Notes under the pieces: model-generated
Seen by the model: the letters and a program-made list of their open reading frames with translations, nothing else
The model's database searches: none
What the model was told of the DNA's origin: nothing
Part shown: positions 1 through 64,000 of the stretch, one piece after another
Layout: every line of letters begins with the position of its first letter
Numbering within the stretch: position 1 is the stretch's first letter
Program-made: the position numbers and the translations under genes
NCBI GenBank assembly: GCA_964304625.1
Contig: OZ199839.1
Location: 11,946,479 to 12,010,478, forward strand
Reading direction: 5' to 3'
Source: Kudoa neothunni
Taxonomy: Eukaryota; Animalia; Cnidaria
Length of the DNA: 64,000 nt

Positions 1-599
1 CTTTGTGATCAGTAGGTGGTTTCAAATTTAGATGTGGATAGCCTTGACAAATTGGTTGCATAAGATTCTTCGCAATAAGTCCTCCGTTGAACCTTCAAAA
101 ACCAACTTACTCCGACTTGTAAACCTATCGCAGAATGATTTATGTCTTCTCCATCGTTCTGGAACATTCTAGTTGTAACAGATAGGAAAGATTTATTGCA
201 ACCATAATAATCAATCATTTTTACCTTGAAGTCGTCGAAATCGCTATAATCGTTTATCCCATTGCTAATCATCCTTCCGTATATCACATCAGACAGCATG
301 AGCAAGGAAGTATCTAACCCGATTCGACTTGTTCATTATTATCAATTTAAAGCATCATTCCACTCTTCCAACCATGTGAGCCACTTTCGAGGTTCGATTA
401 TACAGCTCGATCCTAAATAACTCCCCAGTCGCGGGAGTCACAACTATGCACACAACAAATCACTCGATAAATATGGCAACATTTACTAATCCGCGTAATG
501 ATTATTTATGCTCATCGAGAAATATCAAGTAACATCGAGATGACGTCATCGCTTCGCAATTTCTATCATTCATGCTGATGATCTTCCTCGGGCCTAACA
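1..599 (-). mobile_element. 5' end of a degenerate LTR retrotransposon (probable Ty3/Gypsy): putative 5' LTR ~447-599 and gag remnant running off the window start
   Basis: Minus strand begins TGTTA at 599, with a degenerate PBS-like TTGTGACTCCCGCG after ~150 bp. Gag-like peptides follow (IEPRKWLTWLEEW; DFDDFKVKMIDYYG...FQNDGEDI in ORF 9-305). The second LTR is not in the window. Confidence 0.45.
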
Positions 600-679
600 T
601 AAAGATATTCTCATTCGTCTGGCAGAGTATAAACTCCTCAGACGAATCGTTATCAATTTCAGATCTCACACGATTGGAT

Positions 680-1210
680 CTAAAATGTTACCTTTCAAGG
701 GGAAGCATCAAGTGTTCCTACTAAAATAGTCTTAGAGTGGTAACAAAAGCTTGTCACTATTCTTGAAATATGGTCACCAGAAGATATTTTTAATATTGAT
801 GCGACTAGTCTTTTTTCCAACAATACAAAGGTTTATACTAATTAAATGACCTGTTGAAATTTTATTTGTAGATAACGATTATACAACCGGAATGGAAAGC
901 GATGTTAGGGGAACAAAGCAATTAAAGAACCGGGTAATTGTAACTGTTCTTCTTGGATGTTCAATGACTGGCGAAAAACTCCCTCCATTTATTAATGGAA
1001 AATGTGAAAAGCCAAGATGTTTTAAAGGTGTAAGTACATATCCATTGCTCTACGAGTCGAATAAAAATTCTTGGATGACTTGGGAATTATTTATAAAATA
1101 TATGAATCACCTTTATAATTCTCATGTCTTATCGAAATAAAAAAATTATTCTTTTTCTTGACAATTTCCCAGCGCACCCTATATAAACTTACAAATATCA
1201 ACCAATTTTT
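680..1210 (+). mobile_element. pogo/Tigger (DDE_1, CENP-B-like) transposase remnant
   Basis: Motifs GEASSV, WSPEDIFNIDATSLF, RVIVTVLLGCSMTGEKLPPFINGKCEKPRCFK, NKNSWMTWELF and KIILFLDNFPAHP. Stops and frameshifts present. 41-nt GT-AG intron at 831-871. Confidence 0.85.
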
Positions 1211-1305
1211 GAAGTTTGGAAAAGAAATACATAAAATTATCGAAAAGTCTATAGAGAAAAAAGACTGTCTGATTATTTTCAATTACGATGAATTTTCTAA
1301 CGTAA

Positions 1306-1600
1306 TCTATCCACTATATATATCAAATTTAAATGTCCGTGTGTGTGTCAATGTGTACGCATTTTTCATTCTTTATAGAGAGACATATCGCTCCATTGAG
1401 CACGCATATGGAAAGACAAAATTTTATTTTAACAGAAAAATACGTAAAAAATTATCACGTGACATAAGTGGGTAGTCTTTGTATTATTTTATCTAAAATA
1501 CTCTGAATTTACTTCGAACTTCAAATGATCTTGGCCTACTCAAGGCTTTAGTCTGCGCGCCCAGGCAAGGAAACCATGCGGAAGGGGGCTTTTGCACTAG
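1306..1600 (+). mobile_element. Non-autonomous Helitron (family A, internally deleted)
   Basis: A|TC start at 1306, TATATA then TG-rich 5' end, GC-rich subterminal region, and CTAG|T end at 1600. Both ends match 48390-49013; the 3' end matches ~32140-32235 and the reverse complement of 19356-19480. Confidence 0.75.
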
Positions 1601-2405
1601 TTGTATATAAATTTAATATGTAAATTTAGGTGTTCGTGCAGATACACTCTCTATATCGTAGTTTTAACGTACGTGACATGATAAGTATATTTAAAAGTTC
1701 TATTAATGCTTAAAAATACGAGAAAAAGACTATGTTTGCATCATTAATAACGAATTGGTTGAGCATGCCATAATAAAATAGATTAAAGTATTATAATACG
1801 AGCAATGGGGTCCTCGGATTTCATTGAAATCGTCCGCTATGTTGAACTTTCCAGGATTAAATTCAACGCAGATAGTTTTATTTTATTTCATTCAATTATT
1901 TAAATTGTGTATGAAGAAATTGAAGTGGATTTGTGGTTGTTTATGCGATAAAGTGTGTTTAGCTCTTGCCGAGTCAAGAGGTATTAATTTGAGCATAAAA
2001 TTTAATTTTCGTCGATCTATATATCTTTTTCTATATATTTGTCTCCCGTAAACAATGGTGCATAAACTTTCGGAGCTGGGTCAATAATAACTTTAAGGGT
2101 AACATTTTAACGAGATTTAAATAATTCGCGAATGCAAAAAAATACGACACCGACAATAAATTATTTAGCGTTGGTGCTGGGTCACGAAATTTTTAAATGA
2201 TCGCCGGAATTTGTACATTCCTTCACAGAAATGATCATGATTTAAATTTCGCTTATCCAAATCGTTGAAACTATGCCGCCACTTAAAAATTATTAAGTAT
2301 TTTGCGTCTATGAATTAATTTTAAATTTCAATATATTTTTTGAATATTATTAAGAAACGTATCTGCGTGAAATCTTCCCAAGCAACGCTGGGCATTTCCC
2401 GCTAG
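1601..2405 (+). mobile_element. Non-autonomous Helitron (family B)
   Basis: Ends with hairpin CCCAAGCAACGCTGGG then CTAG|T at 2405. The 3' ~600 bp align with ~32780-33333. Confidence 0.75.
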
Positions 2406-2900
2406 TATATATATATATATAGTTGTTATTTCGAAGAAGTCCGAAGAAGTGTGTGACCACAAGAATGCATGTCCAGCGAATTTTACTTTCTTATATAAAG
2501 CTCTAACATTTGTTTGAAATACGTAAGCGAATTTAGAAAAATGTAACGTTTATGAACAAAAAATAGAACCGATCGAATTGTTACTTTAAAGGCGTGCAAA
2601 TACGTGCTTAAATTTTGAGCTGACTAAACTTCAGATCCGAGTGGATTATAATTAATTTGAAATCGCGTTTGTTGTTGATTTTCAAAATTTTGTACTATTA
2701 AATATTGGAGCTTCCAATACCTAGAAATAAAGTTAAGATGTAGCATATGTTTTAAATTATTGCGAATATTTTTTATTGGGTTTGACTATCCTGGGTGGTT
2801 TTTACTTTGAGAATTAAAAGTTATCGAATAGAACCAAACGTAAATAATTTATTTTGTTGGAGAAAACTATATTAAACTTTAATTCTAAATTTAGACAAAA

Positions 2901-5271
2901 TCTATATATATAATACAAACTTCAGAATTGCCCCAAGATTGTGTCTTCCAAGGAACGGTGACTTTCAAAAATGTTTTGAGACTGGTTAAAGCCTAATTTA
3001 TATGTAGCAGTAGTATTCGTGCTCGAATAGAGATTGTTAAAATTTCAAAAGATTAGAACAATTTTTAATTGTATTCTTTGGTGTTTTAAGTTTTCATCTA
3101 AATCAACCTTAGGGTGATCTAGAGGATTAGAGCCACCTGGAGCGTATGTTATGGAGATAAATCTGTGTATAGACGTTATATTGAAAAAAAATTTACACAA
3201 TAAACAAACAATTTTAAATTATTATTATTATTATTTCGTGAAATAAAGAACTTTGAAAGTTGGTAAAACGTTTGCATTTCATGATCTAATAATGTTTTTA
3301 TCGATCGATTAATTTAATTAACACATTATTTAGTCCAAACTCTTCCGTCTCTAATCACTTTAATATTGATTTTTTACGTGTGATACTCCAATATTATGCA
3401 TTGTAAATTTATTTTTTTCTCCTTCAAACATTTTTTTGTGAACAAGTTGTTAGCAAGTAAACTATATCGTACGATGGCATCCTTATTGTAATCCTTTACT
3501 GAAAATAACATGAATTGTTTATAAAAGCAATAATCACGAGGTGTTGTGTCGTTTAAGTGTGTCTTATTCAAGCGTAATTTAAAAAATACAACACATTGTC
3601 CACAGAGTCAATCTTATTTTTGACTGTACGCATCGAGACATTCCACACTCAACCGCGCTTTACAATAGACTATTCACATGGGTAGACAATATACTATGCA
3701 CAATTCATGGAATCGTTCAACACTACGACTAAGTAGGCGAATACAAGAGAGGAGAGCATTGGAAACAACATTATAGTAGGGATGTGATTTTTAATAGCAA
3801 TCAATGCATATTTCTAATTGAAACCCACCTGCTTCTACTTCTTCTCAGGAGACACCCCTACAGTCACGACGAAATTGTCGACGTTTACGCCTTTCACAAG
3901 AAACCGACGAGCAAAAAGAACGAATACAAGAAGCAAATAGAGTAAGCAATAGAAATCGACATGTACGTGAGACGACTCAACAGAGTCCTGCAGTGTCACC
4001 TATAAATGAGCACAGCACAAGATCAGACAGTAAATTTGTATCTGAACCTTACTACATTCCTGTTCTATCAGGTCAACAAACGCGAAGTATGTCTGATGAT
4101 ACTTGGAATATGGTCGCTTTGCATTACGACCTCTGCTACAACATGGGAATGAAATGAATATTACAATTGGAAAAATGTCGAAAACTTTCCAGAAAGGCCG
4201 TGCTAAGAAATGAATAAACGAATTTTCGGGTATGTGTTGTTCCGGCGGTAATGTTATTTTTGATACACTACCTGATTCATCTCATTTTCTATAAAGACTC
4301 CGGAATTTCAAGAAACTTGCTACAAAATATCCGAAAATACAACTGCACTTTCCAGATGACATCTTTTGGAGCGAACGTAATTTGTAGGGACAGATTCATG
4401 CCTACTTTACTTTTAAGGTTCACGGTCGAATGTGTCATCGAATTGAATCGCTATTGACTTCTGAAAATGAGCAACGAAATTCTTGAGATTATATTTCATA
4501 CAAAACATGTATTTTCAAGCTCAAAATCGATCCAACATGTATCTCTAGCATAGGCATAATATTATTTTAGCGCTTCAAGATATGTATGTTACACAGACAC
4601 ACTAGCTACATCCACAGTTTTAGGCATGACTTAGAAATGCACCCGTCTTCTGATTTTGATATAATTATAAACTCTGATAAGCTTCCACAGGGAGAAAATG
4701 AGAGAAAATACAACTCTCCAACCTGAAATGAGGTGGCCATCGCAATGGCGGATGAGCAGCATTGTACGAGGGATATTGTTTTGAGGAGTACAAACAACAA
4801 ACTTCAGAGAATAAGCGAAACACACAGATCGCATTATGTATTGCAATATCCATTAACTAATGTCTATGGTCAAGATGATTACCATTTTCATATTCTACAG
4901 ATTGACGCAAACGAAAGTGCTACAGGTAAGGATTTATATTCTTTTTATTTTATGGAAAAGGAAAATAGTTTTAACATGCTTCGTCACTTGGGGTTATTAT
5001 TCCTACAATATGCTGTAGGTATGTTTGGAAGATGGAATCAGAGAGACTTTGTTTTATCAGAGCGAAACAAGATTAACTTCGTGTTGAATCTTGCATCAAT
5101 TTAATTGATAGCATCAGCAGCGACGGTGAAATAAATGGGCGGGATGATTGTACATTTCGCCGTCGACTTTCGCTTTCGTAGGTTCACCACGCTATATAAA
5201 CGAGAGGATACAGCTTGTCATGACCTACTTTTGATGTTTTGGAGGATAACATTCGAGTGCAATCCCTTTTA
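2901..5271 (+). mobile_element. 5' half of autonomous RepHel Helitron (copy 1), truncated at the Gypsy LTR
   Basis: Putative A|TCTATATATA start at 2901. Zn-finger (MCCSGGNV), NIRKYN..FQMTSFGA, ISETHRSHYVLQYPL, QYAVGMF and GSPRY motifs of the Helitron N-terminal/Rep region. Inverted homologue of 23700-25660 and 31150-31440. Confidence 0.85.
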
Positions 5272-5382
5272 TGTTATGTTAGTAGATTAGTACACGGGAT
5301 TAACAAATCATTAGCTGGGGAGCGCAATTATTATTGTCGTTGTTATTGTTGCTTTTAGTGTCTCTTTCTTGCGTTCGCAATA
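5272..5382 (+). repeat. Gypsy 5' LTR
   Basis: TGTTATGTT...CAATA, direct repeat of 10390-10499, immediately followed by the PBS. Confidence 0.9.
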
Positions 5383-6248
5383 CTGGCGACGAGGATTCTT
5401 ACAAACCTACATATGTTTTTGCCTAATAAGTAATAAGGTGGGTTGGATTTGCTTCATGGGACGGTTTTCATGCTTTGTTGAGACCAATGGAGTTGAAACG
5501 GAAAGACAGAATAGCCTGTTACTTTCTATCATGCATGTTCCAACTTATGGAACGCTGAAAACTTTAAACATCCCGATGAAACTAACAATACCTGAAATTA
5601 CTAATTAGATGAGCGAACACTTCGATACTAAGACTCTTGTTATTTTGGAACGGTTCACTTTCTGGAAAACCGAACAAGATGACAATGAATCTGTCACTGA
5701 ATATATTATAAAATTACGAAGAATGCGTGCAAAATGTGAGTTAGGCTCATTCTTGAAGGAGGCTCTCAGGGATAAATTTGTTGGAGGACTTAAGAGTGAA
5801 TTAGCAAACGCACAGAAATTACTCCTTACGGACTAGAATGTAATATTAGGAAGAGCTAATGAACAAGCTTCTGTCCAAGAAGCAGCAATGTTACAGCAGC
5901 GAAAGATGCTGAATGAAAATGTTGGAAAAATTTACAATAGAAAAACTGGTGGTAATCGAGAGAAAAATGATGAAATTTCACCAAAATGTTACAGATGCAG
6001 CGTACCCAACGATCCCAAGAAATGCAAATTTATGGACGTAAATTATTACAATCGTGGGAAGACAGGCCACATAAATGGAACCTGCAGGAAGCGAACTACA
6101 ACTATGAATGTTAAAACAGTTATTATAAGTGACAAAAATGAAAAATATTTGAATGAAATGAACCAAGTGACGCCTTTATTTATGCGGATTATAATAAACG
6201 CAATATTTGTCAAACTGGAGATCGATACAGATCCTCTGTTACTTTATT

Positions 6249-7345
6249 GGGCTGAAATTTGGTCTAAGCCCACCTAAGCCTCAATAAAATAATGCTTATA
6301 TTTATTATAAAAAACACATTTTAGAAAAATCACAACAAAACGCTAATAAGAATTTTTTGATTGTAGATTGATTTTTAGAGATTGTATGAAACCACTCCCA
6401 TAAGTCATATTGATTTTTTCTTCTCCATTGAAATTCACCGAGAAATTCATTAATGACATCCATACGAACAGTTCCATCCTCATTAACCGATGATGTTCTA
6501 TTTCTGGGAGATATTCGATATTTTATGGCACCCCAAGTGCCCTCAATATATTGGTGTGATCTCCCGAAACACTATCTATATTCTATACTGTGGTAAACAG
6601 TGAGATGAGTGTAGAAATTATGGAGTGTGGCGTAGCTTTTGGAACAGTCAGTGATGATAATTGAGCCTGGTTAACCATAGGTTTTTATTCTTTTTATTAA
6701 AGTTTCAGTAGTTCTATCAGGGACCTCCACTAGAAACACTCTTCTTTCGGGTGTCCTTTCAACACCTCCAGGAACCCGTGCTCCATTAACACCATGACCT
6801 TTGTTTATGCTTTATTTTTACCAAACTTGGTCTCATCAATTTCTACGACTGTATTTTCTTCCTCGAATTCATAAGCTATCGGCCATCATTTGTTTAAGAT
6901 AGTGGGAATAGTTAGTGATCGTTTTGAGAGGAGTGGCAAGTAATAGTGATCAAGTTAAGAGTTTTTACACCCACTAACCAATAATAAGCCAACTCCATGA
7001 AATCATTAACTTTGAATTTCATATTTTTGAAGATCGTACAGTCAAAAATAGAGACTTCTTTCCGGCAAAACATTGCACAACAACACCAATTTTTTCCGTG
7101 GATCGAAAATCTGATCCACCACATTTACTTCAATTAATAGGCTCTTCAAGAATGCCCTGTTCAATGAGATAATTGATGGAAATTTTTCCCTTCACTACAA
7201 ATTTTATTGAATGTCTTTCTTGGTGCAATCATTGTTGTATGGTTGTTTGTAAATAAGGGCTTAATCCTTATATATTGTGTTGGTGAGTATATAATCCTCA
7301 TGTTGCGGAATTAGTGTTAGTTGCGGTAAACAAACGATTAGCCCC
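6249..7345 (-). mobile_element. Merlin (IS1595/ISXO2-like) DNA transposon inserted in the Gypsy protease
   Basis: Imperfect TIRs GGGCTGAA.../...TTAGCCCC. Minus-strand motifs VEIDETKFG, GGVERTPERRVFLVEVPDR, IITDCSKSY and IEGTWGAIK. It splits the protease motif SVTL|IS; the TSD is degenerate. Confidence 0.88.
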
Positions 7346-7403
7346 ACTGTTAATCTCGACAATGTTATAGGATTATTTGGTGACGGATATCAAATGTGAT
7401 CCT

Positions 7404-7634
7404 GGACCTTCACTAGAAACATTCTTCTTTCGGATGTCCTTTCGACACCTCCATGAACTCATGCTGCATTAACACCATGAGCTTTGTTATGCTTTATTTT
7501 GATCAAACTTGGACTCATCAATTTCTACGACTGTATTTTCTCCTCCAATTATAATGTTGTCGAATCCTAAACTATCGACCATCATTTGTCTAAGATAATG
7601 AGAATAGTTAGTGATAGTTTGAGAAGAGTGGCCA
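7404..7634 (-). mobile_element. Internal, TIR-less fragment of a Merlin transposase
   Basis: Aligns with ~6720-6940 and encodes IIIGGENTVVEIDESKF. No termini visible. Confidence 0.85.
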
Positions 7635-10389
7635 TTAGAGATCATGAAGTTAGAAACGAAAGAAATTGGAAGCTTGTTGAAAAAATACCATAAATTATTT
7701 TGGAACGAACTTGGATGTTTCAATGGAACAAAAACTGCAATATCACTGAAACCTATTACATCGCCTATTTTTTGTAAGCACCGAAGAGTATCTCTTATAA
7801 GAAAGAAATGGATTCAACAGAACTCGATAGACTGGTAGAGGCTGGCATATTGAAAGCTATCAGATTCAACAGATGGGCCACAACTATAGTTGCTGCTGAA
7901 AAGATAGGTGGTGGAGTAAGAATTTGTGCTGATTTTTCTGTCACATTGAACCCTCATCTAAATGTGGATATATATCCACTACCTACAATAGAAGACATCA
8001 TGTCTACTATTGCCGGTGGAGGGTCGTTTAGTGTTATTGACTTAGCAAATGCTTATCTTCAAATGGATTTTGAGAATACTTCAAAGGAGTTTTTGAAGAT
8101 CGCAACACATAAAGGACTGTTTGAATATCAGAGGCTTCCTTTTGGGGTTGGCGTCAGCCCCTGCAATTTGACAAAGAACAATGGATATACTATTGAATGG
8201 TATATCAGATGTTCAATGTTATTTGGATGACATTATTGTTACGGGGAAAACGAGGAATGAACACTTGAGAACGTTAGATAAGGTGCTGAATATATTTCAG
8301 CAGCATGGTCTTCGCCTGAACAAAGAGAAATGTGCTTTCCTTAACGAATCTATTGAATATTGCAGATACAATGTTTCCAGAAAAGGCCTAATGAAAAGTT
8401 AAATGGTGTGGAAGAAGTAATAAGGATGCAAAAACCTTCTAATAAAACAGACATAAGGATATTCTATGGAATGCTAAATTATTATAGGAAATTTATTCCA
8501 AATTTTTCTTCCATACCCAATTCCTGTATAACTTGCTGAAGAAAGAAAATGAGTTTACTTTCGAATAAAAATATGCTAGTCTATTTTGATCCATCTCTAA
8601 AATTATTATTGACAACAGACGCTTCTGGCAGTGGTGTTGGTGCAGTACTATCCCATGTTATGGACGATAACCTTGTGAGACCTATCTCATTTATTTCTAG
8701 AAGCCTATCAAAAAGAGAGGAAAATTGTTCCACGATCGAAAAAGAAGGATTAGCGATTATATGAGCAATTCAGAAGTTCCATCATTACCTGGAGGGAAGA
8801 TGATTCACCTTGTTAACTGAACATAAGCCATTATTAATCCTAAAAATGGGATACCGAAGACAGCAGCGGCTAGAATCCAAAGGTGGGCAGTCATTATCTG
8901 GATACTTGTTTGAAATCAAATATCGAGCCGGGTCTGAAAATAATCCTGGTGATTGTTTTCCTCGCCTTTTTATGAGAAAGAAGGACTCTAATGAAGAATT
9001 TGAAGTGACAATTGATATGATTGATAAATTGGCTGTTAAAAAAATTTTAAAACATGGACACTTCTCCACTTTACGCTTGAAGAACTGACGAGAGAAACAA
9101 TGGAAGATGAAATTCTAAGTAGTGTTATTAGTCATTTCAAGAATGGATAGAAAAGCAAAATTCCAATCGGATTGGAACAATTCAAAAGGAGGAAAAATAA
9201 GATATCGTTTTTGAATGGATCATTGCTACTTGGCGGACGGATTATCATACCCACATCACTCCAAAGTATAGTGTTGAAGGAATTGCATGCGGGGCATATG
9301 GGAATATCAAGAACCAAAGAACTAGCGAGAAGTTATGTTTGGTGGCCTAACATAAACCGTGATATTAAAAGGGTAAACTTCAGCTGCCTCTCACGCCAGG
9401 AAGAAAAACGTAAAATGCCTATTAAAAGCAAAGTACAGCAATAGGAGAATTGTTCACGTCCACTTGAAAGAGTATATTTCGATCTTACCGGTCCTATTAA
9501 AGGGTTGTATTTGCTTATAATGGTCGACGCTTATTCAAAATGGCCTGAAGTGATACCTATGAGTTCGCCAAATGGAGATAGAACTGTTTCTGTTATGAGG
9601 ACCTTATTTTCACGTCTTGGTAATCCTGAAACAACGGTGTCTGATAATTGTCCCAAATTTGTCCCCAAAGAAATGAGGGATTTTACTGCTAGCAATAACA
9701 TCAGACATAAATTTATTTTAGCTTACCATCCATCTTCCGACGGACTGGCAGAAAGGTTTGTACAGACCTTCAAAGGATGCCTTGATAAATCTGATAGTGA
9801 CATACAAAAAAGTATCGATCGGTTCCTGCTTCATCAAAGAAACACACTACACAGCACAACATCAATGGCGCAATCAATCTGTATGATGGGAAGGAGGCCA
9901 GGTAGTTTCTTCGACACGTTGAAGATCCAGCCAGGGAAACCAAGAATGAATAGAGAAAAGGGAACACGAGTACTAGAGCCCGGTGAAACTGTACTGATTC
10001 GAAATTTCTTGAAAGGCCCGAAATGAATTAAGGGTAAAGTTCTTAGAGCGGTTGCACCCCTTACATATTTGGTGTTATCCAACGGACGAGAATTAAAAAG
10101 GCATATTGACCATTTGATAATGATTCCATACACTGAACCAACTGATGAGATTGATGCAAGCCCTGTTGAAGAAGATATACATCAACAACAAATGCCAGTG
10201 GCCAATACTGAAGAACCAATTATAGATTCTACGGCTGAGGAGGTGGAAAACCCTAATCTTACTGACGATGGTGTATCATCTGATAGCTAAGATGTAAATG
10301 AAGCAACCTTAAGAAGATCTACAAGACAAGTAAAGAAACCAGGTTGATTTGACTTGTTTTACTTCTAAATAAACCTGGGAATGAAGAGA

Positions 10390-10499
10390 TGTTATGTTGG
10401 TAGATTAATACAGGAGATTAACAAACCATTAGCTGGGGCGCAATTATTATTGTTGTTGTTATTGTTGCTTTGTGGTGTCTCTCCCTTACGTTCACAATA
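10390..10499 (+). repeat. Gypsy 3' LTR
   Basis: Preceded by purine tract GGGAATGAAGAGA. About a dozen substitutions and 2 indels versus the 5' LTR (manual count). Confidence 0.9.
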
Positions 10500-11390
10500 T
10501 CAAGTGCTTTAATATCACCAAGTTAAACATAGCACCGATTACAAGAACCATTTGAAAGAAAAGTCTGCAGATCAGTTTGAATTAAAAGAAATATTTTATC
10601 TGAGAGTGAAATATGGATGACTGTATCAAAATATTGATGTGTATGAGGTATAGAGTGGAAGGATGGCTATACCAAGTTATATTGAAATGATTTATTTGCC
10701 ACATTGTTGATGAATTGAAGTAAATGAGTTTCCGTTAAAGACTTTAGCTGATTTATAGGGAAAATTCGTTTCGAAATTAACAACGGCACATGTGATTGCA
10801 CCTGACTTTTATCCTAACTATAAAAAGTTTGAATGTTTAAAGTGGATTACACATAATGATGAAGTTAATAATGCAGTTATATGTATATTTTCGACAAATT
10901 TTGATTTTTTCAAAATAAAACTTTAATATGTACGAGATAATAAATCCTTCTCTGATTCCATTCCTAGTAAACCTATCCTTTGTCGAAAAATAAGACTCAT
11001 GGATACTATTGACACTTTTTTTCTCTCGTCGAACATCACTGGTATAGGGAGGAAATAAGAATTATTTAAACGAATCTGTTTATAAAATATATAATGATTC
11101 TCTAATTTATTGGGCTTATTCTAGCCATTCTAACCTCAAACATCTTGCAAGGTCAATTTATTCTATCCCAGTCCAGTGAGTTCTGCGGAATGTAAAAGAC
11201 AAGCCTAAAAGGCTGGATTAATGTCACATAAGATCAGTAATCGTTTAAACCAATGCCATTTTGAAAAGTTTGTTCTTCTCAGAAATTATGAATCCTCTGA
11301 ATAATTATAATAGTTGTTGAATCAGATTAAACGTTCGAAGGTTTTTTAAAGGCATTGCGTAAACCCGGCTGTTTCAATATGGAGTATCTA
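10500..11390 (+). mobile_element. 3' half of a hAT-superfamily transposase remnant
   Basis: Peptides HVIAPDFYPNYKK (~10790) and, across a frameshift and stop, SNLKHLARSIYSIPV.SSAECKR..KAG....ISNRLNQCHFEKFVLLRN (~11125-11290). The latter matches the hAT C-terminal dimerisation motif. Confidence 0.7.
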
Positions 11391-11449
11391 GGGTGGGACG
11401 CGGACAAATTTTATTGAACGTTATACCACCCTGATTAATATGCAATTAG

Positions 11450-12950
11450 GAAATCTGAGAAAGTATCGATAATTGGATGATAAAGTTAAAATAATAAACT
11501 ATGATGATATAAAAAATTTCGGTAGCTTGAATGCTAAACCCGTTGAGATATTTGAATTTAAATCGGCATCTTCCTTAAACAACATAATATTAAAAAATAG
11601 CAGTATTCTGGAAGATTATAACAATGGGGACCTATATCACAACAGAGAAACCTTAAGAAAAAATAATTTCAACATATTAGATTCTAAGGTTAAGTAGTGG
11701 ATTGAGCTAACCAGATCACGTAATATCGAACTCTCTCAGGATGATATAATTAAAAAGTCTACGATTACTCATATAATGTTAAAACACAATTCTTAAAGTT
11801 GATAGAGGGTGGTACATGTTGGTTCTAAGGATTTTCTTCGAGAGTTGGGTGGAAAGTAACAAATTCATACGTAAATCCAAGAATGTTGTTCCTAAAATAA
11901 TATCCGCTTGGAAAGATCAACTGTTAAAGTTGATTGGAAATTATGATCCAAAAGATATTTTTAGTTGGATGAAACTGGAATATTTTACCAGCAAAAGATA
12001 GTTAAAATATCATTTAAATTTATATCTCCATATGAAATTTAATATATGGTTATGCATTTGAAATGGAGGAAAACTTGCACGGTTCTAGAAAATCTAGAGA
12101 GAGTAACAATTGTTGCGATCTACTCGATGTCAGAAAAAAGACTCATTAATAATTCGCAATCATGAAACACCTTGATGCTTCCGTGAAATAAACGACCTCA
12201 CACCTCCCTATTAAACTAACGTGAAGACTTTATTTTTTCAAAATATCTGATAGTATTATTGAAGCTAAAACTTCTCAATGTAAGGTAGGAATCATATGAT
12301 CTGGTAAAAATTTCAAATCTTGAACTCTGGAATCCCCCACAAGGAACAACCAGCGTATTGCAACAATCAGATCAAGGAATTATTTAAGATTGTTAATACA
12401 TTTACAAAAATCATCTGACGAGTTATTTGATCAATAAAGTTACTGTTAATATTATTAATATTTTTGATAACAATTCAAATAATGATCCTTCAGATTTACT
12501 TGAACATATGTACACGATGAAAGTAATGTGGAAATTAATGAGTGAAGAAACAATCGAAAACTATTTTAATAAATAATTCTTGTTAATAATTGTGGGTCAG
12601 GAGGTATTATCATTTCGACTGGAAGAAAATCCCTAGAAAAATCAAATTGAATGTGGGGTTAACATAGAAGAAACTATTTCATTTGAAGATCCAGAAGATA
12701 AATATGTTAACTCAATAAATAATGAAGTCGACGCAATGAATGTATCCTTTACTCATGAAAATTATTAAAAACCATGCATCGTTTTTTCCATTAATGAAGT
12801 TATTGAGCATTTTAATAAACTGAGAGAAAATATTTTTGCTTATGACTTACTTATGTTATAAAATAAAACAAAATGGGACTCTTTCGTCTTTAAAATAAGT
12901 CACGGTTCGTAATGGAATGATTAGATAGCTGATTATTCTAAAAAATCTAC
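11450..12950 (+). mobile_element. pogo/Tigger transposase remnant (second, divergent copy)
   Basis: CENP-B-HTH-like LDSKVK.WIELTRSRNIELS, then NYDPKDIF.LDETGIFY, GSRKSRERVTIV and PPQGTTSVLQQSDQGII. Many stops; boundaries approximate. Confidence 0.8.
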
Positions 12951-13149
12951 ATATTTTCGAATAATTATGATGTATTTATTCGATATTTGTTGTTTGTTGT
13001 TTAACATTCAGCTTTGTCAGAATATCTACGAGTTATCATTAATATAAGAAAGAAAATGTAATTTTTGAATACAAAATACGACCGCGCGTCATTATTATCC
13101 ATCCGGCATAATGTTCGTGCGAGCATGGATACTGTGTACCGCAGGAATA

Positions 13150-14163
13150 CAATTTTAGGGATAGCTACCGAATATCGTTAAATCCGCGCGAATGATTTCC
13201 CCAAGATTTGTTAATAATTTTTGCTTGCAATGAGGATAACTCTATCTGTTATCTTATCAATATTTGTATCTTTAAAGCGCCATCTAACTGTGTAAAATGT
13301 AATGGAATTAGCCATTCTATACATCGAAAAAATTGGCGATGCTGCTCCAAAATATGCAGAACAGAAACATCCATTTTTGAGTAGATATTTTTCAGTAATA
13401 TGAGAATTAAACTTCATGATTTTTTGGAGTTGTCATATTACTGGTTGGTGAGCGCAAAAAGCGTTAACCTGGACACAATTATCGGGCACTCTTATCAAAC
13501 AATTAAGAAATATTGTCGCTATCTTCGTCAGCTGGTAGCAGATAGTTTACGCTTTGAGGAAATAATTATTAAAGAAGAAAATATAATCGAAGACATTGAT
13601 GAGTCAAAATTTGGCAATGTGGAGCATAACGAACGGCATGGGTTCTTGGAGGTGTAGAAAGGACATCAGAAGGAAAGATATTTTTGGGGGAAATTCCTGA
13701 CAAAACCGCCGACACTCTTAAACAAAACGTTAAAACTTTCGTTTACCTGGTTTGATTATTATAACAGATTGCTTCAAAAGTTATGGAATACTAAATAATT
13801 TCTTCACTCATCTCCCCGTAAATCACAGTATAGAATATGTGGATAGTACCACAGAGGCTCATACAAATACCATGGACGGAACCTAGGATGCTATCAAATA
13901 GAAAATATCACCGAGGAACAGAACATCTTCGGTTAATGAAGATGTTTTTGTCAGTGTGGATGGATGGTATCAATCAATTTATTGGTGAATTTCAATGGGG
14001 ATGAAAATTCAATCTCGGTTTATGGGATGGTTTTATATCCTCGATAAAACAACTTTAATTTACTATCATTTAGATTTGTATTTGAATGTTTTTGGTAGTT
14101 TTTTTCTATTGCGCTAATCTTATGTTAATTTAATGTTAGGGGGGTTTATATAAAAGTTCAGCC
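13150..14163 (+). mobile_element. Merlin (IS1595-like) transposon, degenerate
   Basis: Motifs EDIDESKFG, IITDCFKSY and VNHSIEYVDSTTEAHTNT. The right end ...AGTTCAGCC resembles the TIR at 6249; the left boundary is uncertain. Confidence 0.85.
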
Positions 14164-14474
14164 TAATTTTTAATATAAACAAAAATTTCATAGTATTAAA
14201 TGAGTGTTGTTAAAATGGTCATTAATTAAGGCATTAACACCAGCTGTACCAACTGTTATCCCTATAATTGATAAGTAATAATAATTTTACATTAGCAATA
14301 ATTAGTTATCGAAATTTTTTTAACATTAATTTAATCAAAATTTTTTATTATTCAAATAACATAATAGGCCATTGAAACACATTTCTATACAGAACACACT
14401 AATACTACTATTAAAATAAATATTTCTAAATTACTACGTAACTTGGTTCTGTATGGAATATAATCGCACTACTA

Positions 14475-17400
14475 TCATGCTTTGACGTAAATATTTTCAC
14501 ATTTTTCATAAATTTCATTCTTTTTGACGCTTCTGTATCGTATTACAGCACCAGCGATTGCCATAGCCACCAAGGCTACTGCAGCACCTGCCACAATCAT
14601 CTTGAAATAATCTTTTGCTAATACATTATTAGACTCTCCTAATGCTGCAGCATTTTGATATGAATACGCTTGTTCATTTTCGATCTCAGTAGGGTCTTTA
14701 AAATCGTCGGTTACAGTTACCATTTCTGTGGTAGTTTCAGCTGTTTCAGCTGTTTTAGTAGATGATGGTTGCTGTCTAAATTTTTAACATAATCTTCGTC
14801 ATTTTTTATCGCTATATCAAGTTCTTCCTTAAACGTTTCGGTTTCTTTTGGGATAGTGGCTTTGATTTGACCGGTATATTCTATAATTTGAGTAGGATTT
14901 TTATTTTGATCGATGAAATTCTCTATTATTGAGATAAGTTCAGTGTATTGTATGTGCAATTCGCCAAACTTGTTATCATCAGTTTCGGAGTCAATTTTCT
15001 TTAATATAGATTGAATTTGTTTTATTAAGTCGGCAGATCTAGATTTTTTTTCGGAATATTCCTGTTCAAGGTCATTTTTTTGGTCAGTATAATGCGTTTT
15101 GGCTTCAGAAATGGTTTTTGAAACTTTTTCCAAATTCTCTTCAAATATATCGTTCAAAGTTCGTTTTTCAGCTTCCATTTCAGTAAATTTACTGCTCAGC
15201 ACCATAGGAATATCACTTCTATCATCGCCGGCTTTGGCTAAAATAGCCTCATGTGCTTTTTTGTATTCTTCAAACTTATTTAAAGTTGTAGACTTTTCAT
15301 TTTCTAATAATTTAGTCTGTGATTGACCATTAGTTGAAATTTCGGCTTGTTTTTCCTTTATCAAATCATTACTTTTTTTGTAATGAGACTCGATATCTTC
15401 CAAGAGGCTATTAAGCTTTCCTTTTTTTTCAGCGAGTTTTTTGTTAGCTTCATTAATTGTAGAGGCTGTTTCTTTCAGTGAATGCAGTTTCTTAAGGAAT
15501 GATTGAAGTTTAATTCTTTCGTTTGAAACGTTCCTGGTGTAATTTTCAACAAATTGTCTTTCAACGGCAATCTCACTATTCACGTTACTTTTTCATAGGT
15601 AGACAATTGTGCCAATTCCTTTTTCATTTTGTCGGTTGTAGCTTTGAATGAATCAAACTTTTCTTTCAAATCAACTTTCACTTGTTCAATTCCTTTCACA
15701 ACTTCATATTTGAAAGTGTAGATTTATCATTAATAAATGTGTTATATTTTTGAAGAAGGCTCATTATGCCACTCTTGGCGGTTTCCAAAATGTTGTTGCT
15801 CTTCTCATTTTCGGTAGAAATTGAAGGAAAATTCATTTTCATGATTCTTTATTTTATTATCTACTTCAATAACAGATTTATCACACTCGATATTCAGATC
15901 ATTCAATCTCGAAAATTTATTTTCCACTGAGAAATCTCCTTTCAAGTGTCGCACAATTATTGTACTATCGCTAATAGATTTAATCTCTGCTACCTTGTCG
16001 TTAGCTTCTTTGATGGTTTCTTTATAATAATCCTCCTCGTTTTTAAGACCAGTTGTTTGGGTTTTGAGTGTTTCTTTGTATTTTTTGAATAAATTGGTGA
16101 GGTCATGTTTGGTATTTGCGAAAGAAGTTTGATCCATGATTTCGACTGTTTTTAGTCCATACTCAAGAGATTCCACCATATTAGCATGCACATTTTCCAT
16201 ATTTTTGACTTCTATTTCGTAACCGGATTTCAAGGATTTCAATTTGTTAATTTCGTCAATTATACCAGAGATAATGAGTTTAACACTTTCATAGGATTCT
16301 TCGTAGGTTTTAATATCGTCTGATAGTTTGCCAACTTCCTTATTGAGATTTAAATTTAAACGTGATGTTTCTACATCTATTAATAACTTAAATTGATCAG
16401 GCGTAGTATCTTTACTAGTTGATATTCTCTTTTTTGCTTCTTCTATATTTTTATAATCTTGGGTTAATTTTTGAGCACGCTCATTGATACTATTCACAAG
16501 TACTTTATTATTGTTGATTTTGGATTGAACTTCAACAATTTTGGATATTAAATTAGTACTCTTTATCATAGTTTGGCTCAATTCACTTCCGGTAACGTCA
16601 ACCAAGTTAGAAAACAAGTCTGATAATTCATTAGCTTTACTTTTGAGAAATGAGGATTTATTTTCGGATATTGACAATTTGAAGTTATTATTATCTTCCC
16701 TCACTTTTTTTATGGTATTAGATGCTGTGGTCAAGCTGTCTCCAATTGATGTTAATTGGTTAATATCAACTTGGGATTCATATGAACCTAAATTTCTTAA
16801 CAAGTCCACCTTTCTACTTTCAATATCAATCAATTTGGTGGCAGGATTTTTAAAGGGTAGCATTTCATCTAATTTTCCCAGATTAAGTTTTTCTCGATAT
16901 TGTGGAATTTCTTCTTTTGTTATGTGTTCGATTTCAGATATTAACTTTTTGTAGGTATTTAAAGTATCTGTATTCTCAGTTTTCAGTTGGTTGAAAGTTA
17001 TTTGCCACTGTTCAACATTTTCCTTAACTTGAGTGTACAATTCTTCAACTTTTCCAAACTTAATTTTTAATGTTGTGTCAAATAATCGTCTTGTGTTCTC
17101 CAAAAATGTTTGAATTTTCTCGTTTAATATTTTACCGGAAAACATTCGACGTCTTAATCCGGATTTTGACGGGAGTTTGTCGATTTGTGATATAAAATAA
17201 TCGATTTTCTCTTTTATAGGTTTTATGCGGTTAATGGCATCAGAAGTGGCTTTAGGTAAATTGTCTATATTTTCTATTGTTATCTTAATTTTAGTTTTAA
17301 GTTCTTCAGTTTCGGAAATCTGATTTTTATACGATTCAAGCACTGCTTTTTAGTTCACCAATTTTTGTTGTCATTTTATTTGACAATTCTTGCGAGATAT

Positions 17401-18381
17401 AAGAAGCCGTTGATGACAAAACATTCTGTGTATTTGTTAGCGAACGTTGAATTTCATCTACTTTGTCGACCGATACGCTAATCATCTTCGAATTAAGTAG
17501 AATTGAAGTGAGCTTTTTAGAATCATTCAAATAACTTTCAAACAATTCTTGATTGTACTTTGTGATAAAATAGTTCATCTCAGATTTGATTTTTTCAAAG
17601 TATGGAACCATTGCATTTGTCATATTAGTATAGAAAGGAGTCATTTTATTGTCTCTGTCTTCAATTGACGCAATAAGCTCAACAGTGGGATCTTTCGGGC
17701 AGTGATATGTTTGAGCATAATAACTTTGTAGATTCTTTTCTAAAACGTGTATTTTTTGTATGGAATTTTGTAGGTTTGAAGTTGAATTTTGTATATTAAA
17801 CGTTGATTTATTGGATAGACAATAGTTATAATCCTCACGAGTTACTGTTGGACAAATTTGAGATCTGTATTTAAAAATAATTGAACTTTCTCAGAATATT
17901 TTAAAAAATTATTTATCAAGTAAAATAAATTCTTGACGCCTTTGAGACAATTGACGGCTCTTTCGCAACGATTTCGAGTATCAATATCCGTTTGCACTAT
18001 TGACCCGCCTTTAGTATATTGTTTAAATGGTTCTACTCCATAGATTTTAAACCAATGAATCCTCCAAAATTTGAATATATGAAGCATATCATGCAACATC
18101 TTCGTATTCATTATATCTTTGTGAGATTCATAATTTTTCTTGCTGTTTTGAAGGAAATTCAACCGTTGAATGCAACGTTGAGATAATGATGTTAATAATT
18201 CACGTTGTATAAGATAGTTATTCCTTGTTACGTTATAGTAATGACACGCACCGTGTCTATCACTATAGTCTATTAGAGGAGTAGTGGAATAAGATGACAA
18301 TGTCATCAACAACACGGAGTCTATGCAACTAATTAGTCAATCTAAATAATAATAGTTTTTACATATTAGTTGATTGAACAT
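14475..18381 (-). pseudogene. Orphan ~1,290-aa type-I membrane coiled-coil surface protein, interrupted by six frameshifts (pseudogene or indel errors)
   Basis: Exon 1 (18381-18363) and a 42-nt GT-AG intron (18362-18321) give the signal peptide MFNQLIYSVLLMTLSSYS. ORFs 17842-18315, 17336-17644, 15805-17343, 14717-15583 and 14475-14723 join by small indels near 17870, 17345, 15830, 15715, 15590 and 14775. K/E/N/I/L-rich heptad-like body, Thr-rich linker, TM MIVAGAAVALVAMAIAGAVI, basic stop-transfer RYR, short tail. Confidence 0.8.
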
Positions 18382-19125
18382 AGTCGAAAATTTTGTTATG
18401 GCTTCTGACTTTCCTTATCAGCAGTTTGTTAGATTAGTTTATTAGGTTATTACACAATCGTAAATATATACAAGAAATGTTTTAATCAGCTTATACAAAT
18501 TATATCTATAATAGGAGTCTGTATAGATAATTAATAATAGAAGAATGAATGCTATTCAATTTTAATAAAATGTATTGTAGTGCAATTTGTAAGTGTATTA
18601 CATTTAGGATATTTAATTGTTAGTTATTTATTTTTGTGGAATTATAATTTTCTTTAAATTTAATAGTTTTAAAAATTTTGATTTAATAAGTAATTATTAA
18701 TAGCATAACTTTTGTATTCTAAATATGAAAGTCACAGTCACAATTAATACCCGAAGGTTTTAGATTATTAAATTCCACGTGATCAAATATAATCAAATCA
18801 TCATCATCATCACCGATAATGCATTGTCTTTCTATTCATATTAAATTAAACTAAATGATCAAATAAAAACAAAATGAATAAATTCATCTCTATTTGATGG
18901 ATGGAATTATATAAAGATGGAGACATTCAATGAGAAGCATTTTTGACATTATCAATTAATTCATCACAAATACTTATCAAGAATTTTCATTATATGAGAT
19001 ATGAATGGACAAAAATGAATAAATGTATAAGTATATAAGTGTAATAGATAATTAATGATTATTTTTTTAATTTTTCCCAAAATTAAATTGCAGAACCTTC
19101 ATTGATACCATTAACCCCTTTAACG

Positions 19126-19350
19126 CAGGCGTTCTCAACCGGGGATAAATTTACCCTTGGGAGTAAAATATAAAAAGACAGGGGGTAAACTAAGTAACGT
19201 CAAAATTAGATGTATAAATTTTTGCATAATCGGTTTGGGATGCATGATATAATTCCTTAGGAATTATATTATGTGGGGATATTAAAATCAATAACAATCT
19301 GGGGGGAATTCTTTTAATGTTTTTAGGAATAAGTTTTTAACAGTTAATTA
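19126..19350. mobile_element. One end of a hAT-like MITE
   Basis: CAGGCGTTCTCAACCGG...TAAATTTACCCTTG matches the terminus of the element at 57618-58176. The other end is not found. Confidence 0.5.
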
Positions 19351-22300
19351 TAAAACTATAGCGACAAAGTCCCGCTTCGCGCAAACTTCCTTGCCCGGCC
19401 AAGTAGACTAAAGCCCTGAGTAGGTCATGGTCATGTCAGTTTAAAGTAAATTAAGAATATTTAGATAAATAATACAAACATGAGTCGTTATACCCGGCTA
19501 CGCTCGAGGTTTTGGGAATATCTAATTCAGGAAAAAATTGAAAAAAAAAATGATTTAAATTATATTTTTTAAAATAATAAACGTTTTCATTATGTTAATA
19601 GCACAAATATTTGTCGAAAATTTACTGCGCGAAATAAACAGCCATAAACGAAATATAACAAAATTTTACTTAATAATGTAATTAGTTTTTATATTTAAGA
19701 AGAAAAAGAAAAAAACCTAATACAAACAAATGAACCTCATTTCGTTTAAATCTCATCATCATTATTTGCTGCATCCGTGGTTTTAAGAAACCATGAAAAG
19801 CAAATAGAAATCAACGTATACGTGAGGAATTACACCGGAATACAACTATACAGTCAACGTATAAAGGGATATAGAATAAGAAATTGAATTCTCACTTGAA
19901 TTCTTTTAGGGGCCTGTTAGTTGAATCATACTTATAACAATGTGGTAGATTAAATTTTTTAACATTAAATCTTATAAACTCTTACCAGCGAAATTTCGTC
20001 AAACACTAAATTTTGAAAAAATGCAGACAAACAAATTCAAAATACTTCCACAAGCAATATTCAAAGATATAACAACATAATACAAAGTCACAAATAAAAC
20101 TAATGCGTTCAGTTAATCACGATTTATGGTTACTTTAAGATTTGAGGTCAAATTGTCCCTGGAATTGGATTGTAGTAGTCTTAAGAAGATAGCGAACCGA
20201 TATTTTACAAAATGTACTTCTTGGAAGATTTGCATATGCAAACTCAGAATTGATCAGCAACACGTTTCCAGAATAGATACAGATATGTATTTTTCTAACA
20301 TCCAAGATATGTTTAACAAGCAAAATAGCCAAACCTACCATTTTTAGATTGTTTGGAAATCCACCCAATTTCTCATCCTATTTCAATGAAAGATACTAAT
20401 GGCATTCTTAAGAAAATAGAGGTTGATATAACACTTCAAGTCACTATTAATGGTCCCCATAAAGTTAGATCAGCGGCGTGAAGTATTAGACATTTTTTTG
20501 TAAAATTAACGCAACACACTTCAAACAATAATCGAAGCACAATAATCGCATAACCTACTGCAACACCCAAAATTAAATGTCGGGGATGATGAATGTTATC
20601 AGTTTTGCACTCCAAAAGTTGGCAAACAAAAGTGTGTCGTGTAAAGTTTCTACTTATATCGCTTAATGATGATACAATAATGTTCCACATAACATGGTAG
20701 ATATATTCCGAAAAATAAAATCAAAGAAACATTGTTTCATATAAATAAATTTGAATGAAATTTATATAAAAACTGAATTTAAATAGGCGAGTAAGATCCA
20801 TAAAGATAAGAAAATGATAGCATAGCCAGTTACCGTAATATCTCCCTATAAACTATATTTTTGGTCCGACCATTCATTTGGAGAAAAACTGTATAAATTG
20901 TGTTTGGAACCTACCCTGGAGTTGGCGACATACAACTGCTCATGAGAAAAACGCGGTTCCTCCAAATTTAAATTGGCAACTTTGAAGGTTTGCTCTTGGG
21001 CCTTATTTACGAACATTGCAAAGCATGGTTTGATGGGAAATAGCAGTCTTCTAAAATTAAAGGTGGCGTCTGAAGGGGCAATCGGAATATTTACATTCTC
21101 TTAGGCACAACCAGTTACGATAGTGGCCAAAATAAGATAAGACATTAGCGACTTTACCATTAAACGAGTGCCGTAACACAACCTTGGTGAATCCAAACTT
21201 CTTATCAATATAATTGGAATGGCTAACTTTAGAAGAATCTTGTGCGAAGGAACCCCCGAAAGCTCTAGAGTCTAGACTGTTGAGGAATTCAACAGGGAAA
21301 TTGACACACTGATATTTGTTCACAACAGTGACATATGGTTTATACACTGAAGAGTCGCCTGGAATAAGACGAATCAATCTATCATTGATTTTGTTTACGG
21401 AATGGTTTGTGGGGGTTTAGATAGTTCGTTCTGAGAGCCAATTTGAGTATGAAAAGTTTGTTTGTATTTCTAGTAAAATACGGTCTATCAATTCATCCAT
21501 GAACAAAACCAGGTTTGGCACGGAGCATAGAGGATACATCCATCGGACTCAATGGTAAGTTGATCATCACCAATCCGTAGTATTTCTGAAATAGATTGAC
21601 TGGCTCCTTATTCGTTGATGATTTGCACTCAAATATTGGCGGTGAGATGGATGGTTTAACGTTTGCCCATGTGGAAGAGAACTTTATGGAACATTTTACT
21701 TGGTCATATCTTGTACCTCTCGTTATTAAGGGTAGAGTTTAACTAAAATCGCCAGACAAAATCATTGTGATTCCGCCAAATGGAATGTTTTTGTATGTTA
21801 AATCCCTTATTCTTCTATTTAAAGCTACGAAAAACACTCTGTTTGCCAACGTGCATTCATCCCATATGATGATCGTGCATCTGGTCAACAATTGGGACAA
21901 ACCTGCCTCCTTGCTGATTGCACATACTTCGGCTCCATCACCCTTAATCGTGATTAGCAACATAAATATACTGTGGGCCGTGCCATTCCCTGGTAATAAA
22001 GTGGCTGCAATACCCGGAGAAGCAACAACGAGAAAATTTTAGAATCTATTCTTAATTCGGCAAATAAATGGTTTGACACTAATGTCTGACCTATACTACC
22101 TGGTGCACCAAAAAAAAAACGTTACAAACACCTATATTGTAATAAATGCTCCCCAACACTGTTTTGAATGCAAATCGTCGGTCAGTTGTCAGTTTCGTCT
22201 TGTTTATTTCTACAAACTCGGATAATTGTTCAGTGTTGTAGGTTAATTCTCTCTGGATTTCGTTTGGAAGAGAGGCGCAAAACGTTTTGTCCAAATGAGG

Positions 22301-23731
22301 AAATCCGTATGAATTTAACATTACTCCATCCATTTGAATTAAGTGTTGTCTGTGTCAATTAGGGTCATGTTAAAAATGTCAGAATTAAAAATCACGTTTG
22401 GCATTAAACTGGTTTGTTACAGTTGATACCGCTAACCTTCCGACATAGGTTTCCTAAAAAGTAACCACAGTTTATGAAGCTGGCGCATTTCGCAATTTCT
22501 GATCAACTGTGCGAATAATTTTCGTAATTGACGTGGACTGTTTGCATGAGCAGCTTCCCTTAATATACATTCTCAGTGGTTGTCTCCCTTCAACAAATCA
22601 CTTTCATTGCACGCTTCAAGGAATATTGGATATACCTGGCCGTGAACCTTTTTATGATTTTCAAAAGTTTTAGGCCCATTTACACAATGGAGCAACATCC
22701 TCAAATAAAAACATTCTTGATGTGAAAGATGTACACTGTAAACTCTTCCTATTGTAGAGTCGAATCGTATGCCTGGATGGCCTTCAACTGGACATCCTCT
22801 TTTCCCAATGCCAACTATTATCCGACCATATGTAATAAGATGAGACAGAGCGAATTCGTCATTCTGGCATAGGCTGAAAAAGCGGTTAATCTCGTGTCCC
22901 TTTGGATTTTGTAACCGATTCAACAAAGTTTCGTCGGTGAAATAAATACGCTGACCGTTCTCCGAAATCCCTCACTACTGCTTATGTAGCGACCAGGCTG
23001 GTAATTGGAAACTTCATCCAAACGATCTTCTTGATTAGCAGCAAACATGGTCGCATCAAAACCTTTGTTTACATACTTGCATATATATTTGGGGGTCTTG
23101 ACTGAATTGTAATACTCTACATTAATATGAGTATTGAAAATCTTCGTCAACAAAGGACAATAGGGAACAATCCACTTATTTTCTATGATGATTTCCCTAT
23201 CGTTGTTCAGATGGATTGACGCACCAAAACCCCATCTTCAGGTTTTCTTCTGTAAACATGATATCTATCAGTATTCGTCTGGGATAGTTTTTGGTGCATT
23301 CTCTCTGATCATACATGTATGGGCTTTTTGGATTCAACGCACCACAGAGACCATGGTTGTTCTTACAATCTGGAGCAATACTGGATCTACACCTGGGTCT
23401 GGTAATTCGTTCGATATGAATTTGTCGATATCATTGGAACGCAGTTTCTAGTTCATCTAGACCAATATATGAGCGTGTGGAAGCCCTCTTTTCTGTCACT
23501 CAATACTATACATATAACACTGAATTTCACCATAAAACTTCAATTTATGAATTAAAATCATCAAAACATTTAACTTCAAGTTGAATACTCTATCTACTAT
23601 GTCCAGTCTCTCTTTAGATGCTTGGCCAGGAAATAACTCTTCATTCAGTTAGCTCCAAAATGGATTAGATTACATGTGAATGTTATAAATAGGTCTGGCC
23701 CTCTAAAACATCGAACGTAGGTCATGGCAAG

Positions 23732-24114
23732 TGTCATGTACATAATCTCTTCTTTTAACAACGTTAAGTATTATAACCTCCTCCCAGCTCCAAAGTACAA
23801 CACTTAACTTTTTCCTAGCAACCGACTAATGTGATTCATAATCATCGTAAATGATTCTTCCCAATATTCAACAAATAGAAATACTCATTCCTTAACATCC
23901 ATTTCATAACCTTATCCTACAAGACGCCGGTAAATGAATATCTCCAAACATCACGTATTCCACGACGAGTTCACGCCACAACGCGGGTTGCTTCAATACA
24001 AAAATGTAGCATTTAAACATTGTAGTAATTTATCATTAGTCTAATCCCCTTTGTTGTTTTACTTTCAAACTGTTTTCTTTTACTGGCGCTAGCATTCATA
24101 ACTTAGTTACAACA
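23732..24114. mobile_element. Solo LTR inserted in the Helitron Rep coding region
   Basis: 383-bp TG...CA insertion that is absent from Helitron copy 1 (empty site CAGCTTGTCATGACC at ~5211). Flanked by a degenerate 5-bp TSD GCAAG/ACAGG (ancestral ACAAG). Confidence 0.8.
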
Positions 24115-25668
24115 ACAGGCTGCATTTTCACGTTCATATAGCATGGTGAACCTACAAAAGTCGATGGCAAAGTATACAACCGTCCCCGCCCATTTATTTC
24201 ACCGTTGCTACTAATGCTATCAATTAAATTGATGTAAGAATCAACACGAAGTCTATATTGTTTCGCTCTGATAAAACAAAGTCTCTCTGATTCCATCTTC
24301 ACAAACATATCTACAGCATATTGTTGGAATAATGTCCAAAAGTGATGAAGCATGTTAAAACTATTTTCCCCTTCCATAAAATGTAGAGAATAGAAATTCT
24401 GACATGAAACACTTTTGTTTGCGTCAATCTGTAGAATATGAAAATGGTAACCATCTTGATCATAGACATTAGTTAATGGATATTGCAAAACATAATGCGA
24501 TCTGTATGTTTCGCTTATTCTTTATATTCTGTTATCCTTATTCCTCAAAACAATATCCTTCGTCAATGCTGCTCATCCGTCATTGCGATGGCCACCTCAT
24601 TTCAAGTTGGAGAGTTGTATTTTCTCTCATTTTCTCCTTGTAGAAGCTTGTCAGAGTTTATAATTATATCAAAATCAGAAGACGGGTGCATTTCTAAGTC
24701 ATGCCTAAAACTGTGGATGTAGCTAGTGTGTCTGTGTAACATACATATCTTGAAGCGCTAAAATAATATTATGCCTATGCTAGAGATACATGTTGGATCG
24801 ATTTTGAGCTTGAAAATACATGTTTTGTATGAAATATAATCTCAAGAATTTCGTTGCTCATTTTCAGAAGTCAATAGCGATTCAATTCGATGACACATTC
24901 GACCGTGAACCTTAAAAGTAAAGTAGGCATGAATCTGTCCCTACAAATTACGTTCGCTCCAAAAGATGTCATCTGGAAAGTGCAGTTGTATTTTCGGATA
25001 TTTTGTAGCAAGTTTCTTGAAATTCCGGAGTCTTTATAGAAAATGAGATGAATCAGGTAGTGTATCAAAAATAACATTACCGCCGGAACAACACATACCC
25101 GAAAATTCGTTTATCCACTTCTTAGCGCGGCATTTTGGACAAATTTTCGACATTTTCCAAATTGTAATATTCGTTTCATTTTCATGTTGTAGCAACGTTC
25201 GTAATGCAAAGCGACCATATTCCAAGTATCATCAGGCATACTTCGCGTTTGTTGACCTAATAGAACAGGAGTGTAATAAGGTTCAGGTACAAATTTACTG
25301 TCTAATCCTGTGTTGTGTTCATTTATAGGTGACACTGCAGGACTCTGTTGAGTCGTCTCACATACACGTCGATTTCTATTTCTTACTCTATTTGCTTCTC
25401 GTCTTCGTTCTCTTTGCTCGTCGGCAATTACGTTGTGAGTGTTGGTGTGACTCCTGAGAAGAAATAGAAGCAAGTGGATTTCGATTTGAAATATGCATTC
25501 ACTGTGATTCTAAATCACACTCAGGCCATATTGTTGTTTCCACAACTCTCCTCTCTTGTATTCGCCTAGTTCGTCGTAGCGATGAATGATTCGATGAATT
25601 GTGCATACATATTGTCCGTCCATGTGAACAGTCTAATCGAAAGCAGGGTTGAGTGTGCGATATCTTGG

Positions 25669-25798
25669 TGTTATTAATTTGATGTAGCGCTGTAGAAAAA
25701 CACACTGTTTATGATGATAACGGATAAAATGCCGCTTAGATGGATTATCCATTGTTTATTATATTGCAATGTTAAATAACATATGCAAATCCGTCACA
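25669..25798 (-). repeat. BEL/Pao 3' LTR
   Basis: TG...CA, 130 bp, adjacent to the PPT. Confidence 0.95.
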
Positions 25799-28700
25799 CT
25801 CCCCCAAATTAAGTTCAGAATCCATCAATTTCTAAGGGGTAGAGTTGAGCCAAAGATCTCTTAGATGTCTTTCGGTTACCAAACTTAATCGTCGCCGACC
25901 TTATTTGATTATCATGACCCTTTAGCAACTGTATGACTCTAGCAATTTTCTAGTTAAGCTTTGAGTCCTGGTCATGCACCAGAACGATATCGCCAACTTT
26001 AGGTGTCAGTTCACTAGGCGATTCAGTAATCAACCGGTTGTTGTATCTTTCTTTCAAACTCAATAGGTATTCTCTTCTCCAATGATTATTGAATACTGAA
26101 AGTAATTTTTGACCCTTTTTCCAATGATTGATAATTTGTTCCTTCCTTAGATCCATTTGAAATGTTTCCAAATCATCCTCAGGCTTTAAGGTATAAGGAT
26201 CACGTCGTGGATTCAGTATCAGAAAATCATTAGGTGTGATGGGGCGAATAACGGAATCAGCATCAACATAGGTTAATGGTCGATTATTCACCACATTTTC
26301 CATTTCGAATAAAAATGTCGACAGATGAGATAAGCTAAGTATCTTCTTTTTGGTGGTATATTGAAAACAGTTTTTGACAATTTTGATTAATCTCTCATAT
26401 ACGCCTCCCTTCCAAGGAGCAAACGCTGGTGTGAATTTCCATACTACATCATTATTAGTGAGAAAATCTTTTATTATGGATTCAGCCAGTCCGAATTGTG
26501 TTGCGTTATCCGATAAAATTTCTAGCGGTCTCCCTCTTCGAGCGATAAACCTACGATGACACATCAAGAACTCTTCAGCGGATAAATTGTGAATGATTTC
26601 GAGGTGTATTGCCCTTACAGCTAAACATGTGTAAAGTAAAGGCAGATCCAGACCTTTTCATTATCTGATCCGATCATTACCCCAATTGGGCCAAAATAGT
26701 CCAGGCCAACATGAGTGAATGCAGGAGATACGTTAACTCTAGAGACAGGAAACGGTGGAACATTGTAAGGTTTACTCTTTAGTATTTTGCATTGATGACA
26801 TTTTCTAATGAATTTTTTAACTTGAGATCGCCCTTTAGGTATCCAGTATTGCGATTGAACCACTGAAAGCGTATAAGATACACCACCATGAATCGCTCTA
26901 AGATGAGCATCCATGATAATGAGTTTCGTGTATTTTGTTGGTCTTGGTAACAATTTAGGATTAATTTCATCATATGCAAGTTGGGCAAAATCAAGTCGAC
27001 CAGCACATCTGACTAGATCATTTTTGTCGAAAAAAAGTCGTGGTAAGTTGTTGATTTTCACAGGTTCTCCATTTTTAACTGATTCGTATATATCATGAAG
27101 ATGGCTTTTTTGAATCCACAAGTCCCACATCATTCTAGCTCTTTCTAATTCTCGAGCCGTAAGACATCCATTTATTTTGATGTTTTCTCTAGTGTTATAA
27201 CAAAAACGATTACACCGCGCGGTAACCCGTAGTAGCTTAAGTAGACTAGTAAAATTTTCAATTTCAATAGAGAATGGACTTTGTATTAAGTGATTATTTG
27301 AATCTTGAACAACCAATGTTTTTATTTGCGTAGATTCATGCTTTGCTAATTCGACCAGCGCTTCATTAGGAATATTAAGGTTATCTACAGCATGCATAGA
27401 CTTCCCATAACGATTCATCCGATTGTAGCCAAGTCGGGCCATTCCACCATAAAGAGCTTTCAGACAGTTCAGATACGAGCATTCCTCTTGTAGGTATATC
27501 CGCTGGGTTTTCAGCAGTAGGTACATATTTGATTGTTATATCCAAATTGCATTTGAGTTCATTTATTCTATTTTTGACGAATATCGATAAGTTCTTTTTT
27601 GAATAATACCAATACATAACGCATTTGGAGTCCACAAAGAGCATACATTTTGATATATCAATTAACAATTGGCTCTTAACAAAATGCAAGGAACTGCCAG
27701 CGATAATAGCTCCCATCAATTCGAGATTCGAGTCTTGGTATGGATAGCTTTTTCATTGGAGATATTCTAGCCTTGGCAAAAACTAACTTGGAATACCATG
27801 AACCAGACTTTTTGTAGCAAATGTACACACAGCAGGCATAAGCATTCATGGACGCATCAGAAAAGGAGATTCGTTGAGGTTCCTCAGAACCCTGAATATC
27901 AATGAAGCGTTGAATTTCAAGTTTTTCGATGCCAGTAATATCATTCATTATTTTATCTATTTCACTTTTGGCTTCGTCACCAATATAATCGTCCCAATTT
28001 TTTGATTCCATCCATAAATTCTTCAGAAGTATTTTGCCCTTCAACATCGTTGGACAAAAAAATCCGAGTGGATCGAATACTTTGGATCATTGTTTTTGTC
28101 ACATCTCGTTTGGGACATCGCAGAATTGGTGCCGAAACCTCCAATTCTCAGGCTGTCAGATTTTGTATTCCAGATTAAGCCTAAGACATTTATCTGTGTT
28201 GATTGAAGTTTCTCGTTGGTTGGAAATAATTTGTTAAATTCATTGCAATTCGAGCTCTATTCCAACAGATTCATTGAGCATTTTTTGAAAATACTTATCA
28301 TTTCTTCTCGAGCAGTCATCACTTCCTCAATAGTATCTAATCCAATTATGAAATTGTCCATGTAAACGTTCGATAAAATTTTTCGGCATAGTTTTGAATT
28401 TGAACTTTCCAAGTGATGTTTTATAGTCGAACAAAGAATAAATGGAGATGCCTTTATTCCAAATGGAACTCATTTTAAATCGATATATCAAAACATTGTT
28501 TTTAGAAATGCCATTGTTCAAATTTTTGATACATAAGAATCTCGTCAGGTCTCTATCACTTTCTTGAACACCGATTTGCAGAAAACGCTTTCTCAATATC
28601 GCATAAAACTATAAATCTTTTGAATCGCATACGTAGTAGAATCCCGGTAAGATCATTCAACAGCATAGGTCCATCCAGTAAACAATCATTAAAACTTTTC

Positions 28701-31015
28701 GAAAGCTTATTTGATTTATACTATGCATTAAATACAATGCGACTTTTTGTCATTGGTTTGTTTGTTGGAGTTACCATATGATGAGGTAAGTAGTGACATC
28801 CCTTTAAACTTGGTTGATTTTCGTTGACTATTTCTATTATCTCATTTTCCAGTTGATCACAGATTATATCACAATAAATTTTATATAATTCTTCAGAATT
28901 CAATAGTTTCTTCGTTAAATTTGCTAATTGAGCCGGGCAGTTGAAATAATTATGTGGCAATTTTGAAATATCAGCATTAAATGGCCATTTGATATGATAT
29001 CGATTATTTTTGGAATTTTAATGTACTTTTAAAATGTTTAATAGAAATCGTATGTTCTTCGTCAAGTGGGTCATCCGTTATACCGATCGAGTCCAATTTC
29101 CAAAGTTTTGAAACCTCTGTTTGGAAAGGTTCCACGCTGCTTACATCTGTTATAGGAGAAAGGTTTTTGTCGAGAGGATAATCACAGAAGAATACACAAG
29201 ATGGATCATCGTGTACACTCACAACCATGTTCCCAGTTGGTATAATGCCAAAAATTGTTTTTATTAGATTGATAGGTCCAGTAGATGGATCAAGCTTAGA
29301 AACGAAGATTCTCCAGAAGTAGTTAGATCCAACTAGCAAGTCTATTCAAGCATTAGAATAGGGTGAGATTCCATCGGCGAATTTCTCCGTGCACGATATA
29401 TTTTTGACAATATTATCAAGTAAGGGGACTTGAATTTTTGAGGAAATCATCGGGACAGTTCTAACCATTAATTTAAATATCTTTTCATTAGGTTTGTTAA
29501 TGCAAATCCATGCAGTTGAAGAATTCAAAGATCTAGGTGAGGAGGATCCGAAAGTTGAGACCGTGACTTTTCCTTTTGATATGGGTTTTAGTTCCAGTTT
29601 TTTAAATATCTTCTCTCACGTAACTAGAAGCACTACCAGTATCTAAAATAATGTTAGCATCAGCAACATGATGGGTATCGTATGGACTGACAAGTGTCGC
29701 TCTAAATGTGGGAATGAGTGCAGAGTTGATTTCTTGGTTAGGTCCAGAAGAATATAATTGAACGTTACAATTATCGTTCATTGAATTACCAATATCGCAA
29801 GGTTGAATATCCTCAGAGTCATTTTTTTGAGCTATAAGAACCTTCTCTGAATGAGTTTGGAATTTTTTCGGGCAAAGGCTACGATGATGATTCAATGATT
29901 GACAATGATAACACGCGTTATTATGATAGCAATTTCTTGACTTGTGAAATTTCAGGCATTTGATACATTTTTCTCCAAGTTTTTTAGATCTCTCCTTTGT
30001 TGAGATATACTTTCTGCAATCATCACTGTAATGATGGCCATTGCAGAAAGCACATTTCAAGCCTTTTGGTAACCGGCTGATGAAATTAGAGTTTGTTAAC
30101 GTTTTATTAAAGGGTTTGAATGAAGTCACATTGGTTGTTTCCAAGAGTTCAAGAGACCAATTGTTATTCACTTTGGATTCTTCCAATTTCAATCGAAAGA
30201 ATTTCGACAGTTTTGATAGCTGGAACGGAATCATGTATGTTTCCGACATAGACAGATCTAGCAATTTAATTCTTTTTACAGACGTAAAAATGAAATAAAA
30301 TACACGACGCAGATCCGTAGTGGAGTTGGAAATAATATTCATATTCCCTAATTTTTCATACAAATTTCTGACTAGGTCTCCTTTTTATCATATCTCTTCT
30401 GAAGGATCTCCACTGCGGTTATGTAATCCATGTGTTTCCGCGGGCATATCATTCAGCATTTTCTTTGGTTCGCCGAATAAGGTAGACTTCAGGTACAATA
30501 ATTTGGTGTAATCTCTCAAATTATTGTCATTTCCAATTAAGGATTGGAAATTCTCCCAATATTAAGGCCACCTTTCCAACGAACCACCAAAGTTCTCGAG
30601 TTTGATTGGCGGAAGACGTACGTTAGAGTTGCAGGTTCTGGTAGAGGTTAGAACCTCATTTTGCTCTAAGCTATATTGTTCGGCTTTGTTGTAAACAGAC
30701 TTATAATAGATTTCTTGATCATTTGATATGATTTCTTCGGCATCTTTTAACAGAAGTTCGACGTCCACAATAATGTTACTACAATCGGTGAAATCGTTTG
30801 TATTTCCACCATTAACGAAGTTTATGACGTATTCCTTATACAGATTCAGAAGACATGCAAGTTTTTTCTTAGTTTTACAGAGTTCAGCAATGTCTATATT
30901 TCCGTCCAGTCCATGTGAGACTGGAGCTGCTTCGATAACAAGTTAATTTTCGTCTCAATCGCAGACAGCAGCGTTATTACAGAATTTCCGAGTGTATTGT
31001 CCGCATCGGGTGCCA

Positions 31016-31145
31016 TGTTATTAATTTAATGTAACGCTGTAGAAAAACACACTGTTCATGATGATAACAGATAAAATGCCGCTTAGATGGATTATCCATT
31101 GTTTATTATATTGCAATGTTAAATAACATATGCAAATCCGTCACA
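31016..31145 (-). repeat. BEL/Pao 5' LTR
   Basis: TG...CA, 130 bp, adjacent to the PBS. Confidence 0.95.
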
Positions 31146-31441
31146 CTTGGTGTGTATAGGCAAAATATGGTTGACTCTATAAAAAATTAGGGATGCGATC
31201 GAATGATATAGTTTACTTGCCAACAACTTATTCATAAACAAATGTTTAGAGGGAGACAAGAAGAAATTTCCATTGCATAATATTAGAGTGTCAGACGCAG
31301 AACATCAATATTAAAGTGATTGGGGGTGGAAGATTTTAGGCGAAATAATAAAGAATTAATTCAATTAATCGATTGATAAAAAATTATGGAGTCATGAGAT
31401 GCAAACGTTATTTAAACTTTCAACGTACTTTATTAAATTTA

Positions 31442-32235
31442 ATATATATATATATAAAGTAGTAGTGTCTGTGTGTGCATTAATCTTCTCTTCATACAGA
31501 GACTTTTTAGACTATTTGAGTTTCTTAGTATACTTTAAAAAAATACCAAGAGGTTGCCTACTTTCTTATAAAGTGGTTAATTTGTAGTGTAAACTTTTTT
31601 CAAACAGATTAGCGCTGATGACAATGAGATTACCACTGCACATGATACGCTATAATGTTCAATGATATTCGTAGATAACTCTAATTTTCTGTATTTATAT
31701 ACAACTGAAACTTTGAAAGTTTACTCTTTTCTACTTTTGAACGTACTTAAGACGAATTACAACATTTGTTCGTGCGTGGGCGGGGTTTCTGTGCAAACAA
31801 AGATTTGTTGCTTAAACGGGAAATTAATAAATCAATACGCTTGAATATATTATTCACTTTGCACGTTTAGTTAAAGATAAAAAGTTATATTTTTTTAAAT
31901 AAACATAAAATTATGTTAGAACGTTATGATTAAGTAAAACATTGTTAACAAACTTTTAGATTAGTTAGTTCATCGGTTCATCGACGGGTTGGGTAAAACG
32001 ATTAATACGCCTCATGATTTGTAAGAACTTATGATTTCTAAATGAAAATAAAGTCTGATGACGAAGAAAGTGATGATGATCGGGTCATTGCTGTTTATTT
32101 CGATTATGGCTGTTCTAGAAAGGTCGATAAGATAATTATAATTGACTTTGAACTTAAAATGACCTTCGCCCGCTCACGGCTTTTATCAGGGTGGCCGGGC
32201 AAGGAAACCAAAGCGAAGCGGGGTTTTTGCGCTAG
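31442..32235 (+). mobile_element. Non-autonomous Helitron with a family-A 3' end
   Basis: (TA)n AAAG..TGTCTGTGTGTG 5' signature. 3' end GGCAAGGAAACCAAAGCGAAGCGGGGTTTTTGCGCTAG|T. Confidence 0.7.
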
Positions 32236-33333
32236 TATGTATATATATAAAGGAGGACTGTCGGTATGTTTGTGTGTGTATGCCCCTAAGTACGCAAGTG
32301 CGGATAACTTTTTCCCTAAAGAGATAGTCATATATAAAATTTTTATAAATTTGTGATATTTAAAAAATCGTTTAATTGTTGTTGGACTACTAAAGTTTCC
32401 AAAAGGTATTTATGAAATAGTGATTTTGTCGATTTAAAGTTGTTTATCGTATTACATGAGTTCAACTATAGGATTATCGTTTGCTTACGTTATGGTGATG
32501 GTCGGTTGAAGTTAACTATCTCCCTTATATACTCTATCATATGTTAATTGAATGATGCCATCTGTCTTTACATATAAGATTTATGCGTTTATTTTATTGT
32601 TTGCACAAATAAATTCCTTATATCGGGAGTTTTAATGTAATTGACTTGATAAGCACATTCTGAAGGCTCTATCAATGGATTTAGATATGAAAAAATGTCA
32701 ATATTTGCATTATTATTTAGTTGGTTATATGTGTTATAATCAGATAGATTGAAGCACTATAACGCAAGTGTTGTGTCCGTAGATTTCATTGAAACCGTCC
32801 GTTATGTTGAACTTTCAGTGATTCAATTAAGTGCAGATGGTTATTTCATCCGATTATTTTAATTATTTGTTATAAAAAGCGCATTAGAATTTTTGCGGAA
32901 CAAAGGATATTAATTTTAGCAATATCAATTAATTTTCATACGTTTTCTTCTATCTCTATTACTTTCTCCATTTTTTTATCTCTTAAAAAGTTAATGGTAC
33001 ACGCAGTTATCGAACGGGCCACAATTCAACTTTTAAAAATCCTCCGGCCAAAAAATAACGTTTTACATAACCTTAAACGGGATTTAAACAATTCAGGAAT
33101 GAAAAAAATACGATGCTGACCTTAACTTATTTAGCGTTAGTGCCGAGCCACGAAATCTTAAATGAACATAATTTAAACTTCATAATCAAAATCGTTAAAG
33201 TATATTGCTTAAATTTTTTTATTTATTTTGCATCTATGGGTTAATTTTAGGTTTTAATATATTTTTCGAATATTGTTAAGAAACGCGTATCTATGCGAAA
33301 TCTTCCCCAAGCAACGCTGGGCAGTTTCGCTAG
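32236..33333 (+). mobile_element. Non-autonomous Helitron (family B)
   Basis: TATATATAAAG...TGTGTGTG 5' signature, then hairpin CCCAAGCAACGCTGGG and CTAG|T at 33333. Homologous to 1800-2405. Confidence 0.75.
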
Positions 33334-33380
33334 TTAATAGTTAATTTCTACATTTATTATCAAAAAAACGCTTATTATAG

Positions 33381-33381
<1 letters not shown>

Positions 33382-33407
<26 letters not shown>
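33382..33407. repeat. (TA)n microsatellite (others at ~2406, 35453, 37212, 39339, 39499)
   Basis: Read directly from the sequence. Confidence 0.9.
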
Positions 33408-33411
<4 letters not shown>

Positions 33412-33704
33412 ATTTAATGTAATTTAATAAGTATAAAAATACTGGAGATAATTTATTTTATTTTATAAATTTTTGTACTTGTTTTTTATTTTTTAAAAGA
33501 AAATTTTTTGTCCACTAAAATTGTTTCAATTTATTTTGTAAAGTTAGGTTATTTTTAATTTTTAGGTTTTATATTGTTCAGTGTGTTGAACAAATTAATA
33601 TTTATTTATCTCCCATATAAGAAATTAATTTGTCTGTAATAATATCAATAATACAAAAATACACAAAATCTATATTATGAATAACATGCCTGTTAATTAT
33701 TATA

Positions 33705-35602
33705 TAGGGTTTCTCAATTGAACTCGGCGCCATTTTGGTTCCAACAATAGTTCATATTTGAACATTAATGATATTTTTAGTAAACGTTTATTAGTTATTC
33801 CCGTAAAAAAAAATAAATAAATATCAATGGAAAACACACAATATATTACATGTTAAAAACAAGCTTAATTCGATTTCCCCAACAAATTTTTGTGTAACCT
33901 TTAATAGGTACCATATAATAATTCCTCTTTAAAATTTATTTTTAAGAAAATTATATCATAGAAAGAACCAATGTAATATCAACCTTAGACTCAGGAACAA
34001 AAGACCTCGTATAATAAATACGATCAAAAGATCGAGGCAGCGCATTAAAAATATGGTAAACTGAATATGTTTCTTTCGTATCTCAGATAATGGTCTTATC
34101 ATCAGAATTCTCTAATTCTGTCAACCACGTGTGACGTTTTCTGACCGAACTCATTGGTTACTAAAATTGCGTTGTCGCAAAGAAATTTCATAGTGCAATG
34201 AATCCAGAAGAGAGAAATAACAATTTAATTGAATCTGATGGTTCTATTTCCGATGACAATGAATTTCTAATTATTTTGGAGCCTAAGAAACGAGTTCAAC
34301 GGAAAACAATATCGTCTGAACTGAGAAAGCAAATGTTCAACTTTTTTGAAAAGGGGAGGAGTGATACCTATATTGCATCGGAGATGCGTCTGCCTGGGTC
34401 TACTGTCTGGTCTATTTTATCCAAATTCAGGATGAGTAGAACTCTTGAACCGAAACCTAGAGGCGGAAATAGACGACCTGTTCTTTCTCCCGAACAGAAG
34501 GAAAAAATAAAGTCCATGAGGATTTTGGAATTGTTGTGTCGCTTAGTACAATCGACAGGGTGATTGGACAATTTCACTATACTCTAAAAAACTTAGTGAG
34601 AATGCCGGAGAGAAGAAACTGCGAAACCACCATTCAAAAAAGAAAGGAATATGCAGAAATGTTCAGGGAGTTGGAAACGACGGTGACTCATGAGAGTATT
34701 GTTTTCCTCGATGAAGTAGGGTTCTCTGTTGTGACGCGACCTAAAAGAGATAGATCGTTAAAAGGAACGTCAGCCTATTGCTTTGTTTCGCTACTAGAAG
34801 TAGGAATATTTCTGTTGTCGCAGCTGTAAATAAAAATAGAATAATTTACAGCAAAATACACGACAAGGCGGTTACAGGGGAGGACTTTAAGAATTCCTGT
34901 ATAACGAAAGGTGTGCATCAATCGATTTTCGTAAAGGATAATGCCAAAATTCATCATTACACGGGATTAAAAGATTTGGTTGTTAGAGAAAATATCCCAA
35001 TAAGGTATTTACCACCTTATAACCATTTTCTTAATCCCATAGAAAATGTCTTCTCTGTTTGGATAAACCTGGTCATCCGTAGGCAATCCAAAAATGAAAA
35101 TGAATTAAGAGTGGCCATTAAAGATTGCTTTAAAGAAATTACTCTACAACAATGCGATGGATTCTACCGCAAAATGTTAGGATACATTACCAGGTCATCT
35201 CATGGAGAAATTATCTTAGAATAAAAAATATATAAATATTGGATTTAAAGTTTTGTTGTTTCTATTTATGTAAGAAATTTAGTAACACTATTTAACACCA
35301 AACTTAATATGGATATACGCTCTAATCTTTAATAATATTTAAAAATATGTTTAAAAGAAAAATAATTATTTAAATTGCAAAACATTAACTTTAAAACACA
35401 ATGATTCGAGTATGTAGAGTAGTGTCATCATAATTGTAAGTTACGAGATATGTATATATATATATATATATATTTTTTTTCTTTTAATTATTCATTTTTA
35501 AAAATTAAATTTATAGTTACATCTAAGTGATTTAAACGTCTAAATATGAATTATTGTTGGAACCAAAATGAAAATGGTGCCGAGTTCAATTGAGAAACCC
35601 TA
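33705..35602 (+). mobile_element. Tc1/IS630-like DD34E DNA transposon
   Basis: ~60-bp TIRs (TA)GGGTTTCTCAATTGAACTCGGC..., with TA at both ends and a transposase inside. Confidence 0.95.
34198..35224 (+). pseudogene. DD34E transposase, frameshifted
   Basis: HTH region with PRGGNR, then FLDEVGF, KDNAKIH and YLPPYNHFLNPIE (34 residues between D and E). Split over ORFs 34198-34563, 34536-34829 and 34778-35224. Confidence 0.92.
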
Positions 35603-36479
35603 CAAGTTTATATGTAATTATGCTAGATTTATATATTATGCAATAGCAAGGATTTAATTCAATTTATAGTGATATTCGATAAACTTATTAATGTAACTAA
35701 TATTAAATCGCATGTTACATCTACTAATTATATTAAAGAGAAATATACATGTTTTGGATATTGTGAATTACACAGGCGTGAAGAAATTTTAATATTATAA
35801 TACATGTATGTAAAATGTTGGCTTAAAATTATAAAAAAAATTATTAGAATAAAATTGAAAAAACATGGATTAATTATATTTTAATAATTTAATTGTAAAC
35901 AAAATCATGCGACATTATTCAGTGGATGACACTTAATAATGTCTGCAGCTAGAATTTGGAATAATTGATTTCATAAATTACCTTTCTTATATAATAACTT
36001 TTTCAAGCAAAAAATTATTTTTCCAAAATATATTTTTTATCTTATACTAGTAGGTTAGAGGTAACGTGAAATAATTAATTGATGATGAATATGCTTACTT
36101 AAAGACGTAAAAACCGTATATTTTCTGTCTATTCTAATTACAGACTTAGTCAAATCTAAACCTTTCTCAGTTAAATTTTTATTTGACCCAACTTAATTAA
36201 ACGCTTTAAGTTTCAAACAAGCTAAAATTGAACAATTGGAATATGCTAACTTTTAATATTATATTTTTTTGTTAAATATTGAAATGTTTCTTTAACTTAA
36301 TCATAAAATATTTCAAAATATCAAAATTTAGTGAATATGATAATTGATACCATTAAGATCACTTAACGTTGTGTCTTTTATAGAGCTAAATATTCTCGAA
36401 ACATCACGCAAATTTATGAGAAGACAATAACTATTAATTAAAATTATATATGCTTTTAATTTGTCTAATTAATTTGGTT

Positions 36480-37190
36480 GCGAGTTTGTCTTGGCCGACT
36501 CTTCGAAAGCATCATTCAGATATATATGTAGAAATAATATTTTATTGTTGGTGATGCTTCTATACTTCCGTTTGAAGACACTCCATGTACCTTCAATCCG
36601 GTCAGTGTGTACAACTGTCGAGGAGACAAATTCATTGTCGTGAATAACGGTCTCATGAAGATACCCAAGTTTGTGTAATCATGCGTAACCACGCCATCCA
36701 CCGGAATGACTTATGGACCATTTTTTAACATGATTGGTGATGATATTTTCTAATGTAGCATAATCCCTTTTTTTAGTCTCTACCATAAAAACATTTCCAT
36801 TTTTATCAATGTCATCTACAATCCAGACACTTTGGTTTTATAGAATTCTGCCAACGCCGAATTTCCTTTTACAAATGAGGCTTTCATCGATCTGAATTTT
36901 AATTCCAGGACCTCCAATTTTGATCGGGTTTTCCAAAAAATAAGAGAGGCACACGTCTCTTAGAAAATTTTTCCAATCGACTACTGTATTGGCAGACCCA
37001 ATGTCACATTGTCTCATACGTCATTCTTGGGTCGTTACACCTCTACACCTCTACTCCACAAATATATAAATTTTATGAGGGAATATAAAAAGAGGTGCGA
37101 ATTCGAAAAAATTGACTCAGCTCTTAATGGGGATTCTCGGTGGCAATTTTTCCTCTTGCAAAGGAAGCTATATCCATCCAAAGAGGATTT
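36480..37190 (-). mobile_element. Merlin (IS1595-like) transposase remnant, different subfamily, 5' truncated
   Basis: Motifs IGGPGIKIQIDESLICKRK, KRDYATLENIITNHV and HETVIHDNEFVSSTVVHTDRIEGTWSVFKR. Confidence 0.85.
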
Positions 37191-37202
37191 CCTTAGATAT
37201 AA

Positions 37203-37208
37203 TCTATC

Positions 37209-37245
<37 letters not shown>

Positions 37246-37330
37246 GCTCTTATGTCTGTCAGTGTGTGTGTTTGCAGCAGTTCGCATGTGCAATGGACAA
37301 ACTTTCCTTAAATACAGCTTTTAGTATACA
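37203..37330 (+). mobile_element. 5' end of a non-autonomous Helitron-like element with a (TA)n tract
   Basis: A|TCTATC..(TA)n..TGTCTGTCAGTGTGTGTG, like the starts at 1306, 31442 and 32236. The 3' end is not located. Confidence 0.45.
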
Positions 37331-38810
37331 TTTGAATAGATGATACCATTAATAAAAATCTTTCATTTACTTAGAAGTATAAATATAATCAATACTGCAG
37401 TTAGATGTAAGGTATTTTCCGGTTGTCTACTCAAATAGCAGATAAAAAATACCTGTATAGTATTTAATAGTTGTTTGCTTCATAGTGATACTCGATTAGA
37501 ATGAACATTTTACTCATTGTATAGAAAAAGAGTCTCTTGATTATGATGTAGGATGTTCTAAAATTTTTACATATGTCTGTTAGGAGTTACTCTAAGACAA
37601 ATAAAACTATTAACGTCACATTTACAAGAGATATTGCATATCCCTTAAAATTTTAAACATAAATAAGTTATTTGGGATGTGTTTTCTCTTTTCAAACGTT
37701 ATGGGTATAGTTAAGCAAAATAGATTATGATCATTTTAAATAAAACACATAATTAGAGATTATAAGTTGTTGTCATGTTGGAATAATTTGGGTCTCTATA
37801 CGAATTCTAAAAACTATGTAGGATGTGCGTAGAGTTTTCAAATAATTAAATTTTTGTGATAACATCAATGGAAATTATGCTCCATTGGAATTGCTGAGAT
37901 GTAAATATTTCTTTTTACCAAATATGTCGATTGAGATTGAAACTCTATTCGTCTTTTTGATAAGTGTTTATTCATTTTTTGGGTTTTCCATGCGCTTAAG
38001 ATAGTTTTGATCTCTCCACAACTATTTAACTATCATCATTTAATGAAACTAAATTTTTACTTCGGTGGCACAAATTCCATATCTTATAATAAGTATTTTA
38101 AGGTTTTATAGTTGTAAACTAATAATTGATATTTACCAATTAATACAAGAAATACAAGTAAAACCTTTGGCATATTAACTTTGCTCATTATTTATGGATT
38201 AATTTTTGTTTTACTTTTTATCAAGTGTATTACCAAATATACGCCTATTATTGATTAATGTCAGTAATATAATAAAATTATAATTTTCTAAAATCACTTT
38301 AAAAAGTATGATAAATTTTTCGAATTCATGTAAAACTTAAATATTTAAAATATAAGATATAACAGAGAACGTAAAGTTTTAATCCAAAAAATCAGGGGGA
38401 TGCTCGTAGAATGAAATCAGAACTCCCATTAGAACAGATTAAAATTATATTCTAAAATAAGTCAAATATTTATTATTTACTGTAATAAATTGCTAATGTT
38501 TAATTTATAAATTATTTCAATTTTAATAAACAAAAAAATTTGTTTAAATAAAGAGAGAAATAATAATGAACCACATTGTGGCCAGTTATAATAAATTTGT
38601 TCATGAAAAAAATTTTATAATAAAAATTTAGCTATTGATTTTAATTAAATTTATCATATGACAGCAGTATTAATAGTAATTCTAATAAGAGTTTTTTAAT
38701 GTGTAATTACTAAAAACAATTTAAAAGATAAATTTAATCAATCGATTGAAATATTATATATCACGAAAATATTTTTCATCAAAATATATAATCCTTTGTC
38801 ATTCAATTAA

Positions 38811-39000
38811 GGCGTGGAAGCACGGATTGAGTCATCCCATTACAAAAGTACGTATAGTGAGTATATTGGAAATAAAATTTAAATGAGGAAATCTGTGATT
38901 ATTAATCAGTATAATTACAGTGGGATACCTATTCGGAATAATCCCTTCTGAACCATTAAAAAGTGTGTAAAATTTGTTCCATTTTTTTCATACTTTTTGC
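38811..39000. ncRNA. Candidate structured non-coding RNA of unknown class
   Basis: Run of adjacent hairpins: CGTG-GAAG-CACG, CTGTGATTAT/ATAATTACAG, GGGAT..TATTC/GAATAATCCC and AAAAAGTGTG/CATACTTTTT. Locally higher GC. No family recognised. Confidence 0.3.
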
Positions 39001-39611
39001 GCATGCACATTATAATTATGTATATCATTTTTGGAATTTTTTAAAACAAATTATTGTCCATTTTATCGAAAATTTTCTGTTAAATAAAAGTTCTATAACA
39101 GGAAGAAACCAAATGATACTGTAGTTTAAATGTTTGAACAAATCCATTATTTTGGATTGGCTAATATTTGGATTCATTATAACATGTAGATAAAAAGTCT
39201 TAAAAAAATGGAAAACAAACTCTAAATTTTTCATCTAGTGGTGAAATTTGGATCTTTTTTTTTTTTTTGAAATTGTCATTTAGGGTAGTTATATGTTAAT
39301 GCTGAAATGTTTTAACATTTATACCTTTGCTTGTAGGCATATATATATATATATATATATAATTTTTTGAGAATAATTGTATATTAGAACTACGGATTGG
39401 TCCCAAAAATTGTATTAAATTGGAAAATCACGTGATTTCTAGTATATATTTTACATCATATACAGTCAATTATTTTAACTAAATTACCGTTGAGTTGAAT
39501 ATATATATATATATGTTTGCATAAACCTTAGAATTACTTAAAATTATAATCAAACAAATTTTATAAAAAATGTGCAATATCGGTTACCAACTGTATTTAA
39601 TATTTAAATTA

Positions 39612-42473
39612 GGCATATGCTATTACCACGGGAATCGATTTCTCTTCAATTAGTATCTCTATTAAATAACTAATTTCACATTACTAATATTTATATTTGT
39701 CTCTACTAAATTACAGGATTAGGTAACAATTGAAATATCTTTTTTTACATATTTATATTGTTTATTTTATTGATCGTTTTTCATAATTAAATGAAAAATT
39801 TATTAATCTTAGTTTAAAACACGATCAAATTGTAGTATGTCATTTTCTGTCAGTAATAAGGTTAAAGTTAAAGAATTTTGTGTGATTTAGTATAAGTCTT
39901 ACATTACTCTTGAAGTGCGCGCCTTTACATGATATATTCAACCTCGTGTTATTTAATTTTTTTCCAATATTTAAATTATATGATTTAGTGTATTCTATTC
40001 ATAAATTATACTCATTATATTTCACAGAAATGATGTGAATTTTCCTCTTTAGATTTCAATATTGACAAGAATTTTGAAAAAATTAATCATAATTAGGTCA
40101 TTTTTCTGAAATTAGATAAATGTAACACGATGAGCAATGGCTATCCTAGTCAAATAAATAATGAGAGGTATAAGCATATTTAGTTTTCTTTTTGTATCCA
40201 ATAGTGGTTAAAGCGTATCCCTTTGGTCTCCCAACAGACTTCAATTGAGAGGGAACTTTTAAGGCTAAAATAATTTAAAAAAAGAAAGGAAATGAAAGTA
40301 CCATCAAGCTCGATCATATTTAAAATAGGTGCTAGTTGATCTTTAGATAAAACAGTTTAGAGGTCGGGAGCATTTTCATTTGAAATATTATTAATAATAA
40401 TATTCTCGATAATCTCCTCACCTTGCGGAATAATATTATTACCAACACCCTCAACAATTATTTGAGAATTAAAAATATTCTCAATAACATCTATTTTTTG
40501 TAAGTTAGATACGAGTAAAATATTCAAGTTAAGCGTCATATACCTCTTCCTTCAGAGATATCTTCATCTTCGGCTATAGCCTCAGAGTATTTAATATTCA
40601 ATGGTGCGATTTCCTAAAAATAAATCAAGAAAAATTAAGTTTTCTTAAAATACATAATTGATTTATTTTCTTTATTAATTTGATGTCGTGGTTCTTGATT
40701 ATTTTTTCTATTGTGTTGAATAGTGATAGGCAACTATCATAAAACTCCCCACAATATTCAGCGGACAAAGCTGCTAGCTTATTTGTGTAAATCGCAGAAT
40801 TTTTTAAACGTTTTCCATAAGAATCAAAAATTCCTTTTTGGTTTTATTGAAATACTCTCTTTTGGTGTTACATTTATAGTTTCCATTTCCAAGAATCGGC
40901 TCATGTAATCTTGTGACCATCTAGGGTGGCATAGATTTGAATCGAACATCGGAAGCAGGTTAAACGCTCTCTTTTTAAAAATACGACTACATGGAAGGAG
41001 GTACGATCTGTAAATATAACAATTACATCTTATGAATGTAGTTACACTATCTGTATTCGTGTTTTCGTTAAAATTTTGAATTTGTTTGTGGATTATATTG
41101 AAGGAAAATGGATTTAAATGATTAAAATACGCGTTTAGAACTTCATTTGAGGTATCAAAATTAACTGGCTTCAGTAATATTTTGATTATATTGTATTTCA
41201 TTTCTATTCTCATTGATTTGAGAGCGTCAAAGAAATAACGGAAAAAATCATTAAGATTTGAAAATTTCTTTATTGTTTGTTTTAGTTGATCATTAATGGC
41301 TTCTAATCTATTATTGGTCAAGTTTTCATAGAAAGGATATGCTACACTTAATCCTATGACCCATTCATCAGCGATTGGTTCCCAATTGGATTTAAAATAG
41401 TTAATAAACTTATCGTTGCTTTGTTGAAAAAGATTATTGCATAGTTTATCGAATTCATGTTTATTTTTCGAATAGATAATTTTATTAAGAGTTTCAAGCA
41501 ATTGGTCCCTTTTCTCTCGAGTGATACCGTATTTCGACATAGTTATTTCACGTCGGAAACTTTGAGAAACATGAAATATGCAGATCATTAGATTGGAGTT
41601 TGGAAATAATTCTTTCAAACATTTCCTTAGAGTGTGGTGCTTGTCAGTAATGATCATTCGGACATTTTGAGTCATGTTCGGCATCATTTTTATTAGTTTA
41701 GAAATATACCATTTAATTGACTCCGCCGTTTCATCGTACAAGATACAGCCGCTAGTTATGTGGGTTTCACCAACCGAGTCTTCTGCAACAGACAGATACA
41801 ATGGCGCACTAATAAACTAATAAAATAACGAAATAGAGAAAACCTCAGAAGATAACCGCGAGACTAGCAGTTTATAGGTTGCATCAAACATGGGTAAGTT
41901 TTCATAGATCCATGGATCATTTGGATGGTTATGAGTAGTGTTAGAAGATCTAATCTCCAGAAAATTTCCATCTACACTTACTCATAATGTAACTTTAAAT
42001 GGGCTCCAAAGTAGCATACGTAAGTTATTTCGTAATACACTAACGTGTTTTTAATATATCGATTAACCCGGTTTTGCACTGAGTCGATTCTTCTTGAATC
42101 TTTAGATTCACAAAATGACTTTTCTCATACTCTTAAATATAAAATTTTAAACATTCAAAAGTTTCAAGTTTCATTCCAACATGAAAATTGTCTGAATTCG
42201 AATCACTCATTGTAGTTCAACCAAATTCGTGAAACACGTGGAGTTATGTTTACACTGCATGGCTCAAAGCAATAAATTCGAAATGATTAATATTTTTAAT
42301 TAATTTGACGTTAATATTGTTTTAGTCTATTAGATTCGCTAACATTTATGTTGCTAGCAGTCTATTTTCCATAATTTAGTAGAGAAAAATGTAAATAATA
42401 GTAATGTTAAATCAGTTATTTAATAGAGATAACAATTGCAGAGAAATTGATTCCCGTGGTAATAGCCACTGCC
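39612..42473 (-). mobile_element. Mutator-like element (MULE) with SWIM-type transposase
   Basis: ~100-bp TIRs GGCA..GCTATTACCACGGGAATC; perfect 9-bp TSD TTTAAATTA at 39603-39611 and 42474-42482. Confidence 0.96.
40170..42210 (-). pseudogene. MULE transposase (multi-exon, internally deleted)
   Basis: FDATYKLLVSR|APLY across a 48-nt intron (41856-41809), then IITDK, CIFH, TNNRLE and SWIM CNC..PCS(R) with the terminal His lost. N-terminal zinc-domain remnant ...THNHP; C-terminal GRPKG. Main ORF 40824-41801. Confidence 0.88.
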
Positions 42474-42880
42474 TTTAAATTATATCATTAATTTTAATCG
42501 TTTATTTATATTAATTCCGATAAATTTATAAACTGTGATTTCTTCAATCAATAAAAATTAAAATTATCGATAATAAATTGTAAAAAATTATTTACTTTTA
42601 ATTTTTTAAAAATAATATTAAAAGAATTCATCTATATATAATGAATATAATATATATATGTGTGTCAAGGATTAATATTTAAGTGTACATTTTTAAGTCA
42701 AAATGATTAAAACTTTCCGAAATAATTGATTTTCGCATTAACCCTCTTTGTACGACGAGCGTGACCATAACGCAAAAGCCGGTGGCGACATTTTTGACTC
42801 CAGATCAAATCATTCTAAAACGTTTAAATTCTTTATTAAGCTAAATCAACACATACTTTAAAATAATTTCACACTATTAA

Positions 42881-45175
42881 CCCTCTGAGCGCCCCCAAAA
42901 CGACTTTACACATTTTTTCTTTGGGGTCAAATTGACCCCAGGCGTGTTACGAATTAATTTACGCTAATTTTTTCATAGTTTTTTAATTATCGATCTTTTT
43001 TTCAATGAGAACTAAGAAGAAATTAAAATATGTGGAATAGATTAATTTGCCTATACGAGGAATCATTAAATATAGTGTGGACTAGTCAGAAACTAATGAA
43101 AATGATGCGTTTATTAAGAAATTTGCGTGTTTTATCATTTTATATTTTCCTGCATTTATATAAAATCATATATCGTTGAGCATGTTGCGAATAAAAACAC
43201 ATTAAACCAACGGACAAGACAAATGCAAATATATTTTTCCAAGTAATTTACCTTATTTAGTAAGACATTTAACGTGAATAACGTTTGAGTGGTCATCGCA
43301 ACAGTTTGCCTTACAAACAGATCTTGTTTTTTTTGTCGCGGTTTCTTTCACAAAGACAACACCTTTTTCTACTTCGACTTGAACACTCCAAAGACATATT
43401 TTGTTATAACTTCTCATTATTAATGTTCAGAAAATTAGTTACAAGACTGTCCGCTAGCATTTCTAAATATTTCAGTCTAGAGCAACTAGGGTCAATGAAT
43501 ATTTCCTTATAAATATGGAATGAGTTAATCAAACTGGCGTCAACCATATTATAAAAAACTGCAGTGGGCCAGCCAACGCTTCGTGATCGTTTAACACTAG
43601 TTGTGGCAATTATACGGTCAACTGTGTCGACTCCTCCCTTGCATTTATTATAAGGATGTGTGACCACCTCAGGTTTTTTAGTGGCAGTATCATCAACATT
43701 TGTATTGCAAGAAGAAGTTGTTAGAAGTAAAACTGATTTGTTTTTTTTGGAACATACGAAAGCAACATAAATTTTTTGTAAAACAAAAATCTAGAACTGT
43801 TTACTTCTCTATTTCGGTCTTTCTTTAGATGCTCTGGAATGTCTCTCTTGTTACTGCGGATCGTACCAACCATAGCCATACCCCAATTCAAGAGATTTTC
43901 TGCAACAGAAATAGAGCTGAAAAAATTATCAAATACAATATTTCTGTCACTGTCTTAAATTAACGACAAGTTCCAAAACCACACTTTCACCAACATTTTT
44001 GGCTTTCTCGCTATTGTTTCTTCCCAAGTATACAGATATATTATAGATGTATTTTGTATCAGGGTCGGTAAGCAGAAAAAATTTTATACCGCAAACAGCA
44101 AGTTTCGACGGCGTGTATTGCTTAAAGGGACATTTACCTCTAAATGCAACAAGTCGCTCGTCGATGGTCAAATTTTCACCGGGAATAACTAATTTAGAAA
44201 TTCTGTCTTTTCAGGTATCAAAAATCTCTCGCAATGGGCAAAATTTGTCTAACTCACGTCTTGCTTCTCGGGTTTCAAAGTCATCAAAATGAAGAGACCT
44301 CGATATCTGGACAAATCTTTTTAGTAACACTATTTTTCTGAATATATTACAACACTCCAAAGTAATTTTAAGGACTCTAATTTTGACTTAAATATGGACA
44401 TATAAATTAGAAATTCAAGGTAAGCTTCAAATTCTTCCAATGTTATAGATTTCCACTCATTATTGTAATGAAAATCCCCAAATTTGTTTGTGTTCGAAAT
44501 CACACTAGAAAAAAATAAAATGTCAAAAAATATCAAGAATTTATCCGATATTTCTCTAATTCATGACGTCTCGTAGGCACTTAAACCTGGGATCGGATGA
44601 TGTATATTTTTCTTTTGAGTTTTTGTGATCTTTGGTGTAACCGAGGACGAAGCAATTCCATTTTTGTCGAGGAATAGATTTCTGTTTTTGCGATTTGCGT
44701 TATTTCGTTGTCGGATTCTGATAAAGAATCAAATAAATGAAGACTGTCGTCTATTTCATTTGCTTCGGAATCATTTTCTGATCAGAACTCGTTCTCAAAA
44801 TCACTCATTTTCAAAATGTATTTTCTTGCCTGTGTTTGTGAATCTTCGCTGAGCATATTTTTGGTTTTTTTCTCTATATTTTATGATAAAATCCCTTTAA
44901 AATTTAATTTAATTTAATTTAACTTAACTTAATTTAAACAAAACATTTTTCATTTAGACTTGATACGTGTATTTTTACGTTCCCCCAAAGAAAGAATATG
45001 TTAGTATTTATTTCACTATTTAATATATTATTTCTAATTTTTTTTTACTTTCAAATCAAAAAGCACATTATAGGCAAATAGCTTGATTTTTAAACTAATT
45101 AAAGCTTTATGAGACAACATAAAACACAACACAAAATCATTTGGGGTCAATTTGAACCCATAGACGTTCGGAAGG
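42881..45175 (-). mobile_element. piggyBac transposon, degenerate
   Basis: TTAA at both ends, CCCT.../...AAGG termini and subterminal GGGGTCAAATTGACCCC palindromes. Transposase fragments TIDERLVAFRGKCPF, FDNFF, GTIRSNKR and YNKCKGGVDTVD. Confidence 0.93.
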
Positions 45176-47655
45176 TTAATAGGTAAAATGGGTTCTAATT
45201 TCCAGAAATAGTGATGTTAATTTGGGCACGCGCAAATAGGTTACCCACCCACAGTTTAATGAGAGTTTAAATGTCAAATTCTTTTAGGGGTTAGCTTGAG
45301 TCATAAAAATAAAAATAACGCCGGATTAATTAATTAATTATTTATTTAATTAAAGAATTAATTGGATATTAAAATGAGCTGTAATGAGAAGCATCTTCGT
45401 TACCAATTGGAAGACTTAGAATGGATTAAGTATATTTTGATCAGACAATGCACTTTTGTTCATGACAACATTTTTTCTAAATTTTGAATTATTTCTTGAT
45501 TCGTTCTTGTACATTCGCGAAATTTTGTTATTGCTTTGTGTTTCATTCGCGTGCATGCCAACCTGTCAGTTTGAAATTAGTCGTTTAATAGGTTGAGAAT
45601 CAAGATACTTTCTCCAAAAAAAGACTTTTTGATTAACATATTAAGGATTTAATGTATGGCGTCACGGGGTTGAACTAATGCTTGGAATTTCATTGACTAT
45701 AACCGTACCATGTTCATAGAAAATATTTTAATTAAATTTTTCAAAAATATATGATAATTTATATTGTTAAGGAATTTCGATTAGCAGAAGTTTATTAAAA
45801 TTGGAGTAATTTAGTTCTAGATCAAGTAATAAGGTAGGATTACGGATCTAAAAACAACCATTGGGGAATCTGTGTTTTTCTATTCATAAGCGGTTGTTCA
45901 TAATCAAATATAAAAACGCTGAAAGCATGGATTCAGTTAATTATTATAACTTCTACATTAAATAAACGTGTTGAAAACATTTGTATTAATGTTTTATTTT
46001 CCAAATGATATGATTAAATTACTTTAGTAAACGTCGCATATTTTGTTATAAATAATAAACCATCTTCTGTATTAATGTTTATACATTTATTATAAACTTT
46101 TTACAAAACTACATCAATCAGTTAATACATTTTTTAGTTTTTAAATTTTTATAATGACCAAATGCTCAGCTTTATTATTTCAGTACAATAATATGCAAAA
46201 AAAATTAGTTTGTAATTTATTTTTAAATAACTATTTACAAATAATAAAAATAAATCATCTAAATTGCATTTTAGTAATATTGTGTTTATAACAATACTTA
46301 ATTTAAGTAATTTACTGATGCATATGATTTGTGAAATTTATATTATATTTAATATTATTAAAATTAACTATTTTATTGTAAGTTTTCTATTTTGTAACGA
46401 ATGTAAAATGGGCTTATATAAACTCAAATAGATTAAATGAAAGAACTAACAAGTTTTGGATATTGTAAGAGATTTAACAATCTAAGCATTTTCGATAATG
46501 AGATAAACTAAGCTATTGGCGCTTGTTTTCTTATATAATAGATGTAGATGCACATTATTTTAACTAATCCCTCAAAATTTGAATGAATCTCTTAATGTTG
46601 AAATTTCGAGTATTTAATAGTCTCTATAATCGCATTTTTAAACCCCCATTTGATATGTTCTCCAGGAATATTGACGATGTGAAAAAAGGGTTCAATTGTG
46701 TTTCTCTACTAATGGAAAATATCCCGCACTAAGTCATAGGAATGATACAACTTTTAATCCATATTTAACAAAGATTGAAACAAATCCTCCTAAACTGGCT
46801 TTATTATTTGAATAAAATGGAATAGATCGTTTAGAAATAAATCTACAGGTAGCCATTGCCAACCCATCGACCAGAATATATTTCAATGCAAGTTTAAATT
46901 TATATAAATATTAAAATTAACTCTCGTTTAGCCATATTTTTTGCGGGTTTTAATATAATAACGACAGCATTCAAATATTTTTGAAATATTAACATATAAT
47001 AATTAAGTTCCTATGAAACTGTAACATTAACTATGTAGTAGGAAGAATTTGAATGTTCTTTTCGTAGGAAATCATGTTATTTTGTCTTTAAAATCTAACG
47101 ACATTACGCATTAGTTTTTTTCACCACGTTCAAGATTTTTAAAAATTGTCATAATAGGTTTATATGTTTTTAAATCAACCAAATAGATTTGTATATAATA
47201 TATATTCGAATTGAGAAAAATTATTAATATAAAATTATTTTTGATATCAACGTTATGCATTTGATACAATTAATTAGTTAATGTTTATATAAAAATGAAA
47301 TTCTTATTCTGATGGAAATTCAATTAATAGTAGGCCATTGCTAAGGATGAATTATTGAAATATGACGTTTGATAAAAATTATAGTTGTCACACTCACATT
47401 TTAGGATAAATAAAGCAATCTCTAATCGATCGATTAAATGATATTTCATCTGGAAATAACTGCGAGAGGCTAACAGTTATTTCAAGAATATATTATAGCA
47501 ACTATTATTGATAACAAATACAGTGCCTAAAATAACCTAATGGTGATGAAACAGTGATAAATACAAAAATTAAAATAATCAACAGGTGGTTCAATTTTTA
47601 TAGTGGTCGCTGATTTAGAATACGGCCACTATTCTATATTTTAATCAAAAAAATG

Positions 47656-49220
47656 TATTTCTTTTAAAATATCAGCTAAACTACAGTATCTGTGTACGAA
47701 CTTGAGGCGGTGTCGCATACATAATCGGAAATAAAGTCATTTCCTACAATTACAATTCGTCCTGTTAATTCAGCTCGTTTTCAAAAGCTTTTTCATTTTT
47801 GTTCTTATCACAAAAAATTACATTGTGTAGTTAAAATAAAATCAAAAAGAATTAATCTAAAGCTGGAAATAAATTTAAGTAGAGCACATTCGGATTCACC
47901 AGGAATATCTATGTTGTTGATAAATTAATCGAAAAAATTATTATTTCTCTATAGTATTAACAAATTCAAAGTCTTTAATTGTTCATTTAATTTTTTCATT
48001 TGTTTCTACTAGTAATAAATTTGTAAATGTTCAATATTGTGAATTTGTATTTTTAAAACAGAACTTTCTGATTTATTCTATTCAAAATTAAAACTAAGAA
48101 GTTTTAATTTAACAATAATATTCCTTAGTGTGGCTTTTAGTTTATAAATTTTTCAGCATAGTTTATTCATGATTAAAAAAATTTTATAATAATATTTGTT
48201 TCAAAATTCAAACGTGAAATTTTTACTTTATTTTTTTAAGTTATATTTTTATTTATTTACATTAAGTAACAAAATACTCAATAATTGTTTTTTAATTATA
48301 TTAATTCAAATCAATTATGGATATCTATAAGTCAAAAGCATTTTTTTATTATTTATCTCAACATTAATTACTTAGTTTTTTAATATAACATGAAATTTTT
48401 CATTCTTTATAGAGAGACATATCGCCCTATTTGAGCACAAATATGGAAAGATAAAATTTTATTTTAACACAGAAAAATACGTAAAAAATTATAGAAGATT
48501 TGCTTCCTACAAAATGACTAAAAACATTTTCACGGGGTATGATATGTATGATTTTAGGTTTTATGCAAACAGATCATTTCGTTAATGTTTTCAAAAGTGA
48601 ATTTTAAATGTTTTATAGTGTTTATTTTACTTTATAATTATTTTAAAATAATTTAGTAATTGAATTAATTCTATACGGAAGGTTATATTATATTAATTAA
48701 CCCAACATTAATATGAAATTCATTTGTTGATGTTTAACAAGATTAGTACTATTCATAAGGTACGATTTAGAGCTTATTGTGAACAATAAGGAGAAAATCG
48801 ATTTTTAGGTGCTCTAAAAAGGAAATTCAAACGCTCAGTAGTGTTTATTCGTTTTTAAAAATATTAAATAAAGTTCATGCACCCAATGAGTTAAATAAAT
48901 CATCAGTTAATTGGGTAATCTTTTTACTACTTATAAAAGTACTCTGAGTTTACTTTGAACTTCAAATGACCTTGGCCTACTCAAGGCTTTAGTCTGCGGG
49001 GCTTTTGCGCTAGTATTTTATAATCTAATTCAATATCTGTGGGTGGTTAGGTGTTTCAAACGGTTAAAACGTATTTAATTATTTTACTGATATGTATTAT
49101 ATATGAAAATATTTTCAAAGATAAACCACAAAACGTTGGAATCATGAACTCCCTATCCAAATCCTTAATAATCCCCACTTCAACACATAATCACCCTCGT
49201 TTTTTAAAGGCCTACTCACA
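47656..49220 (+). repeat. Direct repeat copy 1 (unknown sequence; Helitron MITE inserted at 48390-49013)
   Basis: 47656-48390 and 49130-49220 align with 55335-56180 and 56278-56360. Confidence 0.85.
48390..49013 (+). mobile_element. Non-autonomous Helitron family A (5' truncated)
   Basis: Matches 1360-1455 and 1497-1600; ends GCTTTTGCGCTAG|T. Confidence 0.75.
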
Positions 49221-49614
49221 AATGACCTCGCAAGTTATCCATTATAATAAATTGATTGTGCAATGTAACGAAAATCATGACAAATAAAAATTTATAAATA
49301 TCTTATTGAACCACTTAAATTCGAGTTAAACGTAAATTTTTCGAGAAAAATTGAAAAATCATGTATCCATTAAACATTAAATTAGAAAATGGGATGAAAA
49401 AAATTTTAAAACTATTTATAAATGAATTTATACAAGTATCAATCATTAGTCTTTCTGAGTCCGTATGTCTGCAAAGTTTCGGTAATCCCAAAAATGTATT
49501 CATGGTCTATTGTGAACTGCTGTCGTTGTCGTTGTCATTGTTTAAATTAGAATAATAAATTATTCTGATAAAAATACTTCTTGAATTACTATTGAGCAAA
49601 CTATTTGATATTAA

Positions 49615-49918
49615 CTCTAATCCTCTTAGGTCCCGTGAACACTCGGAGAAATTTAAAACCCACAAAAAATTTTGAGATATATAATATTAATATTAAATTT
49701 ATTTATTCATATTCACAAATATTCTTTAAAACTGGCTCAAAATAAACATTCTAAAAAAACTTTGAATATTAAAAATTTTAGCTAATACTATAATTTAATT
49801 ATAAACTTTAATTTAATTATAAACTTTACACTTAAAGGTTAGCTGACCTCTTAAACGTCTTTTAATTCTCATTTATAGAGAAAAATGCAGAATAATCTGA
49901 AATTTGGTCCCGGGAGGG
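49615..49918. mobile_element. Possible piggyBac-derived MITE
   Basis: Right end GGGAGGG|TTAA; degenerate left end after TTAA at 49611. Confidence 0.35.
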
Positions 49919-49919
49919 T

Positions 49920-52900
49920 TAATCTTTTCCATTCTAATTGAGTTATTCTTTCCTTTCCTTTCATGGCAATAAAACTGATATTTCCTAATAGGCTTTCAAT
50001 TTAAGAACAATAAGTACCATTTTTGAGTTAAACAGAAAAATATGATGCATATCATCCTACTAAATGGAACTGTTTTTAGAAAATAGGTTCAAATAAATAA
50101 AACTAAATAGAAAATATTATATTTCATGTCAATAAAAGATCATAATAACAAATAATAAAATGGAAAAAAATAAGTTATTGTTACTTCCTCCAAAAGCCAA
50201 AAGTATAAACGATATTAAATCATAAAAATTATTATAAAAATAAATTTACAAATTATAACCAGGAAATAAGCAACAGAGTGTACACTGAGAATGCAATAAT
50301 TAGAATCATCTCTAAAATATACATATTATTGTTATGGAAATTATATGTTAAATTTGCCTTTTACAGTCAATCGTCGATTTTTGACAAAAACATCCCTAAA
50401 GTATTTAGGAAATATATTCCGAAATACAAAAATTACGCTATTTAATCATTATTATGAAGATTAAATAACTAAAATAAACTTAATATAATAATTTTTAGGT
50501 TTCTATAAAATTAAAATTTAAAAATATTATTTATAAATTTAAAATTATTTTTTAGTAAAAGTTATACGAGGATATATATTTAGAAGGTTGAAAGTTTATT
50601 TTGTATTCAGGGTTGTTGTATTCAGGCCTAAACGTAATTTATAGAGCGACATTAGGTCGAATTACCTAATATAATATGAGCAGATTCCATCAAAGTTGCA
50701 GTACTATAAATTCTTTCAAAATTTATATTAGGTAATTAAGTTATACTTGGTGGGTGGGACAACTTATATTCTTGCATTTTCCAATTTCTTTATATTCGCT
50801 CATACAATCACCTTGATAACAAACCTTTTGTTTTTTATTAAAAAGGTGGGATATCATTCGTTCATATGTATGTATATTACAGTTCCTATAGGGCATTTAA
50901 TATTTCTGCACAATTTTTTATTTTTGTTAGCGTTAATGCATCTATTATTCAAACACATCTAAAAATGTTGTTAATAATTTTTTTTATATGTATTACTTTA
51001 GATATTCCGCAATAATGACCGTTAGGAATGAGGCCAAGATAGTTATCCGATAGAGATGGTTTTACGAATCTACTCACATATAAAGTGGAATTTTAAATAT
51101 TAATATTTACGGACAATATCCACCAGATTCAACGTGTGAATAATATATACCGAAATATTTAGAAAATATATCCGTAAAGCAAGGCAAAAGGCCACAATAA
51201 GATGTGCTATCATATGTTTAATTGGAAACTGTTCACACAAGTTTACCTAGTTTTTTCCTCAGGCAGAGTCAAATCAATATTTTTTTGAAGAGATAATAAA
51301 TAAATACATCTCGTATCATACCTCAAGTTCTCTATGTAATGCTATTGTAAAATGTAAATATACAATCTAGTTATTTACGAAAATCATGTAACGTAAGACA
51401 CTGACTTTGTGGATTTGGACATATTCCATTCACACAAAATGCCTTGTTATATAAAAAAGGATTATTCGATAAAAATATTAATAATTTTGTACACGGCCAC
51501 CGTTACACGGGGTTCCGTCTGGAACAATGTTGGATGCTGGACACTATCTCAAACATTCAGTTAATTTAAGTACAATTGACATATATAATACTAGAGAGCT
51601 TTTTCCAGAACATCTTTCTTCCTCATGACAATTGTCACCGTTACGACATAACTTACCCCTTTTTTTGAACTGTGAATGATGATTCAAATACATTTACATA
51701 AAGTATATTTAAATATACTTTACAATTTTCACAACATTCCCCTTTAGAACATTCAAAACCTTTTATTAATGTACATGAAGTCATATTGCAGCATTCATTT
51801 TCTCGAGCCAATATGCAATTGGCTTCAAACCCACAATCACATTCTTCGCCAGGATCTATCATACCATTTCCACAAACTTGAAAGATAGGATGGTTAACGT
51901 TATTCTACACATTACATAAATTTAATTCGTAACTCAATAAATGTTTTATAAAAACCAATAAAAAGTCATTCCTGTGGTATTTTTCAAAAAAATTTCTCAA
52001 ATGTTCAAAACTTTTTATACTGAAAGCTGGCGGATAAGGGAATTCTTCAGGCCTAGATGAACAATGTATAGATAAAAATAACTATCTGTAGTAATACCAC
52101 AGGAATGCACTGGAACTCATTATACACCCCGGATTCGCTTGAAAACAATCATTTTCTATGATATGTTATGTAATTACATAACATATCATAGATACACAGT
52201 ATCATAACAAATACCTGCTCCGTCAAAATGACTACAACCGAGCAAGTGGCCTAATTCGTGAGAAAATGTAACGTGATTTATGTTACGATCAAGAAATATT
52301 TTATCTAATATCTTTGACACCTTTTGAATAGGAACAATAATTATTATGATACTTTGACAACTGCAGTTCCAAACACAGGATTGTTTCCAATATTACTTAG
52401 AGCTCTTCCATCGTTATTAACGTTATTTTGAAACCTTTGTTAAATTCATTTATTTGAATCAGAGAAACCTTTTACACAAAAAGTATATAAAGTCCCGTTG
52501 TAATGGATGATTGTTTAAGAAATGTTCGAAATTCGTCAACTGTCTCGAATATTGTTTTTCCAGTCTCTGGAAAACTACTCATTTCAAACGCTTTCACTAG
52601 TATCTTAATATTATGCCAAGCATAACTCTATCAATAATGTTATCAAATATAACAATTTTTTTATAATTTTATAACTTGCATGGATTTAACGACTAAATCA
52701 CGAAGGTACAACGGATGTCTCTTTCAAGTTTCTTCTATCTGTAAATTATTATAGTTGAATAATTTTCAATACTGTGCTTTTTGCTTTGTGTATGTTTATA
52801 TGCACGTATTGTGTAGTTTCCAAGCGCCTGAGATAATTGGAATTTCTCTCCAGCTTTAAATAGTTATAGCTTAGTCAATTAGTTATAGGTTACATCCAAT

Positions 52901-53015
52901 TGTGGATTTGAATTATTGATATTTACTTAAATAATTTAACAACCATCGTAATAATAATAATAATTATACCTTGAATAATGATTAAAAAAATAGTAACACA
53001 CCAAAACTTAATCAT
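49920..53015 (-). CDS. ADAM-family (M12B) disintegrin and metalloprotease, many mini-introns; one possible in-frame TGA
   Basis: Signal MIKFWCVTIFLIIIQ; zinc motif HELGHLLGCSH (52260-52228); Met-turn CIMS. Disintegrin CGNGMIDPGEECDCG...CCNMTSCTL...CSKGECCENCK; Cys-rich GLIPNGHYCG..MCLNNRC; EGF-like and hydrophobic exons near 50000-50400. The 3' end is approximate. Confidence 0.9.
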
Positions 53016-55334
53016 AATTTTCCTATAGTTTAATATGAAATTTTTTGATCTGATTATTTATTAATATAATCGTATTATTAATTAATTAAAATTACCAAAA
53101 TTATTATACATTTATACTAAGATGTACTATTTTTTAATATAAAATAATCAATTAATATATAACATATTTAAGTTTGTCCTGATGTGTGATTAATATTTAA
53201 ATTATTTCAAATCATGTATAATTACCTTTTCGGAAGATACGAAAAGAAATTTTTTATTTAACTGAATTGAGTGTATTTATTTTGAATACAAATTTCTTGT
53301 TCTATATCATACAATAGATTTTTTTACAATATCTTTCAAAAATATTTATATATACACGAAATAATTCCATCTTGAATATTATTATAAATAATTTTTGTAT
53401 TTTTATTATTGATTATTAACTCATTGAAATTATAAAGTTAAACCAATTGTTGTATTTAATGTCGTAATTAAAGAATCTTATTCCCGCCTAAACATTAATC
53501 ACACTTTTATCATTAACGTAGTTGAAATATAATTTAAATTTACTTTTTTTACAGCATAATTATGGATATTTATTTTAACATATTCTATATATATGTTTAA
53601 TGTTGTTAAAATTTTTTGTTCAATACAATCAGAATTATATTTATTCATATGACAAAAAGAAAATTACTCTCTTTTCAAAAATCACAATTTATAAACTACG
53701 ATATTTCTTATTCTGATATACATTTGAATATATATTTGCCAAAGTATTATTTAAATTGTTTAAATCCTTATCAGTTTATACGCTTGAATGTCCTTATTAT
53801 TGGTTTTATTTGAACTAGCAATGAGTGATAGTCAGTTAAAATTTACTTGAGAAAAGTAAGCTAAATGTAACTAAACTTAATTTTATTGAGTTTGGGTTAT
53901 TTTTACAAGGAGTGTTTGTGATTATCAACCATCGAATTTATCAGGGCCTATTTGGTTCCTCGTAATTAAATCGTAAAAATTCGTTGAGATAAAGAATTTC
54001 TTTTATTTTTAATTGGGATTGAAATTAATAAGTTTAATTTTTCTAAAGATATTGATATTATCGACTGAATTATATAATTTTAAATTCAATGTTTTTCGAC
54101 TTTTATTTAGATAAAAGATAAAAATTCGGGTTTTATCGGTTCCTAATTAAAAAAAATATTCACCAATCAATTCGATTAAAATTTTTATTATTTATTATTG
54201 ACAACTGATATAGAATATTGAAAGTACGTTAAGACGCTCATTACAATGAATTATCTTCTCGTTTTCAAATTAATGTTAAAATTTTGAGAAACTCTGATCA
54301 ATATTAATGGAGTAAACTTGGAATGTAAATAAATGTTGACAAAGTCTCGATGAACTTTTTCTATCGTTTAATAATATACACAATTGATCAAAAGTGATGT
54401 TAAAGTTGAAAATTGTTATTATTTTGTACAATTTATAGTAAAAATTATTATGTTGAATTTATTCTTTACTTTGTTTTAGTAATAAAGATCGTGAAAAAAT
54501 AATTTTTTAAATATAAGATGAATTTTTTGACTTATAAATTTCAAATTTTAAAATATTTAAATAGATGAAAAAACTCTAGAATATTTTATAGTATTGAACG
54601 ATTACGTCTTCATTGGTCATATCACTTTTAAATAATTGATAGTTTATAGAATTAATGAGTAAATTACTAAAAATAACTTTATGATAACGATTAAAAAGTA
54701 CGGTAAGGTCTGTAAATCTGGTAACTTAAGGTTTTGCTTCCATTAATTATATTATTTACTAATATGAATGCTTCTTTTGTTGATAATTATTAAAGAAACG
54801 TCCTAACTTGTGTTTGAATGAGATTTAAATTAAACGAAAAGATGTTCCATTTGTCCAAGAGAGAGCAATAACAAACATTCAAATAGCCACTAAAATTAAA
54901 ATTATAATTAGATAGTTAAATTTTATAAATTTTAATATTTTTGTCGTTTGTAATTGAGAAATTTATTCATAAAACCACTATTTCCATACTGGGGTAAAAA
55001 CGACCTCAAACTCATTCAAAGGTGAAAAATATCTACTCAGTACGAGTGTTAATTGTAACTCTTCAATGCCCTGTTTAAATCCCTGCTTTTCGAATGAGGG
55101 AGACATTTACTTAGTGTCTGAGAGTTAAATGTTGATCGAACGAACAAATTGTAGTGAATAATGTATCGATTATACCGTAGACCGTAAAAAAATCGAGGGT
55201 TGATTTCGAAGAGATTAAGTCAATGTATTAACAAGATTGTGTGATTTGTTCACAGTGGATTTTTGTAAAAAATGTTCGGAGAAATTTTCTTATCAACATT
55301 CGGAAGTGCATTATTCTTTATTCCAAACTATTTT

Positions 55335-56360
55335 ATTTCTTTTAAAATATCATCTAAACTACAATACTACAGTATCTGTGTACGAACTTGAGGCGGTGTC
55401 GCATACATAATCGGAAATAAAGTCATTTCCTACAATTACAATTCGTCCTGTTAATTCAGCTCGTTTTCAAAAGCTTTTTCATTTTTGTTCTTATCACAAA
55501 AAATTACATTGTGTGGTTAAAATAAAATCAAAAAGAATTAATCTAAAGCTGGAAATAAATCTTAAGTCGAACGCATTAAGATTCACATGGAATCTCTATG
55601 TTGTTGATAGATACATCGAAAAAGTTATTATTTCATTATGATTTTAAAAAATTTGAATTCCTTAATTGTTCACTGAATTTTTTTGTATTTGTATCCGTTA
55701 GTAATGAGTTTGTAGATGTTCAATCATGTGACTTTGTATTTTCAAAAAAGAACATTCTGATTTATTCTATTCATAATTGAAGCTATGAAGTTTTGATTTA
55801 ACAATAATATTCCTTAGTGTGGCTTTTAGTTTATAAATTTTTCAGCATAGTTTATTCATGATTAAAAAAATTGTATAATAATATTTGTTCCAAAATTCTA
55901 ACGTGGAACTTTTTACTTTATTTTTTTAAGTTATATTCTTATTTATTTTCATTGAATAACTAAAAATAAAAATATTAAATAATTATTATTTAATTGAAAT
56001 TAACAATAAATTATAGAAATCGTTACAAATAAAAATATACGTTTTTTTAGATTTTTTAATTAAATCAATAATGGATATAAATAAGTTGAATCCATTTTTT
56101 CATGATTTATCTCAGTAATATAAAAATGGCGTAAAATCTAAAAATAAACATTAGTTAATTAGTCTTTTAATATAAAATGAAACATTATGTCATATTTTAT
56201 AATCTACATTAATATAATTAATTTATTGAGATGTATTTTCCATCAAAATGTTTGTAAAAACTAGTAATAATCGTGTAACGTTGGAATCATGAAATCCAAA
56301 TCCTTAATAATCCTCATTGCTACGCATAATCACCCTCGTACTTTTAAAGGCCTAATTCTA
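55335..56360 (+). repeat. Direct repeat copy 2
   Basis: Homologous to 47656-49220 but without the Helitron MITE. Confidence 0.85.
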
Positions 56361-57617
56361 AGTAATGGAACCTCTCTTGAAGGTATACCTTGTGCGATTC
56401 TCGCGTCCAACACTAACAAGTTGAAATTAAGTCCGATAAGCAATTGCAATTTTTATAATATTATTAAAAATTAATTCACATTTTTAATAGGGTATTTATT
56501 ACAATTTTTTTAAAATTATAATCTTTTATTTTATATTCAAAAGATAACAATCAAATTAAAATCTTCGCGTGTTTGGATAAAAAACGTAAAATATTCACTT
56601 CTGTATAAAAAAATTAAACAGACCACAACATATTTTATAATAACTGGAATCCTAAAAGTTTCTTTATGTATTTTTATAAGTTCAATATAAGTAGAGTTAG
56701 AATTTACACTTAATTAGTCACAATTATCTTTTTAAGTTGTTTTTTGAATTATTTCAAGTTAAAATTAATTTTCAGTAAAAATTATATGAATTTTATTTTA
56801 TATATATTTTCGTCAGATAATTTTCAAGTTGGTAATTAAAACGAAAATACAGAAAATCCGACAGTCCGCACATGCGCGATAGTATAAGCGAATGTTTAGC
56901 ACAAAATACTAAATAACGAATTAATATTTAAATTTTGATTTCTACAAATCTTTATCTAATGGAAAATTTAATATTAACTCGATCACATCCATAAATGACA
57001 AGGAAATAACAATATTTAATTTATTATCAGATGTAAATAATTTATTTTAGTTTTCATTGATTATATCGATAAATTAAAATTTTTTATGGAGTTATAGTAG
57101 AAATAGCTTTTAGTCTAAAAGTATATTCTTTTAATCGATTTTTTATATCACTCAATGAAATGGATAATCATTTTATTATCATTAGGTTAAATTGAAACAT
57201 CAAACAATTAAATAAAATAATATAATTAAAAATAAAATGCCTTTCACTGGCTAATCAATGCTAGTTTGTTTTAATTATTCAAAATATAAAAGCATTTATC
57301 TTCAAATGTCAAAATTTGTAACCTCTCTGAGGTAATTTTAAATCCAATCAATACATGGTTTTCTGTTATAAAAAACACGAGAAATATAGTCCAAATTATT
57401 TGCACTGGGATTATATAAAAATTTTGAGTGGAATATTAAAATGTTTTTTACAAGCAATATTAATTAGATGGCTTTTCGTATCACATATCTAAAAAAGGTA
57501 ACCTGCCACTATCAATAAATCAATAAATTCGACATAAAAAGGAAAATTAAATATCTGATAACTTATTTAAAACTAATTTTTAAATATTTTTTGAAAAATT
57601 TAATAATTACATTAGAT

Positions 57618-58176
57618 CAGGGGTTTTTAACCGTTTTTTTAAATTTAACCCCTTGCGTTGAAACCCAAATTCATATTTACTTTAAGGTTCTATAATAGTC
57701 TAGCTATGACATAGGCAATTTGCATAAGAACTTCTAATTATAAGACATGTACGCCTGTGCAATAACAATTTTTAATCCCATCAACTCTTACTCACAAGCT
57801 TTCAACAAATTTTATTTTTTAGTTTATGCTAAATTAGACTATTTCTACTACAACCTTTCGCTCTTAAGGTCAAAAATAATTAAAAATTGTCAAAACTAAT
57901 GACACCTAATTATTGTTTACAATACAAATGGCCACTTTAAGTAATATTATTATTAGGTTCCATCACTAAAAAATAAACGAGCAATATAAGAAAATTTCTG
58001 CCAACTTTTTATTGAGTTTAATAGCCCTGTAATATAATTCCTTAAAAATCCTTAAATACGTCATAAACCCTTTAGCGAAAAAATTGCCTCCATCAAATTT
58101 TTCATTTCACTTAATTTATCCCCTTTTATTTAAAATATGCCCACAAGGGTAAATTACCACCGGTTGAGGACCACTG
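57618..58176. mobile_element. hAT (Buster-like) MITE
   Basis: TIRs CAGGGGTTTTTAACC / GGTTGAGGACCACTG; degenerate 8-bp TSD CATTAGAT/ATCTAGAT with central TA. Confidence 0.75.
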
Positions 58177-59815
58177 ATCTAGATGATTCATTTTAGGTTC
58201 GGTGTAGATACTTAGTTAACCCGACTTGTTGAGACTGGTTGTAAGTTCCAAAAAAATAAAGAGAAAGAAATTTTTATATAATATAAGGTTTTAACTCACA
58301 AGCTAAGTATGTTGTTTCTTTATAATGATCGTGAGAGACATATCAGCTTCGTATTTTACAATGATGGTGATTTCTAACTACGTCAACGTCAAAAAGACAA
58401 AATGCAAGACCGGAAATATCCTTCGCCAACGATCATTGTCACGAAACTTTTATAAAGCTTAGAAAATTAAAAAAATTTCAAATAATAATAGGAAACGTTT
58501 TTGTATGAATTAATACGGAAATGTTGAAAGTTGTATTCATAGTTTTTAATGCAATAATACTGTCCTCAATTTATTGATTAATGATAAATTAGTGGTACAT
58601 GTCATAATTAGGTTAAATTCAACATAAATGTTGCGCTTTTAATTAATCTAATAATTTACATTAATTAAGTTGATATTTAGGGGTTGTACAGCTGCGTGCA
58701 TTATAGTTCATGCTGGAAAAGATGAAATTTACTTGCTCGAAGAAATAAGTTTCATAAGTAATATTTTAATTATAAAATTTTATCTATTTTTGTAATCTCC
58801 TTCAAACGATCTTAAATTTAATATCGATAAGAAAAATGTTCCAAATTAGAGTATATTTAAAAAGTTTTGTTTAATTCTTTCTATCGGCTGACAAAAAATA
58901 TAAATGAATGTTTTTGGAAAAAATCTTAATGCAGATAATTCAAATATTTGTACAAAGTTAGAGAATTTGAAATAATATAATTACAATTTCATGACTTATA
59001 TTTACGTACGTAGGTCGTTCCTCGCATCGCTTATTGCAACCGATATTACTAATACGAATTTTTACACCAAAAGAGTGTGCTTGAATTTCTTTACATTCAA
59101 ATAAGAAGATTATATGATTCCAGGAAAATAATCACCTCCATATCTATTTAATTTCATCTTTTCCGCGATTGGGTACAATAACGCTTAGAGTGAAATCTTC
59201 GACTCCTCGCACACATCTTTCGATTCTTTTTGAAGTAAAGTTGTTATGTTTTATTTATAATCGATTCATTTAACAAAATATATTACATTACTCGATAATT
59301 AATACTTTTTTAAAATTGTAGATAATGTTTTGGCGATGAAACTATAATATGAGCGTTTTAATGACAAAATTTACATACAAAATAAATAATCGAAAGGCGA
59401 TGTTGTAATACACAAGGTTAATATATATTTAATACCTACTAATTTACATAGTTAGATATAACTTTTTTTTCGTACGGATTTGTTATAAAAATAATGATAT
59501 AGGTTTAGTTTCGATACTCGGTATATTATTAAGTACATATTGTGTTTGAATTAATCATAATAATTAATACTTGTAAAGTGGAGAATTTCTTTAAAGCATC
59601 AGTAAAGAAAGTATAATTAAATTTTAAATATGAAGAATTTTCAATGACTAAATAATTATTTTCGTTGTAAGAATCAAGATATTAAAATATTATACAATAA
59701 ATTCAATATTCCCAGGAAAATTCTTTTGGTTGATAATATAAAATTTTATATTAAATTTTGCCATTAGAAAAAGCTTCAAAAATAGTAATACGATATTAAG
59801 ATTAAAATATCATTT

Positions 59816-61366
59816 CTATGAGATATTAAGTTTATTAATGTATTTTTCCAGTAATTCCAAAATTTCGTTACTTCGAAGAGCTGCTGTATGTTTAAAGCCT
59901 TCTAGAGCGGTAACCTTATTTTGAAAATTTTTGTTTTTATTAGCAATAATTTTGCAGGAATGTAATTCATCATCAGTGAGTGTACCATCCCCACTGACAT
60001 GTTTGAATTTATTATGCTTCAATACGTTATTACGATTAACTGTAAATGTATCAATAGTTGGTATTCCTGTACTGAAAATGCAGTAAAAGGGAACGTTGAT
60101 TGGTTTTTCTACCCATATATCAGGTATACTCATATTTTGAAAAATCTTAGCCATCATTCTATGTTGTGAATCATATGTATCCGAAATGTTATTAATCGTA
60201 TAAATCTTAGATTCTTTTTCTAGGAGAATCTATATTAATTATAGGATAGAGATGAAATAAACTTAAAAAACGTACTCGATTTGGACCAAAATAGGATCGG
60301 CTAGGTTTCAAATAATAAATTGAGGGATAGGTGAGGAACATGTCATTAGAAAGATATTGTTTTGCCATGTTTAAAGCAGATTTCTCGCCAGTATAAAAAT
60401 AATTCCACGTGGCGAATGCTTTGATTGACCCAGCAAGCGCACCATTGATTGATATCCATGAGGCAATATGTTGTTTTTTCCAGAATTGATCTTGTTCCGA
60501 AAGAAATGAATGGGTTAGAGCACTTCCCATACTGTGTGAAATGAGCACAGCCTTTTTCTTCGTAATATTAACTAACTGAGTGATTTTGCTCTTTAATTCG
60601 GCAAAATAATAATCTTTATATGGTTGTGCTATATTTATTTTAGTTTGGTAATCTCTTTGTAAGTTTACATGGCAGTTTTCGGAAATCATATGGTGCTCCC
60701 AAAAGGTCTTCCATGTTTTTGTATCCCTTAAGTTGCAAAAAATTAATAATATTTGTAAATATTTTCTTAAATCGAATGAATTGGGTGCCGATTGCCTCAA
60801 CATTGAACACATCCCCGAATAGAAACGTTCCAATTTTTACTCCCTTCACATCCACCATCATATTGAATTTTCGATCATATTCCAATCTATTTCAGTAATA
60901 AATAACGTTTAAAAATTTTATTTCAAGAATATACCTGAAATATTTATGAAAACATGGAATGTCAATTATTGAATTTACGTCTAACCAGATCAAATGGATC
61001 GACGGATCTTTGGAACATGCAGAAGGTAAACGAGCATTACTCTCTATTTTACCATATAATTTACTAGATAGCAATCCAGGAACTTTAAAAATTAGTTAGA
61101 TATTGACACATACGTATTGGACACTAATAATAATATAATAATAATAATTTACTAATAATTATAGGATTTCTATCAGATAACTTCTTTACACTCTTTACAC
61201 TCTTTACACTCTTTACACTAATGGTTTCATTTTTATCTTTTCTTTTTTTTTTGAAAATATTCAAAAAGTGCACTTCTTTCACAACTATTTATATAATTGT
61301 AATATATAAAATTTTTATAGCTTTACATAGGAGTAAAAAGAGTAGTTTATAAAATGGTATCATCAT
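59816..61366 (-). CDS. LCAT / lysosomal phospholipase A2 (group XV) family lipase-acyltransferase, secreted, intact, 5 introns
   Basis: Spliced protein MMIPFYKLLFLLLFVKEVHF...NPIIIIPGLLSSKL...IWLD...CF...GAPYDFRK...LISHSMG (nucleophile)...GDGT (Asp)...KHTAAL (His). All five GT-AG introns keep the frame. Confidence 0.93.
61183..61218 (-). repeat. 9-bp coding tandem repeat x4 encoding (SVK)4
   Basis: AGTGTAAAG x4 in exon 2 of the LCAT-like gene. Confidence 0.9.
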
Positions 61367-62001
61367 AATTTTTATTAAAGTATCACTATTGAATTATAAT
61401 ATTTGAAATGATAACATTTTGCATCGTTACTAAAATAACTTTGTAATGTTTGTTTTCTATCTATTTATAAGTAGTAAATAAATTGGCTTCTATTGATATA
61501 TTTCAATTGTTGTATTCGCGCAACGGAGTTTAGTATTCTAATCAAACACCGAATATTATGTAATATCGTTAGTATAACATGTAACGGTCGTAGTTATAGT
61601 TCCAGTTACGTAACTGAAAGTAGTATCAATGTTGTTGATTATAGTTTATTGGCGCCTAATACTTGAAATCGATGTCGATGTATTAGCTTTTATAGATTGT
61701 CCAAAATCAGGTATATCAGGAAAATTCTCTTAGAAACTCAATTTTTTTATAATAATAATTACGTAAAATAGTTAGAGGACAAAATGCAAACAATAAATTA
61801 ATAATACGACATAAAAATTTATTAGCAGTTTTGAAATTATTTATTAATTGTAACTATAATTTTTTTTAGTATAAATTCCTTCATTGTATGAATGCAATCG
61901 ATGATAGTGTATAATTGACATTGATGTTTAACAGAATAATACCTAAATAAGGATATTAGTAACTATTAATGCTCGTACTTCATCACAGCTATCACCTTTA
62001 A

Positions 62002-64000
62002 CCCTCTAACGACATGAAAAAAACTTACCTCTAACGACATGAAAAAAACTTACCTCTGACGACATGAAAAAAACTTACCTCTAACGACATTGGGGTAGAT
62101 TTAACTCCAGATTTTTTTTGGATTATTTTATTTGTAAAATTAATACAAAGTAATACGCAAGGTTATAAAAAATTCATACGAACAGATTTCAAGGAAAATA
62201 CAGAATATTGACATCATTAAGCCCATTTTAATCCTATCGGATGATTTCGCGCACTGTTCAAAAACTTGTATAAATGCGTATTTTTTGTAAGCATAAGTAG
62301 ACGAATAAATAAAAAATAATATATAATCAATTTAATTGTTCATTTTGAACAATCAGAACAGATTTTTGATGAGTGATCTTTGCAATAATACCGTTGACAG
62401 TTTTTGCAACATAAGGTCGTTTTTTTATCGTTTTTTCGGGGACATAATTGGCATCTAGATTGCGATTTCGAATTTGAAGGAACATTATGTTTATTTTTAT
62501 TGGATGTAAGAGTTCTTTTGACTACTTTTTCAATTTTAGTATTTCTACTAAGAAGTGGCCTGTACAATAATTCTGCCATTTCTTTTAAAAAAACTCTTCT
62601 TTTTGGGGGATTTTCCTTAAAAATGTTTTTATAGATGCAGAAGGTGTTGATTAATGATATGTCAATTATATTATAAAATACGACGACTGGCCATCTTTTG
62701 CAGAACCTACGAACGGATACTGAAGATATCATCCTGTCGACAGTATCGACCCCACCTTTAGTGCTATTGTAGTGCTCTATAACGTGTGGTTTTCTGTCAT
62801 TTTGTAGATTTCCTACGTTGGTGTTATTTGTTCCTGTCGATAGCAAATTAACGGCCTTTCCTTTCTTGGGAACATATGGCGTTATCATGCTTTTCTCATG
62901 GAAGAGAAATAAGGTACTATGCAACGCCCTGTTCCTTGATGGAAGCACACATGGAGGCAAATCTCTCTTATTATTCCTTATAGTTCCAAGATAAGTAAGG
63001 CGTTTTTGCAGCAACTTTGATGCCAGTGATAGCGACGAAAAAAAATTATCCGCAACAATGTTCCTCCCAGAATTGTACAATAGAGATGCAATTGAAAGAA
63101 CAACGCTTTCGCCAACTCCAACACTTCTAGTAGCGTGTTCACCATTTTTCCCGAGATAAGGAGAAATATTGAGGACATATTTTTCAACGGGATCAGCCAT
63201 GAGAAAAAATTTAATACCATATTTCGCCGGTTTTTTAGGCATATATTGCCTAAAGGAGCATCTTCCTTTAAAAGGGAAAAGTTGTTTGTCAATTGTGACG
63301 TCTTCATGAGATGCTTCGTTCACCCACATGTTCCAAACATTACGAATTGCAGCAAATTTATCAACACTTTTTTGCATTCTTGTGCCTTTGTTGTCAAAGT
63401 GTAGTGCTCGCGATATTTGTAAAAAGCGAGTTTGAGAAAAAAGCTGACGATAAATTGGCTTCCCTTCAGATAAACTAAAAGTTCATGCAAAGGTTCCGCT
63501 CTCTCTTGATGAATTCCCATTAAGATAAGGATTCCCAGGAACCCTTTAAATTCAAACATCATCAATTTCTTTCCATGAATTGTGGAAATAATCGCGTCGA
63601 AACATATTGTGTTTTTAATAATTTCTCCACAAATATCTTCATTAAATAATATCAAAAACTTCTTTTATGCGTTGAATACAGTAAATTGTTGGTCCTGGAT
63701 TACGATTCATTATGTTTTCAATTGATGTTTTTTGAAACAGATGGCTTAATTAGGCTCCAAACAATCCCATTTTTTCCCTCAGCGGAGTCTTGGTTACATT
63801 CGATTTCATAGCATTCGTCGGATGATTCTAAAAACTCAGATAAGCAGTCTTTGACTTTACTACCATATGATTCGAGCTCCTCAATAAATTCGGACAAATC
63901 ACTGCTCATATTTACGTTTTAAAACAAGCCAACCACGTGTGTTTAATGATGCTATTTGTTAGGTTATCTGTCGCCTTTTTATTTACTAATTAAAATACTT
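62002..64000 (-). mobile_element. piggyBac transposon (5' end beyond the window)
   Basis: TTAA|CCCT terminus at 62002. ORF 62340-63377 carries TID, ADNFF, GGVDTVD and a C-terminal Cys-rich domain (CQLC...CKNC...YCKDH...ICSDC). The N-terminus is split over 63320-63655 and 63718-63909. Confidence 0.95.
62003..62090 (+). repeat. 25-bp tandem repeat x3.5 at the piggyBac terminus
   Basis: Unit CCTCTAACGACATGAAAAAAACTTA, one substitution in unit 3. Confidence 0.95.

What the first reader, a model, noticed from the sequence alone, without database searches (positions are those of the whole stretch)
14475..18381. Orphan ~1,290-aa stalked surface protein with invasin/adhesin-like architecture
Seen in sequence: five ORF-track fragments plus a hidden 19-nt first exon rebuild one protein. 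It has a signal peptide, a ~230-aa head with 7 Cys, a ~1,000-aa almost Cys-free coiled-coil-like stalk, a Thr-rich linker (QPSSTKTAETAETTTEMVTVT), one TM helix and a 21-aa tail. It has only one intron, whereas the neighbouring ADAM and LCAT genes have many. Established knowledge: a tiny signal exon, short intron, huge second exon, disulfide-containing helical head, helical stalk, TM and short tail is the layout of Plasmodium reticulocyte-binding-like (Rh/RBP) invasion ligands. Inference: a convergently built, probably undescribed host-binding ligand or surface-antigen family in an animal parasite. I claim no homology to Rh/RBP.
Basis: partly seen in the sequence, partly recalled or inferred. 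Interest (0 to 1): 0.8.

Follow-up and report, generated by a model that had tools for sequence, protein, structure and literature searches.

The report
Variable subtelomeric surface-protein gene in Kudoa
This is one of about 19 copies of an undescribed, fast-diversifying gene family for a long all-helical membrane protein that clusters at the chromosome ends of the tuna-muscle parasite Kudoa neothunni, and its seven frame breaks are most likely assembly errors, not decay.

Summary
On the minus strand, 18381-14475 encodes a ~1,290-codon type I membrane protein: a 19-nt first exon, a 42-nt GT..AG intron, then one huge exon.

The assembly breaks the frame at seven single-base places. Each is absent from intact paralogues. 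At each of them, short-read contigs from one sample (probably the assembled specimen) differ from the assembly by exactly one base. The copy has no in-frame stop in 1,275 aligned codons. The gene is therefore probably intact, and the breaks are consensus errors of a ~7x HiFi assembly.

It is not a singleton:
- About 19 loci exist in this 40-Mb genome, which matches the published Kudoa neothunni assembly. At least five have uninterrupted 1,276-1,284-aa frames, and some are true pseudogenes.
- 11 of 19 lie within 300 kb of chromosome ends.
- Flanks are 95-99% identical between copies, while ectodomains differ by 11-30%.
- Copies are mosaics, and dN/dS is about 1, rising to 2-3 in young tracts.
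- The cytoplasmic tail is 86% conserved.

Outside this genome only one 105-aa metagenome fragment matches. Pfam, PDB and fold searches give nothing specific.

It has the genomic hallmarks of a variant surface-antigen or adhesin family. Expression, surface location and host binding are untested. The scan's first readers had flagged other members elsewhere in this genome.

The parts
18363..18381 (-). Exon 1: ATG plus 16 nt, encoding the first six residues of the signal peptide and one base of the next codon
   Evidence: The ATG, its length and the following GT are kept in seven subfamily-A copies, including two only ~40% identical in protein (L023, L027).
18321..18362 (-). Putative 42-nt intron (GT..AG) with in-frame stops
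   Evidence: Only the third AG gives an open frame, and it is kept in L027 where an upstream AG is lost. L024 encodes a similar N-terminus without an intron. The published median intron in this genome is 49 bp. No RNA evidence: contigs across it are unspliced and DNA-like.
14475..18320 (-). Exon 2: rest of the signal peptide, ectodomain, TM, tail and stop (14475-14477)
   Evidence: 1,275 codons are in register with intact paralogue L020 and none is a stop.
17572..18276 (-). Membrane-distal head (~235 aa, 6 Cys), the most variable part of the family
   Evidence: mean pairwise identity 28%; paralogue model is all-alpha, pLDDT >80 over most of residues 20-230; no specific fold match.
14775..17571 (-). 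Helical rod (~930 aa) of long helices joined by short loops, with no internal sequence repeats
   Evidence: paralogue model, helices of 20-160 residues, mean pLDDT 74.5, pTM 0.31. (3.5-3.67 hydrophobic periodicity, 17-20 Pro per 1,280 aa). (no repeats).
14601..14774 (-). Thr/Ser/acidic linker, predicted disordered
   Evidence: sequence. (pLDDT 25-27 in the paralogue). (31% identity between copies).
14541..14600 (-). Single transmembrane helix
   Evidence: only 19-mer with Kyte-Doolittle mean >2.4..
14478..14540 (-). 21-aa cytoplasmic tail with two Tyr motifs (NEIY, NIY) and one Cys, the most conserved part of the family
   Evidence: 86% mean identity, minimum 81%. (kept in subfamily B).
14765..17845 (-). 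Span holding the seven single-base frame breaks of the assembly (near 17845, 17347-17351, 15826-15827, 15706, 15598-15599, 15588-15593, 14765-14767)
   Evidence: absent from three intact paralogues. table 4: short-read contigs show a one-base length difference at exactly these seven places and nowhere else.
7404..30158 (.). Segmentally duplicated subtelomeric block that carries the gene, shared with the left end of chromosome 3 and in part with four other loci
   Evidence: Flanks are 94-99% identical over at least 4 kb each side, while the ectodomain coding sequence differs by 11-30%.

Best explanation
The locus is one member of a lineage-specific multigene family of the myxozoan Kudoa neothunni.

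Each member encodes a type I membrane protein with these parts, in order:
- a signal peptide split by a tiny intron;
- a hypervariable all-helical head with a few cysteines;
- a ~930-aa rod of long helices;
- a disordered Thr/Ser-rich linker;
- one TM helix;
- a strongly conserved 21-aa tail.

Shown here:
- The window copy is very probably intact in the organism. Its seven frame breaks are single-base consensus errors of a low-coverage assembly.
- The family sits mostly in chromosome-end regions.
- It spreads by segmental duplication, keeps its flanks and termini nearly identical, exchanges patches between copies, and changes amino acids in the ectodomain at or above the neutral rate while the long frames stay open.

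Inferred:
- The protein is displayed on a parasite cell surface with its variable head held far from the membrane.
- There it meets host molecules (attachment and/or antibody exposure).
- The conserved tail serves sorting or signalling.
- The family provides a repertoire of alternative surface variants.
For: Gene model and breaks.

Read check: contigs from four runs of one sample show one-base length differences at exactly the seven break places. Several of those contigs have no other difference. All depth agrees at 17845 in four runs, and at 15826, 15593/15598 and 14765 where they are covered by bridging contigs.

No decay:
- No in-frame stop in 1,275 codons.
- A neutral simulation at the same divergence gives about 28 stops.

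Family:
- 19 loci; five have open frames of 1,276-1,284 aa.
- True pseudogenes with 7-11 nonsense codons also exist.
- 11 of 19 loci lie under 300 kb from chromosome ends. The window lies ~75 kb from a (TTTAGG)n telomere.

Divergence pattern:
- Upstream flanks differ by 1.5-5.1%, ectodomains by 11-30%.
- The duplicated block spans ~22.7 kb.
- Mosaic tracts beat all 2,000 permutations in 8 of 10 pairs.
- dN/dS is 0.8-1.25 overall, 2.3 (bootstrap 1.4-4.2) and 3.4 (1.7-11) in young tracts.
- Mean identity is 28% in the head and 86% in the tail.

Structure: all-alpha models.

Intron: conserved across subfamilies.

Organism: assembly size, N50, three chromosomes, telomere motif and the 18,219-bp mitochondrial contig match PMC12239612.
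Against: - No RNA or protein evidence of expression, splicing or surface location. The published study found almost no parasite RNA reads.
- The reads laid are contigs from one sample, probably the assembled specimen. They test the consensus but are not an independent isolate.
- At 15706 and 17347 part of the contig depth does not show the length difference. These may be contigs that end there. A broken allele beside an intact one is not excluded.
- NG86 dN/dS is biased upward in A/T-rich genes.
- Clustered loci are not independent for the enrichment test.
- A K. neothunni plasmodium lives inside muscle fibres, where antibody pressure may be weak.
Confidence: 0.62

Rival explanations
1. The window copy is a true, recently dead pseudogene of the family. 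The seven frameshifts are real in the assembled haplotype, and the intact form in the reads is the other haplotype or a co-infecting strain.
For: The assembly itself. The family does contain real pseudogenes. The sample holds at least two sequence variants of this locus (table 3). At 17347 and 15706 not all contig depth shows the length difference.
Against: At 17845 all contigs in four runs differ from the assembly, and none was reported in the reference form. No nonsense codon occurs in 1,275 codons. Seven indels with none on the other lineage, and no substitutional stop, fit read-error mode. The assembly was made at ~7x coverage.
Confidence: 0.12
2. The family is a structural or cell-cell membrane protein of the parasite's own development (for example between the nested cells of the plasmodium, spore valve junctions, or gamete or self recognition). 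It would not be a host-facing antigen or adhesin, and its variability would reflect relaxed constraint or mating-type-like diversification.
For: Long helical rods are common in structural proteins. dN/dS near 1 over most of the gene is compatible with weak constraint. The conserved tail suggests a fixed internal partner. The parasite stage in tuna is intracellular.
Against: Open 1,280-codon frames are kept at dS 0.2-0.6. dN/dS is significantly above 1 in young tracts. The most membrane-distal part is the most variable. Chromosome-end clustering, gene-conversion mosaics and a pseudogene pool are typical of host-interaction families.
Confidence: 0.2
3. The gene is cargo or an envelope-like gene of a mobile element or endogenous virus, copied around with its flanks.
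For: The gene sits in a repeat-rich block with transposase, integrase and RT fragments. Six copies share at least 4 kb of flank on each side.
Against: Divergent intact members (L023, L024) do not share the flanks. The flanks themselves are composites of dispersed repeats with ~80% copies elsewhere that lack the gene. No terminal repeats or element genes are consistently linked. The coding part is far more diverged than the flanks, the opposite of a young element.
Confidence: 0.04

Closest known systems
Subtelomeric variant surface-antigen families of protozoan parasites (Plasmodium var/rif/stevor, Trypanosoma brucei VSG, Babesia ves, Giardia VSP)
   Same: Multicopy. Enriched at chromosome ends. 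Conserved 5' and 3' ends with a hypervariable ectodomain. Mosaic exchange between copies. Accompanying pseudogenes. A conserved short cytoplasmic tail (as in Giardia VSP).
   Different: No sequence or fold homology. The organism is an animal (cnidarian) parasite. There are only ~19 loci. No evidence of one-at-a-time expression or switching. The ectodomain is a 1,200-aa helical rod rather than DBL, VSG or Cys-rich modules.
Plasmodium reticulocyte-binding-like (Rh/RBP) invasion ligands
   Same: Short first exon for the signal peptide, short intron, very large second exon. Large helical ectodomain with a Cys-containing N-terminal region. Single TM and short tail.
   Different: No Pfam or sequence match. 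PvRBP2b aligns only at Z 7.8 and rmsd 9.6 A, within noise for helical models. No apical-organelle biology is known in myxozoans. Rh genes are not a diversifying subtelomeric repertoire of this kind.
Trypanosome elongated three-helix-bundle surface receptors (HpHbR, ISG65, factor H receptor) and VSG
   Same: Elongated helical bundles that hold a variable membrane-distal tip above the surface coat. They appear among weak fold matches (HpHbR Z 8.0; ISG65 and FHR at Foldseek E>1).
   Different: The matches are not above background. Those proteins are 250-450 aa and GPI- or TM-anchored. This protein is three to four times longer.
Candidate variant surface families reported in the myxozoan Sphaerospora molnari (bioRxiv 10.64898/2026.02.11.705288)
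   Same: Same phylum. The authors also propose contingency genes near telomeres and antigenic variation in myxozoans.
   Different: Those are Cys-rich VSP-like and RIFIN/STEVOR-like proteins. Nothing like this helical-rod family is described there, and my profile search found no such relatives.

Membership tests
Plasmodium Rh/RBP (reticulocyte-binding-like) ligands | Sequence homology to the Rh/RBP ligand domains | tested here: not met
   No Pfam hit at E<=0.1 beyond scattered noise in the window pieces or six paralogues. Profile versus PDB sequences gave only keratin or coiled-coil noise.
Plasmodium Rh/RBP (reticulocyte-binding-like) ligands | RH5/RBP2-type helical ligand-binding fold | tested here: inconclusive
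   PvRBP2b (6d03_E) Z 7.8, 169 aligned, rmsd 9.6 A. The tool's own bar for helical models is ~13. Foldseek E 2.1.
Plasmodium Rh/RBP (reticulocyte-binding-like) ligands | Two-exon structure (signal exon, large exon), type I TM, short tail | tested here: met
   This is architecture only and does not define homology.
Variant (contingency) surface-gene families of parasites, as a kind | Multicopy with enrichment near chromosome ends | tested here: met
   19 loci, 11 within 300 kb of ends (4.5% of the genome). Binomial P ~1e-10, with loci partly clustered.
Variant (contingency) surface-gene families of parasites, as a kind | Conserved termini and flanks with a hypervariable exposed domain under diversifying selection | tested here: met
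   Flanks diverge 1.5-5.1%, ectodomain 11-30%. Head 28% versus tail 86% identity. dN/dS 2.3 and 3.4 in young tracts, with bootstrap intervals above 1.
Variant (contingency) surface-gene families of parasites, as a kind | Recombination or gene-conversion mosaics and a pseudogene pool | tested here: met
   Permutation test on concordant runs, 8 of 10 pairs at 0/2000. dS jumps from 0.02-0.07 to 0.4-0.6 at about codon 500 in one pair. Copies with 7-11 nonsense codons exist.
Variant (contingency) surface-gene families of parasites, as a kind | Surface display and switching or exclusive expression | not testable with these tools
   No RNA run holds the locus. Contigs laid are DNA-like. The source paper reports almost no parasite RNA reads.
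Canonical two- or three-stranded coiled-coil stalk proteins | Long uninterrupted heptad register and oligomerisation | tested here: inconclusive
   Hydrophobic periodicity of 3.5-3.67 is present in many 70-aa windows. The model shows about 25 helices separated by loops rather than one continuous helix, with low pTM. Oligomer state was not tested.

The most novel reading that the evidence does not exclude
Kudoa, an animal, runs a protozoan-style antigenic-variation or variable-adhesion system. A chromosome-end repertoire of helical-rod surface proteins would share a common promoter-signal-peptide frame and a common TM-tail frame, be reshuffled by gene conversion from intact and pseudogene copies, and be expressed one or a few at a time during the blood and tissue migration of the parasite in fish.
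Probability: 0.15. Interest if true: 0.85.

Novelty: new variant of a known kind. Interest (0 to 1): 0.6.

Why it matters
Myxozoans are economically important fish parasites, and how they meet the host surface and immune system is almost unknown at the molecular level.

A family with no relatives, a 1,200-aa helical ectodomain and the full genomic signature of a variable surface repertoire gives concrete candidates for attachment or immune-evasion molecules, diagnostics and strain typing in Kudoa. It would also be an independent, animal-lineage origin of the chromosome-end contingency-gene strategy known from protozoa.

There is a practical lesson too. Frame breaks in this low-coverage assembly cannot be read as pseudogenisation without checking reads.

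Tried and rejected
- Pfam on the six window ORF pieces and on six paralogues: only sub-threshold noise.
- Word-indexed protein search with an intact paralogue: nothing.
- Profile search of 1.84 billion representatives: one real 105-aa fragment, 30-40% identical to all members and so from another organism, plus five coiled-coil noise hits.
- ESM-Atlas feature search: no usable hit.
- Profile versus PDB sequences: noise.
- Foldseek against PDB for the head and for the 1,194-aa model: no E<=0.001.
- VIA wide: best Z 10.8, generic helical bundles.
- Atlas fold search: TM <=0.38.
- Internal repeats in the rod by hhalign of alignment chunks: none, probability below 20%.
- Tiny introns as an explanation of the frame changes: rejected. 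Paralogues are colinear, with single-base differences only.
- Alternative genetic code: rejected. Intact paralogues read through with the standard code.
- Mobile-element cargo: rejected (see rivals).
- Rfam on the 18-kb contig gave nothing at gathering thresholds.
Folds and searches used naturally intact paralogues or single in-frame pieces by reference.
Full report
**What is in the sequence**

On the minus strand an ATG at 18381 opens a 19-nt exon. It is followed by 42 nt that begin GT, end AG and carry in-frame stops. From 18320 a reading runs to the stop at 14477-14475. In the assembly this reading changes frame repeatedly, and the table-11 ORF pieces are 157, 102, 512, 48, 288 and 82 codons.

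DNA alignment to three intact paralogues shows colinearity throughout. There are exactly seven single-base length differences private to the window copy, near 17845, 17351, 15827, 15706, 15599, 15588 and 14767. Tiny introns or another genetic code do not explain them.

**Are the breaks real?**

I laid Logan contigs of four runs from one sample on 14300-18500. The whole table of length differences consists of seven entries at 17845, 17347, 15826, 15706, 15598, 15593 and 14765. These are the seven break places and nothing else.

- Several contigs bridging a break have no other difference from the window, for example 17663-17958 and 15476-15620.
- At 17845 all depth in all four runs disagrees with the assembly.
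- At 15706 and 17347 part of the depth does not. Loose ends at those positions suggest contigs that stop there.

Read in register with paralogue L020, with gapped codons skipped and nothing filled in, 1,275 codons of the window copy contain no stop. dN is 0.145 and dS is 0.110. Random substitution at 12% gives about 28 stops.

The genome matches the published Kudoa neothunni assembly from a yellowfin tuna muscle sample:
- 40.2 Mb, N50 12.0 Mb, three chromosomes.
- (TAAACC)n at one chromosome end.
- An 18,219-bp mitochondrial contig.
- Built from HiFi reads at about 7x k-mer coverage.

I conclude, at about 85%, that the gene is intact and the breaks are uncorrected read errors. A broken allele beside an intact one remains possible.

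**The intron**

No RNA evidence exists. No RNA run holds the locus, the contigs across 18321-18362 are unspliced and DNA-like, and the source paper found almost no parasite RNA. Comparison supports the model:
- The ATG, the 19-nt length, the GT and the third AG are kept in copies only ~40% identical in protein.
- One divergent intact member (L024) encodes a similar hydrophobic N-terminus without interruption.
- A second subfamily has a 37-nt first exon and a ~44-nt intron at the same place.

**The protein**

Intact paralogues are 1,276-1,284 codons. They are rich in Lys, Asn, Leu, Ser and Glu, with 17-20 Pro. They have 5-6 Cys in the first ~215 residues, at most one in the rod and one in the tail. 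One hydrophobic 20-mer lies near the C-terminus.

AlphaFold models used family alignments:
- Head: all-alpha, mean pLDDT 74, above 80 over most of residues 20-230.
- Residues 91-1284: about 25 helices of 20-160 residues joined by short loops, then a ~55-residue disordered linker, then the TM helix. Mean pLDDT is 74.5 and pTM is 0.31, so the long-range packing is not known.

No internal sequence repeats were found.

**The family**

Six-frame searches of the genome find about 19 loci:
- Five are fully open.
- Several have one or two frame changes and no stops. Their status is unknown, given the assembly.
- Some have 3-11 nonsense codons and are true pseudogenes.

Eleven loci lie within 300 kb of four of the six chromosome ends. 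The window gene is ~75 kb from the telomere of chromosome 2.

The window gene lies in a ~22.7-kb block (window 7404-30158) shared with the left end of chromosome 3. Five other copies share at least 4 kb of upstream flank at 96-98% identity.

Between these copies the upstream flank differs by 1.5-5.1%, but the ectodomain coding sequence differs by 11-30%.

Nearest-paralogue identity switches along the gene. Longest concordant runs exceed all 2,000 site permutations in 8 of 10 pairs. In one pair dS jumps from 0.02-0.07 to 0.4-0.6 at about codon 500.

dN/dS values (NG86):

| Comparison | dN/dS | Bootstrap interval |
|---|---|---|
| Overall, pairs of intact copies | 0.8-1.25 | not run |
| L020 vs L021, codons 20-500 | 2.3 | 1.4-4.2 |
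| L021 vs L022, codons 300-500 | 3.4 | 1.7-11 |
| L020 vs L022, rod | 1.33 | 1.05-1.74 |

NG86 may inflate these values in A-rich genes. However, nonsynonymous divergence (10%) also exceeds the divergence of the adjacent non-coding flank (3%).

Mean identity by region is 28% in the head, 37-43% in the rod, 31% in the linker, 65% in the TM and 86% in the tail.

**Relatives elsewhere**

- Pfam, the word-indexed search, ESM-Atlas features and PDB sequences gave nothing.
- A profile of 20 family rows against 1.84 billion representatives found one true relative. It is a 105-aa product of a 526-bp ENA metagenome contig (GC 30%), 30-40% identical to every member, so it comes from another organism.
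- The other five hits were coiled-coil noise.
- Fold searches gave only generic helical bundles, with best Z 10.8. The T. brucei haptoglobin-haemoglobin receptor scored Z 8.0 and PvRBP2b scored Z 7.8, both under the tool's noise bar of about 13 for helical models.
- Full-text searches for Kudoa genome papers and for myxozoan subtelomeric genes found no description of this family. The K. neothunni genome paper contains none of the words 'surface', 'gene famil', 'orphan' or 'transmembrane'. A 2026 preprint on Sphaerospora molnari proposes other, Cys-rich variant families and telomere-near contingency genes in myxozoans.

**Interpretation**

Shown: one gene with the layout described, very probably intact; a lineage-restricted family; clustering at chromosome ends; conserved frame with a hypervariable exposed part; mosaicism; selection that keeps frames open while favouring or tolerating amino-acid change; a strongly constrained tail.

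Inferred: display on the parasite surface with the variable head distal, contact with host molecules, and use of the family as a repertoire.

Rivals, each given with its test in the Rival explanations section:
- A truly dead copy.
- A developmental or self-recognition membrane protein.
- Mobile-element cargo.

**Earlier notes of the scan**

First readers had flagged other members of this family elsewhere in the genome. One is the subfamily-B copy 67 kb upstream of the window (my L035). One is in a surface-gene island 3.36 Mb upstream (my L037). One is a 'giant coiled-coil protein broken by many frameshifts' on another piece. A follow-up agent's naming of Kudoa neothunni gave me the lead, which I checked against the paper.

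Noticed in passing
L034 (G000:C2:12030479-12040071), last ~150 nt: Chromosome 2 ends in (TTTAGG)n. This is the (TAAACC)n telomere motif reported for K. neothunni, one base off the usual metazoan TTAGGG.
   Followed up: partly
window 7404-30158 versus G000:C3:11428-34122: A ~22.7-kb segmental duplication between the right end of chromosome 2 and the left end of chromosome 3. It is 94-99% identical everywhere except in the surface-protein gene in its middle.
   Followed up: partly
L035 (C2:11875313-11879055), L036 (C2:~11779684-11783431), L025, L037, L038: A second, 25-30% identical subfamily with a 37-nt first exon and a ~44-nt intron. Two members lie in the same subtelomere as the window gene. 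Several show one or two frame changes without stops, which may also be assembly errors.
   Followed up: partly
L039 (C2:~1146300-1150130), L042 (C1:~17087850-17091710): Family copies with 7 and 11 nonsense codons in their first 350-450 codons. These are genuine pseudogenes, unlike the window copy.
   Followed up: partly
L045 (ENA metagenome contig, 526 bp): The only outside relative of the family. It is a GC-30% fragment with a 105-aa ORF, plus upstream homologous sequence interrupted by a stop. The source organism and sample type are unknown to me.
   Followed up: partly
window 13400-14117, 25950-28047, 40824-41801, 62340-63377, 7808-10026: The window is dense in mobile-element remains: ISXO2-like transposase-like ORFs just downstream of the gene, BEL/Pao-type integrase, MULE transposase, piggyBac-type DDE transposase, and RT plus integrase pieces.
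   Followed up: partly
   Followed up: no
tail, window 14478-14540: The cytoplasmic tail keeps two Tyr-containing motifs (N-E-I-Y and N-I-Y) and a Cys in every subfamily. It fits no sorting or ITIM consensus that I checked by eye.
   Followed up: no
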